Of a stretch of 38,049 bases of DNA, positions 1 to 38,049 are shown in pieces; within the stretch, counting starts at the first letter, position 1, and each line of letters begins with the position of its first letter. This stretch comes from a virus. Lineage: Duplodnaviria > Heunggongvirae > Uroviricota > Caudoviricetes. The stretch spans positions 1 to 38,049 of IMG/VR virus record IMGVR_UViG_2802429217_000005; one strand, written 5' to 3'. The translations under genes were made by a program, and so were the position numbers. The notes beneath the pieces are model-generated. The model did not search any database and had not been told where the DNA came from. It saw only the letters and a list, made by a program, of their open reading frames with translations.

Positions 1-123
1 CTCATTACAGAAAAAATAACGTTCTCCACCGACCTCTGTCAGATCGATTTCCCAGAGCACCACGCTGGCCGACTGCTCCGCACGGGTGCATTCATTCAGT
101 GTTTCCTGCCGGATATCCTGCAT
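1..123 (-). CDS. L: tail tip assembly protein L, N-terminal fragment (gene continues beyond the left edge)
   Basis: Reverse complement of 1-123 translates MQDIRQETLNECTRAEQSASVVLWEIDLTEVGGERYFFCNE, matching the lambda gpL N-terminus; ATG at 121-123 overlaps the TGA of M. Confidence 0.85.
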   Translation of the reverse strand, partial: MQDIRQETLNECTRAEQSASVVLWEIDLTEVGGERYFFCNE

Positions 124-452
124 CAGTTCACCACCTGTTTAAACTCTGCGCTGAACTCAACACGCAGCATACTGACCTGCGACGACCATTTTGCGCAGGT
201 CACCTTTATCTTCCTGTAACCATAAGGCGGCGTCCACAGAAAGGCCTTCCAGCCTCCGTGCTCTGCCAGAAACGACTCCAGCGCCGTGGCCTCCTCACGG
301 GAGACAGACAGCGTCACGCTGTACGTTTTCAGGTCAGCGTTCAGCCCGGCAGGCGCTCGCTGGGAATAGCCATCACCAAAGCGCACCTCCCTGACGGAAG
401 GAGCCGATGTCACATCCATCCCGGGTTTCACTTTCCAGCGGAAGGTTTTCAT
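123..452 (-). CDS. M: minor tail protein M
   Basis: 109-aa ORF MKTFRWKVKPGMDV..., same length and near-identical to lambda gpM as recalled; sits between H and L as in lambda. Confidence 0.93.
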   Translation of the reverse strand: MKTFRWKVKPGMDVTSAPSVREVRFGDGYSQRAPAGLNADLKTYSVTLSVSREEATALESFLAEHGGWKAFLWTPPYGYRKIKVTCAKWSSQVSMLRVEFSAEFKQVVN

Positions 453-3010
453 CGTCCACCTCCGGAGAACAGACCACCATCGCGCATCTGCCCGGTCACA
501 ACATCCATTGCCGCCTTACGGGCTACGTCATAAACAGCCTTCAGCGCCTGTGGCCCTATCTGCCCGTTCGTGCCGTCGTTGTTAATCACCACATGGTTAT
601 TCTGCTCAAACGTCCCGGACGCCTGCGACCGGCTGTCTGCCATGCTGCCCGGTGTACCGACATAACCGCCGGTGGCATAGCCGCGCATCAGCCGGTAAAG
701 ATTCCCCACGCCAATCCGGCTGGTTGCCTCCTTCGTGAAGACAAACTCACCACGGTGAACAATCCCCGCTGGCTCATATTTGCCGCCGGTTCCCGTAAAC
801 CCTCCGGTTGCAAAATGGAATTTCGCCGCAGCGGCCTGAATGGCTGTACCGCCTGACGCGGATGCGCCGCCACCAACAGCCCCGCCAATGGCGCTGCCGA
901 TACTCCCGACAATCCCCACCATTGCCTGCTTAAGCAGAATTTCTGTCATCATGGACAGCACGGAACGGGTGAAGCTGCGCCAGTTCTGCTCACTGCCGGT
1001 CAGCATCGCCGCCATATTCTGTGCAATACCATCAAAGGTCTGCGTGGCTGCACTTTTTACCTGCGACATACTGTCCGTGGCGCTCTCTTCCCACTCACTC
1101 CAGCCGGACTTCAGGCCTGCCATCCAGTTCCCGCGAAGCTGGTCTTCAGCCGCCCAGGTCTTTTTCTGCTCTGACATGACGTTATTCAGCGCCAGCGGAT
1201 TATCGCCATACTGTTCATTCAGGCGCTGTTCTGTGGCTTCCCGTTCTGCCTGCCGGTCAGTCAGCCCCCGGCTTTTCGCATCAATGGCGGCCCGTTTTGC
1301 CCGTTGCTGCTGTGCGAATTTATCCGCCTGCTGCGCCAGCGCATTCAGGCGCTCCTGATACGTGACCTTATCGCCAAGTGCAGCCAGCTGGCGTTTGTAC
1401 TCCAGCGTCTCATCTTTATGCGCCAGCAGGGATTTCTCCTGTGCGGACAGCTGGCGACGTTGTGCCGCCTCCTCCAGTACCGCGAACTGACTCTCCGCCT
1501 TCCACAAATCCCGGCGCTGCTGGCTGATTTTCTCATTTGCTCCGGCATGCTTCTCCAGCGTCCGGAGTTCAGCCTGAAGCGTCAGCAGGGCAGCATGAGC
1601 ACTGTCTTCCTGACGATCGCCCGCAGACACCTTCACGCCGGACTGTTTCGGCTTTTTCAGCGTCGCTTCATAATCCTTTTTCGCCGCCGCCATCAGCGTG
1701 TTGTAATCTGCCTGCAGGATTTTCCCGTCTTTCAGTGCCTTGTTCAGTTCTTCCTGACGGGCGGTATATTTCTCCAGCGGCGTCTGCAGCCGTTCGTAAG
1801 CCTTCTGCGCCTCTTCGGTATATTTCAGCCGTGACGCTTCGGTATCGCTCTGCTGCTGCGCATTTTTGTCCTGTTGAGTCTGCTGCTCAGCCTTCTTTCG
1901 GGCGGCTTCAAGCGCAAGACGGGCCTTTTCACGATCATCCCAGTAACGCGCCCGCGCTTCATCGTTAACAAAATAATCATCCTTGCGCAGATTCCAGATG
2001 TCGTCTGCTTTCTTAAACGCAGCCTCTGCCTTAATCAGCATCTCCTGCGCGGTATCAGGACGACCAATATCCAGCACCGCATCCCACATGGATTTGAATG
2101 CCCGCGCTGTCCTGTCTGCCCAGGTCTCCAGCGTGCCCATGTTCTCTTTCAGGCGGCGGGTCTGGTCATCAAACCCTTTCGTTGCGGCCTCGTTCGCCGC
2201 CTGCAATGCCCCGGCTTCATCGCCGGAACGCTGCAACTGAGCAACATACGCAATCTGCTCCGCCGTCACGTTATGGAACTGGCGTGCCATCGCCGTCAGC
2301 CCCGACGTCGGGTCTGTGGTCAGCTTCCCGAAGGCTTCAGCGACCTTGTCCACCTCCACGCCGGATGCAGAGGAGAAACGCGCCACACTCTGGCTGATGG
2401 ACGCAATCTGAGCCTCACCGCTTACCCCCGCCTTAACCAGTGCGCTGAGTGACTCGCTGGTCTGGTTAAACGTCAGCCCTGCCGCCTGCCCGGCTCTGGA
2501 CAGGACCAGCATACGATCTGCCGTCAGTCCCGCCTGATTGCCGGAAAGGACCAGCGTTTTGTTGAAATCGGACAGGGTTGAGTTGCCCTGATACCAGGCA
2601 TACGCCAGCGCACCGGTCGCCACCGCCAGCGAGGTGGCCCCCACCATCGGCAGGGTGATCGCACCGGCAAGCCCCCTGAACATGGGGATCATCCCGCCGA
2701 AGGAGTCCTTCACCTGCCCCCCCTGTTGCAGCAGGATCAGCCACGGACTTTGCCCGCCTGCAAGCTGCGTGGCCACGTCGGTGAACTGTGCAGGCAGCAT
2801 ACGCATGGCGGCTTTATACTGCCCGACGGAAATCCCCGCTTTCTGTGCAGCCAGCGCCTGTCGGCTCAGCGACTGTTCAACGACTGCCGCTGTTTTTTTC
2901 GCATCACTTTCCGTACCGGAAAAATGACGCCTGACTCTGGCCATCTGCTCGTCAAATCTGGCCGCATCCAGACTCAAATCAACGACCAGATCGCCTACCG
3001 GTTCAGCCAT
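449..3010 (-). CDS. H: tail tape measure protein H
   Basis: 853-aa ORF, coiled-coil rich with a Gly-rich C-terminal region; length and sequence match lambda gpH; start overlaps the end of the T frame. Confidence 0.95.
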   Translation of the reverse strand: MAEPVGDLVVDLSLDAARFDEQMARVRRHFSGTESDAKKTAAVVEQSLSRQALAAQKAGISVGQYKAAMRMLPAQFTDVATQLAGGQSPWLILLQQGGQVKDSFGGMIPMFRGLAGAITLPMVGATSLAVATGALAYAWYQGNSTLSDFNKTLVLSGNQAGLTADRMLVLSRAGQAAGLTFNQTSESLSALVKAGVSGEAQIASISQSVARFSSASGVEVDKVAEAFGKLTTDPTSGLTAMARQFHNVTAEQIAYVAQLQRSGDEAGALQAANEAATKGFDDQTRRLKENMGTLETWADRTARAFKSMWDAVLDIGRPDTAQEMLIKAEAAFKKADDIWNLRKDDYFVNDEARARYWDDREKARLALEAARKKAEQQTQQDKNAQQQSDTEASRLKYTEEAQKAYERLQTPLEKYTARQEELNKALKDGKILQADYNTLMAAAKKDYEATLKKPKQSGVKVSAGDRQEDSAHAALLTLQAELRTLEKHAGANEKISQQRRDLWKAESQFAVLEEAAQRRQLSAQEKSLLAHKDETLEYKRQLAALGDKVTYQERLNALAQQADKFAQQQRAKRAAIDAKSRGLTDRQAEREATEQRLNEQYGDNPLALNNVMSEQKKTWAAEDQLRGNWMAGLKSGWSEWEESATDSMSQVKSAATQTFDGIAQNMAAMLTGSEQNWRSFTRSVLSMMTEILLKQAMVGIVGSIGSAIGGAVGGGASASGGTAIQAAAAKFHFATGGFTGTGGKYEPAGIVHRGEFVFTKEATSRIGVGNLYRLMRGYATGGYVGTPGSMADSRSQASGTFEQNNHVVINNDGTNGQIGPQALKAVYDVARKAAMDVVTGQMRDGGLFSGGGR

Positions 3011-3841
3011 ACCGGACTCCTCCTGCGATCCCTTCTGATACTGTCATCAGCATTACGTCATCCTCCGTCATGTCCGCCACATCCGGGGAAGTAGGGATAA
3101 CTTCATTCCCGTCCGGGCCAAAGCGGACACCTCCGGCAAGCCCTGCCGCTTTCTGCATCAGCACATCATCTTCAGGCTCTTCGTCAGCCTCACGCCGGTT
3201 CAGCAGACTGAAATCCAGCGGATGCATATCCGGATCGCTGAAAAACAGGCTGAGCACGGTGTACGTCAGCCCGGAAAAGTGCATATCCAGCAGAACATCA
3301 TGAAAATAATGGGTACTGTAAAAGCGGTGCCAGTCGGCATACTCCGTGGATGACATCCCGGCAAGCATGGCACGCCAGTCGGGTCGCCCCATCTCACGCG
3401 CCAGTTTCAGGGCAAAACTCAGCTCACCGTCGAACACTTTCCCGCAGAAACAGGCTCTGCGGGCCCGGCGTCCTCTGTCTGTTCAGGGGCATTATTCACC
3501 ACAAACTCATACATACCAGACAACCGGTACACCACGTTTTCAGCATGAGAAATTGCCTCTGTAGGCCAGGTGGTAAGCACTTCCTGCTCAATCTGTTTAA
3601 CGGCTTCATTCATGGACGGCATCTGCGTCTTCTGCGGATGGTTATGCCACAGGGACATCGCCACCAGAAACGCGCCGGTTCTGATGGCGTCTTCCACAGT
3701 AAACTTCCGGTTGCTGTCTGACTCCGCCTGTTCTGCCTGCCGTTTCATCAGGGCGAGATGCTCAATACGCTGCAGGGCTGACAGTTCAGAAAGCGTGACG
3801 GTCACGCCGTTATGTTCAAATGATTCGGTTTTCAGGAACAT
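3003..3841 (-). CDS. T: tail assembly chaperone G-T fusion made by programmed -1 ribosomal frameshift
   Basis: The -1 frame downstream of the GGGAAAG heptamer stays open to 3003 and encodes a lambda gpT-like sequence (FDGELSFALKLAREMGRPDWRAMLAGMSS...); the T frame has no start of its own apart from the track's GTG artefact. Confidence 0.75.
3419..3841 (-). CDS. G: tail assembly chaperone G
   Basis: 140-aa ORF MFLKTESFEHNGVTVTLSELSALQRIEHLALMKRQ... matching lambda gpG; ends ...AGKCSTVS with the slippery site in its last codons. Confidence 0.9.
   Translation of the reverse strand: MFLKTESFEHNGVTVTLSELSALQRIEHLALMKRQAEQAESDSNRKFTVEDAIRTGAFLVAMSLWHNHPQKTQMPSMNEAVKQIEQEVLTTWPTEAISHAENVVYRLSGMYEFVVNNAPEQTEDAGPAEPVSAGKCSTVS
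3437..3443 (-). promoter_or_regulatory. slippery heptamer G GGA AAG for the G to G-T -1 frameshift
   Basis: Plus-strand CTTTCCC at 3437-3443 is GGGAAAG on the minus strand, in phase X XXY YYZ with G codons 133-135 (Ala-Gly-Lys). Confidence 0.8.
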
Positions 3842-3856
3842 CGCTGACTCTCCGGA

Positions 3857-4597
3857 TTAACTGTCGGTGACAGTGATTTCTGCAACCGCAGCAAGTTCAC
3901 CATTACCGGATACAACCGGAATGTTGACCTTACCTGCAGCAACGCCTTTCACGGTGATGGTCATACCACTGACCGACACGGTGGCTTTTGTTTTATCCGC
4001 TGACACCGCACGGAAGCTCTTGTCAGTTGCGCCCTCCGGCTGGAATGCCACGGTCAGCGTGGTGCTCTGCCCTTTCACCACCGAGGAGCTGGCAGGCGTC
4101 ACAGTCATACCGGTTGCCGCCGTCACCGTACTGCGATCTTCTGCCATTGACGGACGGCCCACATTGGTGACCTTCACCGTACGGGTGATCACTTCCTTCG
4201 CCGTCACCGCCTTACCGATACTGCTGACCCAGCCACGGAACACATCGACCGTGCCGTTCGGGAAGCGGATTTTATAGGCACGGGTATCACCTTCATTAAA
4301 CCACGCCAGCAGCGCCTGCTGCCCCTGCTCTCCGGGCATCCACGCCAGCGTGAAGCTGGTATCTCCGGCGGATTTCTGCCCCTGCCCGGTCGCGGTCCAG
4401 TCCGCATCTTCATCATCGAGATAACTGTCGTCATAGGACTCAGCGGTCAGTTCGCCGGGCGTCAGGTCTTTAACTTTAGCCAGACGCGACCAGTCAACGT
4501 CTGAAAGCGGGTTCGCATAAGGGTCGCCGCTCCCGTTATAAACCCACAGGGTGGTCCCGGCACCTTTCACCGGTATTGCTGGATTTGGTACAGGCAT
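3857..4597 (-). CDS. V: major tail tube protein V
   Basis: Protein from the internal ATG at 4597 ([20 protein letters not shown]..., 246 aa) matches lambda gpV including the C-terminal Ig-like region; GAGGA Shine-Dalgarno 5 nt upstream. The track ORF is extended 10 codons upstream. Confidence 0.93.
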
Positions 4598-4604
4598 ATC
4601 GTCC

Positions 4605-5000
4605 TCACATTTCATAGGTAATGACATAAGTCAGATCGGCAGAACTCCACAGGCCCGCATCATCGTCGCGCCGGTAGTCATAGCCACTGGCCACCATACT
4701 GGTGAGCAAATCTGACAGTGCCGGGATATCGCTCATCACCGGATAAATCCGGGACTCCATCCACGAATCCAGCTCTGAATCCGGTACCTGAGCAGGCAGG
4801 AAAACTTCGATATGCAGCTCCGCCTGCCAGGTATCGCTGTCCAGCTCTTCGCCCGTGTATTCAGCGCCGGTGAGATAAACGGCAACTGCCGGAAAATCCG
4901 CCTCATCAAAAACAGCGGGGCGACCATCAAAAAACGTCGCCCCGGTGTCATGCTTCTCCAGTGCATCCAGTACGGCTGCACGGAGTTCAGTATGTTTCAT
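4605..5000 (-). CDS. U: tail terminator protein U
   Basis: 131-aa [34 protein letters not shown]... matching lambda gpU. Confidence 0.93.
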
Positions 5001-5575
5001 CGCTTTATTACCATCCTCAGTTGATGCTGCAGCGCATAGCCCAGCTCTTTCGGAAGACGTTCACGCCGTATCCGCTCAATATTTTGTTTAAACGCCGTGG
5101 TCAGCGGCACCGCCATCGGGATTTTCACCACATCAATGGGGTAACGGTTTTTCCCGGCCACACGCTGCATGACATGCCACCGGCCATTTTTCAGTTGCTG
5201 AATAAACGCGCCGGGAATACGACGGTTACCCACCACAAGCACGCTGCCGCCACCTTTCAGGGATGAACGCTGCCCCTTTTTACGACGCCTGCGGCGCGAA
5301 AGGACAACCCGCGCATTACCCAGCTTGATTACGGGCAAATCCCCCCGGTTAACTTTGATTCTGGCCTGCGGATTTTTGACCGTGGCCCTTTTCAGCCTGG
5401 CCCTTTCCTTTACCAGTTTCCGGCGTACCTTTGTCTCACGGGCAACCTGTGACGCCGACTGCGATATCGCGGATGAAGCAACGCGGTTAATGGCCATTGC
5501 GGCGGCACCGGGCACCGCCGTTCTGCTGATACGGCTGAGGTTTTCAACGGCCTGCTCAAGACCCTGTATGGCCAT
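4997..5575 (-). CDS. Z: tail completion protein Z
   Basis: Protein from the ATG at 5575 (MAIQGLEQAVENLSRISRTAVPGAA..., 192 aa) matches lambda gpZ; the track ORF is extended upstream. Confidence 0.9.
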   Translation of the reverse strand: MAIQGLEQAVENLSRISRTAVPGAAAMAINRVASSAISQSASQVARETKVRRKLVKERARLKRATVKNPQARIKVNRGDLPVIKLGNARVVLSRRRRRKKGQRSSLKGGGSVLVVGNRRIPGAFIQQLKNGRWHVMQRVAGKNRYPIDVVKIPMAVPLTTAFKQNIERIRRERLPKELGYALQHQLRMVIKR

Positions 5576-5586
5576 ACATCCCCCTT

Positions 5587-5940
5587 TCAGCGACGACGGC
5601 TGGCGGCAGGTGGTTGCCCCCGGTTGAGCCAGAGATAACAACTCCCTCCGTCATCCGGAGAAACACGGTCCACCCAGAACATCTCGCCGTTAATGGTCAG
5701 CGTGTCACCACGCCGTACAGCACAAACCGTATCCGTAAGCACAAATAATGACGGGTTACTTCCTTCAATACGGATCCCACTACTGGCAAAACCCAGCGAC
5801 TCCGGATCGTCAAAAACGCCATGAACCTCGCCGCCACGCTGTGCACCGGAGGTGAACTGCGCACTGATGCCCATCACTTCAACAATCGTACTGTCCACCC
5901 CGGCAAGGGCGGCATCAAAGGCATTCTGAAAATCACGCAT
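5587..5940 (-). CDS. FII: head-tail connector protein FII
   Basis: From the ATG at 5940: MRDFQNAFDAALAGVDSTI...WVDRVSPDDGGSCYLWLNRG, 117 aa, clearly related to but diverged from lambda gpFII. Start chosen by alignment to lambda. Confidence 0.8.
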   Translation of the reverse strand: MRDFQNAFDAALAGVDSTIVEVMGISAQFTSGAQRGGEVHGVFDDPESLGFASSGIRIEGSNPSLFVLTDTVCAVRRGDTLTINGEMFWVDRVSPDDGGSCYLWLNRGQPPAASRRR

Positions 5941-6307
5941 AAACAGCCATTCCACCATCAACGTGTGTTTTTGCATCTGAGGACATAATCAGAATCACCC
6001 GACCAACATCCGCAAGCTCAACGGATTCCCCCGTTTCACCATCAACGCCACAGAGATGGAGGCAGGTCAGAACTCTGATGCGCGTTAACGCGCCGGATGT
6101 TTCCTCACGAACATCATGAGCCGCGGTTTCCCGCTCCCGGATATCCATATTCATAACCTGTACATCATCGCCGGATGACTGCATTTCCTCTTCCCATTCT
6201 GCCACCCGCTGCGCTATCTCTGCGGCACTCCCGGATATATCCGGCTCACGCCCCAGAATCAGGGCCAGTTCATCAAGCCGTTTCAGATTTTGCTCTTTCG
6301 TTGCCAT
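5933..6307 (-). CDS. FI: head completion / DNA packaging protein FI-like
   Basis: Position between E and FII; acidic protein starting MATKEQNLKRLDELALILGREPDISGS at the ATG at 6307; only weakly resembles lambda FI from memory. Confidence 0.65.
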   Translation of the reverse strand: MATKEQNLKRLDELALILGREPDISGSAAEIAQRVAEWEEEMQSSGDDVQVMNMDIRERETAAHDVREETSGALTRIRVLTCLHLCGVDGETGESVELADVGRVILIMSSDAKTHVDGGMAVYA

Positions 6308-6358
6308 ATCAGCCCCCTGTGAAAAAAGACACGGGGGCATTTCGCCCCCGCTCACGGA

Positions 6359-7387
6359 TTATTTCACCTGTACCACCACAAACTCATCCGGATCCGGCAA
6401 CACCATCAGCGGCGCGGACTGCGTCATGGTAAATTCACGGGCGGGATCCCCTACCGTCAGCCAGTGTTTCGGATAACGGGAAGAGGCCACCACACCTTCG
6501 GACAACGCCTGAGCATCCTGAATGGCACCGTAACAACGGATCCCATCTGCAGCAGTATTCCCCAGAACCAGCATGCCATCTGGAAGATAACGTTTTTCGA
6601 TACCGTCTTCTGCTATATAAGACGTTTTCGCCACCACAATGGCCAGATCGCCGTAATACCCCTTGAAGGACACCACTGCGCCCAGATCTTTCACTGCCGT
6701 TTCGAGTTGAGAATTTGAACCGCGACGGGTATCCAGTTTTTCGCGGAACAGCTTAAAACCATTCAGAAGACGCCAGACGGTACCGTCCATAATGGCAATA
6801 TTCACAAGACCGCTGGCCTGGTCGCAGTAGAGGTCAATATCATGTGTAGGATCGAACGTGTCACGATCCTGTTTTGACCACTCCTTACCACTACCCTGAG
6901 TGATGTTATTCTTCGTCGACCTGCCAAAATCGACCTCAATTTTCTCGAACTGGTCTCCTTCCATGGTGTATTTGCCATACAACACAGCATTTACCGCCTG
7001 CATTTCTTCCACCTGGACAATCGCGTGCTCTTCCTGTTTGAGGTTATCGGTAATGATACGCAGACGGCGGTAAGCCGGATCATTCAGTTGAGATGGATCT
7101 TCACCAGGAAGGCGCTCAACCGCCTGCTGGTAATTAAATTCGTGTTTCGGCTTGACGTAGCCCGGACGCAACACGCGGGTTTCACCACCACGATGACGCA
7201 GCACTTTTCCTTCAACAACCGGGGAGACATAGGCCGCCACCGGCGTTTTTCCGGTAATTTTGTCCAGCATCACCTCTTCGGTATGGAAATTCACCGTACG
7301 GCGGAAAAACAGCTCCAGAAACAGCGCACGAAATTTAACTTTTTGTTCGGTATAACCGAGTAACTGGCGGGTCGTAAACAATCCCAT
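6359..7387 (-). CDS. E: major capsid protein E
   Basis: 342-aa ORF with extensive blocks shared with lambda gpE (e.g. PGYVKPKHE, EEMQAV, KEKLDTRRGSNS, GDPAREFTM, QSAPLM) but clearly diverged. Confidence 0.9.
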   Translation of the reverse strand: MGLFTTRQLLGYTEQKVKFRALFLELFFRRTVNFHTEEVMLDKITGKTPVAAYVSPVVEGKVLRHRGGETRVLRPGYVKPKHEFNYQQAVERLPGEDPSQLNDPAYRRLRIITDNLKQEEHAIVQVEEMQAVNAVLYGKYTMEGDQFEKIEVDFGRSTKNNITQGSGKEWSKQDRDTFDPTHDIDLYCDQASGLVNIAIMDGTVWRLLNGFKLFREKLDTRRGSNSQLETAVKDLGAVVSFKGYYGDLAIVVAKTSYIAEDGIEKRYLPDGMLVLGNTAADGIRCYGAIQDAQALSEGVVASSRYPKHWLTVGDPAREFTMTQSAPLMVLPDPDEFVVVQVK

Positions 7388-7444
7388 AAATCAGTTCCTT
7401 TCATTCAGAAATCAGTCAGGCCACCGCGGTGGCCTGATAACGTG

Positions 7445-7792
7445 TTACGGCAGCGCCGCGTGACTCAGGGCACTGCCAGCAAAGGCGTTGGCCTTTTTGT
7501 GTTCATCCACACTTTCAGGCCAGTGGATTGCCTCCGTCGCAAAGGTTCCCGACTTGTAATACGTCAGCGCCGTCTCTGTGCCGTCAAGCGGCAGTACCAG
7601 TATGCCAACCGCACTACCGGCTTTCTGTCCGTCCCAGACCACCAGTTTCCCGGTGGCTTCATCCAGCATCAGGGGCGTCAGTGCCGGTGTTGGCGAGGAA
7701 ATCCCGCTGCTGCCTGTGGCGGTATGAGCCGGATCATTACCGGCAAAAATACGTACTTCCGCACGCTGTTCAGTGATGGTTTTCGTCACCAT
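7445..7792 (-). CDS. D: capsid decoration protein D
   Basis: 115-aa ORF with lambda gpD motifs (NDPAHTAT, TPLMLD, WDG, AVGIL, YKSGTF, AFAG), diverged. Confidence 0.85.
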   Translation of the reverse strand: MVTKTITEQRAEVRIFAGNDPAHTATGSSGISSPTPALTPLMLDEATGKLVVWDGQKAGSAVGILVLPLDGTETALTYYKSGTFATEAIHWPESVDEHKKANAFAGSALSHAALP

Positions 7793-7828
7793 ATTGTAAA
7801 AACCTCCTGTTGATGGTCAGCACTGGCT

Positions 7829-9334
7829 TCATGGCATGGCCATGAGCATTTTCACGTCCGCATCACCATCTGCTGACGTCTGTGGCACGCCACCCTGTAC
7901 CGCTGCCGGTGAATGGTTCGCCATGAAATGTTCAAACATGGCGGTTGTGGATGCAGAGACCGGTTCTGCCTTACCTGATCCCGCAGCCAGCACAGCCCGG
8001 GCGCTCTCCACAGTCATTCCCGGGCAGGCAGCCAGCTGTTCAGCCTGCACCTCAGCCCCTTTTGCCTCATCCAGTGCCATGATCTGATCACGGAGTGATG
8101 GTCCGGCATCCGCCTGCGGTGAAGCAGCCAGGATCGGGCGGGCTTTTTCCACCGTCATCTCCGGCATCGCCGCCAGTGTTGCCGCCAGTTGTTCACGACC
8201 GTTCGCTTCTTCACACGCCATAATGCGATCGGCTTCACTCTGCGTGGATGCCACCGGCTGCTGCGGTGCCGCCGCGGCCAGAATCGCCCGGGCCTGTTCA
8301 ACGCTCATGCCCTGTTGTCCTGCCAGCATCGTGGCAAGCTGTTCACGTCCTTTCGCTTCCTGGCATGTCAGGATCCCCATCACTCGCTGGTTCTCCTGCG
8401 CGGCGGCTTCCGTTGCAGTTAATTGCGGCATAGTGCCTCCTCTGACATTACTGTTCAGCGCCGTGGCCATCACACTGATGGCATCCGACGCATTGATTAA
8501 TTCATCCGCCAGCCCGGCCTCAATGCCGGACTGACCTTCAAAAACGGCGGCCTCTGTTCCCGTGACTGCATCAACAGACAGACCGGTAAACATCGCCACT
8601 TTTTCGGCAAACATCCGGCGCGCCGCATCAATCCGCTGCTGCATGTCCTGGCGAACCTCTGCCGGCAACGCTTCAAACTGATTGCCATCCACCTTGTGCG
8701 CCCCTGAGTAAATCAGCGTGATATCCACACCGGCCTGCGCCAGATGACCGGCATAGCTGACATGGCTCATCATCACGCCAATGGAACCGATACGGGATGT
8801 CTGGGTAACCAGCCGTCGGGAGCAGGCCGACGCCAGCAGCATGGCTGCAGAACAGGCCGTGTCATTGCACAGTGCCCAGACCGGCTTCTGCTGACGGAGG
8901 CGGTAAATCATGTCAGCGCAGTCAAACGCGCCGGCGGCCTGCCCACCCGGACTGTCAATGTCCAGCAGTACGCCCCGCACCTGGCTATCCGCCATTGCCT
9001 GCTGAAGACAGGCGACAATACCGTCATAGCCTGTCATTCCGGAAAATGGCCGCATACCACCCAGCCGGTGCACCAGCGTGCCGGTCACCGGCAGTACAGC
9101 AATACCGTTCACCACCCTGTAAACACGGGCAGGTCGTTTACCTCCGGCCATGTACTCGTCCGTTTCAGCCAGCATTCCGGGAGCATCAAACTGTACCTGC
9201 TGTTGTGGTACCGAAAGACTTGCTGCCCCCATCTCGCGCCCGAGCGCGCAAAAGAAAACCCGCGCATAGGCGGGCTCCAGAAGCAGCGGTTCATTGAATG
9301 CTGCGGCAATAATGTGTGAAAGATTACGTCTCAC
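7829..9334 (-). CDS. C: prohead protease/minor capsid protein C with in-frame Nu3-like scaffold region
   Basis: 501-aa ORF; N-terminal S49/ClpP-like peptidase region resembling lambda gpC; C-terminal part has three tandem ~40-aa repeats resembling the Nu3 scaffold region. Confidence 0.88.
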   Translation of the reverse strand: MRRNLSHIIAAAFNEPLLLEPAYARVFFCALGREMGAASLSVPQQQVQFDAPGMLAETDEYMAGGKRPARVYRVVNGIAVLPVTGTLVHRLGGMRPFSGMTGYDGIVACLQQAMADSQVRGVLLDIDSPGGQAAGAFDCADMIYRLRQQKPVWALCNDTACSAAMLLASACSRRLVTQTSRIGSIGVMMSHVSYAGHLAQAGVDITLIYSGAHKVDGNQFEALPAEVRQDMQQRIDAARRMFAEKVAMFTGLSVDAVTGTEAAVFEGQSGIEAGLADELINASDAISVMATALNSNVRGGTMPQLTATEAAAQENQRVMGILTCQEAKGREQLATMLAGQQGMSVEQARAILAAAAPQQPVASTQSEADRIMACEEANGREQLAATLAAMPEMTVEKARPILAASPQADAGPSLRDQIMALDEAKGAEVQAEQLAACPGMTVESARAVLAAGSGKAEPVSASTTAMFEHFMANHSPAAVQGGVPQTSADGDADVKMLMAMP

Positions 9335-10916
9335 GTGGTGTTGTCTCCTCTTCCGGCCTGCGACTCTCCGCTATCTGCTGCTGATACGCCTGCGCTATCC
9401 ACACCGGACGTGAGAGTCCGGCTTTTTGCCGCTCAGCAGATTCCCTGACCTGCTGGCGGAAAATGTCCTGATAATCCTCGCCCATCAGCGCCAGCTCTTT
9501 CTCATACGTGCTCAGTCCGGCCTCAATGCGCATCACTGATTCCTGGACTTCCTTGAGCCCGTCAATGGCCATTCTTCCGGCACCAATCCACTCTGCCCGT
9601 GACCAGGCTGATCGCGCCTGATAAAAATCAAAACGTGCCCGTGGCGGACGAATAATCCCCCGAAGAAGTGCCTCTTCCAGCCAGCAGGAAAACATCTGCG
9701 TGGCCAGCCGGGCCGCAATAAATTTTCGCCGCCCCATAAAATAGCGCCACGACTCATTGGCGGAGGCGCGGGCACTTGAGTAACTGACCTTCGAGTAATC
9801 ACGGGACAACTGTTCGTAGGAAACGCCAAGACCGGCGGCGATATACCGCAGCAGCGCCTGTTCAAGCGCAGAAAATCCATTGTCTGAATCCTGCGCAGTC
9901 TGTAGTTTCAGATCATCACCAGGGAAAAGGTGCGGAATTTTGACACCGCCCAGTGTCACGTTATTCGTGTCATACCAGCTGGAGAACTTCTCCAGAATAT
10001 TAATAAGCGGATTATCCTTCTGCTCCTGTGGCGCGCCGGCGATATATTCAAAGGCCTTTTCGGTATCAAGTTCACTTTCAATCGTCGCTGCATACATCGC
10101 CTTCACTATGGCCGACTGAAGCTGTGTTGCCTGCAGGGAATCGAGCATCTTCAGCCGTTCCATGACGCTGTAAAACTGATTAGCCCCACGGGTCTGCCCG
10201 TCCTCCACCGGCTCGAAAATATGCAGCATGGCCGGACGCCCGGTGGGAAGTTCACGCGGGATCCGTTCCCATCGTCCACTACCAGAGAACGGAAAATCAT
10301 CCTCACAGATATGGTACGCGACGGCACGGCCATATCGATCGACCTCCACACCGGCCCGCAGAAAACGGTTCCCCATACCGTGTCCAGGCGTGTCCACCCG
10401 TTTCGGACTCACGGCTTTAAAACGCGTACGGAATAACTGCGTGGTTTCCGTATCCCAGACCGGCTGCACAAAGATTTCGCCGTTAAACGCATGAACGCCC
10501 ACACCTTCACGGATAAATTCCGTGAACGTGCGTTTTCCTTCCACGTCGATCTCGCCAAACATCCCTTCGGCGTATTCCGACCAGGCCGCCTCCACCTCAT
10601 CGACAAAGCTTTTTGCTGCGGTCTCCCGCATCCCCAGCCAGCGCCAGTTCGGACGGTAGCTGATCAGAAACATATGCCCGACAATGTGATCCTTATGCAG
10701 AGCCACCGCATTAGCCGCTATTCCGTTATTGCGCACCAGATCATCTGCCCGGGCATTCCCCAGACGCAACGCGGGCAGCAGGGCCGCATCGGCACTCTGC
10801 GCCGGTGGCAACCACTCAGCCATTTGCCCGCCAAATCCTGCACCGCCCCCGTTGTAGCTGAGACTCTCACGAAGCGGAACGCCGTTCACATCAATCAGGA
10901 CAGGCGTTCGTTTCAT
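9324..10916 (-). CDS. B: portal protein B
   Basis: 530-aa ORF between W and C, length and position of lambda gpB (533 aa). Confidence 0.9.
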   Translation of the reverse strand: MKRTPVLIDVNGVPLRESLSYNGGGAGFGGQMAEWLPPAQSADAALLPALRLGNARADDLVRNNGIAANAVALHKDHIVGHMFLISYRPNWRWLGMRETAAKSFVDEVEAAWSEYAEGMFGEIDVEGKRTFTEFIREGVGVHAFNGEIFVQPVWDTETTQLFRTRFKAVSPKRVDTPGHGMGNRFLRAGVEVDRYGRAVAYHICEDDFPFSGSGRWERIPRELPTGRPAMLHIFEPVEDGQTRGANQFYSVMERLKMLDSLQATQLQSAIVKAMYAATIESELDTEKAFEYIAGAPQEQKDNPLINILEKFSSWYDTNNVTLGGVKIPHLFPGDDLKLQTAQDSDNGFSALEQALLRYIAAGLGVSYEQLSRDYSKVSYSSARASANESWRYFMGRRKFIAARLATQMFSCWLEEALLRGIIRPPRARFDFYQARSAWSRAEWIGAGRMAIDGLKEVQESVMRIEAGLSTYEKELALMGEDYQDIFRQQVRESAERQKAGLSRPVWIAQAYQQQIAESRRPEEETTPRET

Positions 10917-11119
10917 AACCTCACTCCCAGCGGACGACGGCGACGCCGGGTTGTCCCCAGTACCGACTCCGCATCATTGATCGCCCGGTTAAGCTCATCC
11001 AGAGAAGCCGCCGTATATTCAATTCTGCGACCATCTTTCTGGACAGACACCACCCGTTTACCGGTTAATAAATCAAGGCGCGCCTGACGCAGCGCCTGCA
11101 GTTCAGCGACTGTAACCAT
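10913..11119 (-). CDS. W: head-tail joining protein W
   Basis: 68-aa [38 protein letters not shown]... matching lambda gpW in length and sequence. Confidence 0.9.
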   Translation of the reverse strand: MVTVAELQALRQARLDLLTGKRVVSVQKDGRRIEYTAASLDELNRAINDAESVLGTTRRRRRPLGVRL

Positions 11120-13031
11120 TCACTCCTCCGGACAGCTTCGCTGCCAGTTCTTTAAGGGTTGGCCGGGTCGTCTCTTCTTCCCGGGATTTTGCCAGTACAG
11201 CCAGATCAAGCTGCCAGCGTTGCACGGACACACGTAATGCCGCGTAGGCATACACCAGGCAGTCCAGCGCTTCGTTACGCCGCTTTTTGTTATCCCACAG
11301 CAGACGCATCTTTCCTTTTTCCCACTTCTCCACAAGCTCTTCCGCGACCAGTTGCTGCGCCTCTGTCTGCGAAAAAATCTCCGGATCATCAGGAAAACGG
11401 ATGGCATACGACGTGGCTTCATCCACAGGCGTGGGATCGGCTTTCATACGGGCATAGAGAATTTCTTTTGCGGTGTCCGTCCCCACTTCACACAGATACA
11501 CGCCCCGCTGATTGCGGGTTTTTGGCATGGTGATCACCGGCTTGCCATAGACAGATGCGCCTTTTATCGGCAGCACCCGGAAAACACCGTGTTTTTTTGA
11601 CCTCTGATAAACGATTTCGCCATCGATCCCCCCGATGTCCCAGCAGACACGAGAAATAGTCATTTCGGTTCCGTCTGCATGGCGGTATTTTTTGTTGATC
11701 GCCGCATCCACACGTAACAGCGTCTCTTCCTCATCGGGACGCCCCATAATGATGATTTTATCCACCAGAAAGGCTTCCTCTCCCGGAGCCCATCCCCAGA
11801 CATACATCTCAAAACGGTTTCGCTGCGAGTCAATGCCCGCCGTCAGATAAACCACCCGGGCAGGCACCGCCGCCGTGTAACGCACAACCTTATCCATCAG
11901 TACCTGGTGATCGAGTTTTTCGCCCACGGCCTCTTCCCAGGTCTCGCCCAGCGTGGTGTTCACAAAGGTTTTCAGGCCGTTGGGATCTTTCAGTGCATCC
12001 AGCCAGTCATAGACAATCTGTACCCATGTGGTGAACGGACTGTACGCCGTCCAGATATGGAAAGTGATGGAGCGCGGCGGCGGAATTTCATCACCCCGGG
12101 CGCTGAAAAACATCAGGCCGTCACGGGTCCACATGCCCGTGTTTTCACAGATCCACCGCCCGTTACTCTGGTCAAGCTCAGACTGATGGATCACACAGCC
12201 ATGATGCTCACAAAGGTAGAAAACACTCTCTGGCTTATTCTTCTCCCACTTAAGACCGAAAGGCGAGGCATCATCGCCAAATTTCAGATACTGCTCCTCC
12301 CCACAGTGCGGACAGGGCACATAAAAACGCATGAAGTGTGCCGACTCGTTAGCGGCTTTTTCGATCTGGCAGGAGCCTTTGATTTTAGGCGTCGAGCCGC
12401 GAATGGATTTTGGCCATACAGAGCCCTCAATACGTTTATCCCCCAGCAGGGTTGGCGAACCCTCTTTTTCAACATCCGGTTCGAACGAGGAAAGCTCGTC
12501 ATAACAGACCACATCCACGGATTTTTCACGGTAGTTTTTTGCTGCCGCACCACCCAGACACCAGAACCCCACACCGGAGGAAAAACGCTTCAGGGTGAGC
12601 GTATTATCGCGGTGTTTTCTTCCGAACCATGGAGCCAGCTCCAGCAATGCAGGAACATCCCTTATCGTTGGCTCAACATGAGATTTCATAAAATCTTCAG
12701 CAGCTGAGTCCGTGGGCTGAAAAAGAAGGCTGTTGCGTGATTTATGCTCAATAAAATAAGCCTCCACTCCCAGCAACATCTTTGTATAACCAACACGGGC
12801 AGATTTAATCAGGTTAACCGTGCGAATCAGATCGTTGCCCATACAGTTCATGATGCCAACCTGAAACGGCAGTGTTTCCCACCGCCCCGGGGTATAAGAC
12901 GACTCTTTAGGAAGGTAATAATGTTTATTGGCCCACTGAACTGTCGTCAGTGGAACAGGAATAATGAGAGATAAAAGCCCTGTAGCTATCGCACCGGCTG
13001 CATTAGCTGCCTTCTGCGCGTCTGAAATCAT
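11103..13031 (-). CDS. A: terminase large subunit A
   Basis: Long blocks identical or near-identical to lambda gpA ([63 protein letters not shown]); start placed at the ATG at 13031, giving a lambda-like ~29-nt overlap with Nu1. The N-terminal ~45 aa differ from lambda. Confidence 0.93.
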
Positions 13032-13551
13032 CGATCCACCCGCCCACGTTTTCACCGGCCTTAGCTGCAACATTGGAGGCTTTCGCGATTTCAGTTTTCA
13101 CCACATCAAGGTGTGATGGTGAAATGTCCGGATATTTACGCTGTAATGTCAACGGCACACGCACAAGTATCCCCGAAATCTCCTGTGCCACACGTTGCAG
13201 AATGAAGGTAAACAGTTCAGTTTCCAGCACTACTCCGTCTTCACGGGCATTTTTCAGTTCCTGCGCATCTGCCTGCGCTTTTGTGAGCCTGTAGCGTTCA
13301 TAGTCAATGGTGCCGGGTTGTAAATCTGACTCCGCTGCCGCACGCAAATCGTCCAGTTCTTTGCGGAGCTTTTCGTTTTCGATATCAGTTTCCCTCTGCG
13401 CATACCACTGAATTGCCATGGCAGTATCAAATACAGATTCAATGCCCTTACTACCTTTGGAGGCGCAAGGGAGTCCCTGAGACTGCCAGCGTTCAATCGT
13501 CCGCGGGTCCACGTTGAAAATTTCGGCAAGCCTCTTTTTATTAACCTTCAT
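13003..13551 (-). CDS. nu1: terminase small subunit Nu1
   Basis: 182-aa [31 protein letters not shown]... with an HTH and strong similarity to lambda Nu1 ([36 protein letters not shown]). Confidence 0.9.
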
Positions 13552-13726
13552 GAAAACAACCCATTATCAAATACAAGGCCCGACATGAAAACGCCAGAAA
13601 AAGGCATTTTCGGACACTTTCATGTCGGACCTTTACGGATGAAATATTAAAAAAAACAAAAAGTTATATTCGAGAAGTACCGACACGATTTTCCCTGAAA
13701 AATTTTCATAAATAGTGAAAAACCGC

Positions 13727-13738
13727 GAGGTCGCCGCC
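13727..13738. other. cosN cohesive-end site (12-nt overhang); cosB presumably lies between it and nu1
   Basis: Plus-strand AGGTCGCCGCCC is GGGCGGCGACCT on the minus strand, the lambda left cohesive end, followed by CTCGCGGTTTTTCACTATTTATGAAAATTTT matching the lambda cos flank; about 187 bp from the nu1 ATG, as in lambda. Confidence 0.8.
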
Positions 13739-14299
13739 CCGTAGCCTGCCGGATCACCGGAAAGGACCCGCAAAACCGAGAATAAGTATCAATACTATTT
13801 GTGATTTGAATGATGCACATCATTGAAACGCCATTCATCCATATACCAGCAGCATTCGGTGTTGCACTTCGTAACTCTGTGACTACGGTTATAAAAGCAT
13901 TGGCAACTTTTGCCACCGGCAAGTCTTCAATGGATTTCCCCTGCCGGTTTTTTATTTTCGTCGATGCATAACATTGCATTTACATCAATAGCAGCTATTG
14001 TCATTAGTATGTTACATCGATGCATGGGTGGTATTGGCGGTCTTCGCCGACCGGTTCTGTGTAGCTCCCTATGACCGGTTTTTTATTTCTAAGATTACAG
14101 AAGCCCTTCACTGTATGAAGGGCTTCTGTAACTCTTCTTACTTAGTAATTTTCGCACCTTCCGGTATTTCCATGAGTTGAGAAAACCTCATACTATCCGA
14201 CAATAATCATCAATATACGATAAAGACATCTGACCAGATTGCAGTATTAAAAGCACTCATGCAGACTACGCCCCTCATATCATATACAAGGGGATACTG

Positions 14300-14710
14300 A
14301 TGGCTCAGGTTGCCATTTTTAAAGAAATATTTGATCAAGTGCGGAAAGATTTAAACTGTGACCGGTTTTACTCTGAACTAAAACGCCACAATGTCTCACA
14401 TTACATTTACTATTTAGCCACAGGTAATATTCACATTGTATTTGAGAGCGATAACACGGTGTTAATAAAAGGTTTCCATGATGTTATTCATGTTAGCTTT
14501 TGCAGAGACACGCGACTTATAGAAACTTACCTTCATAAGTTGAAATCAAGAGAAATCACATTTCATGAATACAGGGTAAATCTGGCTAAAGCTGGAGTTT
14601 TCCGATGGGTTACAAATATCCACGAACACAAAAGATATTACTATACCTTTGACAACTCATTATTGTTTACCGAAAGCATCCAGAACACGACTCAAATTTT
14701 TCCACGCTAA
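14300..14710 (+). CDS. DUF1398-family moron protein (YbcV-like)
   Basis: 136-aa [43 protein letters not shown]...; recalled as the YbcV/DUF1398 family found next to bor in lambdoid prophages; opposite strand to the late genes. Confidence 0.6.
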
Positions 14711-14934
14711 ACCATAACGTCCGGTTTGATCCGCCTCAGTAGCCGGCACTCCCACACAGGAGTTACCAGTCGGTGCTGTGGCCATAGTTAATCTGGGTAT
14801 ACAGTAAAGATACAGCACATCTGGCATACTTTAATAAACATTAACAATATGAGATTTCAACTCATTGTTTAGGTTTTGTTTAAATTTCCACAAATACGAT
14901 GCACCAAACTTAAAAACACAACGGGAATCACACG

Positions 14935-15228
14935 ATGAAAAAAACGCTACTCACTTTCACACTGGCGCTGCTTATCTCTGGATGTGCTCAACAGACGTTT
15001 ACAGTTGAAAACAAACCTACAACAGTAACACCGAAGGAAACCATCACTCATCATTTCTTCGTTTCAGGAATTGGTCAGAAGAAAACTGTCGATGCAGCCA
15101 AAATTTGTGGTGGCGCAGATAAAGTTGTTAAAACTGAAACCCAGCAAACATTCGTAAATGGATTGCTCGGTTTTATTACTTTAGGCATTTATACTCCGCT
15201 TGAAGCTCGGGTCTATTGCTCACAATAA
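14935..15228 (+). CDS. bor: Bor lipoprotein (serum-resistance moron)
   Basis: 97-aa ORF MKKTLLTFTLALLISGCAQQTFTVENKP... with a signal peptide and lipobox (LISGC); near-identical to lambda Bor from memory. Confidence 0.9.
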   Translation: MKKTLLTFTLALLISGCAQQTFTVENKPTTVTPKETITHHFFVSGIGQKKTVDAAKICGGADKVVKTETQQTFVNGLLGFITLGIYTPLEARVYCSQ

Positions 15229-15235
15229 TTACATG

Positions 15236-15265
15236 CGCTGCCCATCAATATGGGCAGTTTTATTT
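15236..15265 (+). terminator. candidate intrinsic terminator after bor
   Basis: Hairpin CTGCCCAT-CAAT-ATGGGCAG (8-bp stem) followed by TTTTATTT, directly after the bor stop. Confidence 0.6.
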
Positions 15266-15658
15266 ACACTGTTAACCCCTTGGTTGTTTCAGCCGCCGGG
15301 GTTTTACTTGTTATTCACTGGTATGAGTACGACATCTGGCCATTTCATTCCGGGCTTTACTGTCGCCGCGACAGATGCAACGCATCGTATCGCCGTTCAG
15401 CGTAGTGATATAAGCCTCATCCGTTTTCTCTACCTGCAAACATGAAATATTCCCGTTCCGGCAATACTCAATTTTTGCTGCCAGATGGGTATTACGCGGG
15501 TAAAACTCCATACGATACATATCCCCCCAGGACATGCACTTCCTCAACCTGACGACCATCTTCAGTTACCGTAATCTTTTTCAGTGCGTACATACGTACC
15601 TCCGTTCTTTCGTTTTTTGAACAATAAAAAAGCCACCGAAGTGACCTTTTCGATGAGT

Positions 15659-16204
15659 TTATAAACCAACGCGCTCTTTCATCCAGCCATAGACAAACGA
15701 CTCGTTAGCCTCGCGTTTCTCTGCCAGCGCCAGATAACGCTCACCCTGCGTACAGTTCAGGGCTTTCACCAGTACCAGTTCGCCATCCCTGCCGCGATTT
15801 TTCAGATAAGAACGTAACGCATTAATGGTTCGCGGCCCGATCCCCCCGTCTGTAACTATGTCCGGATACAGCATTCCCTTCTGATTAAACACATTCAGCC
15901 AGCGCTGAAGCATTTTTGTGGCTACCGACGGCCCCATGTTTACCCCGGTATCACACAGTTCTGCAGCAATATCAGGAGACAGGTTTGCCACCTGGTCAAA
16001 ACGAGGTCCATACCAATAGTCCGCCTCAAGGATTTCCAGAGCCTGCCCGCGGCTCAAATCACGCATATCACCACGGTAACCATGCGCGCGCGCCACTTTT
16101 TCAGTAATTCCCCACTTCGTCGCTCCGCCTGTATCGTCAGGATGACTGACATAACCCCCCTCTTTTCCGAGGATTTCATCAAAAATTTCATCTCTCGATT
16201 TCAT
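15659..16204 (-). CDS. endolysin, glycoside hydrolase family 108-like with C-terminal peptidoglycan-binding domain
   Basis: N-terminal motif SRDEIFDEILGKEGGYVSHPDDTGGATKWGIT typical of GH108 muramidases (TtsA-like) as recalled; sits directly after two small membrane protein genes; start set to the ATG at 16204 (the track starts at a GTG). Confidence 0.7.
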   Translation of the reverse strand: MKSRDEIFDEILGKEGGYVSHPDDTGGATKWGITEKVARAHGYRGDMRDLSRGQALEILEADYWYGPRFDQVANLSPDIAAELCDTGVNMGPSVATKMLQRWLNVFNQKGMLYPDIVTDGGIGPRTINALRSYLKNRGRDGELVLVKALNCTQGERYLALAEKREANESFVYGWMKERVGL

Positions 16205-16205
16205 A

Positions 16206-16484
16206 TCAGCCACTCAGGAAAGCAAAAATTTTTGAAACATTACCGCGCGCACGCACTACCATGACACCAAATACCAGGTTCAGCATCACCACCAGCCAGT
16301 CTGCCGGCAACGGATGACCACAGAGATAACTTAACGGCGTTATCGCATACAACAGCATCAGACACCAGGCGCACCACGATATCAGCGGTTTGTGTCGTGA
16401 CTCTTTTCTGCGGTAGAAAAAAAGCGTCAGCACGATAACCGTACATAACGCCGCATTCAGTAATCCTGGAAGATTATTTGTCAT
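16206..16484 (-). CDS. small 3-TM membrane protein of the lysis cassette (holin or antiholin-like)
   Basis: About 92 aa from the ATG at 16484 with three hydrophobic segments; GGAGG upstream; lies between the putative holin and the endolysin. Confidence 0.5.
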   Translation of the reverse strand: MTNNLPGLLNAALCTVIVLTLFFYRRKESRHKPLISWCAWCLMLLYAITPLSYLCGHPLPADWLVVMLNLVFGVMVVRARGNVSKIFAFLSG

Positions 16485-16866
16485 TACCACCACCTCCTCC
16501 ACGCTGACGGGAGAACAGACCGGATACCAGTGATGTAATCTCCTGCTGGTGGATGAATGACAGGACTTTTACTGAGAGCACCGACACCAGGACCGCACAC
16601 AACGCATCAACGGAAGCACTGTTAAACCCAATACGTTCCGCCATGTAACCGGCCACACCACGGGCCCCAAGCACACCAACAATAAAGGACACCAGAAAAT
16701 GTGCAGCCACACGCCAGGCTGAAAGTGTCTGCGGCATTGTTGCCACAAATAACGCACCAGCGAACGCACCAAATACAATCCCGAAATCCGTCCCGGTAAA
16801 CAGCCCGAATACCGTCGCCCCGCCGAGCGCCACAGCAGTGCCGGAACCGGATAAGGGTTCAGACAT
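16474..16866 (-). CDS. putative holin
   Basis: About 130 aa from the ATG at 16866 (AGGAG 8 nt upstream); Gly/Ala-rich hydrophobic segments and a charged C-terminal tail; first gene of the lysis cassette. Confidence 0.55.
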   Translation of the reverse strand: MSEPLSGSGTAVALGGATVFGLFTGTDFGIVFGAFAGALFVATMPQTLSAWRVAAHFLVSFIVGVLGARGVAGYMAERIGFNSASVDALCAVLVSVLSVKVLSFIHQQEITSLVSGLFSRQRGGGGGNDK

Positions 16867-17065
16867 ATTTATTCTCCTGTAAATAAAAAGGACCATCAGC
16901 GGCCCCGTAACTGACATTTTATTAACGTTTGAAGATATGGATATTTATCAGGGTTTACCGTTTTCTGAACCCTGGATATGTTAAGCATTCAGCCCGCCAG
17001 TGGTGGGACGCTGGCTCATCATAGAGAAAGAGGGATGGCTGATTACCTCTGATCAGGGAAATTAC

Positions 17066-17335
17066 ATGCAGTTTTTACATAAAAGAATGCATTTAAATGC
17101 AGGAGATACGGTAGTGGTTGACTGCTCTCATCAGTGCAATATTTTGCTGATGACAGATACAAACTTTAATAACTACCGCAACGCAAGAAGCTTTCATCAT
17201 CACGGTGGTGGCGGTTTTTTTCAGAGATTACCGGCCCACCTTCATGTCCCGCATTCAGGTTACTGGAATATTACAATTGATTTAGGAGGCGGAAGTGCAG
17301 CTATTCGGCACTCCATTTCCGTCATCCCAGCATAG
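17066..17335 (+). CDS. hypothetical protein
   Basis: ORF on the strand opposite the late genes; start placed at the ATG at 17066 (MQFLHKRMHLNAGDTVVVDCSHQC...); contains HHHGGGGFF; no family recognised with confidence. Confidence 0.35.
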   Translation: MQFLHKRMHLNAGDTVVVDCSHQCNILLMTDTNFNNYRNARSFHHHGGGGFFQRLPAHLHVPHSGYWNITIDLGGGSAAIRHSISVIPA

Positions 17336-17700
17336 CAACTCGCCTTTAGCCTGAGTAAATGCGTCCTCAAGGACGGCAACGAGTCGCAGTTGCGTGCCGT
17401 CCTTTACACAGCGTGTGCAGCAATACCTTCAGAACTTTCATTATGCCGAGCTCATACAATTTCACCATTTTGTTCAACTACAACGCTCATAATTTTCTTA
17501 CACTTTTTTAATAAACCACACCAATAACAACCATCACCGATACCTTTTGTATGCTGTTATTTTGCATTACGGTGTAACGGCAAGAGCCCCCTCCCCGCCC
17601 ACCAACACACCATCAGCCAGTACCGACATCAACCGCCCAGTGAAATCCACTGCCACTACCAGAAACAACAGGATGGCAGCCAGCACAAGGCCCGCACTTT

Positions 17701-18126
17701 TCACAGATACTGCTCCAGTGGTAACTGAAGCGCCTGTGCAATTTTCTTGAGCTGCGCTTCTTCATCCGGACCAATGCCATCCTGATCAGCGATATCCAGA
17801 CAGAGGCAAAGCACGTCAACCGCCTCAGTTGTCCCCGCCACATCAGCCAGCTCACGTAATGCATGCGCATTCGCACTACGCGGTGACGCTTCATAACGGG
17901 CGCGGATATTGGCGCTCATCTGGGCAATCTCACCAGAGAACGGTGCAAAAGCAGGAAGCGCAGCAATGGTTTTCTCCAGTACTGCGATTTCTTTTGCGTC
18001 GCAGGTGCCGTCGGCATATGCAATGGAATATGCGCCCCAGACGGTCGCCTCCACCGCATCACGGTTCTCCATCTTCTTCACTTCAGTGATGGCCTTGCGG
18101 GTTTTCTTTTTGAAAATACCTAACAT
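17701..18126 (-). CDS. TerB-like (tellurite-resistance TerB family fold) protein
   Basis: 141-aa ORF; pattern AYADGTCDAKEIAVLEKTIAALP ... LCLCLDIADQDGIGPDEEAQLKKIAQAL resembles the TerB/DjlA N-terminal family as recalled. Confidence 0.45.
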   Translation of the reverse strand: MLGIFKKKTRKAITEVKKMENRDAVEATVWGAYSIAYADGTCDAKEIAVLEKTIAALPAFAPFSGEIAQMSANIRARYEASPRSANAHALRELADVAGTTEAVDVLCLCLDIADQDGIGPDEEAQLKKIAQALQLPLEQYL

Positions 18127-18307
18127 CGTGACTTTTCCTTTGCGTAGACGAGCCTGCGCCAGATGGTTACCAGCCCACAGTGAAAGTCACACTGACAATC
18201 CCGTAAGCACCTCCTGAAAGGCTCTGTGTTTTTGATGTGCGCCAGGTGTGGCTCAGATACAAAAAAAGCTCGCCGTAGCGAGCTAACAGAAAATATGAAG
18301 CATGTTT

Positions 18308-18586
18308 TTATCCACGAAGCATGACAATGAACTCATCCATGCCTACACGGCTGGCTATCTCGTTGTATTCCTCAACAAGAGCCAGCAATTCTGAATTAGC
18401 AGCCATGAACTCATCAAAAACCTTATGGATGGCATCACTGTTTAATAAAACAATGTTCTTTCCTGAAAGGCGATCAGGGGTAGAAAATATAACTGTTAAA
18501 CGACTAAAGGCCCTGGCTCGTTCAGCATTAACATCCTCAATACGCTGCAACAAGCTGGAGCACCTGGAAATATCATCAATATTCAC
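18308..18586 (-). CDS. hypothetical protein
   Basis: 92-aa ORF starting at a GTG with AGGAG 5 nt upstream; no family recognised. Confidence 0.4.
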   Translation of the reverse strand: MNIDDISRCSSLLQRIEDVNAERARAFSRLTVIFSTPDRLSGKNIVLLNSDAIHKVFDEFMAANSELLALVEEYNEIASRVGMDEFIVMLRG

Positions 18587-19105
18587 TCTACTCCTGCCAT
18601 CTGGATGATAATCATTTCACGGAGAGAAGCACTCAGAAGTACCACTGAAGTATAACTGGTGACCAGCTGCTTACACATCTGTTGCCATCCTGCTGATGAT
18701 AAGTCGATATTAACCCTTCTGTCTATAAACGAAACAAAGGATAAGTTCAGGTTTTAAACACACTGCCAGGATAAAGTATTGTATACAGTATAGAAGAGCG
18801 TTATTGAATGACATAAAAAACCAGACCTAATCCCTTATCCGGAATATATATCAAATAAACGGGGAAAATGTATTAAGATGGCGTTCCTATTCTCTCCATC
18901 CCTGATGTCCACGTAACTCGTTATAGAATCAGAACGCCATCTGAATACACACAAAAAAGCTGGCTTCACACCCTCCTGCATGTGTGAACGCAGTGCCCGA
19001 CCACGTGCTTTCGCAACCAGCGAAAATCAGTTTTAAATACCGAAAAACGATAAGAATATATCAGAACTTCCAAGCATCCTGCTTGGCTTAGATATTAATC
19101 GAAGA

Positions 19106-20191
19106 TTAGCTCCTGTTCTTATCTAATTGTGCATTTCGCAATTTATCGTTCAGCACCAATATTTCACCAACTGTTTGTTCAAAACGCCCGGACTCAAGTT
19201 CAACCCCAATCGTGCGACGCCCCAATCCCATTGCTGCTTTTATTGTTGCCCCCGATCCCATAAAAAAATCCGCAACCACATCCCCCGGACGACTGCTGGC
19301 AGAAATTATCTGACGCAACATATCCGCCGGTTTTTCGCAGGGATGCTTACCCGGATAATACTGTACGGGCTTATGCGTCCAGACATCCGTATAAGGAACG
19401 GCGGCCGATACAGAAAAATAACGCCGCAGAGATTTGTATTCCTCAAGCAGACTGGCATATTGCCGGTTCAGTTCACTGTATGTGCTGACCAGCAGTTGGT
19501 GTGGCGTTGCCAGCTCCCCACGCTGGTGTTTTTCTTCTGCAACACGCGCGAACAGCGCCTGCAGTTTTCTGTAATCAGCTTCGTTCGGTAACTGCCACTG
19601 ACTGGTACCAAACCAGTGCGACACCATGTTTTTCTTTCCGGTGGCTTCCGCTATCTGTTTGGACGTTATTCCCAGTGATTCACGCGCATCACGAAAGTAA
19701 AAAATCAGCGGGGCCATGACGTGTTGTTTAAGCTCGCGCTCCTTTGCCGCATAGCCGGCATTTTTTGGCTGATATGGCCCCTGATAATGTTCGGCAAACA
19801 GAATGCGCTCTGTTGCCGGGAAATACGCCCGCAGGCTTTCTTTGTTGCACCCGTTCCAGCGTCCGGACGGCTTCGCCCAGATAATGTGGTTCAGCACATT
19901 AAAGCGCTCACGCATCATGATTTCGATATCAGATGCCAGGCGATGACCACAAAACAGGTAAAGACTTCCGGCAGGCTTCAGTACCCGCCAGAACTGAGCC
20001 AGACACTGGTCCAGCCATTTCAGGTAATCATCGTCTCCCTTCCACTGGTTATCCCAGCCCTCGGGCTTCACTTTAAAATATGGCGGGTCTGTGACTATAA
20101 GATCGACAGAGTTTTCCGATAAGGTCTGGATAAATTCCAGGCAATCGGTGTTGATTAACTCACAACTGGATATTTTTACAGTATCAACCAT
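19106..20191 (-). CDS. orphan DNA methyltransferase (N6-adenine/N4-cytosine class, DPPY motif)
   Basis: 361-aa ORF with motif IV DPPY near the N-terminus (LIVTDPPYF) and the AdoMet-binding motif near the C-terminus (DFFMGSGAT); no adjacent restriction endonuclease gene recognised. Confidence 0.85.
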   Translation of the reverse strand: MVDTVKISSCELINTDCLEFIQTLSENSVDLIVTDPPYFKVKPEGWDNQWKGDDDYLKWLDQCLAQFWRVLKPAGSLYLFCGHRLASDIEIMMRERFNVLNHIIWAKPSGRWNGCNKESLRAYFPATERILFAEHYQGPYQPKNAGYAAKERELKQHVMAPLIFYFRDARESLGITSKQIAEATGKKNMVSHWFGTSQWQLPNEADYRKLQALFARVAEEKHQRGELATPHQLLVSTYSELNRQYASLLEEYKSLRRYFSVSAAVPYTDVWTHKPVQYYPGKHPCEKPADMLRQIISASSRPGDVVADFFMGSGATIKAAMGLGRRTIGVELESGRFEQTVGEILVLNDKLRNAQLDKNRS

Positions 20192-20331
20192 AGATCAATA
20201 AGCACTTCTCTGATAGGCTCATACCGCTTTTGCGCAAAGCGGATGGGCCTGAGGTTTGCTTGTGACCCCGATTCATGAGCAGATGGCTGGCAGGTGCCGC
20301 TAACACCCACCAGCCGCCCATTACCACAAAG

Positions 20332-20355
20332 TAAAAAGCCTTCACTGCGGAAGGC
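20332..20355 (-). terminator. candidate intrinsic terminator between the winged-helix gene and the methyltransferase gene
   Basis: On the minus strand: GCCUUC-CGCAGU-GAAGGC followed by UUUUU, overlapping the stop of the 65-aa ORF. Confidence 0.5.
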
Positions 20356-20539
20356 GTCTGTAACAACCGAACTGATAATCTGCCAGACCCGCCATAACAA
20401 GCTGGGTCAGTATTAACTGACAGCGTTCGCGTGAAAGGTAAGTATTCTGCGCAATTTCCCCAACTGTTGCCGGTTCAGTGACGCTTAATTCATTAAACAC
20501 CACTCTGGCTGTTTCTGTCATATCCTGCTGTTTTAGCAT
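20342..20539 (-). CDS. small putative winged-helix DNA-binding protein
   Basis: 65-aa ORF; ATVGEIAQNTYLSRERCQLILTQLVMAGL resembles a MarR-like winged-helix recognition region; family not recognised. Confidence 0.4.
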   Translation of the reverse strand: MLKQQDMTETARVVFNELSVTEPATVGEIAQNTYLSRERCQLILTQLVMAGLADYQFGCYRRLPQ

Positions 20540-20712
20540 GTCTTTTTCTCTTTATTGGTTAACGTGACATACCAATAACTCTTGTCGAAGAAGCCAGCAA
20601 GCTGAAAGACCGGTATTAATAACCACCTGCACATTTTATGTACCGAACCATTTTTCTGGCATAAAAAACCTCTCAATGGCGGGCGGTAAAAATCTTTGTT
20701 ACTCAAGAAATT

Positions 20713-21426
20713 TTAACGCACTCTGACTGTATTAATTTCAAAATCATTAATATTTCCGCTATTAAATATAACGAATTTCTTACTCCCACTCCTGTATGAT
20801 TTCGATAACACCAGACGATCATCATAACGCGCAATAATGTAATACCATACATTCTCATAGTGGATCACCTGATATTCCCTCTTAAACTGTGGTTTGTACC
20901 AACCGGCAATAAGAGAGAATGCCCAGAAATAAATCATAAACCCAGCCATCATGAACTCAATTCGGTGATGGCGAATAAAAGACATTTCCGAAAAACATTT
21001 GACTGAAACAAGTCTTCTTCCAGACCTGACAAAAAGCGTGATTGTAAAGGCAGCAAGAATGCAGAAAATCAGTACATCTGGCTCAACATGCTGATGAATT
21101 ACCGAAAACTCCAGAACAGGTGGAATAAAAAGCAGCAATATCGCGAGAAAAAGCCGGATAAAACTCAAATTTTGTATATTGCGCTTTTGTTTTATGCCCA
21201 AAAAGAAAACAATACCAACTCCCCATCCAATAAGGAATATAACGATAACTGTCACAGCATAAAACAAACTTCGTGCAACATCATCGACACCAGCCCCGAC
21301 AACCCACCATGGAAAGCCATAGTAAAATGAAGTACCCCATCCATAGAAATAAGCGCTTCCCCATCCTAGACAGCCCATATAAGCAACAAAAAGTGAAGAG
21401 TTTCTGAGCAGAGCACTGTCATTCAT
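20713..21426 (-). CDS. multi-pass membrane protein of unknown function (late-region moron)
   Basis: 237-aa ORF with about five hydrophobic Trp/Tyr-rich segments; visibly AT-rich DNA; first gene downstream of the candidate tR'. Confidence 0.55.
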   Translation of the reverse strand: MNDSALLRNSSLFVAYMGCLGWGSAYFYGWGTSFYYGFPWWVVGAGVDDVARSLFYAVTVIVIFLIGWGVGIVFFLGIKQKRNIQNLSFIRLFLAILLLFIPPVLEFSVIHQHVEPDVLIFCILAAFTITLFVRSGRRLVSVKCFSEMSFIRHHRIEFMMAGFMIYFWAFSLIAGWYKPQFKREYQVIHYENVWYYIIARYDDRLVLSKSYRSGSKKFVIFNSGNINDFEINTVRVR

Positions 21427-21565
21427 AGTAACACCATTAACAACTCAAAAATATCAACACATATTACATAACAAATTGGATTCCATGCAGTCAAGGGGCG
21501 TCATTGATGGAGAAAGTATTGGCACAATCGTCATCACGTTTAATGTCTATGCCATTTTTTGGGGG

Positions 21566-21593
21566 GATAAAAAACCCGCTCGGTCGCGGGTTT
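21566..21593 (-). terminator. candidate tR'-type intrinsic terminator downstream of Q
   Basis: Minus-strand AAAACCCGC-GACCGA-GCGGGUUUUUUA: GC stem flanked by an A-tract and a 6-U tract. Confidence 0.6.
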
Positions 21594-21639
21594 TACTAGC
21601 TTTGCCATCACGTATAAAAACAGCAAAATATCAGATTTA

Positions 21640-21675
21640 CACGAAATATATGCGTTTTAATCTACTTTTGCAATA
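21640..21675 (-). promoter_or_regulatory. candidate late promoter pR'
   Basis: On the minus strand: -35 TTGCAA (21667-21672), 18-bp spacer, -10 TATATT (21643-21648); begins 9 nt after the Q stop and about 50-75 nt upstream of the terminator. Confidence 0.35.
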
Positions 21676-21680
21676 CTTTG

Positions 21681-22346
21681 CTATGAAAATGCCGCCTTTT
21701 GTTTTGAACGTGTTCTCTCCACTAACAATAAAGCTTCACTATCCAGCCGATGAAAAATGTGTTTCATTGCAACCCAGTGACCAGTAAATGTCTTGGACCA
21801 GTTTTTGGTTGTTACTCCCACCAGTAACGCCAGTTCCTGGTATTCATAACCTTCCCCACCAAAAAGCTCAGCTTTTACCGCCTGCGCCGCCAACCAGATC
21901 AACGTCTTCAGGCGCACCAGAGTTTTTCCTGCAATTTTTCTGGTACCGGATTGAGCATTAAATTCAGTCCACGCCCACTGCGTTATCGCGATCTTATACT
22001 CCCAGCAAATGCTACCGCTGTAACACCACAGCACCCACGCCTTCTGATGCTCTTCAAGAGACAGAACGGCGCGTCGCCATGATGATGTCGAAAACTCAAC
22101 CGGACTGACCAGGGCAATTGATGAACCTTTCGCCAGCGATTGCTTTCCCGGGATCGGTGGATTATCCAGCGTTACTATTTTTCCAGTGACCTTATCGCGG
22201 TACCGGATTTTTTTACGTCTGTAACGCCCTGTATTGAACATGGCATTCTCCTGCCAGGCTTCAAGCTGACCTTTTGTTGCTCCACTCAAATCAGCGGTGG
22301 CGATCGTGAGCTGCTCACGCACAAACTGTAAATACTGGTTATTCAT
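21681..22346 (-). CDS. putative late antiterminator Q (non-lambda Q family)
   Basis: 221 aa from the ATG at 22346, which overlaps the rusA stop; position directly after RusA and before a promoter-terminator pair matches Q; family identity is from recall only. Confidence 0.5.
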   Translation of the reverse strand: MNNQYLQFVREQLTIATADLSGATKGQLEAWQENAMFNTGRYRRKKIRYRDKVTGKIVTLDNPPIPGKQSLAKGSSIALVSPVEFSTSSWRRAVLSLEEHQKAWVLWCYSGSICWEYKIAITQWAWTEFNAQSGTRKIAGKTLVRLKTLIWLAAQAVKAELFGGEGYEYQELALLVGVTTKNWSKTFTGHWVAMKHIFHRLDSEALLLVERTRSKQKAAFS

Positions 22347-22702
22347 GCGCACTCCAGTTCTGTGATTTTTATCCCCAGCCGACCACCGGGAATAACCTGA
22401 CCGCGCATAATATTAACTTCATCAAACTGCTCATCGTCGATAAGCAGTCCCGCATGTGTCAGTGCATCCAGTGGTGCTTTCAGAATATTGTCCAGGTCAC
22501 GACGGCGCTTATCCGGCGGCTCTGCAATAATTTTTATTGCCAGCCTTCCGGACAGATTTAATTTCAGTCGCTGCTGGCGAACAATAAGCGCCACATCCCG
22601 GCGATAACGCTCCCCTGCTTTTGATACAAAATATGTGCTGCCACGACGACGCCAGTAGGTATTCACCGTCGGAGGGTAAGGCAAAACAAATTCTATCCCC
22701 AT
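22343..22702 (-). CDS. rusA: Holliday junction resolvase RusA
   Basis: 119-aa ORF with the RusA signature (LPYPPTVNTYWRRRG ... PDKRRRDLDNILKAPLDALTHAGLLIDDEQ); AGAGG Shine-Dalgarno. Confidence 0.9.
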   Translation of the reverse strand: MGIEFVLPYPPTVNTYWRRRGSTYFVSKAGERYRRDVALIVRQQRLKLNLSGRLAIKIIAEPPDKRRRDLDNILKAPLDALTHAGLLIDDEQFDEVNIMRGQVIPGGRLGIKITELECA

Positions 22703-22714
22703 CAGTAACCTCTT

Positions 22715-23764
22715 TTATCCGAGTACGCCCGTTGCAAAGGCGTGATCAAGAAAACGAAAAATTAAATCAACCTGAGAACCATGCTTTTCTTCGAACGCCT
22801 GCGGATCTGCATGAAGTTCGTTGTGATGTTCCCGGCACAGCGGCAACGTAAAAATATCGTGGGCTTTTGTCCCCATTCCGCCCTGACCGTGACCAATCAG
22901 GTGATGGGGATCGTCTGCTGGCTTACAACAACATGTACACGGCTGTGTCTTTACCCAGCGCGTGTATTTCTCATTCACCCAGCGGCGACGTTTAGGCCGC
23001 TTCATGAATGATTCCGGTGACTCCGGATCAACGGCAATGCTGACCACCGTCTTTTCCTGTGGTGGGTTCTGTTGCTGGTGGGCGTGAGGCAACAGCGCAA
23101 AATTTTTTGTGCGCTGCTTCAGTATGCTGGTGGCTGTCTGTTCTCCCGGTATGATGTCACTCTCGCGGTATACTGAGTGGATTTTTTCCGCGCGTAACCC
23201 CAGAGAACGATGTAATACTGCCTCCGGTATTGCGTCCGCTACCTGATTGCAGAGCGCCCACCAGGATAATTCAGCCAGCGATAATTCCCGTTCTTGTGCA
23301 CCACTTATTGCGTGACGTATGACGTCAATCATCCAGGCTGTCAGATTTTGTTGAGCAAGCTGCCCGAGTGATTCGGATGTCTGGTCGCGCAGCTGGTTGT
23401 CGCAGTGCCAGCACAACACCATTGCGCCGGTACCGTAACGATGTATGACGGTTTCACTGTGGTGATAGTCTCCATGAGGCCACTGGCAGGATTTAACATG
23501 ACGCAGGAGCCAGTCAGACAGTGCGCCAGCGCCGCCAGCAGCACGAATCACACGCTCATCGCTGAAAAACGGCAGCAATGTTTTATCTTCCGCCAGCGGC
23601 TGGCGAACGGCAGGAACGACTCCGGACGGCAGACCGCGCATGTTTTTCGGTTCCTGCTCCACCAGCACCCTGCCGTTATGGAATACCTGCATGGATTCAC
23701 GGCCTGGCTTAACGATAACCAGCCCAAGTTCCGGTACCAGAACAGGTCGAAGTAATACCCGCAC
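22715..23764 (-). CDS. DUF968-family protein (YdfU-like) with C-terminal Cys/His cluster
   Basis: 349-aa ORF; C-terminal QPCTCCCKPADDPHHLIGHGQGG ... LPLCREHHNELH; resembles prophage YdfU as recalled. Track start is a GTG; an ATG alternative is at 23692. Confidence 0.6.
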   Translation of the reverse strand: MRVLLRPVLVPELGLVIVKPGRESMQVFHNGRVLVEQEPKNMRGLPSGVVPAVRQPLAEDKTLLPFFSDERVIRAAGGAGALSDWLLRHVKSCQWPHGDYHHSETVIHRYGTGAMVLCWHCDNQLRDQTSESLGQLAQQNLTAWMIDVIRHAISGAQERELSLAELSWWALCNQVADAIPEAVLHRSLGLRAEKIHSVYRESDIIPGEQTATSILKQRTKNFALLPHAHQQQNPPQEKTVVSIAVDPESPESFMKRPKRRRWVNEKYTRWVKTQPCTCCCKPADDPHHLIGHGQGGMGTKAHDIFTLPLCREHHNELHADPQAFEEKHGSQVDLIFRFLDHAFATGVLG

Positions 23765-23765
23765 G

Positions 23766-24044
23766 TTACCTCCAGATCCGTTGCTGGAATGTGCGGGACT
23801 GACGCGGTGGGCGTTCGGAATAAGGAAGCCTGACGTAGATTATCCAGTGACGATAATCGGGGCTGAGGGCTTTCTTAATCTCGTATCCGCGTCTGCGGTA
23901 GCAATGAATTAACCATTCAGCCTGTTCTTCAGTGCATGGAGAATGCTGGAACCAGTCCGATTTGAATGCGTGAAAACGCCGTCCGCACCTGCTGGCAAAG
24001 ACGGCAGAATCATCAGAATTGTGTAATTTGGTATCGTGCGCCAT
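23766..24044 (-). CDS. hypothetical protein
   Basis: About 92 aa from the ATG at 24044 (MAHDTKLHNSDDSAVFASRCGRRFH...); directly upstream of the DUF968 gene; no family recognised. Confidence 0.35.
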   Translation of the reverse strand: MAHDTKLHNSDDSAVFASRCGRRFHAFKSDWFQHSPCTEEQAEWLIHCYRRRGYEIKKALSPDYRHWIIYVRLPYSERPPRQSRTFQQRIWR

Positions 24045-24503
24045 CGGTTGTCTCTGCTGGCGCAGCAGGTGCCAGTTGTTCAGGCTGGCGTATAAAGTAT
24101 AAATAAACTGGTTCCAGTGTAAAGCCCCTACATTAATGAAATAAAAATCAAACAACAGATTGCTGGGATAAAACACAACGCTTATTATTAAAAGCGATTA
24201 GATAAATTAAATTTTAATGTTATGCAAATTTGCCAGATCACCATAATATCTCGTTTGAAACCACCGAAATAACAACCATATCAATATTGATTATGTTAAA
24301 GCGAGTAAATATGGAAAACAACAAATCTGCACATTACGCTCCTTTTTTATCTGTGATACTTTTTGTTTTATGCTGTGTGTGGGCATTATTTTTATAAAAA
24401 TATTTACAGATAAAATAAACCCGCCGAATCAAGTTAAGTGTGGGTGCATTGAGGATGCCTGACTCATCAGAGGTGGCGAGGGATTTCTCCCTCGCCAGGT
24501 CTC

Positions 24504-24659
24504 TTACTCCTCAGGTTCGTAAGCTGTGAAGACAGCGACCTCCGTTTGGCTGGTTCGGATTCGTACCTCACAGAGATCTTTCCTCGTTACCAGTGCCGTC
24601 ACAATGACGGTTAAACAGATGACGATCAGGGCGATTAACATCGCCTTTTGCTGCTCCAT
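24504..24659 (-). CDS. hok: Hok-family type I toxin (HokD/RelF-like)
   Basis: 51-codon ORF missed by the >=60-aa track: MEQQKAMLIALIVICLTVIVTALVTRKDLCEVRIRTSQTEVAVFTAYEPEE, near-identical to E. coli HokD as recalled; AGGAG 9 nt upstream. Confidence 0.85.
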   Translation of the reverse strand: MEQQKAMLIALIVICLTVIVTALVTRKDLCEVRIRTSQTEVAVFTAYEPEE

Positions 24660-24841
24660 AGCCTGCTTCTCCTAGCCTTTCGGCACGTAAGAGGCTAACC
24701 TACATTTGTGAGACATAGATTGGGCCTCAGATTAATGTTAAGCGTCTTGCAGGACGCTTAATGTTAACTGTGCTTTTCTTTATCTGCCTTTTGGTGTTCA
24801 TGCCTGAGACAGATAGCCTCAATCACCCGCAGCGATTTTAC

Positions 24842-24856
24842 TTACCCTCCCCTCTA
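24842..24856. repeat. left copy of a 15-bp perfect direct repeat TTACCCTCCCCTCTA
   Basis: Exact 15-mer, repeated at 25962-25976; the flanks continue as an imperfect repeat (CGATACTACAAC vs CGATATACTA...GCTACAAC). Confidence 0.8.
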
Positions 24857-24943
24857 GTTCATTCGATACTACAACTTTATTTTCTTTTCGTTGTCTATAT
24901 AGTAAATAACATGTAATAAAAGTTACTCACTAACAATGGAGAG

Positions 24944-25168
24944 ATGCATATGCCCACACTTATCGGAAAAGTGCTTCGTCGATACACAAGTGCTGTAGCA
25001 ACCCATGTTGACACCCATCTTGAGCAAACGACAAAATATCGTCTTACAGTTGATGCGAACGGTAATGCCACCCTGAACATAGAAAACCCAGAAGTTCAAG
25101 CAGACATCATCAAGAAAATGAAACAATTGCGAAAACTACATAACCGTACAGACAAGGAAGTTGCTTAA
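24944..25168 (+). CDS. small basic protein of unknown function (first gene of the repeat-bounded operon)
   Basis: 74-aa ORF (likely start at the ATG at 24950, GGAGAG 6 nt upstream); its TAA overlaps the ATG of the next gene (TAATG); candidate -35 TTGTCT / -10 TAATAA upstream. Confidence 0.5.
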   Translation: MHMPTLIGKVLRRYTSAVATHVDTHLEQTTKYRLTVDANGNATLNIENPEVQADIIKKMKQLRKLHNRTDKEVA

Positions 25169-25959
25169 TGGGTCCATTGATTATAACTGTGATTCTCGTG
25201 TGTGGTTTTTGGTACACCGAGAATCACTATCAATCGAGAATTCATCACGCAAGAACAAATGGGTGGTCATCCTATTTCTACGTTGCAATGCATGGGTGTC
25301 GTTTTGTTGCTCAAGGATTTCTTTTGACGCTCGGGATCTACATGCTTTTCTGGCTACTGAACTCTATCCCACACATAATCAATATTTTCCGAGACAAACC
25401 TATAGAATGGCATTTTTTTAATTGGTTACTTGAAACCAAAGTGATGGAATTACCACTTTTTGCTGTCATCACCATCATTTTCGCTTGTTGTATTGCTTAC
25501 TCTGAGGGGGTGGATGCGCGAAAAGAAATGGAGAATGAAGAAGCGCGCCAAAAGGCTTACAGGGAGATGGCATCAAAAGATTCACTAGAAAACCTATTGA
25601 TCCAAGCCATTGACACAGAGATGCTGATTTTTGTAACACTAAAATCCAGAAAAGTATATATCGGGTATGTGTCAGCACCACGTGTTGAATTCCACAACAG
25701 TGCGCATCTTGAGATCATACCATTCATTAGTGGTTACAGAGATAAGGACTCACTACGCTACATAGAACAACACCGATACTATGATCTCTATCTATCCAAA
25801 GAAATCACATTTGAGTCCGAACCATTAAATTTACAACATTTTCGACACGTCATTCCTATCGAACAAATTGAAGCGATCTCGCTCTTTGATGAAAGCACGT
25901 ACAGCGATTTTGAAAGATTTTCCGAGCCAATGCCTGACACAAAGCAATTACCAGTATAG
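25168..25959 (+). CDS. membrane protein with three N-terminal TM helices and a ~150-aa C-terminal domain, unknown function
   Basis: 263-aa ORF, translationally coupled to the upstream gene; AAGGAAG Shine-Dalgarno; visibly AT-rich; no family recognised. Confidence 0.6.
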   Translation: MGPLIITVILVCGFWYTENHYQSRIHHARTNGWSSYFYVAMHGCRFVAQGFLLTLGIYMLFWLLNSIPHIINIFRDKPIEWHFFNWLLETKVMELPLFAVITIIFACCIAYSEGVDARKEMENEEARQKAYREMASKDSLENLLIQAIDTEMLIFVTLKSRKVYIGYVSAPRVEFHNSAHLEIIPFISGYRDKDSLRYIEQHRYYDLYLSKEITFESEPLNLQHFRHVIPIEQIEAISLFDESTYSDFERFSEPMPDTKQLPV

Positions 25960-25961
25960 TA

Positions 25962-25976
25962 TTACCCTCCCCTCTA
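25962..25976. repeat. right copy of the 15-bp direct repeat TTACCCTCCCCTCTA
   Basis: Exact match to 24842-24856, 3 nt after the stop of the 263-aa gene. Confidence 0.8.
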
Positions 25977-26282
25977 ACGATATACTAAAAAGCCGCTACA
26001 ACTGGACTGCCCCCATAAAGTTGGACAGTTCATGTTAAGCGGCTTTCAGGGCTTGACCCAACAGAAGTTAGATTGTAAGTATCCCGCTTAAACGGACCAT
26101 CTGGTCTTTGTTCCACGGTGACGTGCTCATACCTCCTGAAATGTGGGAGATTTGAGTATGGTTGTCCCTTATGAGCGAAATTTGCACGAAGCGGATAAGT
26201 TACCGGAGCTGAAGGTCCGCTGTGAGCGAAGAGCGGACCTGAGATTGTGGTATGCTAATTTATGGGGATCAGGTCAATTGTA

Positions 26283-26975
26283 TTAGTTATCTTTTTGCTT
26301 TTCTTTATCCCATTTCTTTGCAGTGGTCTGATACCACTCTTCACGCACTCGTTGTTCCTCGGCTCTGTCACTTGAATTATAGTTGTCCGTTTTAATTTTT
26401 TTGCTTCCATGGGAAATCGGCCTCCAGTCTTCTCTAATCTTTTTCACCTGCTCGGCTATCTGTGTCATTGGACTCCTTGCACCTAAGTAGCTAACCCCCT
26501 CGAAAGAAGCCATATCATAAGAATACTCATTCCGCTCTCTTTCAGTTGAGCCCGGCTGTTTAGACCAACTAATACTAACAGAATAAACTTGATCTTTAAT
26601 CTGTTCATACTTACAAAGACTGCTGTTGAGCGAATGGCCGTTTTTTAATACGCTAACCTTGCTAAATGGTATACCTATATTTTTTCTATGTTCAGCATTT
26701 ACCAGTGGGGGATTAAATCCGATTTCAATATCATAGGCTGGGGCATTTCCGGTATTAGCAATATTGATATCAAAATAAAAAGCAGCCCAAGAATTTGGTT
26801 CAAGAGTCACAACGACGTGAGGTTGAACTGATGCGTCAACCATCCTTTTTGTCTCGTCTGCTAATAGCCTTGTTACTCTCCACAAGAAAAATGTAGCAAC
26901 TGCTGTTAGCAATGCTGCCAAAGCGGAGATAAGTGTGCTTACAGTGTTTATATGCTCTGCGATAAATTCGATCAT
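26283..26975 (-). CDS. N-terminally TM-anchored protein of unknown function
   Basis: 230-aa ORF with one hydrophobic segment (residues ~10-32) and a Lys/Glu-rich C-terminus; AAGGA Shine-Dalgarno; convergent with the repeat-bounded operon. Confidence 0.55.
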   Translation of the reverse strand: MIEFIAEHINTVSTLISALAALLTAVATFFLWRVTRLLADETKRMVDASVQPHVVVTLEPNSWAAFYFDINIANTGNAPAYDIEIGFNPPLVNAEHRKNIGIPFSKVSVLKNGHSLNSSLCKYEQIKDQVYSVSISWSKQPGSTERERNEYSYDMASFEGVSYLGARSPMTQIAEQVKKIREDWRPISHGSKKIKTDNYNSSDRAEEQRVREEWYQTTAKKWDKEKQKDN

Positions 26976-27466
26976 GAGTTGTCCTTGGGGGCGTACTAAT
27001 TGTTTTCAAGACTAAAATAGCGCCGGGCTTGAAAAATTGCACACTTATGGTTCGATTTACCTCAACAGTTAAGGCTTCAGCTTCCCCCATGCACCTCACC
27101 CAGCTCAAGACTGTATGATGTCTGACAAAGAACTTACTGACACTTGAAAACGAGGTAGCGTCTAGGATTTCTCGTAGGGGAAGGATTGAATACGAAGCCT
27201 GTATATTGCTCCGCGAACGCTGCTGAGAGCAGTTTAAATGTTGGGCGTTTATGTGGCCTTTCACTCACCAGCATGAGTTCAATGCCTGTGAATTACCGAC
27301 AACAATATAAAGGGGGTGGCATCATCATATATCCAAGGTAGAGTCAAATCCTTTAACTGGTTTTATGATCAGCGTCAATTGTTTAATTATTGAACGTTTA
27401 CGAAGCGGCACGGGAGTCATATAACTAATGGGCAGGTATAAGCCTGTATCACGAGGAATCAGTAAA

Positions 27467-27646
27467 ATGGCTGATGATAAGACCAAAATCGGTACCCCTG
27501 ACAATGATTTAATAAGTATCAAACAGGATTACGAAAGACGTGATTGGGCTGAAAAGTTTGGAGTTAGCGAGGCCAAACTTGTTCAAGCCGTACAGGCTGT
27601 AGGTCATTCGGCTAAGAAAGTACAGGCATGGCTTAAAGACCATTAA
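27467..27646 (+). CDS. small protein, DUF3606-like
   Basis: 59 aa from the ATG at 27467 (MADDKTKIGTPDNDLISIKQDYERRDWAEKFGVSEAKLVQAVQAVGHSAKKVQAWLKDH); family recalled from the motif pattern only. Confidence 0.45.
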   Translation: MADDKTKIGTPDNDLISIKQDYERRDWAEKFGVSEAKLVQAVQAVGHSAKKVQAWLKDH

Positions 27647-27698
27647 TATATGAGCGCCTTTCTAGGCGCTTTTTTCTCTGTCCTTTTGGAGATGATTT

Positions 27699-27977
27699 AT
27701 GGCTAATAATTTATTTATTACTTATGACCTCATTAAAACGAAAGATTATGCGGCTGTGTATGATGCAATTAAATCTTTAGGAAATTGGGCTTTAACAACT
27801 GAATCGAACTGGTATGTTAACTGTAGTTACTCTGCCGAGGATGCAGCCAAAATTGTGAGGGCGGTCATGGATAGTGATGATAAACTTATTGTTGTAGACG
27901 CAACCAATAACTTAGTTTATTGGTACAATCTCTCTGATGAAGTTAGTAACCAAATTCAGACTGAGTGGTACAAGTAA
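27699..27977 (+). CDS. hypothetical protein
   Basis: 92-aa ORF with GGAGA Shine-Dalgarno 7 nt upstream; followed by a hairpin terminator; no family recognised. Confidence 0.45.
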   Translation: MANNLFITYDLIKTKDYAAVYDAIKSLGNWALTTESNWYVNCSYSAEDAAKIVRAVMDSDDKLIVVDATNNLVYWYNLSDEVSNQIQTEWYK

Positions 27978-27979
27978 TT

Positions 27980-28003
27980 AAAGGGGGATACCCCCCTTTA
28001 ATT
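27980..28003 (+). terminator. candidate intrinsic terminator after the plus-strand gene pair
   Basis: AAAGGGGG-ATAC-CCCCCTTT hairpin followed by an AATT-rich stretch, 3 nt after the stop at 27977. Confidence 0.45.
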
Positions 28004-28205
28004 CAGAAACTATCATGATTGAAACATTAAATATACTGGGTTTATTCTATCATCCCTGCTCTCTTGCTATATGTCCTGAAAGCGTTCTTTTAAACCTTCT
28101 GCTCAGTATGTCCGGTAATGGCACAAAGCGGACAACCACGCTAGCTCTACCCTATGCCATGAAAATGCCAATTCACATATTAATTAATGCTCTTAAATAT
28201 CATCA

Positions 28206-28625
28206 CTACAATAAATACCGAACATCTCCCTGATAAAACGACAATATGCGCTTCATAACTTCGCTTTTACGGCACTCACTACAAATTATATTATGACGCC
28301 TGTCGTAACGACGTATTTCTCCGTCTGGTAATGACCAAATAAGGTCTGGATCAACCACAACTGGTTTCTTCACCTTTGCCCTCGATAGTTTTTTGCGGGC
28401 GTTTTGCCAGTCTTTACGTGCCTGCTCAGACGGGAATAACCCGTAGCCAGAGTTGTATACGTCACCATTCGCAACCAACTCCCTGGCAAGAACACTTATC
28501 TGATATCTTGTCGCCCCCGTTTTAGTTTCCAGTTGTCGTAACGTCTCGCGCCCACTCTGGCGTACGAGATCAACGATCTGCCCTTTAATTTTTTCCCGCT
28601 CTTCCTGTGTAAATACTTTTGCCAT
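28206..28625 (-). CDS. hypothetical protein with HTH-like segment
   Basis: About 139 aa from the ATG at 28625 (GGGGAGGG Shine-Dalgarno); TGATRYQISVLARELVANG HTH-like segment and a C-terminal CSEC motif; directly downstream of the replication genes. Confidence 0.5.
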   Translation of the reverse strand: MAKVFTQEEREKIKGQIVDLVRQSGRETLRQLETKTGATRYQISVLARELVANGDVYNSGYGLFPSEQARKDWQNARKKLSRAKVKKPVVVDPDLIWSLPDGEIRRYDRRHNIICSECRKSEVMKRILSFYQGDVRYLL

Positions 28626-28641
28626 AAGCCCTCCCCAGGAA

Positions 28642-29439
28642 TCACTTTTCCGACACAATACGACTGGAGGAATCGACAATCTGTCGGACAATATCCTGGT
28701 GCTTGTTCAGCTCCCGCAGTGCGGCGCAGACTCGCTCCCACTTCTGGACATGACTTTTCGCCCGGCGCAGTTCGCGGTTTGCCATATGCAGCGATGGTAA
28801 AATCAGGCCATTGGCTCGCGTTTCAGTGAACGATGGCAACGACTGCACAATGTCCCCCACAGTATCTGTTTTAATTTCTTCCTGTGTTGCCGCTTCCTGT
28901 ACTGGTAACGTAACAACGGCTGGCTGAGAAAAGGCTTTACCAGGTGTTTTCTCTACCGATACAACTTTCGGCTCTGCTGGTAAATTTTCCCCGGTTTCTT
29001 TTACCCGCATCCACTTACACCCCTTCCCCTGTCCCAGCTTAATCACCATGCCATCGCGGCAAAGCTTTTCCATCGCAGAAACCAGCGACCTGACGCAATC
29101 AGCACGCCCCACAGCAATTGCAATCTCAGCGGTGGTCATTGCCCCACCATGAGCAAGTGTGGACAGGATGTCGCAGCGATTCAGTGGCTCACGCTCTTTT
29201 CTGCTGACCACCGGACGGGATTTTCTTTCCACTTTACACACCGTTACTTTTTTTTCTTTCACGCCCGTTTGTCGTTCTGAAACAGACCAGTAACCATTAA
29301 CCGACACAACTTCTCCCAGCTCTTCGTACTCCCTCAGCATTTTAATCGCCTCTGCAGGTTCAATGCCCAAACTGGCAGCAAGCTCGGTGCACGTCACCTT
29401 TTGCATCGCTTTTAACGTATCAATCAACGTTTCCATCAA
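28642..29439 (-). CDS. replication-module protein in the position of the helicase loader (P-like by position only)
   Basis: 265-aa ORF immediately after the initiator gene; two winged-helix-like segments; no ATPase motifs seen; not similar to lambda P from memory. Confidence 0.45.
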   Translation of the reverse strand: MMETLIDTLKAMQKVTCTELAASLGIEPAEAIKMLREYEELGEVVSVNGYWSVSERQTGVKEKKVTVCKVERKSRPVVSRKEREPLNRCDILSTLAHGGAMTTAEIAIAVGRADCVRSLVSAMEKLCRDGMVIKLGQGKGCKWMRVKETGENLPAEPKVVSVEKTPGKAFSQPAVVTLPVQEAATQEEIKTDTVGDIVQSLPSFTETRANGLILPSLHMANRELRRAKSHVQKWERVCAALRELNKHQDIVRQIVDSSSRIVSEK

Positions 29440-29481
29440 AATTTCTCCCGTTAAAAATTATTTACCAATCTCAAACAAAAC

Positions 29482-30444
29482 TTATCCCCTGAACCCTGGT
29501 GGAATTTCGGTGTCCGGTTCAGAAATGTGATTCACACAACGCTGTACAGGCGAACGCCCCAGACGGATAACCAGCTCATCCCATTTATCGCGAAGTTTTG
29601 ACGGACTCATGATGTTTTTTACCCAGAATGGATCCCGCTGTACCCGACCAAACATTTCGCAGATTTGTCTGTGAGTTCTGCCATCCAGCATCCGCATTAT
29701 GCGCACGTCATTGGCCCATGCTGTCCAGTTGGGTTCTTTCGGTCGGGTGATCTCGCCATCATCGCTGGCGGCCTGTTCGTAAAGACTCACGATTCGCCCC
29801 CAGATCCACTGTGCGCATGCCAAATCCTCCTGATTTCCCCACTGACGTTTTTTTGCACTAAACACAATCGCATCAGGATGTCGGGTTAAAAAGTCCTGTT
29901 CAGCCGTCTGCGGGTCCGGTTGCGAAGCTTCCGGACGAAAAGATCTTTTATCTGACGGATCAGGTTTTAATACTGACGGATCGGGGCCAACCATCGCCCC
30001 CATAACCGGCTGTTTTTTACCAACGGTTGATCCATCAAAATTTGACGGGTCAATCGTTGAGGGGGCAATATTTGACTGGTCAACTGTTAACGGGTCATTT
30101 TTTGCCGGGCTAATTTTTCTTTTCGGTTTATATGCCTCACGCGCCGCCTCAGCTGCTGCTTCGAGTTTTTCCACATTAAGGCGGTAGATATTGCTTTCAT
30201 TACGCCCACCGACCTTACGCTCCTCCTTCGTCAGCCAGCCGTTCTTTTCCAGTTCCGCTATCGCCGCTTTAACCGTTGATTCACTCTTTGCCCCAATCTG
30301 ACGACGAATGGTCTCCACTGCAGGCCATGACACACCTTCGTCATTGCTGTAGTCTGCAAGGCGAGCCATTACTGCCACCCTGGATAAGATCATGCCGGTG
30401 AAGGCGCACCCTTCCCAGACAAGACCATGAAGCTTGCTGCTCAT
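29482..30444 (-). CDS. replication initiator (lambda O-like organisation) containing the origin iterons
   Basis: 320-aa ORF with an N-terminal winged-helix domain and a tandem repeat array inside the coding sequence (encoding PLTVDQSNIAPSTIDPSNFDGSTVG), as in lambda O/ori. Confidence 0.65.
   Translation of the reverse strand: MSSKLHGLVWEGCAFTGMILSRVAVMARLADYSNDEGVSWPAVETIRRQIGAKSESTVKAAIAELEKNGWLTKEERKVGGRNESNIYRLNVEKLEAAAEAAREAYKPKRKISPAKNDPLTVDQSNIAPSTIDPSNFDGSTVGKKQPVMGAMVGPDPSVLKPDPSDKRSFRPEASQPDPQTAEQDFLTRHPDAIVFSAKKRQWGNQEDLACAQWIWGRIVSLYEQAASDDGEITRPKEPNWTAWANDVRIMRMLDGRTHRQICEMFGRVQRDPFWVKNIMSPSKLRDKWDELVIRLGRSPVQRCVNHISEPDTEIPPGFRG
30021..30110. repeat. candidate replication origin: three tandem ~30-bp iterons
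   Basis: CAACGGTTGA / CAATCGTTGA / CAACTGTTAA and TTGACGGGT / TTGACTGGT motifs recur with a 30-bp period, followed by an AT-rich stretch. Confidence 0.6.
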
Positions 30445-30467
30445 AAAAAACCCCGAACACCGTGCTA

Positions 30468-30893
30468 TTAGTGCATCACCACAGCATTTCCTGCCGGGCC
30501 ACCACGATTCATCTGATTGAAACCGGCGATTGCCACTGCGACAAAATCATCAGCGTCTCTCACCAGTCGTTCCCGCGTCTCCACCAACTCCCGAAAATAG
30601 ACTGAACTGTGGCTGCGCATCCGGGCCACCAGCAGAGGTGGCATTGCTTTTTCGATCGCTGGTAACAACGCCTGAATTTTTTCAACCGCATCAGTGGTGT
30701 CTTTCTCCACCCAGCGGAAAATTTTCTGGGTATTACGAGCCAGGGCTTCTGGATGGCTGTCGTCGTACAGTTCCGGGGACGTCATTCCCAGTTCGAAATA
30801 AGCCCTGGTTATCTTGGCCGCCGGAACTTTTTCACCATCCGGACGCGCCCAGGCATTCATAGCCATGCGGATGTGTTCATGCTTGATTTTCAT
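30468..30893 (-). CDS. YdaT-like protein in the cII position
   Basis: 141-aa ORF starting MKIKHEHI..., directly downstream of the Cro-like gene (ATGA overlap); resembles Rac YdaT as recalled. Confidence 0.45.
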   Translation of the reverse strand: MKIKHEHIRMAMNAWARPDGEKVPAAKITRAYFELGMTSPELYDDSHPEALARNTQKIFRWVEKDTTDAVEKIQALLPAIEKAMPPLLVARMRSHSSVYFRELVETRERLVRDADDFVAVAIAGFNQMNRGGPAGNAVVMH

Positions 30894-31117
30894 GAATCAT
30901 TCTTTCCTTCGTTCAAGGTGTTATCCTTCTTTTTGTAAAGTTCTGGGTTCAAAGATAATTTTCCCTTGGAGTATGCGGCAGCTTCCGCGGCCCTCCCCTT
31001 GGGAACTATTTCACCAGGACGTTTGCGCCACATGTATATAGCTTCACGGGTTATCCCATAAAAATCGGCAACTCTCTGAACAGAGCCAAAAAACTGGACA
31101 AGTTCATCAACTCGCAT
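30890..31117 (-). CDS. Cro/DicC-like small HTH regulator
   Basis: 75-aa ORF MRVDELVQFFGSVQRVADFYGITREAIYMWRKRPGEIVPKGRAAEAAAY... resembling DicC/YdaS-type Cro analogues; AGGAGGG Shine-Dalgarno; divergent from the repressor gene. Confidence 0.6.
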   Translation of the reverse strand: MRVDELVQFFGSVQRVADFYGITREAIYMWRKRPGEIVPKGRAAEAAAYSKGKLSLNPELYKKKDNTLNEGKNDS

Positions 31118-31209
31118 TTCACCCTCCTAAAACTAAGTATTTTTAGATTAAAGGATAATTTTTTTTAGGTCAATGCAATCTAAAATAATTTATATTCAAT
31201 TCACGGGAG
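31118..31209. promoter_or_regulatory. divergent promoter/operator region between the cro-like and repressor genes
   Basis: 92-bp AT-rich spacer with dyads CTAAAACTAAGTATTTTTAG (31127-31146) and TTTTAG-N11-CTAAAA (31163-31185); candidate leftward -35 TTGACC / -10 TAATCT and rightward -10 TATATT. Confidence 0.5.
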
Positions 31210-31860
31210 ATGATGATGGAAAGCCTTGGCATTAGGCTTAAGAGACTCAGAAAAGACAAGGGACTGACCCAAGTCGAACTGGGCAAGCTTTCTGGCGTAA
31301 CAGGGGTAACTATAGGGTACTGGGAGAAAGACCTAAACGAACCCGGTAGCAAAGCTCTTAGTAAATTAGCCCAAGCACTAGGAACTACTGAGTCCTATCT
31401 CCTATATGGAGTATCGTCTACTGAACCTACCCTTGTGCAGAACAATTCAGGCACCCAAATCCCCTATCTTTCATGGGGGGAAGCAATTTCTTTCCTAATT
31501 TTAGAAGGAGAGAAAACTATGGGAAATGCCGACAGAATCACCACATTCTTTGACGTCAAGGAGGGGGATTTTGCCGTTTCAATGCCTGATGACACTATGC
31601 ACAACCCATCAGGGTCGCCAAGCATTCCGGTTGGTGCCACAGTGATCATGAGGCCTAGAGAAAAATATAAAAATGGTAGTATCGTCGCTGTAATAGTCCC
31701 AGATCCGCTTACAAACGAACCATCTATGACTATAAAAAAATTAGTCATCGACGGAAAACTCGTGTATTTAAGCCCCCTCAATCCTCGCTATCAATCGTCC
31801 TTACTGACACCTGAATGTAAAATTGTTGCTGTAGCAAAAGGTGTGCAGTTCAGCCTATAG
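31210..31860 (+). CDS. CI-like prophage repressor (HTH-XRE N-terminus, S24 LexA-type peptidase C-terminus)
   Basis: 216-aa ORF; N-terminal LKRLRKDKGLTQVELGKLSGVTGVTIGYWE HTH; C-terminal FAVSMPDDTM ... IVAVIV ... MTIKKLV consistent with an S24 Ser/Lys autoprotease; GGGAGA Shine-Dalgarno. Confidence 0.85.
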   Translation: MMMESLGIRLKRLRKDKGLTQVELGKLSGVTGVTIGYWEKDLNEPGSKALSKLAQALGTTESYLLYGVSSTEPTLVQNNSGTQIPYLSWGEAISFLILEGEKTMGNADRITTFFDVKEGDFAVSMPDDTMHNPSGSPSIPVGATVIMRPREKYKNGSIVAVIVPDPLTNEPSMTIKKLVIDGKLVYLSPLNPRYQSSLLTPECKIVAVAKGVQFSL

Positions 31861-31883
31861 CTTCCACTTTGTTTTTCAATCAG

Positions 31884-31908
31884 AGGTCGGCTTTGTCGAC
31901 CTTTTTTT
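31884..31908 (+). terminator. candidate intrinsic terminator after the repressor gene
   Basis: AGGTCG-GCTTTGT-CGACCT hairpin followed by TTTTTTT. Confidence 0.6.
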
Positions 31909-31930
31909 AAATATATCTAGATCACACTTG

Positions 31931-31962
31931 ACTATAAAACTAAATAGATTTAGTTTTATAGT
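31931..31962. repeat. 32-bp palindrome with 15-bp perfect arms (candidate operator)
   Basis: ACTATAAAACTAAAT-AG-ATTTAGTTTTATAGT; arms perfectly complementary apart from the central dinucleotide; overlaps a TTGACT hexamer. Confidence 0.45.
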
Positions 31963-32056
31963 ATACCACCCCACCCCGCCCCACAGAACGCAGGGCAATA
32001 CTTCGAGTTACCAGGCAGTGGTCTGGGGTTAAGTAGCCAGCCCGAGGCGTAAGAAC

Positions 32057-32290
32057 ATGACGGCAGGGTTCAACTTTAACTATGCAGCAGGTTTTTGTTC
32101 CGCCACCCCGGCGTTAAGGGGAAATGAGGTCAGCATGGATACTATCGATCTTGGCAACAGCGAATCTCTGGTATGTGGCGTGTTCCCCAACCAGGACGGT
32201 ACGTTCACCGCGATGACATATACCAAAAGCAAAACGTTTAAAACCGAATCTGGCGCGCGTCGCTGGCTGGAAAGAAATTCAGGTGAGTGA
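32057..32290 (+). CDS. YdfA-like (DUF1391) small protein
   Basis: The C-terminal 51 aa from the ATG at 32135 (MDTIDLGNSESLVCGVFPNQDGTFTAMTYTKSKTFKTESGARRWLERNSGE) match E. coli YdfA as recalled; the longer 77-codon frame is also open. Confidence 0.6.
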   Translation: MTAGFNFNYAAGFCSATPALRGNEVSMDTIDLGNSESLVCGVFPNQDGTFTAMTYTKSKTFKTESGARRWLERNSGE

Positions 32291-32291
32291 T

Positions 32292-32420
32292 ATGGATTTC
32301 GACGCAATCATGGAAAAGGCTTACGAAGAATACTTCGAAGGCCTTGCCGAAGGCGAAGAAGCTCTCAGCTTCAGCGAATTTAAACAGGCGCTTTCCAGTT
32401 CGGCAAAAGCTAACAACTGA
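32292..32420 (+). CDS. YdfB-like small acidic protein
   Basis: 42-codon ORF missed by the track: MDFDAIMEKAYEEYFEGLAEGEEALSFSEFKQALSSSAKANN; starts 2 nt after the ydfA-like stop. Confidence 0.55.
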   Translation: MDFDAIMEKAYEEYFEGLAEGEEALSFSEFKQALSSSAKANN

Positions 32421-32512
32421 GAAGTTTATGATGGAATTGAGAGTTTGTTTCAAACTCTCAATAAACCAGAGGCAGGTAAGGAGCGTTAAATTATTGCTTG
32501 AGAGCAATAAGA

Positions 32513-33046
32513 TCACTCAATCTCACCGCTATAGGCATTCCATCTGAGCATGAGTGCACGCCAGAAAATATCGTTTATGTGCAAAACACAGTATGGATTT
32601 TCGTCGGGAAGGAGTTGCCCTTCCATGGGGAGCAAAATATTAGCAGATACCAGTTTTTTTATATCAGAATTATTGCGTACAGCATGGATCACAGGATAGT
32701 TCCTCGATAATGCCGTAATAAGAATTTTTTTCTGACCCGCAGTCAAGGAATCGATAACTGCATTGATATGACTGATTATTTTTTGTTCTCTTGTATTGTT
32801 CCGGTGACTTCGCCAGATCTTACGAAGAAATAAAGCTAAACGTTGGAGATTTATAGCCAGCACAAAAGAAAAGGCAAAAACGAATACCGGGTAAATATAA
32901 GGAATGCTGATTTTGTCTTGAACATACTCCGGTACAGAATCAGGCATAAAGAGCAATATCAAAACAAAGATAATAAGCATATACATAAGGCGCTCTAAGG
33001 GTTCGTTACTGAATAACTTGCTCAACAAGCCGAATACATCAGGCAT
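32513..33046 (-). CDS. membrane protein of unknown function, encoded antisense within the ydfAB-dicF operon
   Basis: 177-aa ORF with two N-terminal hydrophobic segments and a soluble C-terminal domain; visibly AT-rich; opposite strand to the flanking early-left genes. Confidence 0.5.
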   Translation of the reverse strand: MPDVFGLLSKLFSNEPLERLMYMLIIFVLILLFMPDSVPEYVQDKISIPYIYPVFVFAFSFVLAINLQRLALFLRKIWRSHRNNTREQKIISHINAVIDSLTAGQKKILITALSRNYPVIHAVRNNSDIKKLVSANILLPMEGQLLPDENPYCVLHINDIFWRALMLRWNAYSGEIE

Positions 33047-33357
33047 ATTAATAACTCTCTACTGTAAGGGTATTAAAATGTTATCACAGACTCTCGCTGT
33101 AGGGGTATAGCCGAGACCACCGAGCCTGAAGTGGTAAAAAGACAGGCACACAACACGAAAGCGCACGGCGAGGCTGTTAGTTCATAAATGGTCTGTCGTT
33201 AAATTTACGTCGACCGTGCGCTTCCGGTTGTGGCACTCCGCGAAATGGCGCGGCGGTAAGTATGGCGGGGTTATTCCTTCCCCCGTTGAGGACACCGGGT
33301 TGTCAGGTTGACCATACGCTTAAGTGACAACCCCGCTGCAACGCCCTCTGTTATCAT

Positions 33358-33415
33358 TTTTCTGGTGACGTTTGGCGGTATCAGTTTTACTCCGTGACTG
33401 CTCTGCCGCCCTTTT
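33358..33415 (+). ncRNA. dicF: DicF small RNA
   Basis: TTTCTGGTGACGTTTGGCGGTATCAGTTTTACTCCGTGACTGCTCTGCCGCCC followed by TTTTT matches the recalled 53-nt DicF sequence and its terminator. Confidence 0.8.
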
Positions 33416-33590
33416 TAAAGTGAATTTTGTGATGTGGTGAATGCGGCTGAGCGCACGCGGAACAGTTAAAACCAAAAACAGTGAAATGGGTGGATTCTCT
33501 GTATCCGGCGTTAATTGTTAACTGGTTAACGTCACCTGGAGGCACCAGGCACCGCATCAACAAAGTTCATTTGTAAAAATGGAGATAATT

Positions 33591-33812
33591 ATGATTGCTC
33601 ATCACTTCGGAACTGATGAGATTCCTCGTCAGTGCGTGACTCCCGGTGATTATGTTATTCATAAAGGAAGAACATATATTGCTTCGGTAAACAACATTAA
33701 AAAACAACGGCTCTATATTCGTGATTTTTCCACACAACACTGTATTAAGGAAACCATGATTAAAGTCTTCCTTGGTCGTGATGGTTTACCTGTAAAAGCA
33801 GAGTCATGGTGA
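33591..33812 (+). CDS. hypothetical protein in the position DicB occupies in Qin
   Basis: 73 aa from the ATG at 33591 (GGAG 6 nt upstream); does not resemble DicB as I recall it; function unknown. Confidence 0.4.
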
Positions 33813-33935
33813 GCAGTAATAAAATAACTGCCACAATACGACATTCAGCTTAATGAATACATCAGATTTGATTCTTATATGCCAGCAATGGCAGGGATTT
33901 GTTCACCCTTAAATCTGTAATGAGGTTAAAACAAA

Positions 33936-36410
33936 ATGAGTAAAGTCTTTATTTGCGCCGCCATTCCTGACGAACAGGCAATTACGGAAGAAGGTGCAGT
34001 TGCTGTAGCCACTGCCATCGAAGCTGGTGACGAACGCCGCGCCCGTGCCAAATTTACCTGGCAATTCCTGGAGCAATATCCGGCTGCTCAGGACTGTGCT
34101 TATAAATTTCTTGTCTGCGAGGATAAACCCGGCATGGCCCGCCCTGCCCTTGGTTCCTGGGATACCGAATATATGCAGGAAAACCGCTGGGATGAGGGAT
34201 CGTCTTCCTTTGTCCCGGTCGAACCAGAGCCGAATACAGAAATTGTTAACTTTAATCAGTTATCCGACGACAAACAGGCCGCTGTTCTCGTTAAGTTTGG
34301 CGCACATGAAAACGTCACCGTGGATATGGTCATCAACGCAAGCGGGCTTCTTGGCGATGACGACATGATGACCTTTGACGGACACCTCGCAGAGGCAATT
34401 ATCCGGACTAAAGAAATTAACGCCATGTATCCGGAACGTCAGATTGAATACATCAACGATGCCAGACGTGATTTAAAACCAACCGCCAAATGGCCCGACG
34501 TTCAGGCATATTTTCTCGACCGTAAAAAACGCCAGGAAAAGGAGCGCAAAGAAGGTGGTGCATATACTTCTGTTGTTGATCTCGCCCGCGCCAGCGTCAA
34601 CCGGCAGAACACTGAAAACTCAGTAGCAAAAATCAACCCTGTCACTACTGCCATTCGTCGCGAATACAAGCAGACATGGAAAACACTGGATGATGAACTG
34701 GCCTACGCTCTGTGGCCTGGTGACATTGATGCCGGAAACATTGACGGCAGCATCCATCGCTGGGCAAAAAATGAAGTTATCGACAACGACCGCGAAGACT
34801 GGAAGCGTATCTCGGCATCAATGCGCAAACAACCTGATGCCCTTCGCTACGACCGCCAGACTATTTTTGGCCTTGTCCGTGAACGTCCGATCGACATTCA
34901 CAAAGACCCTGTGGCACTGAACAAATACATTACTGAATACCTGACTACAAAGGGCGTGTTTGAAGATGAAGGAAGAAATCAGAGCGCAACTGATACTCTC
35001 TCGTCGCCAGTACCAGAAACTGATGCAGTGGAAACGGCAATTCCGGACAACGAAAAAACCGAATGCAAAGTGGAAGTCGAACCATCTGTAGAGCGTGAGG
35101 GGCCGTTCTACTTCCTCTTCACCGACAAGGATGGCGAAAAATACGGTCGCGCAAACAAACTTTCTGGTCTGGATAAGGCACTGGCTGCCGGGGCTACTGA
35201 AATCACGAAAGAAGAATATTTCGCCCGCAAAAACGGTACATACTCAGGTTCACAACAAAATACTGGTGCATCTGATACGACCGCACAACCAGGGCCGGTA
35301 AAAGTTACCGCTGACGAAGTAAACAAAATTATGCAGGCAGCCAATATCAGCCAGCCTGACGCCGATGAACTGCTTGCAGTATCACGCGGTGAATTTGTTG
35401 CAGGGATTAGCGATCCGAATGATCCGAAATGGGTAAAGGGGATTGAAACCCGCGATTCTGTGAACCAGAACCAGCAAGAAACGGAACAGAACGATCAGAA
35501 AGCGGAACAAAACAGCCCAAATACGCAACAAAACGAGCCAGAAACGAAACAACCTGAACCAGTAGTGCAACAGGAACCGAAAAAGATCTGCACCGCCTGC
35601 GGTCAGAGCGGTGGCGGCAACTGCCATGATTGTGGTGCGCTGATGGGCGACGCAACATACCAGGAAACATTCGATGACAAGAACCAGGTTGAAGTTCAGG
35701 AAGACGATTCGGAGAAAATGGAAGGCGCTGAACATCCACACAAGGGGAATGCTGGCAGCGCTCAGGACCACGCCAGCGATAGTGAAACTGGCGAGAGGGC
35801 AGATCCCTTAATTACGGTGAACGGTCATCACGTTATCACATCCACCAGCAGGACGTGTGACCATCTAATGATCGACCTTGAAACCATGGGAAAAAATCCT
35901 GATGCCCCGATCATCTCAATAGGTGCAATATTTTTCGATCCGCAAACCGGAGATATGGGACCGGAATTTAGTAAGACTATCGATCTGGAAACTGCTGGCG
36001 GAGTCATTGATCGGGACACCATTAAATGGTGGCTTAAGCAATCACGCGAAGCGCAATCTGCCATTATGACCGATGAAATCCCGTTAGATGATGCACTGTT
36101 ACAATTGCGGGAATTTATCGACGAAAACTCCGGTGAATTTTTTGTTCAGGTTTGGGGAAATGGAGCCAACTTCGACAACACGATTTTGCGCCGTTCATAC
36201 GAACGGCAGGGGATCCCCTGCCCGTGGCGTTACTACAACGATCGCGATGTACGCACAATCGTTGAGCTGGGGAAAGCCATAGACTTCGATGCCAGAACGG
36301 CTATTCCATTCGAAGGTGAGCGCCATAATGCACTTGATGACGCCCGTTACCAGGCAAAATACGTTTCAGTTATCTGGCAAAAACTTATCCCGAGTCAGGC
36401 TGATTCTTAA
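33936..36410 (+). CDS. RecE-like exonuclease: large N-terminal region plus C-terminal DEDDh (DnaQ-like) 3'-5' exonuclease domain
   Basis: 824-aa ORF; central block LLAVSRGEFVAGISDPNDPKWVKGIETRD resembles RecE; C-terminus has LMIDLETMG, WGNGANFDNTIL and HNALDDARY (DEDDh-like); Cys cluster CTACGQSGGGNCHDCG. Confidence 0.7.
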   Translation: MSKVFICAAIPDEQAITEEGAVAVATAIEAGDERRARAKFTWQFLEQYPAAQDCAYKFLVCEDKPGMARPALGSWDTEYMQENRWDEGSSSFVPVEPEPNTEIVNFNQLSDDKQAAVLVKFGAHENVTVDMVINASGLLGDDDMMTFDGHLAEAIIRTKEINAMYPERQIEYINDARRDLKPTAKWPDVQAYFLDRKKRQEKERKEGGAYTSVVDLARASVNRQNTENSVAKINPVTTAIRREYKQTWKTLDDELAYALWPGDIDAGNIDGSIHRWAKNEVIDNDREDWKRISASMRKQPDALRYDRQTIFGLVRERPIDIHKDPVALNKYITEYLTTKGVFEDEGRNQSATDTLSSPVPETDAVETAIPDNEKTECKVEVEPSVEREGPFYFLFTDKDGEKYGRANKLSGLDKALAAGATEITKEEYFARKNGTYSGSQQNTGASDTTAQPGPVKVTADEVNKIMQAANISQPDADELLAVSRGEFVAGISDPNDPKWVKGIETRDSVNQNQQETEQNDQKAEQNSPNTQQNEPETKQPEPVVQQEPKKICTACGQSGGGNCHDCGALMGDATYQETFDDKNQVEVQEDDSEKMEGAEHPHKGNAGSAQDHASDSETGERADPLITVNGHHVITSTSRTCDHLMIDLETMGKNPDAPIISIGAIFFDPQTGDMGPEFSKTIDLETAGGVIDRDTIKWWLKQSREAQSAIMTDEIPLDDALLQLREFIDENSGEFFVQVWGNGANFDNTILRRSYERQGIPCPWRYYNDRDVRTIVELGKAIDFDARTAIPFEGERHNALDDARYQAKYVSVIWQKLIPSQADS

Positions 36411-36482
36411 TGTTCAACTGTCGCCGGTTGTGACTGGTATTCTGCAACCGGCGCTCGTCTGATGTAAGAGATAAAGAAATCG

Positions 36483-36734
36483 ATGAGCGAAGTAATCATG
36501 ATTGTCTCTCCCGGCAAATGGGTATCCGAAGAACAGTTAATTGCGCTGAAAGGAATAAAAAAAGGTACGTTAAAAAAGGCCCGGGAAAAATCGTTTATGG
36601 AAGGAAGGGAATATAAGCATGTCGCTCATGACGGTATGCCATGGGATAACAGTCCATGCTTTTACAACCTGGAAGAAATTGATCGCTGGATTGAGCGCCA
36701 GGCATCAGCGAGACCAAGACGTCATCTTACTTGA
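36483..36734 (+). CDS. xis: excisionase-like protein (DUF1233-type)
   Basis: 83-aa ORF immediately upstream of the integrase gene; pattern recalled as the excisionase-like family; start uncertain. Confidence 0.5.
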   Translation: MSEVIMIVSPGKWVSEEQLIALKGIKKGTLKKAREKSFMEGREYKHVAHDGMPWDNSPCFYNLEEIDRWIERQASARPRRHLT

Positions 36735-36753
36735 CTAAAAGCCACACTAACTA

Positions 36754-38049
36754 ATGAGAGAAGTTGAAATGAAATATCCGACAGGCGTGGAAAACCATGG
36801 AGGGAAATTACGTATCTGGTTTGTTTATAAAGGCGTAAGAGTCAGGGAAAATCTGGGGGTTCCTGACACAGCAAAAAACAGGCGCGTTGCAGGTGAACTA
36901 CGCTCCTCTGTTTGTTACGCAATAAAAACTGGTGTTTTCGACTATGCAAAACAGTTTCCCTCCTCACGCAATCTGGAAAAATTTGGTGAGGCCCGACAAG
37001 ATTTAACCATAAAAGAACTGGCTGAAAAATTTCTGGCACTGAAAGAAACTGAAGTCGCCAAAGCATCACTCAACACATACCGTGCCGTCATCAAAAATAT
37101 CCTGAGCATAATCGGTGAAAAAAATCTTGCCTCATCGATTAATAAAGAAAAATTACTGGAGGTTCGTAAAGAGCTACTGACTGGATACCAGATCCCCAAA
37201 AGTAACTATATTGTTACACAACCAGGGAGATCGGCTGTAACTGTAAATAATTACATGACAAATCTTAACGCCGTGTTCCAGTTTGGTGTTGATAACGGTT
37301 ACCTGGCAGATAATCCGTTTAAGGGGATCTCGCCATTAAAGGAATCAAGAACCATTCCTGATCCTCTTTCACGGGAGGAATTTATCCGTCTTATCGACGC
37401 CTGCAGAAATCAGCAGGCCAAAAATTTATGGTGTGTTTCTGTTTATACAGGCATTCGCCCTGGTGAACTGTGTGCGCTTGGGTGGGAGGACATAGATCTG
37501 AAAAATGGAACAATGATGATCAGGAGAAATTTAGCAAAAGATCGTTTTACGGTACCGAAAACACAGGCTGGTACCAATCGGGTAATTCACCTTATCAAGC
37601 CTGCAATCGACGCTCTCAGGAGTCAGATGACACTAACGAGGCTGAGCAAAGAACATATTATTGACGTTCACCTCAGAGAGTTCGGCAGAACAGAAAAACA
37701 AAAATGCACCTTTGTTTTTCAACCTGAAGTGTCAGCGAGAGTAAAAAATTATGGTGACCATTTTACCGTTGACTCAATAAGGCAGATGTGGGACGCAGCG
37801 ATAAAGCGCGCTGGCCTCCGCCACCGCAAATCATATCAGTCGAGACATACTTATGCCTGCTGGTCGTTGACAGCCGGTGCCAACCCGGCATTCATAGCAA
37901 ACCAGATGGGACATGCAGATGCGCAAATGGTGTTTCAGGTATACGGGAAATGGATGTCTGAAAACAATAATGCACAGGTAGCCCTGTTAAATACACAGCT
38001 AAGCGAGTTTGCCCCAACCATGCCCCAAAACGAGGTGGTGAAAAATTAA
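36754..38049 (+). CDS. int: tyrosine recombinase / phage integrase
   Basis: 431-aa ORF (possible true start at the ATG at 36769); C-terminal catalytic region with R...HxxR...Y-type motifs (HLIKPAIDALR, SRHTYACW, YGKWM); stop at the window end. Confidence 0.9.
   Translation: MREVEMKYPTGVENHGGKLRIWFVYKGVRVRENLGVPDTAKNRRVAGELRSSVCYAIKTGVFDYAKQFPSSRNLEKFGEARQDLTIKELAEKFLALKETEVAKASLNTYRAVIKNILSIIGEKNLASSINKEKLLEVRKELLTGYQIPKSNYIVTQPGRSAVTVNNYMTNLNAVFQFGVDNGYLADNPFKGISPLKESRTIPDPLSREEFIRLIDACRNQQAKNLWCVSVYTGIRPGELCALGWEDIDLKNGTMMIRRNLAKDRFTVPKTQAGTNRVIHLIKPAIDALRSQMTLTRLSKEHIIDVHLREFGRTEKQKCTFVFQPEVSARVKNYGDHFTVDSIRQMWDAAIKRAGLRHRKSYQSRHTYACWSLTAGANPAFIANQMGHADAQMVFQVYGKWMSENNNAQVALLNTQLSEFAPTMPQNEVVKN

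What the first reader, a model, noticed from the sequence alone, without database searches (positions are those of the whole stretch)
32428..33046. Membrane protein gene inserted antisense in the ydfAB-dicF early-left operon
Between ydfB-like and dicF the plus strand holds only a 39-codon frame (32428-32547, MMELRVCFKLSINQRQ...), while a 177-aa two-TM protein is encoded on the opposite strand in AT-rich DNA. Its position and topology resemble SieB-type superinfection-exclusion genes, but I cannot confirm homology.
Basis: partly seen in the sequence, partly recalled or inferred. Interest (0 to 1): 0.55.

Follow-up and report, generated by a model that had tools for sequence, protein, structure and literature searches.

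The report
Ordinary prophage SieB exclusion gene
The antisense membrane-protein gene is an intact copy of sieB, the well-known superinfection-exclusion gene that lambda, P22 and the Rac prophage all carry in this same backwards position in their early-left operon, so it is an ordinary feature.

Summary
Window 32513-33046 (-) is a 177-aa ORF with two N-terminal hydrophobic helices, in DNA of 39% GC (window 49%), lying between ydfB and DicF.

The protein passes Pfam SieB (55.5 bits, cut-off 26) and PHROG 6399 'SieB superinfection exclusion' (E 5e-37). It aligns end to end with lambda SieB (33% identity) and is 35% identical to K-12 Rac SieB. RefSeq already names near-identical copies 'super-infection exclusion protein B'.

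The antisense placement is the canonical one:
- lambda: N - sieB - ral
- P22: gene 24 - sieB/esc - ral
- Rac: ydaF - sieB - kilS/kilR
- homologues in Yersinia, Hafnia and Citrobacter prophages

The about 105 nt upstream of the gene are homologous to the P22 sieB promoter and to the P22 sas antisense RNA. Met23 aligns with the P22 Esc start. The whole SieB/Esc/sas layout therefore seems to be present, although expression was not tested.

Nine complete E. coli genomes carry this allele with a 1-bp frameshift; the window copy is intact. Interest is low.

The parts
32513..33046 (-). sieB coding sequence, 177 aa plus stop. Layout: N-terminal conserved motif KLFSNEPLERLM, TM1 at about residues 20-34, TM2 at about 48-68, a basic stretch, then a C-terminal cytoplasmic domain of about 80 aa.
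   Evidence: ORF. Pfam PF14163 at 55.5 bits. PHROG 6399 at E 5e-37. Pairwise alignments to lambda and Rac SieB. Homologues of 177-181 aa in four genera. pN/pS 0.32-0.40. Hydropathy. AlphaFold2 model with mean pLDDT 80.8.
32513..32980 (-). Possible Esc-like in-frame product starting at Met23 (codon 32980-32978). This is inferred, not shown.
   Evidence: Window Met23 aligns with P22 Met25, the annotated esc start. Met21 is invariant and Met23 nearly invariant in the family alignment.
33078..33110 (-). sieB promoter-like region, placed by homology with the annotated P22 sieB promoter. The predicted transcription start is about 33071, which gives a 25-nt leader.
   Evidence: Annotation of P22 record NC_002371, aligned in A3. 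The simple sigma-70 consensus scan did not flag this region.
33042..33150 (+). sas-like region: the early-left-strand complement of the sieB start codon, leader and promoter. It is homologous to the P22 sas antisense RNA. It contains two copies of CTCTC-N-CTGTA(A/G)GGGTAT (33055-33074 and 33091-33110) and a small hairpin at 33116-33135.
   Evidence: P22 sas sequence in PMC13397905. blastn gives 90% identity over 60 nt to P22. Alignments A3-A6. The upstream region is more conserved than the coding sequence. No fold or covariation support. No Rfam family.
32654..32660 (.). T7/A7 run inside codons Ile-Lys-Lys. A 1-bp deletion here in relatives truncates SieB to 156 aa.
   Evidence: DNA and protein comparison with AR_0017. 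Hits H1-H9 share the same 99.0% identity and the same 900-base match length as AR_0017.
32436..32510 (.). Two hairpins in the 92-nt spacer between the convergent ydfB and sieB stops. One is a perfect 12-bp stem (32436-32462); the other is an 8-bp stem (32491-32510) immediately after the sieB stop. They are candidate sieB 3'-end structures.
   Evidence: (z -5.3 on the minus strand).
32428..32547 (+).
   Evidence: No PHROG hit. No visible similarity to YdfC by eye; not aligned. It spans the two hairpins and the antisense of the sieB 3' end.
32057..32420 (+). ydfA-like gene (DUF1391) and ydfB-like gene (32292-32420) of the early-left operon.
33360..33411 (+). DicF small RNA, downstream on the early-left strand.
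   Evidence: Rfam RF00039 at 76.7 bits.
33591..33812 (+). kilR-like gene, the next early-left gene.
   Evidence: PHROG 294 at E 2.6e-34. Pfam KilR.

Best explanation
This is the sieB gene of a lambdoid (Rac/Qin-type mosaic) prophage of E. coli.

Shown:
- It encodes an intact member of the SieB family.
- It has two N-terminal hydrophobic helices and a C-terminal domain of about 80 residues.
- It sits antisense in the early-left operon, exactly as in lambda, P22 and Rac.
- It is preceded by a sequence homologous to the P22 sieB promoter and the P22 sas RNA.

Inferred from P22 and lambda work:
1. In the lysogen the gene is transcribed from its own promoter while the early-left promoter is repressed.
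2. The inner-membrane protein, with N- and C-termini in the cytoplasm, aborts the lytic growth of some superinfecting lambdoid phages by shutting down macromolecular synthesis midway through infection.
3. When the prophage's own early-left operon is transcribed, the antisense transcript across the sieB start (sas-like) shifts translation from full-length SieB to an N-terminally shortened Esc-like product starting at Met23. That product neutralises SieB, so the phage does not exclude itself.

On this reading the backwards orientation is part of the mechanism and not an anomaly.
For: Family membership:
- Pfam SieB at 55.5 bits against a cut-off of 26.
- PHROG 6399 'SieB superinfection exclusion' at E 5e-37, covering residues 3-176.
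- 33% identity over 175 aa to lambda SieB, pairwise E 6e-32.
- 35% identity to K-12 Rac SieB.
- tblastn hits only annotated sieB genes in phage records.
- RefSeq annotation of 99%-identical copies as SieB.

A real, constrained gene:
- Length of 177-181 aa is kept in E. coli, Yersinia, Citrobacter and Hafnia.
- pN/pS is 0.32-0.40 with synonymous sites saturated.

Position:
- sieB is antisense within the early-left operon in lambda, P22, Rac and the Yersinia, Citrobacter and Hafnia prophages.

Regulation:
- The upstream 104 nt are 61-74% identical to P22, lambda and Rac, against 40-49% for the coding DNA.
- Identity to P22 is 90% over 60 nt.
- This region corresponds to the annotated P22 promoter and transcription start and to the P22 sas RNA sequence.
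- Met23 aligns with the P22 Esc start.

Function of the family:
- SieB stops macromolecular synthesis midway through the lytic cycle of superinfecting phages (PMC10883804).
- sas switches translation between the SieB and Esc peptides (PMC12197685 and PMC7067206).
- Esc is encoded in frame within sieB and inhibits it (PMC3224144).
Against: - No expression or phenotype data exist for this allele.
- Identity to P22 SieB, the only mechanistically studied member, is just 19%.
- The NCBIfam and PADLOC libraries give no hit.
- The sigma-70 consensus scan does not pick up the homology-inferred promoter.
- The sas-like RNA has no thermodynamic signal (z -0.85) and no covariation support.
- Met21 and Met23 sit at the start of TM1 and could be conserved simply as hydrophobic residues.
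- Nine complete genomes carry a frameshifted copy of this same allele, so it is dispensable in some lineages.
Confidence: 0.85

Rival explanations
1. The gene is a decaying remnant in a cryptic prophage: a SieB homologue by descent that no longer does anything.
For: The nine closest complete-genome copies carry a 1-bp deletion that replaces the last 47 residues. In another strain the gene is interrupted by an IS3 element. Only 12 of 5426 complete E. coli genomes carry this allele.
Against: The window copy is full length and aligns to lambda SieB and to the Yersinia, Hafnia and Citrobacter homologues right to the C-terminus. An intact copy differing by one residue is present in EC261. pN/pS is 0.32-0.40. 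The surrounding prophage retains terminase, portal, protease, major head, tape measure, replication and integrase genes.
Confidence: 0.08
2. The protein is a small membrane protein with a role other than phage exclusion, for example a holin-like, toxin-like or host-physiology 'moron' function. On this view the SieB name is only a family label.
Against: The full-length architecture, the invariant N-terminal motif, the conserved promoter/sas block and the conserved genomic slot are all shared with the characterised members.
Confidence: 0.05
3. The real gene in this gap is on the plus strand (the 39-codon frame or a ydfC remnant), and the 177-aa frame is fortuitous.
For: Early-left transcription runs through here on the plus strand, and small plus-strand ORFs exist.
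Against: The 39-aa frame has no PHROG hit and shows no visible similarity to YdfC (by eye, not aligned). blastn finds no similarity to the Qin-type ydfC region between 32424 and 33092. The 39-codon frame is made of two hairpins. The minus-strand ORF has strong family hits and a purifying-selection pattern.
Confidence: 0.02

Closest known systems
Bacteriophage lambda SieB (git; NP_597779.1, lambda 34482-35036)
   Same: 33% identity over the whole length. Same two-TM plus C-terminal-domain layout. Same N-terminal motif FSNEPLER-MYM. Same antisense position in the pL operon. Homologous upstream block.
   Different: In lambda the flanking genes are N and ral. Here they are ydfB and DicF/kilR, and no N-like gene was seen in the stretch examined. 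The sequence is diverged: 49% nucleotide identity in the coding DNA.
Salmonella phage P22 sieB / esc / sas system
   Same: Same family (PHROG 1301, E 1.9e-8). Same orientation. An in-frame Met at the Esc start position. The upstream promoter/sas region is 90% identical over 60 nt.
   Different: Only 19% protein identity. P22 has a longer leader. Whether an Esc-like product and a sas-like RNA are made here is untested.
E. coli K-12 Rac prophage sieB (b1353)
   Same: 35% identity. Nearly the same operon context: DUF1391 gene, then antisense sieB, then a small RNA, then kilR, then exonuclease, xis and int.
   Different: The Rac protein is 162 aa with a different C-terminal half. In Rac sieB overlaps the ydaF end. 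Downstream, Rac has KilS and recET, whereas this prophage has DicF, a dicB fragment and a YdfE/Rv2179c-like exonuclease.
RefSeq WP_050483990.1 and WP_021538001.1 ('super-infection exclusion protein B', E. coli)
   Same: WP_050483990.1 (strain EC261) differs from the window protein by one residue. WP_021538001.1 is the same allele.
   Different: WP_021538001.1 is the 156-aa frameshifted form. EC261 carries the gene in a recE-type Rac-like prophage.

Membership tests
SieB superinfection-exclusion family (Pfam PF14163 / PHROG 6399) | Profile match above the curated threshold | tested here: met
   Pfam SieB at 55.5 bits against a gathering score of 26, E 6.3e-15. PHROG 6399 at E 5e-37, residues 3-176 against profile positions 6-176 of 183. 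NCBIfam and PADLOC give no hit for this protein.
SieB superinfection-exclusion family (Pfam PF14163 / PHROG 6399) | End-to-end similarity to an experimentally characterised member (lambda SieB) | tested here: met
   33% identity and 55% positives over residues 3-177, pairwise E 6e-32. tblastn against phage records gives E 1e-16.
SieB superinfection-exclusion family (Pfam PF14163 / PHROG 6399) | Two N-terminal membrane helices followed by a soluble C-terminal domain | tested here: met
   Hydropathy peaks at about residues 24-33 and 54-65. Net charge is +6 after TM2 and -2 in the loop. The AlphaFold2 model has helices 14-33 and 51-99 and a compact domain at 103-168 with pLDDT of about 88-91.
SieB superinfection-exclusion family (Pfam PF14163 / PHROG 6399) | Located in the early-left operon of a lambdoid phage, transcribed against it | tested here: met
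   In the window the order is cI-like repressor (+), ydfA/ydfB (+), sieB (-), DicF (+), kilR (+), exonuclease (+), xis and int (+). The same arrangement is seen in lambda, P22 and Rac.
P22-type SieB/Esc/sas regulatory module | In-frame internal start that gives the Esc inhibitor | tested here: inconclusive
   Met23 aligns with P22 Met25, the annotated esc start, and is nearly invariant. There is no strong Shine-Dalgarno sequence, and translation cannot be tested here.
P22-type SieB/Esc/sas regulatory module | Antisense sas RNA covering the sieB start codon and leader | tested here: inconclusive
   A sequence homologue is present at 33042-33150 (+), 90% identical over 60 nt to P22 and aligned to the published sas sequence. 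There is no structural support and no Rfam model. Expression cannot be tested here.
P22-type SieB/Esc/sas regulatory module | Own promoter that is active in the lysogen | tested here: inconclusive
   The region aligns to the annotated P22 sieB promoter and transcription start. The -10-like element is TGTGATAAC at 33088-33080. The consensus scan does not report a promoter there.
SieB superinfection-exclusion family (Pfam PF14163 / PHROG 6399) | Abortive-infection phenotype against superinfecting phages | not testable with these tools
   The phenotype is known for P22 SieB (PMC10883804). It needs plating and burst assays for this allele.

The most novel reading that the evidence does not exclude
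The roughly 100-nt block upstream of sieB (promoter plus sas-like antisense segment) may be a portable control cassette for an 'antisense moron slot' in the early-left operon of Rac/Qin/lambda-type prophages. The cassette is retained while the cargo gene is swapped: lambda-type SieB here, Rac-type SieB in K-12, and an unrelated PHROG 1244 protein of unknown function in FORC_082-type prophages. If so, the resident phage's own early-left transcription would silence or re-program whichever defence cargo sits there. Separately, the SieB C-terminal domain may be a winged-helix-like sensor tethered to the membrane.
Probability: 0.25. Interest if true: 0.35.

Novelty: already known. Interest (0 to 1): 0.12.

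Why it matters
It matters little beyond correct annotation. The gene should be labelled sieB, intact and 177 aa, and the 39-codon plus-strand frame should be ignored.

Three minor points are useful:
- This allele is rare, present in 12 of 5426 complete E. coli genomes.
- It is frameshifted at an A7/T7 run in most of those genomes, so this window supplies an intact reference copy.
- The SieB mechanism is still poorly understood. An intact lambda-like allele with a conserved sas-like block next to DicF is a usable test case for the Esc/sas self-protection model in E. coli.

Tried and rejected
- The scan of one genome per species for relatives returned only five Rac-type loci and added nothing.
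- The PDB sequence search found nothing meaningful; the best hit was E 0.07 to a TM segment of a sodium leak channel.
- NCBIfam and PADLOC gave no hit.
- The sas-like RNA fold has z -0.85, and 1 of 15 predicted pairs shows a compensatory change, so I make no structural claim.
- Rfam at a permissive threshold found only DicF.
- The sigma-70 and terminator scan found nothing at the sieB ends.
- The original Ranade and Poteete papers are not held, so their content is cited through later papers and through the P22 record annotation. Whether sas comes from its own promoter or from processing of the pL transcript I could not verify.
- A literature search for KilS found nothing.
- ydfC remnant: blastn finds no similarity to the Qin-type ydfC region in 32424-33092. 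I rejected this idea.
- The 151-aa antisense ORF in FORC_082 as a SieB relative: I rejected this too. It has 12% identity and no TM segment, and it belongs to PHROG 1244.

Full report
**The observation**

The minus strand of the window carries a 177-aa ATG ORF at 32513-33046. At its own base composition (39% GC; the window is 49%), about 0.08 ORFs this long are expected by chance in the six frames of the window.

Kyte-Doolittle hydropathy gives two hydrophobic segments, around residues 20-34 and 48-68. The loop between them is acidic (net -2) and the stretch after the second is strongly basic (net +6). By the positive-inside rule this suggests both termini are cytoplasmic (the topology is an inference).

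- a cI-like HTH plus S24 peptidase repressor (31210-31860, +)
- a DUF1391 ydfA-like gene and a ydfB-like gene
- on the far side, DicF at 33360-33411 (+; Rfam 76.7 bits)
- then kilR, an 824-aa YdfE/Rv2179c-type exonuclease, xis and int

The 39-codon plus-strand frame at 32428-32547 exists, but it is not the only small plus-strand frame. It is built from two hairpins, a 12-bp perfect stem at 32436-32462 and an 8-bp stem at 32491-32510, plus the antisense of the sieB 3' end. It has no PHROG hit and no visible similarity to YdfC when the two sequences are read side by side (no alignment was run). I treat it as non-coding.

**What the gene is**

The protein matches the following:
- Pfam SieB (PF14163) at 55.5 bits against a gathering score of 26
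- PHROG 6399 'SieB superinfection exclusion' at E 5e-37 over essentially its full length
- more weakly, the P22-type sieB/esc PHROG 1301
- lambda SieB from residue 3 to residue 177, at 33% identity and pairwise E 6e-32
- the K-12 Rac prophage SieB at 35% identity

A tblastn against 50,697 phage records hits only annotated sieB genes.

In complete E. coli genomes, 12 of 5426 carry this allele, and PGAP names it 'super-infection exclusion protein B'. The copy in strain EC261 differs by one residue.

Homologues of 47-61% identity and 177-181 aa occur in Yersinia, Citrobacter, Hafnia and unnamed assemblies, all with the Pfam SieB domain. The N-terminal motif K-L-x-S-N-E-P-L-E-R-L-M is invariant among them. 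Against these homologues pN/pS is 0.32-0.40 with synonymous sites near saturation. The gene is therefore a constrained coding sequence.

The exact protein is encoded on E. coli GCA_002965595.1 contig PTRN01000017.1, which is evidently the source of the window.

**The position is canonical**

- In lambda, sieB (+) lies between N (-) and ral (-).
- In P22, sieB/esc (+) lies between gene 24 (-) and ral (-).
- In K-12 Rac, sieB (+) lies between ydaF (a DUF1391 gene, -) and kilS/kilR (-).
- In the Yersinia, Citrobacter and Hafnia prophages and two metagenomic prophages, the homologue is again the one gene pointing against the repressor-to-integrase early-left genes.

Relative to Qin-type prophages, similarity to the window stops at about 32424 (the end of ydfB) and resumes at about 33092. 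K-12 Qin has ydfC and no antisense gene there. This is a module exchange between conserved junctions, not an unusual insertion.

**Regulatory anatomy**

The roughly 105 nt upstream of the sieB start codon are much better conserved than the gene. Identity to P22, lambda and Rac is 61%, 73% and 74%, against 40%, 49% and 43% for the coding DNA. blastn gives 90% identity over 60 nt to P22.

The P22 record annotates the sieB promoter and RNA start in exactly this block. By alignment these map to window 33078-33110, with a start near 33071. The -10-like element is TGTGATAAC. A plain sigma-70 consensus scan does not flag it.

On the other strand, this block is the P22 sas antisense RNA. The sequence was published from small-RNA reads in PMC13397905. 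It begins two bases inside the sieB ORF and runs through the leader and promoter to the conserved ACCACC...GTGGT hairpin and AAAAGACAGGCACA. The window equivalent is about 33042-33150 (+).

According to the literature, sas switches translation between the two sieB-encoded peptides (PMC12197685 and PMC7067206). Esc is an in-frame N-terminally shortened product that inhibits SieB (PMC3224144). The P22 record places the esc start at codon 25, which aligns with Met23 of the window protein. Met23 is nearly invariant in the family.

All the sequence ingredients of the SieB/Esc/sas arrangement are therefore present. Their expression is not shown. The sas-like RNA has no thermodynamic signal (z -0.85) and no covariation support, and there is no Rfam family for it.

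**How it most likely works**

Most of this section is inference from the family.

1. In the lysogen, with the early-left promoter repressed, sieB is transcribed from its own promoter and SieB inserts in the inner membrane.
2. On superinfection by a sensitive lambdoid phage, it stops macromolecular synthesis midway through the lytic cycle. This is the phenotype described for P22 SieB in PMC10883804.
3. When the phage's own early-left operon fires, transcription across the sieB 5' end supplies the antisense RNA, and translation shifts to the Esc-like form. The phage is then not excluded by its own gene.

The backwards orientation thus serves the regulation.

**State of the gene**

Strain AR_0017 lacks one T of the T7 run at 32654-32660. 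This changes the frame after Lys130 and gives a 156-aa product with an unrelated tail. Hits H1-H9 share the same 99.0% identity and 900-base match length, so they probably carry the same deletion.

The window copy and the EC261-type copies are intact and match lambda and the distant homologues to the last residues. In strain MS 119-7 an IS3 element interrupts the gene.

The surrounding prophage keeps terminase, portal, protease, major head, tape measure, replication and integrase genes. A working prophage with a working sieB is plausible.

**Verdict**

Novelty is 'already known' and interest is low.

One point could repay follow-up. The conserved promoter/sas-like block persists in diverged form upstream of an unrelated antisense ORF (PHROG 1244) in FORC_082-type prophages. 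This hints at a reusable control cassette for a cargo slot.

Noticed in passing
L002 (E. coli FORC_082, NZ_CP026641.1) 3505-3960 (-), with upstream block 3961-4075; equivalent to window 33047-33150: Qin-type prophages that keep ydfC carry a different antisense ORF in the same slot. It is 151 aa, belongs to PHROG 1244 (unknown function), has no TM segment and is not SieB-like. A diverged copy of the same promoter/sas-like block lies upstream of it. This suggests a swappable cargo slot under shared control.
   Followed up: partly
window 32654-32660: A T7/A7 run inside sieB is the site of a 1-bp deletion in AR_0017. Hits H1-H9 share the same identity and match length, so they probably carry it too. 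The deletion gives a 156-aa frameshifted SieB that RefSeq annotates as if it were intact (WP_021538001.1).
   Followed up: yes
window 33042-33150 (+): This is a sequence homologue of the P22 sas antisense RNA. It is conserved in lambda, Rac, Yersinia and Hafnia sieB loci and is absent from Rfam. It contains a duplicated motif, CTCTC-N-CTGTA(A/G)GGGTAT, at 33055-33074 and 33091-33110.
   Followed up: partly
window 33150-33830; L004 (K-12 Rac) 5994-6416: The prophage is a Rac/Qin mosaic downstream of sieB. It has a Qin-type DicF (33360-33411), a dicB fragment (about 33479-33562, annotated as partial in AR_0017), then a Rac-type kilR (33591-33812, about 82% nucleotide identity to Rac). In Rac the newly annotated small RNA KilS (L004 6406-6503) overlaps by only about 11 nt the Rac stretch (L004 5994-6416) that blastn aligns to window 33406-33827, so it lies in roughly the DicF position. 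The KilS-DicF relationship was not examined.
   Followed up: no
window 32436-32510: Two stable hairpins sit in the 92-nt spacer between the convergent ydfB and sieB stops (minus-strand fold z -5.3). Neither has a good U-tract. Early-left transcription must read through them to reach DicF and kilR.
   Followed up: partly
L003 (E. coli MS 119-7) 3516-4729: In this strain an IS3-family element is inserted into the same sieB allele. The match to the window ends at 32775, and a 68-aa 'hypothetical protein' is annotated on the far side of the element.
   Followed up: no
window 33156-33226 and 33265-33336: Two imperfect inverted repeats lie between the sas-like block and DicF on the early-left strand. 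One has 13-nt arms at 92% complementarity and the other 15-nt arms at 80%. They may be processing structures of the DicF precursor.
   Followed up: no

What the first reader, a model, noticed from the sequence alone, without database searches (positions are those of the whole stretch)
33358..33415. DicF sRNA present in an otherwise non-Qin-like prophage
The DicF sequence and its terminator are intact, preceded by ~300 bp of GC-rich untranslated sequence. DicF represses ftsZ translation, so this prophage carries a cell-division inhibitor together with a lambda-type structural module.
Basis: established knowledge. Interest (0 to 1): 0.4.

Follow-up and report, generated by a model that had tools for sequence, protein, structure and literature searches.

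The report
Ordinary DicF sRNA in lambdoid prophage
This is a genuine copy of the well-known DicF small RNA, identical to the E. coli K-12 copy that blocks cell division, and it sits in its usual place in the early operon of a lambda-like prophage, so the find is correct but ordinary.

Summary
Window 33359-33411, plus a U-run to 33416, is dicF. It scores 76.7 bits against Rfam RF00039 (threshold 48) and is 53/53 identical to the K-12 gene. The terminator hairpin is intact.

The ~310 bp upstream has no ORF longer than 37 aa. It is the conserved DicF precursor leader, 97% identical to Qin over the 137 nt that belong to the 190-nt precursor. It includes the long hairpin where the RNase III cut is expected.

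"Otherwise non-Qin-like" is overstated:
- The promoter position, ydfA, ydfB, the leader, dicF and the 160-nt downstream UTR are all Qin-homologous.
- Only ydfC and dicB-ydfD are replaced, by an antisense sieB and a Rac-type kil.
- Viable phages Tritos and mEp460 carry the full dicBF operon, and their early regions are about 90% identical to this one.

The cassette is in 4719 of 5426 complete E. coli genomes, up to 10 copies each. DicF in non-Qin lambdoid prophages is already published. The DicF-kil pairing is a minority mosaic, found in 189 genomes against 3927 with DicF-dicB.

Side lead: the Rac sRNA KilS occupies the same scaffold and looks like a DicF paralogue with different seeds.

Low interest; already known.

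The parts
31210..31860 (+). CI-like prophage repressor (HTH_3 plus Peptidase_S24 autocleavage domain)
   Evidence: Pfam HTH_3 2e-12 and Peptidase_S24 1e-10; annotated as LexA family protein in the near-identical E. coli MS 119-7 prophage
31882..31904 (+). terminator-like hairpin just after the repressor gene
   Evidence: 10-bp stem followed by a T-run
31928..31956 (+). putative early-left promoter, TTGACT-17 nt-TAGTTT; positional homologue of K-12 dicBp
   Evidence: The TTGAC element aligns with the K-12 Qin dicBp region and the Rac promoter region; sequence read. The consensus scan did not call it because the -10 matches only 3 of 6. Its function is inferred.
31931..31962 (.). perfect 15+15 palindrome (probable operator) overlapping the promoter
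   Evidence: Inverted repeat I2, 100% complementary; a related 22-nt copy lies at 31128-31149 in the cro-cI intergenic region
32135..32290 (+). ydfA/ydaF-like gene (DUF1391, 51 aa)
   Evidence: Pfam DUF1391 1.7e-27; aligns with K-12 ydfA
32283..32420 (+). ydfB-like small ORF (45 aa)
   Evidence: Nearly identical to K-12 ydfB in the alignment; ORF listed
32513..33046 (-). sieB (superinfection exclusion), antisense to the operon; takes the place of Qin ydfC
   Evidence: Pfam SieB 6e-15; same sieB-kil arrangement as in K-12 Rac
33144..33237 (+). long leader hairpin, the probable RNase III substrate that yields the 190-nt DicF precursor
   Evidence: -40 kcal/mol, z -3.7. The 17-bp basal stem is kept in 31 distinct sequences, and 3 pairs show compensatory changes. 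A 190-nt species ending at the terminator would start at about 33222-33227, inside the 3' arm. RNase III dependence of that species in K-12: bioRxiv 10.1101/2023.04.14.536235.
33238..33358 (+). distal leader between the hairpin and the mature 5' end; the AU-rich RNase E site region lies at its 3' end
   Evidence: Part of the 33222-33358 block that is 133/137 identical to K-12 Qin. One difference (33357 T versus A) lies 2 nt 5' of the mature end.
33359..33411 (+). mature DicF sRNA (53 nt)
   Evidence: Rfam RF00039 76.7 bits; 53/53 identical to K-12 dicF
33374..33416 (+). DicF intrinsic terminator (hairpin 33374-33410, U-run 33412-33416)
   Evidence: MFE fold; matches the Rfam consensus structure
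33417..33578 (+). conserved 5' UTR of the downstream toxin gene (STnc100-like)
   Evidence: 33412-33573 is 155/162 identical to Qin. The UTR is also shared with Rac. Sub-threshold Rfam STnc100 hit, 37.8 bits against a threshold of 47, E 4e-6.
33579..33812 (+). kil (Rac KilR-type FtsZ inhibitor; the 73-aa form starts at 33591); takes the place of Qin dicB-ydfD
   Evidence: 81% identical to K-12 KilR over 73 aa; annotated kil in RefSeq genomes
33936..36410 (+). 824-aa exonuclease of the early-left operon
   Evidence: Pfam Rv2179c-like domain 3e-67 at residues 643-814; annotated exonuclease
36483..36734 (+). excisionase
   Evidence: Pfam DUF1233 (putative excisionase) 1.6e-31
36754..38049 (+). 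tyrosine integrase; reading frame still open (no stop) at the last base of the window
   Evidence: Pfam Arm-DNA-bind_2 and Phage_integrase. In E. coli MS 119-7 the integrase gene lies next to rspB.

Best explanation
Window 33359-33411 is a functional dicF gene inside the immediate-early 'left' operon of a lambdoid prophage. The virion genes are phage 21/lambda-type and the early region is mEp460/Tritos-type.

Shown here:
- The RNA is identical to the tested K-12 allele.
- Its precursor leader, terminator and downstream UTR are conserved.
- The operon starts at the same position as K-12 dicBp, and a perfect palindrome overlaps that position.
- The palindrome has a related copy in the cro-cI intergenic region.

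Inferred:
- In the lysogen, the S24-domain CI repressor shuts the promoter.
- After SOS-induced CI cleavage, or stochastic derepression, transcription runs through the ydfA-like and ydfB-like genes and antisense sieB into the structured leader.
- RNase III cuts the long hairpin (33144-33237) to give a species of about 190 nt.
- RNase E trims it at the AU-rich site just 5' of 33359.
- The intrinsic terminator sets the 3' end.
- With Hfq, the 3' part of DicF pairs with the ftsZ ribosome-binding site and blocks translation.
- The 5' end pairs with xylR and pykA.
- Transcripts that read through the terminator go on to express kil (a protein inhibitor of FtsZ), the exonuclease, xis and int.

On induction the phage would therefore stop host division by an RNA route and a protein route.
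For: Identity of the RNA:
- Rfam DicF 76.7 bits against a threshold of 48.
- 53/53 identical to K-12 dicF, and 133/137 identical over the 190-nt precursor part of the leader.
- The fold matches the family structure.

Processing context:
- The leader hairpin folds at -40 kcal/mol, z -3.7.
- Its basal stem is conserved with some compensatory changes.
- The predicted 5' end of a 190-nt species falls in its 3' arm.
- RNase III and RNase E processing from the polycistronic dicBp transcript, with no internal promoter, was shown in K-12 (bioRxiv 10.1101/2023.04.14.536235).

Targets:
- The 3' region pairs with the ftsZ RBS, shown with compensatory mutants, and the 5' end is predicted to pair with xylR and pykA, supported for xylR by the DicF3 mutant that abolishes its regulation (PMC5069750).
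- The ftsZ leader is at least 99% identical in 5389 of 5426 E. coli genomes.

Regulation:
- The promoter is homologous in position to dicBp.
- The operator palindrome has a related copy at cro-cI.
- The repressor has an S24 domain.

Downstream gene and selection:
- Kil is 81% identical to KilR.
- The cassette is maintained in 4719 of 5426 genomes and in viable phages, which argues for selection.
Against: - There are no expression data for this prophage.
- The putative -10 (TAGTTT) matches only 3 of 6 and was not picked up by the consensus scan. K-12 dicBp has an equally poor -10 by my reading.
- The transcript must cross 534 bp antisense to sieB, which Qin does not have.
- The A-to-T change at 33357, 2 nt 5' of the mature end, could shift the RNase E cut by a nucleotide.
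- The computed DicF-ftsZ duplex energy (-38.5 kcal/mol) is not better than many shuffles: mean -34.2, sd 4.3, with 79 of 500 as good. The pairing claim therefore rests on identity to the tested allele, not on my calculation.
- Covariation in the leader stem is modest, and it mostly separates two clades.
Confidence: 0.85

Rival explanations
1. The main job of the element in this phage is transcriptional. Its terminator acts as a gate, like lambda tL sites, that limits expression of toxic kil and of exo/xis/int until read-through is allowed. The sRNA is then a by-product or a secondary function.
For: The terminator sits between the promoter and kil/exo/xis/int. In K-12, no transcripts extending beyond dicF into dicB were detected. 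Variants with quite different sRNA bodies keep the same terminator scaffold and position.
Against: The 53 nt are invariant or nearly so across most copies, including single-stranded seed positions that a terminator does not need. DicF has direct targets proven with compensatory mutants. The two roles are not mutually exclusive.
Confidence: 0.15
2. The copy is a silent hitch-hiker. It was carried in by recombination with a Qin/mEp460-type phage and is not expressed or not useful in this prophage.
For: The locus is a clear mosaic of Qin-type and Rac-type segments. The promoter is weak by consensus. An antisense sieB gene has been inserted upstream.
Against: The RNA has no substitutions and the leader and UTR are 96-97% identical to Qin. 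The promoter and operator architecture is conserved. The same DicF-kil junction recurs in 189 complete genomes. The prophage retains regulatory, lysis and morphogenesis modules within the window.
Confidence: 0.08
3. DicF is expressed, but ftsZ repression is not what it is selected for here. The relevant targets are others: sugar uptake and metabolism genes (xylR, pykA, manX), or virulence genes in pathogens (pchA). Kil would then supply the division block.
For: In K-12, DicF toxicity is not explained by ftsZ repression alone. EHEC DicF activates pchA (PMC7873438). A dedicated FtsZ inhibitor protein lies directly downstream.
Against: The ftsZ-pairing 3' region is fully conserved here and in most copies. 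The ftsZ target is conserved across E. coli. This reading refines the main explanation and does not replace it.
Confidence: 0.2
4. The stretch encodes a small protein on one strand rather than an RNA.
For: Short ORFs overlap it: 33308-33397 on the + strand (29 aa), and 33320-33475 (51 aa) and 33387-33563 (58 aa) on the - strand, all with TTG starts.
Against: Nothing but the open frames themselves supports these ORFs. The region matches a structured-RNA model at high score. It is annotated as ncRNA in K-12 and as misc_RNA in phage Tritos.
Confidence: 0.02

Closest known systems
dicF of the E. coli K-12 Qin cryptic prophage (b1574; Rfam RF00039)
   Same: The 53-nt RNA is identical. The 190-nt precursor part of the leader is 97% identical and the downstream UTR 96% identical. 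Promoter position is the same, and ydfA and ydfB lie upstream.
   Different: ydfC is replaced by an antisense sieB. dicB-ydfD are replaced by kil. The repressor is a CI with an S24 cleavage domain; K-12 annotates its counterpart only as the regulator DicA, and I did not scan DicA for domains. The host element carries a full virion, lysis and early gene set within the window, not a 20-kb remnant.
dicBF operons of viable lambdoid phages Tritos and mEp460, and of O157:H7 prophages CP-933O/M/P
   Same: The cassette is the same (94-96% identical). It lies in the early-left operon between the repressor and the large exonuclease gene of a lambdoid phage. The early region is about 90% identical overall (PMC5069750).
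   Different: Those phages keep ydfC-DicF-dicB-ydfD. This one has sieB(antisense)-DicF-kil, an arrangement found in 189 complete E. coli genomes against 3927 with DicF-dicB.
KilS sRNA in the kilR 5' UTR of the K-12 Rac prophage (b4833)
   Same: Same position between sieB and kil. Same upstream hairpin, with a compensatory A:U to G:C change. Same terminator stem (GGCGG...CCGCC) and U-run, and the same downstream UTR and kil gene. The 3' half of KilS scores 39.1 bits against the Rfam DicF model, E 4.5e-5.
   Different: The loop and 5' single-stranded sequences differ, so the seeds and probably the targets differ. KilS lacks the ~120-nt distal leader. It scores below the Rfam DicF gathering threshold. 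It was reported as possibly having its own promoter (PMC8175672).
Bacteriophage lambda kil in the pL operon
   Same: An FtsZ-directed division block is encoded in the repressor-controlled early-left operon of a lambdoid phage (PMC3961180, title and abstract).
   Different: Lambda has no DicF. Here an antisense sRNA adds a translational block on ftsZ upstream of a Rac-type kil. I did not test homology between this Kil and lambda Kil.

Membership tests
DicF RNA (Rfam RF00039) | Scores at or above the family's curated gathering threshold over the full model | tested here: met
   76.7 bits against a threshold of 48, model positions 1-52 of 52, E 2e-15
DicF RNA (Rfam RF00039) | Architecture: single-stranded 5' end of about 15 nt, a terminator hairpin with an internal loop, then a U-run | tested here: met
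   The MFE fold reproduces it, -15.9 kcal/mol, z -2.3; it agrees with the consensus structure line
DicF RNA (Rfam RF00039) | Pairing regions for ftsZ (3' part) and for xylR/pykA (5' end) unchanged from the experimentally tested allele | tested here: met
   53/53 identical to K-12 dicF. Pairing regions are defined in PMC5069750. The ftsZ leader is at least 99% conserved in 5389 of 5426 genomes. My own duplex energy was not discriminating.
DicF RNA (Rfam RF00039) | [quoted passage not shown] | not testable with these tools
   Only the context could be checked. The leader is 97% identical to K-12, and the hairpin at 33144-33237 is conserved and stable.
DicF RNA (Rfam RF00039) | Binds Hfq and represses ftsZ translation in vivo | not testable with these tools
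   Inferred from sequence identity to the K-12 RNA
Qin-type dicBF operon (ydfA-ydfB-ydfC-dicF-dicB-ydfD under DicA) | ydfA and ydfB upstream, with the promoter at the dicBp position | tested here: met
   Alignment with K-12; DUF1391 hit
Qin-type dicBF operon (ydfA-ydfB-ydfC-dicF-dicB-ydfD under DicA) | ydfC immediately upstream of the dicF leader | tested here: not met
   sieB lies there on the opposite strand (32513-33046). Homology to Qin begins only at about 33150.
Qin-type dicBF operon (ydfA-ydfB-ydfC-dicF-dicB-ydfD under DicA) | dicB and ydfD downstream of dicF | tested here: not met
   Homology to Qin ends at the dicB start codon, and a Rac-type kil follows
Rac-type sieB-KilS-kilR region | sieB and kilR divergent, with a shared intergenic scaffold (hairpin, terminator, UTR) | tested here: met
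   Three-way alignment; Kil 81% identical to KilR
Rac-type sieB-KilS-kilR region | KilS-type sRNA body between the hairpin and the terminator | tested here: not met
   The body here is DicF plus the ~120-nt distal leader. Rac has about 60 nt of different sequence there.
Lambda/phage-21-type virion module | Nucleotide identity to the terminase-to-tape-measure genes of lambda-like phages | tested here: met
   Window 1 to about 13,700 is 98% identical to phage 21, Lambda_4C10 and ev017

The most novel reading that the evidence does not exclude
DicF and the Rac sRNA KilS are alleles of one recombining prophage sRNA locus.

All variants share three things: an upstream processing hairpin, a terminator stem (GGCGG...CCGCC, with one GGUGG...CCACC compensatory variant) and a downstream UTR.

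Two elements are exchanged independently. The first is the sRNA seeds, that is, the 5' single-stranded segment and the hairpin loop. At least six sRNA bodies were seen, including DicF-5'/other-loop and KilS-5'/DicF-loop hybrids. The second is the downstream gene: dicB, kil, or a ~125-aa third gene.

This window would be a DicF x kil recombinant. If the seeds set different host targets, lambdoid phages are naturally shuffling sRNA target specificity on a fixed scaffold. I found no paper in the searchable library that links KilS to DicF. The library is incomplete.
Probability: 0.45. Interest if true: 0.45.

Novelty: already known. Interest (0 to 1): 0.15.

Why it matters
For the finding as stated, it matters little. 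It adds one more copy of a textbook sRNA in a context already described, namely multiple dicF copies in lambdoid prophages of many E. coli strains.

Three points are useful:
- The dicBF-type operon is the normal early-left operon of a living lambdoid lineage, not a Qin peculiarity. A 2016 search of about 2,000 phage genomes found no DicF, whereas 59 phage records now match the 424-bp cassette, 21 over at least 80% of its length.
- RefSeq annotation usually leaves these dicF copies unannotated; most hits list no feature. Automated pipelines therefore under-report a toxic regulator that can be present in up to 10 copies per genome.
- The DicF/KilS scaffold relationship offers a natural system for studying how sRNA seeds are swapped.

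Tried and rejected
- RNA duplex energy of DicF against the ftsZ leader as an independent test of targeting. The result was -38.5 kcal/mol, but 79 of 500 mononucleotide shuffles did as well. I dropped it as evidence.
- The consensus promoter scan found no + strand promoter between cI and dicF. I placed the promoter by homology to K-12 dicBp instead, so it remains an inference.
- A scan of one genome per species with the 18-nt anchor just 3' of the terminator gave 65 hits. Only 18 were real cassettes. They came from Escherichia or Shigella, or from MAGs of unrelated taxa that are probably contaminated. The other 47 were chance matches, so there is no evidence for spread beyond Escherichia/Shigella at this stringency.
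- Small ORFs overlapping dicF on both strands were rejected, because nothing but the open frames supports them and the RNA match is strong.
- PGAP's 'DicB, incomplete' pseudogene at about 33481-33564 lies in the conserved UTR upstream of the real dicB/kil start. It is a 31-aa frame, not a dicB remnant. In some phages it is fused in frame to dicB.
- A low-stringency Rfam scan of 31800-34000 gave nothing else credible apart from the STnc100-like UTR.
- No tRNA genes were found in the window.

Full report
**1. Is it there?**

Yes. An Rfam scan of the whole window gives two families above their curated thresholds. One is DicF (RF00039) at 33360-33411 on the + strand, with 76.7 bits against a threshold of 48 and the full model matched. 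Aligned to the K-12 Qin region, window 33359-33411 is identical to annotated dicF at all 53 positions.

Folded alone, the RNA has a 15-nt single-stranded 5' end, a hairpin at 33374-33410 and a U-run at 33412-33416. This matches the family structure.

It is not met.

**2. The upstream '300 bp'.**

The 312 bp between the sieB start codon (33046) and dicF contain no ORF longer than 37 aa on either strand. GC is 54-57% in the proximal 222 bp, against 38-39% in the flanking genes and 49% for the window. The stretch is therefore GC-rich only in a relative sense.

From about 33150 onward it is the conserved DicF precursor leader. It is 190/203 identical to K-12 over 33156-33358, and 133/137 identical over the part that belongs to the 190-nt precursor.

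It starts with a long imperfect hairpin at 33144-33237, at -40 kcal/mol and z -3.7. Across 31 distinct sequences from viral contigs, the 17-bp basal stem is kept. Three pairs show compensatory changes, mostly between two clades.

In K-12, DicF comes only from the polycistronic dicBp transcript. RNase III makes the 5' end of a 190-nt species and RNase E makes the 5' end of the 53-nt species (bioRxiv 10.1101/2023.04.14.536235). An earlier paper describes RNase III differently, as acting at a 3' end (PMC5069750). A 190-nt RNA ending at this terminator would begin at about 33222-33227, inside the 3' arm of the hairpin.

The one difference near the mature 5' end is T for A at 33357, 2 nt upstream. 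Whether it shifts the RNase E cut is unknown.

**3. Surroundings.**

On the + strand the order is as follows:
- a CI-like repressor with HTH and S24 domains (31210-31860);
- a ydfA-like DUF1391 gene (32135-32290);
- a ydfB-like ORF (32283-32420);
- sieB on the opposite strand (32513-33046);
- the leader, dicF and a 160-nt conserved UTR;
- kil (33579-33812, 81% identical to K-12 KilR);
- an 824-aa exonuclease, xis and int.

Cro, ydaT-like and replication genes run the other way from 31117.

A TTGACT-17-TAGTTT element at 31928-31956 aligns with the promoter region of K-12 dicBp and with that of Rac. A perfect 15+15 palindrome (31931-31962) overlaps it. A related copy lies in the cro-cI intergenic region.

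I infer that the prophage repressor controls the operon. Because that repressor has an S24 domain, the operon should be SOS-inducible. This step is inference. The consensus scan did not call the promoter.

**4. Is the prophage 'otherwise non-Qin-like'?**

Only in part.

Around dicF, however, about 1.6 kb is homologous to Qin. Homology ends exactly at the dicB start codon.

A three-way alignment shows a mosaic:
- 33040-33137 is Rac-type.
- Everything from the kil start codon (33579) onward is also Rac-type.
- 33137-33573 is Qin-type.

The early half of the window is about 90% identical to the viable phages Tritos, mEp460 and HannyBb. Tritos and mEp460 carry cI-ydfA-ydfB-ydfC-DicF-dicB-ydfD-exonuclease. 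The dicBF operon is therefore the normal early-left operon of a living lambdoid lineage, and Qin is a decayed member of it.

**5. How common is it?**

- The 424-bp cassette (33150-33573) matches in 4719 of 5426 complete E. coli genomes. There are 11,317 places in all, with a median of 2 and a maximum of 10 per genome.
- It also matches 59 phage records.
- The DicF-dicB junction is present at 80% coverage or more in 3927 genomes. The DicF-kil junction of this window is present in 189. These are megablast counts, so they are lower bounds.
- Among 114 classifiable viral-contig loci, 70 are DicF+dicB, 17 are KilS-type+kil and 3 are DicF+kil.

Multiple dicF copies in non-Qin lambdoid prophages (CP-933O/M/P) and four copies in EHEC are already published (PMC5069750; PMC7873438).

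**6. Mechanism.**

The RNA is identical to the tested allele, so I carry over the published mechanism. The 3' region pairs with the ftsZ ribosome-binding site and blocks translation, and the 5' end pairs with xylR and pykA (PMC5069750). The ftsZ leader is at least 99% identical in 5389 of 5426 genomes.

My own duplex calculation covered the RBS and start codon at -38.5 kcal/mol. It did not beat shuffled controls, so it adds nothing.

Read-through of the DicF terminator would express kil. This prophage therefore pairs an RNA inhibitor and a protein inhibitor of FtsZ in one repressor-controlled operon.

Rival readings (terminator gate, silent passenger, other primary targets, small ORF) are listed with their evidence in the rival explanations. 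None displaces the main reading.

**7. Side observation.**

K-12 Rac annotates an sRNA, KilS, between sieB and kilR. It was verified by Northern blot and RIL-seq (PMC8175672).

KilS lies on the same scaffold as DicF. It begins at the start of the 3' arm of the shared hairpin. It ends at the shared terminator U-run. Its terminal hairpin, GGCGGCAUCAG...CUGAUGUCCGCC, is a DicF-like stem with a different loop. The Rfam DicF model scores it at 39.1 bits, below the threshold of 48, with E 4.5e-5.

Viral contigs show further bodies and hybrids on the same scaffold. The paper that named KilS does not mention DicF. This is the most novel reading left open. It was only partly followed up.

**8. Verdict.**

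It is overstated about the non-Qin context and about how unusual the combination is. This is already-known biology and of low interest.

Noticed in passing
window 33140-33416; K-12 Rac locus L003 6906-7003 (-): The Rac sRNA KilS sits on the same scaffold as DicF: shared upstream hairpin, shared terminator stem and U-run, shared downstream UTR. It scores 39.1 bits against the Rfam DicF model (threshold 48). Viral contigs show at least six sRNA bodies, including seed hybrids, combined with three different downstream genes.
   Followed up: partly
window 33413-33598 (+): The conserved 160-nt UTR between the DicF terminator and kil gives a sub-threshold, full-length match to Rfam STnc100 (37.8 bits against 47, E 4e-6). 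The same weak match recurs at the equivalent place in Rac and in five viral loci. Rac-SA53 and several Stx phages carry this UTR without DicF.
   Followed up: partly
window 24657-24826 (-), with a 51-aa ORF at 24504-24659 (-): A hok/sok-type toxin-antitoxin locus lies in the prophage. Rfam sok scores 81.8 bits against a threshold of 59. The adjacent 51-aa ORF, whose ATG is the last three bases of the sok match, is a candidate hok gene.
   Followed up: no
window 31931-31962 and 31128-31149: A perfect 15+15 palindrome overlaps the putative early-left promoter. A related 22-nt sequence lies in the cro-cI intergenic region. These are probable operators of the S24-domain CI repressor.
   Followed up: partly
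window 33357: The only difference from K-12 near the mature DicF 5' end is T instead of A, 2 nt upstream in the RNase E site region. Among the distinct viral-contig sequences printed, the DicF-type copies almost all read A here (ATCAATTTTCTGG), with single ATCCATTTT and ATCAATATT variants and none reading ATCATTTTT as the window does.
   Followed up: no
window 33198-33207 (GTTAAATTT); Rac L003 7018-7010: The motif GTTAAATTT in the distal part of the leader hairpin is conserved across nearly all variants. In Rac it reads TGTTAAATT, an extended -10-like element that ends 7 nt before the annotated KilS 5' end. This fits the report that KilS may have its own promoter. DicF-type copies read CGTTAAATT.
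   Followed up: no
window 33481-33576 (+): RefSeq annotates a 'DicB, incomplete' pseudogene here in the near-identical genome. It is a 31-aa frame inside the conserved UTR. In some phages, such as mEp460, it is fused in frame to dicB to give a longer annotated DicB.
   Followed up: partly
window 33936-36410 (+): The 824-aa 'exonuclease' of the early-left operon has a C-terminal Rv2179c-like 3'-5' exoribonuclease/DEDD domain (3e-67). No other Pfam domain was detected across its first ~640 residues.
   Followed up: no
viral loci L007, L035, L055, L065, L068 and others: A third kind of gene follows the sRNA cassette in some phages. It is about 125 aa and begins MLNVAIENQNGWNYS. In L007 it is accompanied by isrK and C4 antisense RNA matches just downstream of DicF.
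   Followed up: no

Follow-up and report, generated by a model that had tools for sequence, protein, structure and literature searches.

When produced at a low level, KilR of the Escherichia coli K-12 Rac prophage causes filamentation and the loss of Z-rings (PMC12482147, also citing Conter et al. 1996), and at a high level it yields lemon-shaped or round cells in which MreB is mislocalised (PMC12482147). Toxicity is suppressed by overproduction of FtsZ, but not by overproduction of MreBCD (PMC12482147, PMC5793797), and the C-terminal 12 residues of the protein are essential for it (PMC12482147). It persists in ftsA* delta-zipA cells, and is thus ZipA-independent (PMC12482147). ZipA independence and suppression by FtsZ distinguish KilR from DicB of the Qin/Kim dicBF operon, which acts through MinC and ZipA (PMC3961180). 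Experimental evidence for these family phenotypes (FtsZ suppression, Z-ring loss, MreB mislocalisation and ZipA independence) is reported in PMC3961180, PMC5793797 and PMC12482147, the last with reference to Conter et al. 1996; PMC12482147 also concludes that what KilR acts on directly has yet to be established, even for the K-12 protein. Rho/NusG normally keeps the K-12 Rac kilR gene silent (PMC12482147), and OxyS lifts this silencing during oxidative stress (PMC5793797). A statistical association has been described between KilR variants and the clinical outcome of O157:H7 infection (PMC12711010), and allele and context differences may therefore deserve attention.

In dicBF operons the division inhibitor follows the small RNA DicF. 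According to PMC5069750 (citing Faubladier et al. 1990), the 5' end of DicF is produced by RNase E, and its 3' end arises either by termination (53 nt) or by RNase III cleavage of the full-length transcript (72 nt).

Here, we consider an open reading frame downstream of DicF in a window of 38,049 nucleotides from a Caudoviricetes virus (IMG/VR record IMGVR_UViG_2802429217_000005, positions 1 to 38,049). We conclude that this frame, 33591-33812, is very probably the kil gene of a lambdoid prophage, encoding a KilR-type (Rac) inhibitor of FtsZ-dependent division that sits in the dicB slot.

Gene boundaries and coding evidence

The kil gene spans 33591..33812 on the + strand and comprises 73 codons and a stop. 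Its Shine-Dalgarno sequence, GGAG, can be read directly at 33581..33584 (+), 6 nt before the ATG at 33591, and is the same in Rac-type loci. The open reading frame listing gives a longer frame at the site (33579..33812, 77 aa), within which the ATG at 33591 is internal. We rejected the 77-aa reading, as the ATG at 33579 lacks a Shine-Dalgarno sequence and runs into that of the ATG at 33591, where the family profile begins. RefSeq annotates the same coordinates in a chromosome 99.7% identical to the window. The coordinates and 73-aa length proposed in the initial annotation are thus upheld by the agreement of the profile match (positions 1-73/73), the spacing of the GGAG and the RefSeq start. 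Its description of the gene as lying immediately after dicF is fair, since the 179 nt between the end of DicF and the kil ATG contain only 26- and 31-aa open reading frames, both inside a structured leader.

The frame is intact, and its codons differ from those of Rac-type kilR by 22.5 synonymous and 16.5 non-synonymous changes (dS 0.715, dN 0.104). Given the resulting dN/dS of 0.145, kil is under purifying selection. Antisense open reading frames at 33567..33740 and 33713..33844 overlap the kil region, in which the sense frame is the one that shows codon-level purifying selection.

A member of the KilR family

Is the protein, as initially proposed, unknown? It matches NCBIfam NF008465 (PRK11354, ‘FtsZ inhibitor protein’) at 140 bits, against a curated cutoff of 92, with residues 1-73 aligned to positions 1-73/73 of the profile, and it matches PHROG 294 (‘Kil protein for bacterial septation inhibition’) at 7.9e-33. 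An identical protein (100%), annotated ‘Kil protein’, is encoded by Escherichia phage Evi (LR597642), and 72/73 residues agree with RefSeq WP_000560213.1, which carries the note ‘Rac prophage Kil protein; Kil overexpression leads to morphological defects and inhibits cell division’. The protein is therefore a full-length member of the KilR/Kil family and, judged by these matches, a gene already known in kind, with a counterpart in an annotated phage. The expectation that a cell-division inhibitor would occupy this position agrees with the family assignment; the suggested alternative of a lysis modulator is without support.

Relative to Rac-type KilR (annotated ‘killing protein KilR’), 60/73 residues (82%) are identical. 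Residues 1-22 and 58-73, and with them the C-terminal 12, are unchanged, and the 13 differences are all confined to the barrel, in the stretch of residues 23-55. R13, G19, G65 and P67 do not vary even in homologues as distant as about 25-35% identity. Because 13/73 residues differ from the characterised KilR, the potency or target range of the window protein could differ from those of the characterised type.

KilR belongs to a small family. When 5.8 billion proteins were searched by word index, the homologues fell into 52 clusters, each from Escherichia, Shigella, Salmonella or Raoultella; exhaustive comparison of 1.84 billion representatives with a profile gave 38 hits at E <= 1e-3. The precomputed accession PF27398 is attached to all homologues in the large protein database, and a Pfam-A search with the 73-aa protein gave no match. 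Many RefSeq, PGAP and UniRef entries name members of the family ‘cell division protein FtsZ’, whereas NCBIfam says FtsZ inhibitor; the former is a propagated product-name error.

A sequence search of the PDB found no relative of solved structure, the best E-value being 0.56, to a ribosomal protein. The AlphaFold2 model of Kil (mean pLDDT 83) is a small beta-barrel with six strands over residues 8-61 and termini of low confidence (residues 1-5 below pLDDT 50, the last block at 58). This predicted beta-sheet core with short disordered termini agrees with the AlphaFold3 description of K-12 KilR, which has a beta core and 7 and 12 disordered terminal residues (PMC12482147).

The PHROG 294 label is also used for the lambda kil gene in NC_001416, and lambda kil lies in an analogous position, in the early-left operon near recombination genes, which raises the alternative that the protein is a homologue of lambda Kil, a ZipA-dependent peptide that sequesters FtsZ. 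We regard this as highly improbable. BLASTP against the 47-aa lambda Kil gave no alignment at E <= 100, and the kil genes of Rac, Mu and lambda are stated to be unrelated (PMC3961180). The phenotypes diverge as well, as K-12 KilR remains toxic in ftsA* delta-zipA cells, in which lambda Kil is harmless, and causes a rounding that lambda Kil does not (PMC12482147). Kinship with Rac-type KilR is thus preferred over kinship with lambda Kil.

Prophage context

Upstream of kil, on the + strand, a cI/LexA-like repressor with helix-turn-helix and S24 peptidase domains (31210..31860; PF01381 2.1e-12, PF00717 1e-10) is called ‘LexA family protein’ in the 99.7% identical genome, and is the probable controller of the operon with DicF and kil. 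It is followed by a DUF1391 (ydfA-like) gene identified by a domain match (32057-32290, +) and a 45-aa ydfB-like open reading frame (32283-32420, +). The superinfection exclusion gene sieB (32513-33046, domain and PHROG matches) sits inside the DicF/kil operon on the - strand, where Qin-type loci have ydfC, and transcription towards DicF and kil would therefore be antisense to sieB. A scan of the + strand from 31000 to 34100 found no sigma-70-like promoter.

Downstream, and in the same operon, is an 824-aa exonuclease gene (33936..36410, +; PF16473 2.9e-67, PHROG 2082 over its full length), annotated ‘exonuclease’ in the 99.7% identical genome and in the O157 dicF-dicB locus. The protein shares only its middle segment with RecE (NF007259, 268 bits against a cutoff of 1269), and its C-terminus is an Rv2179c-like 3'-5' exoribonuclease domain (PF16473), not the RecE nuclease domain. 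An excisionase gene lies between the exonuclease and the integrase, which begins at 36754 (+). The order is thus repressor, DUF1391/ydfA-like, ydfB-like, sieB (-), DicF, leader, kil, exonuclease, excisionase and integrase, a layout that reads as the dicB-operon or early-left type, here on the + strand. Elsewhere in the prophage, a sok antitoxin RNA (24657-24826, -; RF01794, 81.8 bits against a gathering score of 59) points to a toxin-antitoxin locus of the hok/sok type.

The proximity of sieB brings to mind a function in phage exclusion. DicB, which takes the slot in related loci, guards cells against phages by blocking their entry via ManYZ (PMC6832061), and the main role of Kil might likewise be defence, not control of division in the prophage’s own cycle. 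However, the PADLOC defence models gave no match, our literature searches found no published defence phenotype for KilR, and a defence role would not exclude an FtsZ mechanism. We consider it improbable that defence is the main role, and retain division inhibition of the KilR type as the preferred function.

DicF and a conserved structured leader

DicF occupies 33360..33411 (+) and comprises a 5' antisense seed and a Rho-independent terminator hairpin, both of them intact. It matches Rfam RF00039 at 76.7 bits, against a gathering score of 48 (E 2.2e-15, model 1-52/52), and is identical to the DicF of the O157 dicF-dicB locus.

Between the DicF terminator and kil, 33413..33590 (+) constitutes a structured leader, recognised from a sub-threshold STnc100 match, its predicted fold and RNAalifold. 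STnc100 (RF02076) matches at 33413-33598 with 37.8 bits, below the gathering score of 47 (E 1.4e-6). The closing stem has 19 pairs, joining 33419-33439 with 33550-33571, and encloses hairpins at 33443-33458, 33507-33533 and 33535-33549; the minimum free energy z-score is -4.0. In an RNAalifold alignment of 55 unique phage leaders, which are related sequences with positions 33531-33552 fixed by the search motif, both sides of the pair change at 33421/33569, 33432/33557, 33461/33504, 33510/33530 and 33511/33529. The leader is therefore a conserved structured RNA, with compensatory pairs in the closing stem. That stem is a probable RNase III processing site, because the 72-nt form of DicF would end near 33431, inside its 5' arm.

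The minimum free energy fold also pairs the DicF seed with early kil codons, which we rejected as a chance pairing. The RNAduplex energy of DicF with the kil start (-29.0 kcal/mol) compares with a shuffle mean of -26.5 ± 4.1, 25% of shuffles being as good, and DicF averages -30.2 against other 100-nt windows of the phage.

Exchange of dicB for kil

DNA alignments of three and of five sequences mapped the transition between locus types. Beginning at 33300 or earlier, the window shares about 98% identity with O157 dicF-dicB loci as far as a 28-nt block (33531..33558, +) that is invariant between dicB-type and Rac/kil-type loci, and that constitutes the 5' recombination joint. Upstream of the joint the bases are of dicB type, for example AAC at 33528-33530 (GCA in Rac). 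From 33559 on they are of Rac/kil type (an extra A at 33559, G at 33565, TTGTAAAAATGGAGATAATTATG), and the window is about 82% identical to the Rac/kil type through the coding region to about 33829. The swap point thus lies at the 3' foot of the closing stem of the conserved leader.

On the 3' side, DNA alignment identifies a remnant of the 5' end of ydaE that has lost its start codon (33813..33829, +) and is the end of Rac-type homology; Rac-type matches in the genome search stop at 33826-33827. Homology of dicB type returns at about 33850-33862, ahead of the exonuclease gene. On these alignments, kil is a Rac-type cassette recombined into the dicB slot, replacing dicB and ydfD (DUF1482) relative to the O157 dicF-dicB locus. 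A relationship to YdfD, raised at the outset, is without support. Where dicB-type homology resumes, upstream of the exonuclease gene, a terminator-like scan detected the hairpin TGCCAGCAATGGCA, followed by GGGATTTGTT (33880..33893, +). The hairpin is kept in dicB-type, kil-type and Rac-type loci, and could be a terminator or a processing site.

Might the protein instead be a strongly diverged DicB that recruits MinC to ZipA and FtsZ from the usual place after dicF? Its gene fills precisely the slot of dicB, coming first after DicF in a dicBF operon layout, with flanks about 98% identical to dicF-dicB loci, and PGAP places a ‘DicB pseudogene, missing C-terminus’ just upstream, at window positions 33481-33564 (4182-4265 in the 99.7% identical genome L001). 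Nevertheless, BLASTP against the 62-aa DicB of the O157 dicF-dicB locus produced no alignment at E <= 100. The initial statement that the protein does not match DicB is thereby borne out, and the clear DicB homology that was named beforehand as its refutation did not emerge in that search. DicB is also absent from the NCBIfam and Pfam matches of the 73-aa protein, for which the full-length KilR-family match above the cutoff was found instead. As for the PGAP fragment, in the dicB-type O157 locus (L003) the reading frame continues without a stop through the 35 codons ahead of the dicB ATG, and the fragment, which corresponds to this in-frame leader only, matches that pre-ATG extension and 0/62 residues of DicB. 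The pseudogene call in the leader is therefore an annotation artefact. Sequence comparison already refutes a diverged DicB, to which we assign practically no weight, and a KilR-type protein remains the preferred assignment.

A minority pairing of intact DicF with Kil

Some match to 33300-33900 occurs in 4642 of 5426 complete E. coli genomes, and 134 of the 5426 cover at least 80% of this region, that is DicF, kil and the downstream flank. To place these in a broader context, IMG/VR was scanned with a 22-nt leader motif, which gave at least 120 loci, not dereplicated, of which 108 complete loci were used. Among the matches listed, the first gene after the leader is dicB in 62 of the 108, 47 of which have the exact DicF seed, and kil in 30, of which just one has a canonical DicF seed. 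A 94-aa YdaE-like Cys-rich protein comes first in six and a protein of ~283 aa starting MLNVAIEN in five, again among the matches listed; single proteins of 42, 77 and 144 aa come first in three more, and two loci have no open reading frame there. Examples of loci with such alternative first genes are L018, L020, L049, L089 and L113 (within L007-L126).

Phage Evi has the same DicF-Kil layout, with its DicF at about 3771-3822 and an A-to-G change in the seed (GGTGGC vs GGTGAC). The Rac-type locus has a degenerate DicF (L004 2951-3006; 39.1 bits against a gathering score of 48) that has kept the hairpin and lost the seed. Hence DicF is as a rule accompanied by DicB, and Kil by a DicF relic that lacks the seed. 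The window, with an intact DicF and Kil, is a minority recombinant and the pairing is rare. Literature searches on KilR with FtsZ and Rac, and on DicF with KilR, found no description of a dicF-kil operon, although the arrangement is present, with kil annotated, in public records (phage Evi and the 99.7% identical genome). The new points are only mildly so: the precise swap joint at the foot of the structured leader, and the rarity of the DicF and Kil pairing.

The range of cargo in the slot (DicB, Kil, the 94-aa YdaE-like zinc-finger protein, the ~283-aa protein and others, among the matches listed) invites a broader reading. The site 3' of the DicF terminator and leader stem might be a place that lambdoid prophages reserve for exchanging cargo directed at host morphogenesis, with DicF plus Kil as a functional double hit on FtsZ and the other occupants as new inhibitors of division or shape. 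We offer this joint reading tentatively, and on balance doubt that it holds in full.

Proposed action on the host

Should the window operon behave as its parts suggest, loss of the repressor would allow its transcription. A fraction of the transcripts would end at the DicF terminator, producing 53-nt DicF, which blocks translation of ftsZ. Those that read through would probably be cut by RNase III in the leader stem, which would release 72-nt DicF and leave the kil mRNA with only a short 5' UTR, and expression of kil is predicted to depend on such read-through of the DicF terminator. Silencing by Rho/NusG, as in K-12, may apply to the window gene too. The protein, modelled as a small SH3-like beta-barrel with a flexible C-terminal tail, would by homology prevent Z-ring formation and cause filamentation. 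At high dose it would also delocalise MreB and produce lemon-shaped or round cells, as K-12 KilR does. Action in the manner of K-12 KilR is most likely because the essential C-terminal tail is identical in the window protein. The prophage would then hit FtsZ twice, at the mRNA level via DicF and at the protein level via Kil, whereas the commoner relatives pair DicF with the MinC/ZipA-dependent DicB.

A less eventful possibility is that the frame is an inert remnant, a decaying cargo gene of a defective prophage that is not expressed or is inactive. The gene lies behind a terminator, that of DicF, no promoter was detected nearby, the 3' side bears deletion scars with the start of ydaE lost, and Rac kilR itself is normally silent (PMC12482147). 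Set against these are the intact frame with a good Shine-Dalgarno sequence, the dN/dS of 0.145, a functional C-terminal tail identical to that of Rac-type KilR, the identical protein in the sequenced phage Evi, and the arrangement’s retention in about 134 complete E. coli genomes. We see only a slim chance that kil is inert, and favor an active KilR-type inhibitor.

Comparison with known systems

The analysis turns an apparently unknown gene into a known phage toxin predicted to arrest host division, and flags two database problems, the FtsZ misnaming in RefSeq/PGAP and the spurious PGAP ‘DicB pseudogene’ in the leader. The slot occupied by dicB is modular: one and the same RNA leader can be followed by either DicB or Kil, which are unrelated but have a cellular target in common. 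Unlike most of its relatives, this prophage pairs Kil with an apparently functional DicF. The biological points are modest, and nothing here changes what is known of the KilR family.

The leader resembles STnc100 (RF02076) in its closing helix and its CCUGGAGGCACCAGG hairpin, both of which can be aligned with the consensus of that family. It differs in being the 5' leader of kil or dicB, not a free-standing small RNA gene, and in scoring below the gathering threshold. Lambda Kil (47 aa) is, like the window protein by homology, an early-left operon product that blocks Z-ring assembly, and the two have a generic PHROG label in common, but lambda Kil is unrelated in sequence, ZipA-dependent and does not cause rounding (PMC12482147, PMC3961180). 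DicB is likewise a small division inhibitor and holds the place that Kil holds in the window, first behind DicF and the conserved leader of the same operon, but there is no sequence similarity between the two.

The closest described system is KilR of the E. coli Rac prophage, which is also 73 aa long, is 82% identical and has the first 22 and last 16 residues unchanged. The two loci agree in the Shine-Dalgarno sequence and in the 3' end of the leader, and in both of them kil is flanked by sieB, upstream and on the other strand, and by a recombination exonuclease gene, downstream, the Rac-type order being sieB (-), kilR, ydaE, recE. The loci differ in that the window has a canonical DicF where the Rac-type locus has only a degenerate copy, in that ydaE and the small gene that follows it are absent from the window, and in the exonuclease, which in the window is the 824-aa Rv2179c-domain type, not RecE.

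What the first reader, a model, noticed from the sequence alone, without database searches (positions are those of the whole stretch)
33936..36410. RecE-like protein carrying a DEDDh 3'-5' exonuclease domain and no RecT partner
The central region resembles RecE, but the C-terminus has DnaQ-like motifs rather than the PD-(D/E)XK 5'-3' nuclease of K-12 RecE. There is a Cys cluster and a low-complexity Gln/Glu linker, and no annealase gene is present before xis/int.
Basis: partly seen in the sequence, partly recalled or inferred. Interest (0 to 1): 0.45.

Follow-up and report, generated by a model that had tools for sequence, protein, structure and literature searches.

The report
RecE-like scaffold with 3'-5' exonuclease tail
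This prophage gene encodes a protein built like the recombination nuclease RecE, but its cutting domain is swapped for one predicted to chew DNA from the opposite end and no strand-annealing partner is present; the gene is common in E. coli and its function has not been tested.

Summary
ORF 33936-36410 (+) is an intact 824-aa gene. Residues 263-627 match K-12 RecE 278-592, including a CxxC-x7-CxxC cluster. Residues 641-824 are a DexA/Rv2179c-type DEDDh 3'-5' exonuclease domain (Pfam E 3e-67). Nothing matches RecE's PD-(D/E)XK nuclease.

No annealase is detectable anywhere in the window. The same holds in complete related phages and beside fused homologues in other genera. The gene ends the PL-like early-left operon (cI, DicF, kil, exo, xis, int) of a Qin-type lambdoid prophage.

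It is the intact counterpart of the K-12 pseudogene ydfE ("exoO"). About 64% of complete E. coli genomes carry it, so it is catalogued, but I found no functional study.

Best reading, inferred: a scaffold-tethered 3'-5' DNA-end exonuclease of the phage recombination and DNA-metabolism module that works without its own annealase. Defence, counter-defence and RNA-directed roles are not excluded.

Moderate interest: a variant of a known kind.

The parts
33936..36410 (+). Whole gene: 824-aa RecE-like / DEDDh exonuclease. It is the intact counterpart of the K-12 pseudogene ydfE and is called 'exoO' in UTI89.
   Evidence: ORF; PHROG 2082 matches full length; 68% identity to K-12 ydfE over aa 1-257; the exoO name comes from PMC6206680.
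33936..34553 (+). aa 1-206: YdfE_N head, a small alpha/beta subdomain followed by a helical part.
34677..34955 (+). aa 248-340: central helical domain shared with RecE (RecE ~278-370) and with all scaffold relatives.
   Evidence: BLASTP; AF2 pLDDT ~90; phmmer 'central' hits across heads and tails.
35103..35231 (+). aa 390-432: small beta-hairpin/helix module (ER-GPFY...GRANK...EI..EEY.ARK.G). It is strongly conserved in YdfE-type and annealase-tailed relatives and is a gap in K-12 RecE.
   Evidence: Invariant columns E386 R387 G389 P390 F391 Y392 G404 R405 N407 K408; AF2 pLDDT ~88; gap in the RecE alignment.
35385..35432 (+). aa 484-499: RGEFVAGISDPNDPKW motif, shared with RecE and many scaffold relatives.
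35448..35585 (+). aa 505-550: Q/E/N/P-rich low-complexity linker, predicted disordered.
   Evidence: Composition windows; pLDDT < 50.
35589..35633 (+). aa 552-566: C4 zinc-knuckle-like cluster CTACGQSGGGNCHDC.
   Evidence: Conserved in RecE. C552, C555 and C566 are 121/121 and C563 is 118/121 in close relatives.
35634..35855 (+). aa 567-640: acidic linker. Similarity to RecE ends at aa 627, so this holds the domain-swap junction.
   Evidence: The matching DNA-level homology to Rac recE covers gene nt 1450-1828 at 83% identity (H25).
35856..36407 (+). aa 641-824: DEDDh 3'-5' exonuclease domain of the DexA/Rv2179c-like family. Catalytic residues are D647, E649, D747, H797 and D802.
   Evidence: Pfam PF16473 E 2.9e-67; PDB 8kel/8ken 'Exodeoxyribonuclease' E 1e-6; conservation.
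33360..33411 (+). DicF sRNA, in the same early-left operon upstream of the gene.
   Evidence: Rfam RF00039, 76.7 bits.
33579..33812 (+). kil (FtsZ inhibitor), the gene immediately upstream.
   Evidence: phrog_294 E 2.6e-34; PGAP 'kil' in the nearest relative.
36483..36734 (+). Excisionase, immediately downstream.
   Evidence: ORF; PGAP annotation of the 99.7%-identical relative.
36754..38049 (+). Tyrosine integrase. It ends at the window edge.
31210..31860 (+). cI-like (LexA-family) repressor at the head of the early-left region. cro lies divergently at 30890-31117 (-).

Best explanation
SHOWN. The gene encodes an intact mosaic protein. The whole non-catalytic body of RecE is present: an N-terminal alpha/beta head, a central helical domain, the GISDPNDPKW motif, a Q/E-rich disordered linker and a C4 zinc knuckle. 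It also has a small beta module that K-12 RecE lacks. RecE's C-terminal PD-(D/E)XK 5'-3' nuclease is replaced, within about 14 residues of the domain boundary, by a DEDDh domain of the T4 DexA / Rv2179c family with all five catalytic residues.

The gene sits where lambda has exo-bet-gam and Rac has recE-recT. It is the last gene of the PL-like early-left (dicBF-type) operon before xis-int in a Qin-type lambdoid prophage. No phage annealase accompanies it.

INFERRED. When the operon is derepressed, on induction or infection, the protein acts as a Mg2+-dependent 3'-5' exonuclease. I expect it to act on DNA 3' ends, held at its site of action by the long, flexible RecE-type scaffold. It would trim 3' ends, tails or flaps of linear phage or host DNA, and possibly salvage nucleotides. 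These are the two roles reported for T4 DexA.

Any strand pairing would be left to host RecA or to annealases of co-resident prophages. The phage's own RusA could resolve the junctions.

The scaffold looks like a reusable adaptor of the phage recombination module. Relatives hang a RecE-type nuclease, a DEDDh nuclease or a Rad52-fold annealase domain on it.
For: Architecture.

DEDDh identity and conservation:
- Pfam E 2.9e-67.
- The nearest solved relatives are 8kel/8ken, 227 aa, 'Exodeoxyribonuclease'. I identify them as T4 DexA because the numbering agrees with PMC12153337 and T4 dexA loci are hit by the domain family.
- Catalytic residues are 119-121 of 121 in close clusters and conserved across genera in A4, with P0267 the one exception.

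Synteny with recombination modules:
- kil-exo-xis-int here.
- kilR-racC-recE-recT-...-xisR-intR in Rac.
- kil-gam-bet-exo-...-xis-int in lambda.

Operon membership and repression. The dicBF operon 'also encodes ydfA, B, C, D and E', and dicBp is PL-like and repressed by DicA (bioRxiv 10.1101/2023.04.14.536235). No promoter-like site was found between kil and the gene, and sites across the region were fewer than shuffles give.

Scaffold modularity:
- The representative search found 231 clusters.
- Domain mapping shows two head types and tail types that include DEDDh, RecE-type PD-(D/E)XK, long PDDEXK (PF12684) and the P0140-type tail.

The gene is kept in viable phages without any annotated annealase: Tritos, mEp460_ev081 and 640R1. 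The same cI - small ORFs - exo - xis - int layout occurs in Pluralibacter, Kosakonia and an Enterobacteriaceae isolate.

The nearest relative annotates a RusA resolvase in its nin region. The 119-aa window ORF 22343-22702 (-) is its likely counterpart.

DexA's roles in DNA scavenging and intron homing are from the PMC12153337 abstract.
Against: - No biochemical or genetic data exist for this protein. Substrate (DNA or RNA), polarity and biological role are all inferred from family membership.
- A 3'-5' exonuclease destroys the 3' tails that RecA and annealases use. Its place in a recombination pathway is therefore not obvious.
- The family's Pfam namesake, Rv2179c, is an exoribonuclease.
- The DEDDh domain was poorly modelled (pLDDT 30-50), so no structural check of the active site was possible.
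- Standalone homologues of the domain (about 182-199 aa) are the commonest form in the Enterobacterales species scanned, and they also lack neighbouring RecT, Red-beta or Rad52-like genes. The domain is therefore not specifically tied to annealase modules.
- A standalone E. coli DexA homologue has been reported as an anti-T4 defence.
Confidence: 0.5

Rival explanations
1. Defence or superinfection-exclusion nuclease. Like the standalone E. coli DexA homologue EcD ('HREX'), the DEDDh tail degrades incoming foreign DNA, for example hydroxymethylated T-even DNA, and protects the lysogen or the induced cell.
For: EcD cleaved 5hmC DNA and the T4 genome, not unmodified dsDNA, and protected E. coli from T4 (PMC12153337). 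The window domain belongs to the same DexA-like family. The gene lies among exclusion and host-takeover genes: sieB, kil and DicF. dicBp fires spontaneously in about 1% of cells.
Against: The gene is in the repressor-controlled early-left operon, so it is off in most lysogens. No separate promoter stands out. It is not EcD: EcD starts MIDTET and ends TIPETYD. The DexA W152 equivalent, needed for 5hmC recognition in DexA, is Y767 here and varies among close relatives (C 57, Y 55, H 6, S 3). The DexA D90 equivalent, lost in EcD, is kept here as D719. PADLOC gives only a generic DEDDh hit, E 2e-5. The RecE scaffold would have no explanation.
Confidence: 0.15
2. Counter-defence or anti-restriction factor. 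The nuclease removes host defence nucleic acids that carry free 3' ends, such as retron msDNA or linear oligonucleotide signals, or otherwise protects phage DNA, as has been argued for RecE.
For: Rac RecE degrades retron msDNA, and the authors discuss it as an anti-restriction function (bioRxiv 10.1101/2020.06.22.160242). The gene has early-operon timing. From general knowledge, DEDDh enzymes include oligonucleotide-degrading nucleases.
Against: There is no direct evidence. Cyclic signals have no 3' end. No matching host system was identified. The idea does not explain why the same scaffold carries an annealase-fold domain in relatives.
Confidence: 0.12
3. 3'-5' exoribonuclease acting on RNA, for example phage or host transcripts or sRNAs, as the RefSeq name '3'-5' exoribonuclease' implies.
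For: The Pfam family is named after the M. tuberculosis exoribonuclease Rv2179c. Many RefSeq records use that name. The gene lies in an operon whose RNA is heavily processed to release DicF.
Against: By sequence, the only PDB hits are the two 8kel/8ken DexA sequences, named 'Exodeoxyribonuclease' (E 1e-6); Rv2179c was not recovered at E <= 0.01. The rest of the protein is the scaffold of a DNA recombination nuclease. The RNase name is propagated from the family name and was never tested.
Confidence: 0.08
4. Decaying or functionless remnant of a RecE gene after an accidental domain replacement.
For: K-12 carries only an IS2-truncated fragment, ydfE. Shigella has a fragmented copy (L012). P0267 has two catalytic substitutions.
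Against: The 824-codon ORF is intact. Full-length copies occur in 3481 of 5426 complete genomes. It is present in plaque-forming phages. Catalytic and Cys residues are almost invariant. The architecture is conserved across several genera.
Confidence: 0.03
5. A true exonuclease VIII (5'-3' RecE) working with a RecT encoded nearby, as several phage records annotate it.
For: Phage records (Tritos, PhiR42_1, 640R1) call it 'exodeoxyribonuclease VIII'. The central region is RecE-like.
Against: There is no PD-(D/E)XK domain. It scores far below the NCBIfam equivalog cut-off (268 against 1269 bits). No RecT was found.
Confidence: 0.01

Closest known systems
RecE (exodeoxyribonuclease VIII) of the E. 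coli K-12 Rac prophage
   Same: Same genomic slot: after kil and before xis/int. The non-catalytic body is homologous: aa 263-627 align with RecE 278-592, including the GISDPNDPKW motif and the CxxC-x7-CxxC cluster. The first ~95 aa are remotely homologous (hhalign 94.5%). Gene nt 1450-1828 share 83% DNA identity with a Rac recE. The length is similar, 824 against 866 aa.
   Different: The catalytic domain is DEDDh (predicted 3'-5') instead of PD-(D/E)XK (5'-3'). No RecT follows the gene. The head is YdfE_N type, not Pfam Exonuc_VIII (PF06630). An extra small beta module (aa 390-432) is absent from RecE. The NCBIfam equivalog threshold is not met.
T4 DexA (exonuclease A; PDB 8kel/8ken) and the Rv2179c-like DEDDh family (PF16473)
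   Same: The C-terminal 184 aa match the family model end to end with all DEDDh residues. The D119, H186 and D191 equivalents are present, and the D90 equivalent is conserved. DexA is a 3'-5' DNA exonuclease used in DNA scavenging and in recombination-dependent intron homing.
   Different: DexA and most homologues are standalone proteins of about 180-230 aa. Here the domain is the tail of a 640-aa scaffold. The DexA W152 position is Tyr, Cys, His or Ser. BLAST-level identity of the standalone Enterobacterales domain homologue to T4-like dexA loci is only about 33% over 75% of its length. Oligomeric state and any modification preference are unknown.
EcD / 'HREX' (standalone E. coli DexA homologue reported as an anti-T4 defence, PMC12153337)
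   Same: Same DEDDh family. Both are encoded in E. coli.
   Different: It is a different protein: the termini are MIDTET... and ...TIPETYD, from the cloning primers. EcD is standalone and lacks the D90 equivalent (A78), whereas this protein keeps it as D719. The genomic context and expression of EcD are not known to me.
YdfE (b1577), pseudogene of the K-12 Qin prophage; 'exoO' in UTI89 and EDL933-style annotations
   Same: Orthologous locus and gene. It occupies the same position after the dicB operon genes and before int, next to rspB. Identity is 68% over aa 1-257. It gives its name to the Pfam families YdfE_N and YdfE_C found in this protein.
   Different: K-12 ydfE is cut by IS2 after about 257 codons. 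The window gene is full length.
YdfE-scaffold proteins with a Rad52-fold tail (P0140/P0280 type; Salmonella, Enterobacter, Klebsiella and others)
   Same: They share the YdfE_N head, the central domain and the small beta module, at about 36-46% identity over the N-terminal 440 aa. They occupy the same slot between kil and xis/int (L007).

Membership tests
RecE / exodeoxyribonuclease VIII (NCBIfam NF007259 equivalog) | C-terminal PD-(D/E)XK 5'-3' nuclease domain (RecE ~564/606-866; Pfam PF12684-like) | tested here: not met
   No BLASTP alignment to RecE 606-866. No PF12684 hit at E <= 0.1, whereas RecE-type relatives do hit it. No PDB RecE hit.
RecE / exodeoxyribonuclease VIII (NCBIfam NF007259 equivalog) | Whole-protein score above the curated equivalog cut-off | tested here: not met
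   268.5 bits against a cut-off of 1269; only model positions 264-603 of 877 are matched.
RecE / exodeoxyribonuclease VIII (NCBIfam NF007259 equivalog) | N-terminal Exonuc_VIII domain (PF06630) | tested here: inconclusive
   No Pfam hit. However, hhalign of the first ~95 aa of YdfE-type heads against RecE-type heads gives probability 94.5%, E 8e-8.
RecE / exodeoxyribonuclease VIII (NCBIfam NF007259 equivalog) | Central region with the GISDPNDPKW motif and the C4 cluster | tested here: met
   aa 263-627 align with RecE 278-592, E 9e-58.
RecE / exodeoxyribonuclease VIII (NCBIfam NF007259 equivalog) | Adjacent cognate annealase gene (recT) | tested here: not met
   xis follows directly. No RecT, Red-beta or Rad52-like signal anywhere in the window. 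In K-12, recT overlaps the end of recE.
RecE / exodeoxyribonuclease VIII (NCBIfam NF007259 equivalog) | 5'-3' dsDNA exonuclease activity | not testable with these tools
   Needs an enzyme assay. The domain content predicts the opposite polarity.
DexA / Rv2179c-like DEDDh 3'-5' exonucleases (Pfam PF16473) | Match to the family model above the gathering score | tested here: met
   226.2 bits against a cut-off of 27; 2-177 of 177 model positions; E 2.9e-67.
DexA / Rv2179c-like DEDDh 3'-5' exonucleases (Pfam PF16473) | Five catalytic residues: D, E, D, then H-x4-D | tested here: met
   D647, E649, D747, H797 and D802. They align with DexA D7, E9 and D119. Conservation is 119-121 of 121 in close clusters.
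DexA / Rv2179c-like DEDDh 3'-5' exonucleases (Pfam PF16473) | 3'-5' exonuclease activity and substrate (DNA or RNA) | not testable with these tools
The AF2 model of this domain is of low confidence.
DexA / Rv2179c-like DEDDh 3'-5' exonucleases (Pfam PF16473) | Standalone single-domain protein of ~180-230 aa | tested here: not met
   The domain is the C-terminal 184 aa of an 824-aa protein. Standalone forms dominate in other species.
HREX / EcD-type modification-dependent defence exonuclease (PMC12153337) | Trp equivalent to DexA W152 (5hmC recognition) | tested here: not met
   The aligned position is Y767. It varies as C/Y/H/S in close relatives.
HREX / EcD-type modification-dependent defence exonuclease (PMC12153337) | Loss of the tetramer-forming Asp (DexA D90; Ala in EcD) | tested here: not met
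   The aligned residue D719 is invariant in alignment A4.
HREX / EcD-type modification-dependent defence exonuclease (PMC12153337) | Acidic residue equivalent to DexA D169 | tested here: inconclusive
   The phmmer alignment to DexA stops at residue 162, and the full DexA sequence was not in hand.
HREX / EcD-type modification-dependent defence exonuclease (PMC12153337) | Protection against T4-like phages; selectivity for 5hmC DNA | not testable with these tools
   Requires plaque and nuclease assays.
Two-component phage recombinase (exonuclease plus annealase; lambda Red / RecET type) | Exonuclease gene and annealase gene together in the early operon | tested here: not met
   Only the nuclease half is present, and it has the opposite predicted polarity. 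The same is true in the complete phages Tritos and mEp460_ev081.

The most novel reading that the evidence does not exclude
The roughly 600-residue non-catalytic body of RecE/YdfE, whose function has stayed unknown since RecE was described, may be an autonomous adaptor. It would deliver interchangeable DNA-transaction heads to a common partner or DNA structure. The heads seen are a 5'-3' nuclease, a 3'-5' nuclease, a Rad52-type annealase and a fourth unknown tail.

On this reading, the DEDDh version carried by most E. coli strains defines an annealase-independent pathway based on 3'-end processing. That pathway could contribute to recombination among lambdoid prophages (my suggestion), or could act as a counter-defence or defence function.
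Probability: 0.25. Interest if true: 0.65.

Novelty: new variant of a known kind. Interest (0 to 1): 0.4.

Why it matters
- **Annotation.** Several phage records and many protein database entries call this protein, and its annealase-tailed cousins, 'exodeoxyribonuclease VIII'. This one almost certainly has the opposite polarity. The cousins appear to have no nuclease domain at all and a Rad52-like fold instead.
- **Biology.** About two thirds of complete E. coli genomes, including records labelled Stx2a-converting phages, carry an intact, conserved, large exonuclease at the recombination-module position. I found no functional study of it.
- **An open question becomes testable.** The role of RecE's long N-terminal part is unknown, although it enhances linear-linear recombination. 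The same scaffold is selected with four different tails. This suggests direct experiments: tail swaps, and partner pull-downs with the conserved GPFY...GRANK and GISDPNDPKW modules.
- **Tools.** The Rad52-fold fusion proteins are candidate new annealases for recombineering in Enterobacterales.

Tried and rejected
- **Sequence-only tests of the P0140 tail.** Pfam, phmmer against PDB and a 14-sequence profile against PDB gave no annealase hit. PHROG only calls it 'exonuclease'.
- **AF2 of the window protein.** With a 21-row alignment, the head, central and beta modules were confident, but the DEDDh domain failed (pLDDT 30-50). The active site could not be inspected.
- **First homologue search.** It returned 120 near-identical E. 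coli proteins and added no diversity. The 50%-cluster representative search was the informative one.
- **PADLOC.** Only a generic CRISPR-associated DEDDh hit, E 2e-5.
- **Literature searches.** Searches for PF16473, DUF5051, Rv2179c-like, ydfE and exoO found no functional study of this protein. The Nature 2026 STAND paper and the Rad52 tree paper were false leads.
- **EcD.** I tried to recover its sequence. Only the primers are given, and no matching ORF was found among the 76 species loci.
- **Promoter and terminator scan.** Nothing above chance near the gene.
- **A hidden annealase among unknown ORFs.** I considered 25168-25959 and 26283-26975.
- **Two genes or a frameshift artefact.** Rejected, because the ORF is uninterrupted and conserved at full length.
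Full report
**1. What is in the sequence**

ORF 33936-36410 (+) is a single uninterrupted reading frame of 824 codons. It has an ATG start and a GAGG about 11 nt upstream.

Pfam finds one strong domain. PF16473 (Rv2179c-like 3'-5' exonuclease) covers aa 643-814, matching 2-177 of 177 model positions at E 2.9e-67. There is also a sub-threshold RNase_T match.

The NCBIfam exodeoxyribonuclease VIII equivalog matches only aa 241-627. That corresponds to model positions 264-603 of 877. The score is 268 bits against a cut-off of 1269.

BLASTP against K-12 RecE, fetched from NC_000913, aligns aa 263-627 with RecE 278-592 at 37% identity, E 9e-58. By eye, the last ~150 residues are roughly 70-75% identical. 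Nothing aligns to the RecE nuclease domain.

The Cys cluster is C552-x2-C555-x7-C563-x2-C566. RecE has the equivalent CNACGQTGGDNCPDCG. The Q/E/N-rich stretch lies at aa ~505-550.

The DEDDh residues are D647, E649, D747, H797 and D802. They align with D7, E9 and D119 of the only PDB relatives found by sequence, 8kel/8ken (227 aa, 'Exodeoxyribonuclease', E 1e-6). I take these to be T4 DexA for two reasons. The residue numbering agrees with the DexA paper. The domain family also hits annotated dexA genes of T4-like phages.

**2. Where it sits**

The window is the left part of a lambdoid prophage. It runs from tail and head genes to int.

The local order is:
- cro, 30890-31117 (-)
- a 216-aa LexA-family cI, 31210-31860 (+)
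- DUF1391/ydfA-like and ydfB-like ORFs
- a sieB-like gene on the minus strand, 32513-33046
- DicF sRNA, 33360-33411 (Rfam 76.7 bits)
- kil, 33579-33812
- the exonuclease gene
- xis, 36483-36734
- int, 36754-38049, which ends exactly at the window edge

The closest genome is E. coli MS 119-7, 99.7% identical over the gene. It has the same prophage at the Qin site, with rspB directly after int. Nothing phage-encoded lies beyond the window on that side.

The K-12 pseudogene ydfE (b1577) is cut by IS2. It is the N-terminal 257 aa of the same gene, at 68% identity. UTI89 annotates the gene as exoO, next to dicB/dicF (PMC6206680).

In K-12, the dicBF operon 'also encodes ydfA, B, C, D, and E'. It is driven by a PL-like promoter that DicA represses, and it fires spontaneously in about 1% of cells (bioRxiv 10.1101/2023.04.14.536235). 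A simple promoter scan shows no promoter-like site near the gene and nothing above chance in the region. The gene is therefore most likely an early-left, repressor-controlled gene.

**3. No annealase**

- Pfam and PHROG scans of the early-region ORFs found replication, exclusion, Kil and unknown-function families, but no SSAP.
- tblastn of lambda Exo, Bet and Gam, K-12 RecT, the RecE nuclease domain and the Rad52-like tail against the whole window gave nothing better than E 0.38.
- phmmer and hmmsearch with --max against all 342 stop-to-stop ORFs of at least 50 aa gave nothing better than E 0.05 in that tiny database.
- The complete, isolated phages Tritos and mEp460_ev081, and the partial record 640R1, carry the gene directly before xis-int. 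They have no annotated annealase in what was inspected.
- In a scan of one genome per species, 76 loci held the DEDDh domain. None had a RecT-, Red-beta- or Rad52-tail-like ORF within 8 kb (phmmer 1e-4).
- The fused forms in Pluralibacter, Kosakonia and an Enterobacteriaceae isolate show the same layout: cI - small ORFs - exo - xis - int.

These sequence-level tests have limits. A very divergent annealase among the unknown ORFs (25168-25959, 26283-26975) cannot be formally excluded.

**4. How common and how conserved**

Megablast finds the gene at 80% coverage or more in 3481 of 5426 complete E. coli genomes, with a median of two places per genome that has any. RefSeq calls it 'exonuclease' or '3'-5' exonuclease'. 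Seventeen phage records hold it at full length. It is PHROG 2082.

The protein database lists the newer Pfam families PF27430 (YdfE_N) and PF27432 (YdfE_C) for it, together with PF16473.

In the 120 closest 90%-identity clusters the catalytic residues are nearly invariant:
- D647: 119 of 121
- E649: 121 of 121
- D747: 121 of 121
- H797: 121 of 121
- D802: 120 of 121

Three of the four cysteines are 121 of 121. This is not a decaying gene.

**5. Anatomy from structure prediction**

I ran AF2 with a 21-row alignment made of E. coli variants plus the N-terminal halves of distant relatives. It gave confident modules at aa 1-206, 248-340 and 390-432. It predicted disorder across 207-243, 345-385 and most of 439-640. 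The DEDDh domain came out as a poor model because the alignment was shallow there.

hhalign shows that the first ~95 residues of YdfE-type heads and RecE-type heads are homologous (probability 94.5%, E 8e-8). The protein is therefore RecE-like along its whole non-catalytic length.

**6. The scaffold is a shared module with interchangeable tails**

I ran an exhaustive phmmer search with aa 1-640 against 1.84 billion cluster representatives. It found only 231 clusters at E <= 0.001.

Mapping domains on the 59 long members (Pfam on ten of them) shows the following.

Two head types:
- YdfE_N
- RecE_N (PF06630)

One shared central domain.

Several tails:
- DEDDh: P0121, P0123, P0128, P0138, P0143, P0240, P0267
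- RecE-type PD-(D/E)XK
- a longer PDDEXK (PF12684)
- a 'P0140-type' tail, in 16 representatives
- a 'P0126-type' tail of unknown nature, in 10 representatives
- one RecE-RecT in-frame fusion (P0192)

P0128 is a K-12-like RecE head joined to the DEDDh tail. The shared Zn/GISDPNDPKW segment is also 83% identical at the DNA level between this gene and a Rac recE (H25). That makes it a plausible recombination joint between prophages.

P0140-type proteins are widespread in Salmonella, Enterobacter, Klebsiella, Citrobacter, Kosakonia, Pantoea, Erwinia and Serratia. They are named 'exodeoxyribonuclease VIII', but Pfam sees no nuclease in P0140.

Their tail carries a motif, KKSLTDAxKKALSxLGF. From memory, this resembles the Rad52 signature. 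I tested the idea:
- AF2 of P0140 with 52 sequences gave mean pLDDT 77.7.
- Foldseek missed the match.

In a Salmonella prophage this protein occupies the same kil...xis-int slot (L007).

So the same adaptor carries either a nuclease of one polarity, a nuclease of the other polarity, or a domain with an annealase fold.

**7. How it most likely works**

Shown: the architecture, the active-site conservation, the operon position and the absence of an annealase.

Inferred: on derepression the protein acts as a metal-dependent 3'-5' exonuclease on DNA 3' ends, and the flexible RecE-type scaffold positions it.

By analogy, T4 DexA scavenges host DNA and takes part in recombination-dependent intron homing (abstract of PMC12153337).

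Strand pairing would have to come from host RecA or from annealases of co-resident prophages. The nearest relative annotates a RusA resolvase in the nin region. The 119-aa ORF at 22343-22702 (-) is its likely counterpart here.

I put about 0.5 on this reading. The weak point is that 3'-5' resection removes the very tails used for pairing.

**8. Rivals**

- **Defence, like EcD/HREX.** The family membership is the same. Against it: the gene sits in a repressed early operon, the DexA W152 equivalent is Y767 and varies, the D90 equivalent is retained, and EcD is a different protein.
- **Counter-defence or anti-restriction, as discussed for RecE and retron msDNA.** Possible, but untested.
- **Exoribonuclease.** The name is inherited from Rv2179c, but the only PDB relatives recovered by sequence are the DNA exonuclease entries 8kel/8ken.
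- **Relic.** Contradicted by the conservation.
- **A true RecE with RecT.** Refuted.

**9. Comparison and novelty**

It works, in part, like RecE in its slot and scaffold, and like DexA in its chemistry.

It fails the RecE membership tests on nuclease domain, equivalog score and RecT partner. It passes the PF16473 tests except for the standalone architecture.

The gene family is catalogued and very common, so the sequence itself is not new. In the library searched I found no paper that reports three things:
- the explicit architecture as a polarity-swapped RecE
- the consistent lack of an annealase
- the modular scaffold shared with Rad52-fold proteins

I rate it a new variant of a known kind, interest 0.4.

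Noticed in passing
window 33360-33411 (+): A full-length DicF sRNA (Rfam RF00039, 76.7 bits) lies upstream of kil. No intact dicB ORF lies between it and kil, so this prophage pairs DicF with a Rac-type Kil rather than with DicB/YdfD.
   Followed up: partly
window 32513-33046 (-): A SieB-like superinfection-exclusion gene (Pfam SieB 6e-15; phrog_6399) is encoded on the opposite strand, inside the early-left operon.
   Followed up: no
[not shown]
   Followed up: yes
P0126, P0135, P0236, P0241, P0246, P0250, P0254, P0261, P0265 (representative-search hits): A fourth tail type sits on the same scaffold. It is about 200 aa and ends in a conserved QQLTIAALQGLCANPA-like motif (phrog_26058). It has no Pfam family and its function is unknown.
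   Followed up: no
P0267 (752 aa; RecE_N head plus DEDDh tail): This representative has Lys in place of catalytic E649 and Ala in place of D747. It may be a catalytically dead variant of the DEDDh tail.
   Followed up: no
P0192 (703 aa): An in-frame fusion of RecE (aa 1 to ~530, up to the zinc cluster) to RecT (Pfam RecT 1e-42). The nuclease domain has been deleted.
   Followed up: no
P0128 (805 aa); DNA hit H25 (Rac-SA53 recE against gene nt 1450-1828): A hybrid has a K-12-like RecE head and the DEDDh tail. The shared Zn/GISDPNDPKW segment is 83% identical at the DNA level between Rac recE and this gene, so it is a likely site of prophage-prophage recombination.
   Followed up: partly
window 25168-25959 (+) and 26283-26975 (-): Two ORFs of 263 and 230 aa have only unknown-function PHROG matches (phrog_3630, phrog_11802). 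They lie in a segment where the nearest relative instead carries hokD and a zeta-toxin gene, so this is a variable moron region.
   Followed up: no
window 19106-20191 (-): A type II DNA methyltransferase (PADLOC MTase_II 3.5e-152). No endonuclease gene is annotated next to it in the nearest relative.
   Followed up: no
window 1-12000 versus 13000-38049: There is a marked composition step. G+C is 54-61% in the head and tail genes and 39-50% in the lysis, regulatory and early regions, consistent with a mosaic origin.
   Followed up: no
loci L017-L084 (genome-contig scan): Across the Enterobacterales species scanned, the same DEDDh domain mostly occurs as a standalone protein of about 182-199 aa (MNHLMIDLETMG...), 50-59% identical to the tail. 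In a Klebsiella phage it is the last listed gene of an early-left operon that also holds DUF2303, ParB-like and DUF550 genes (L085).
   Followed up: partly
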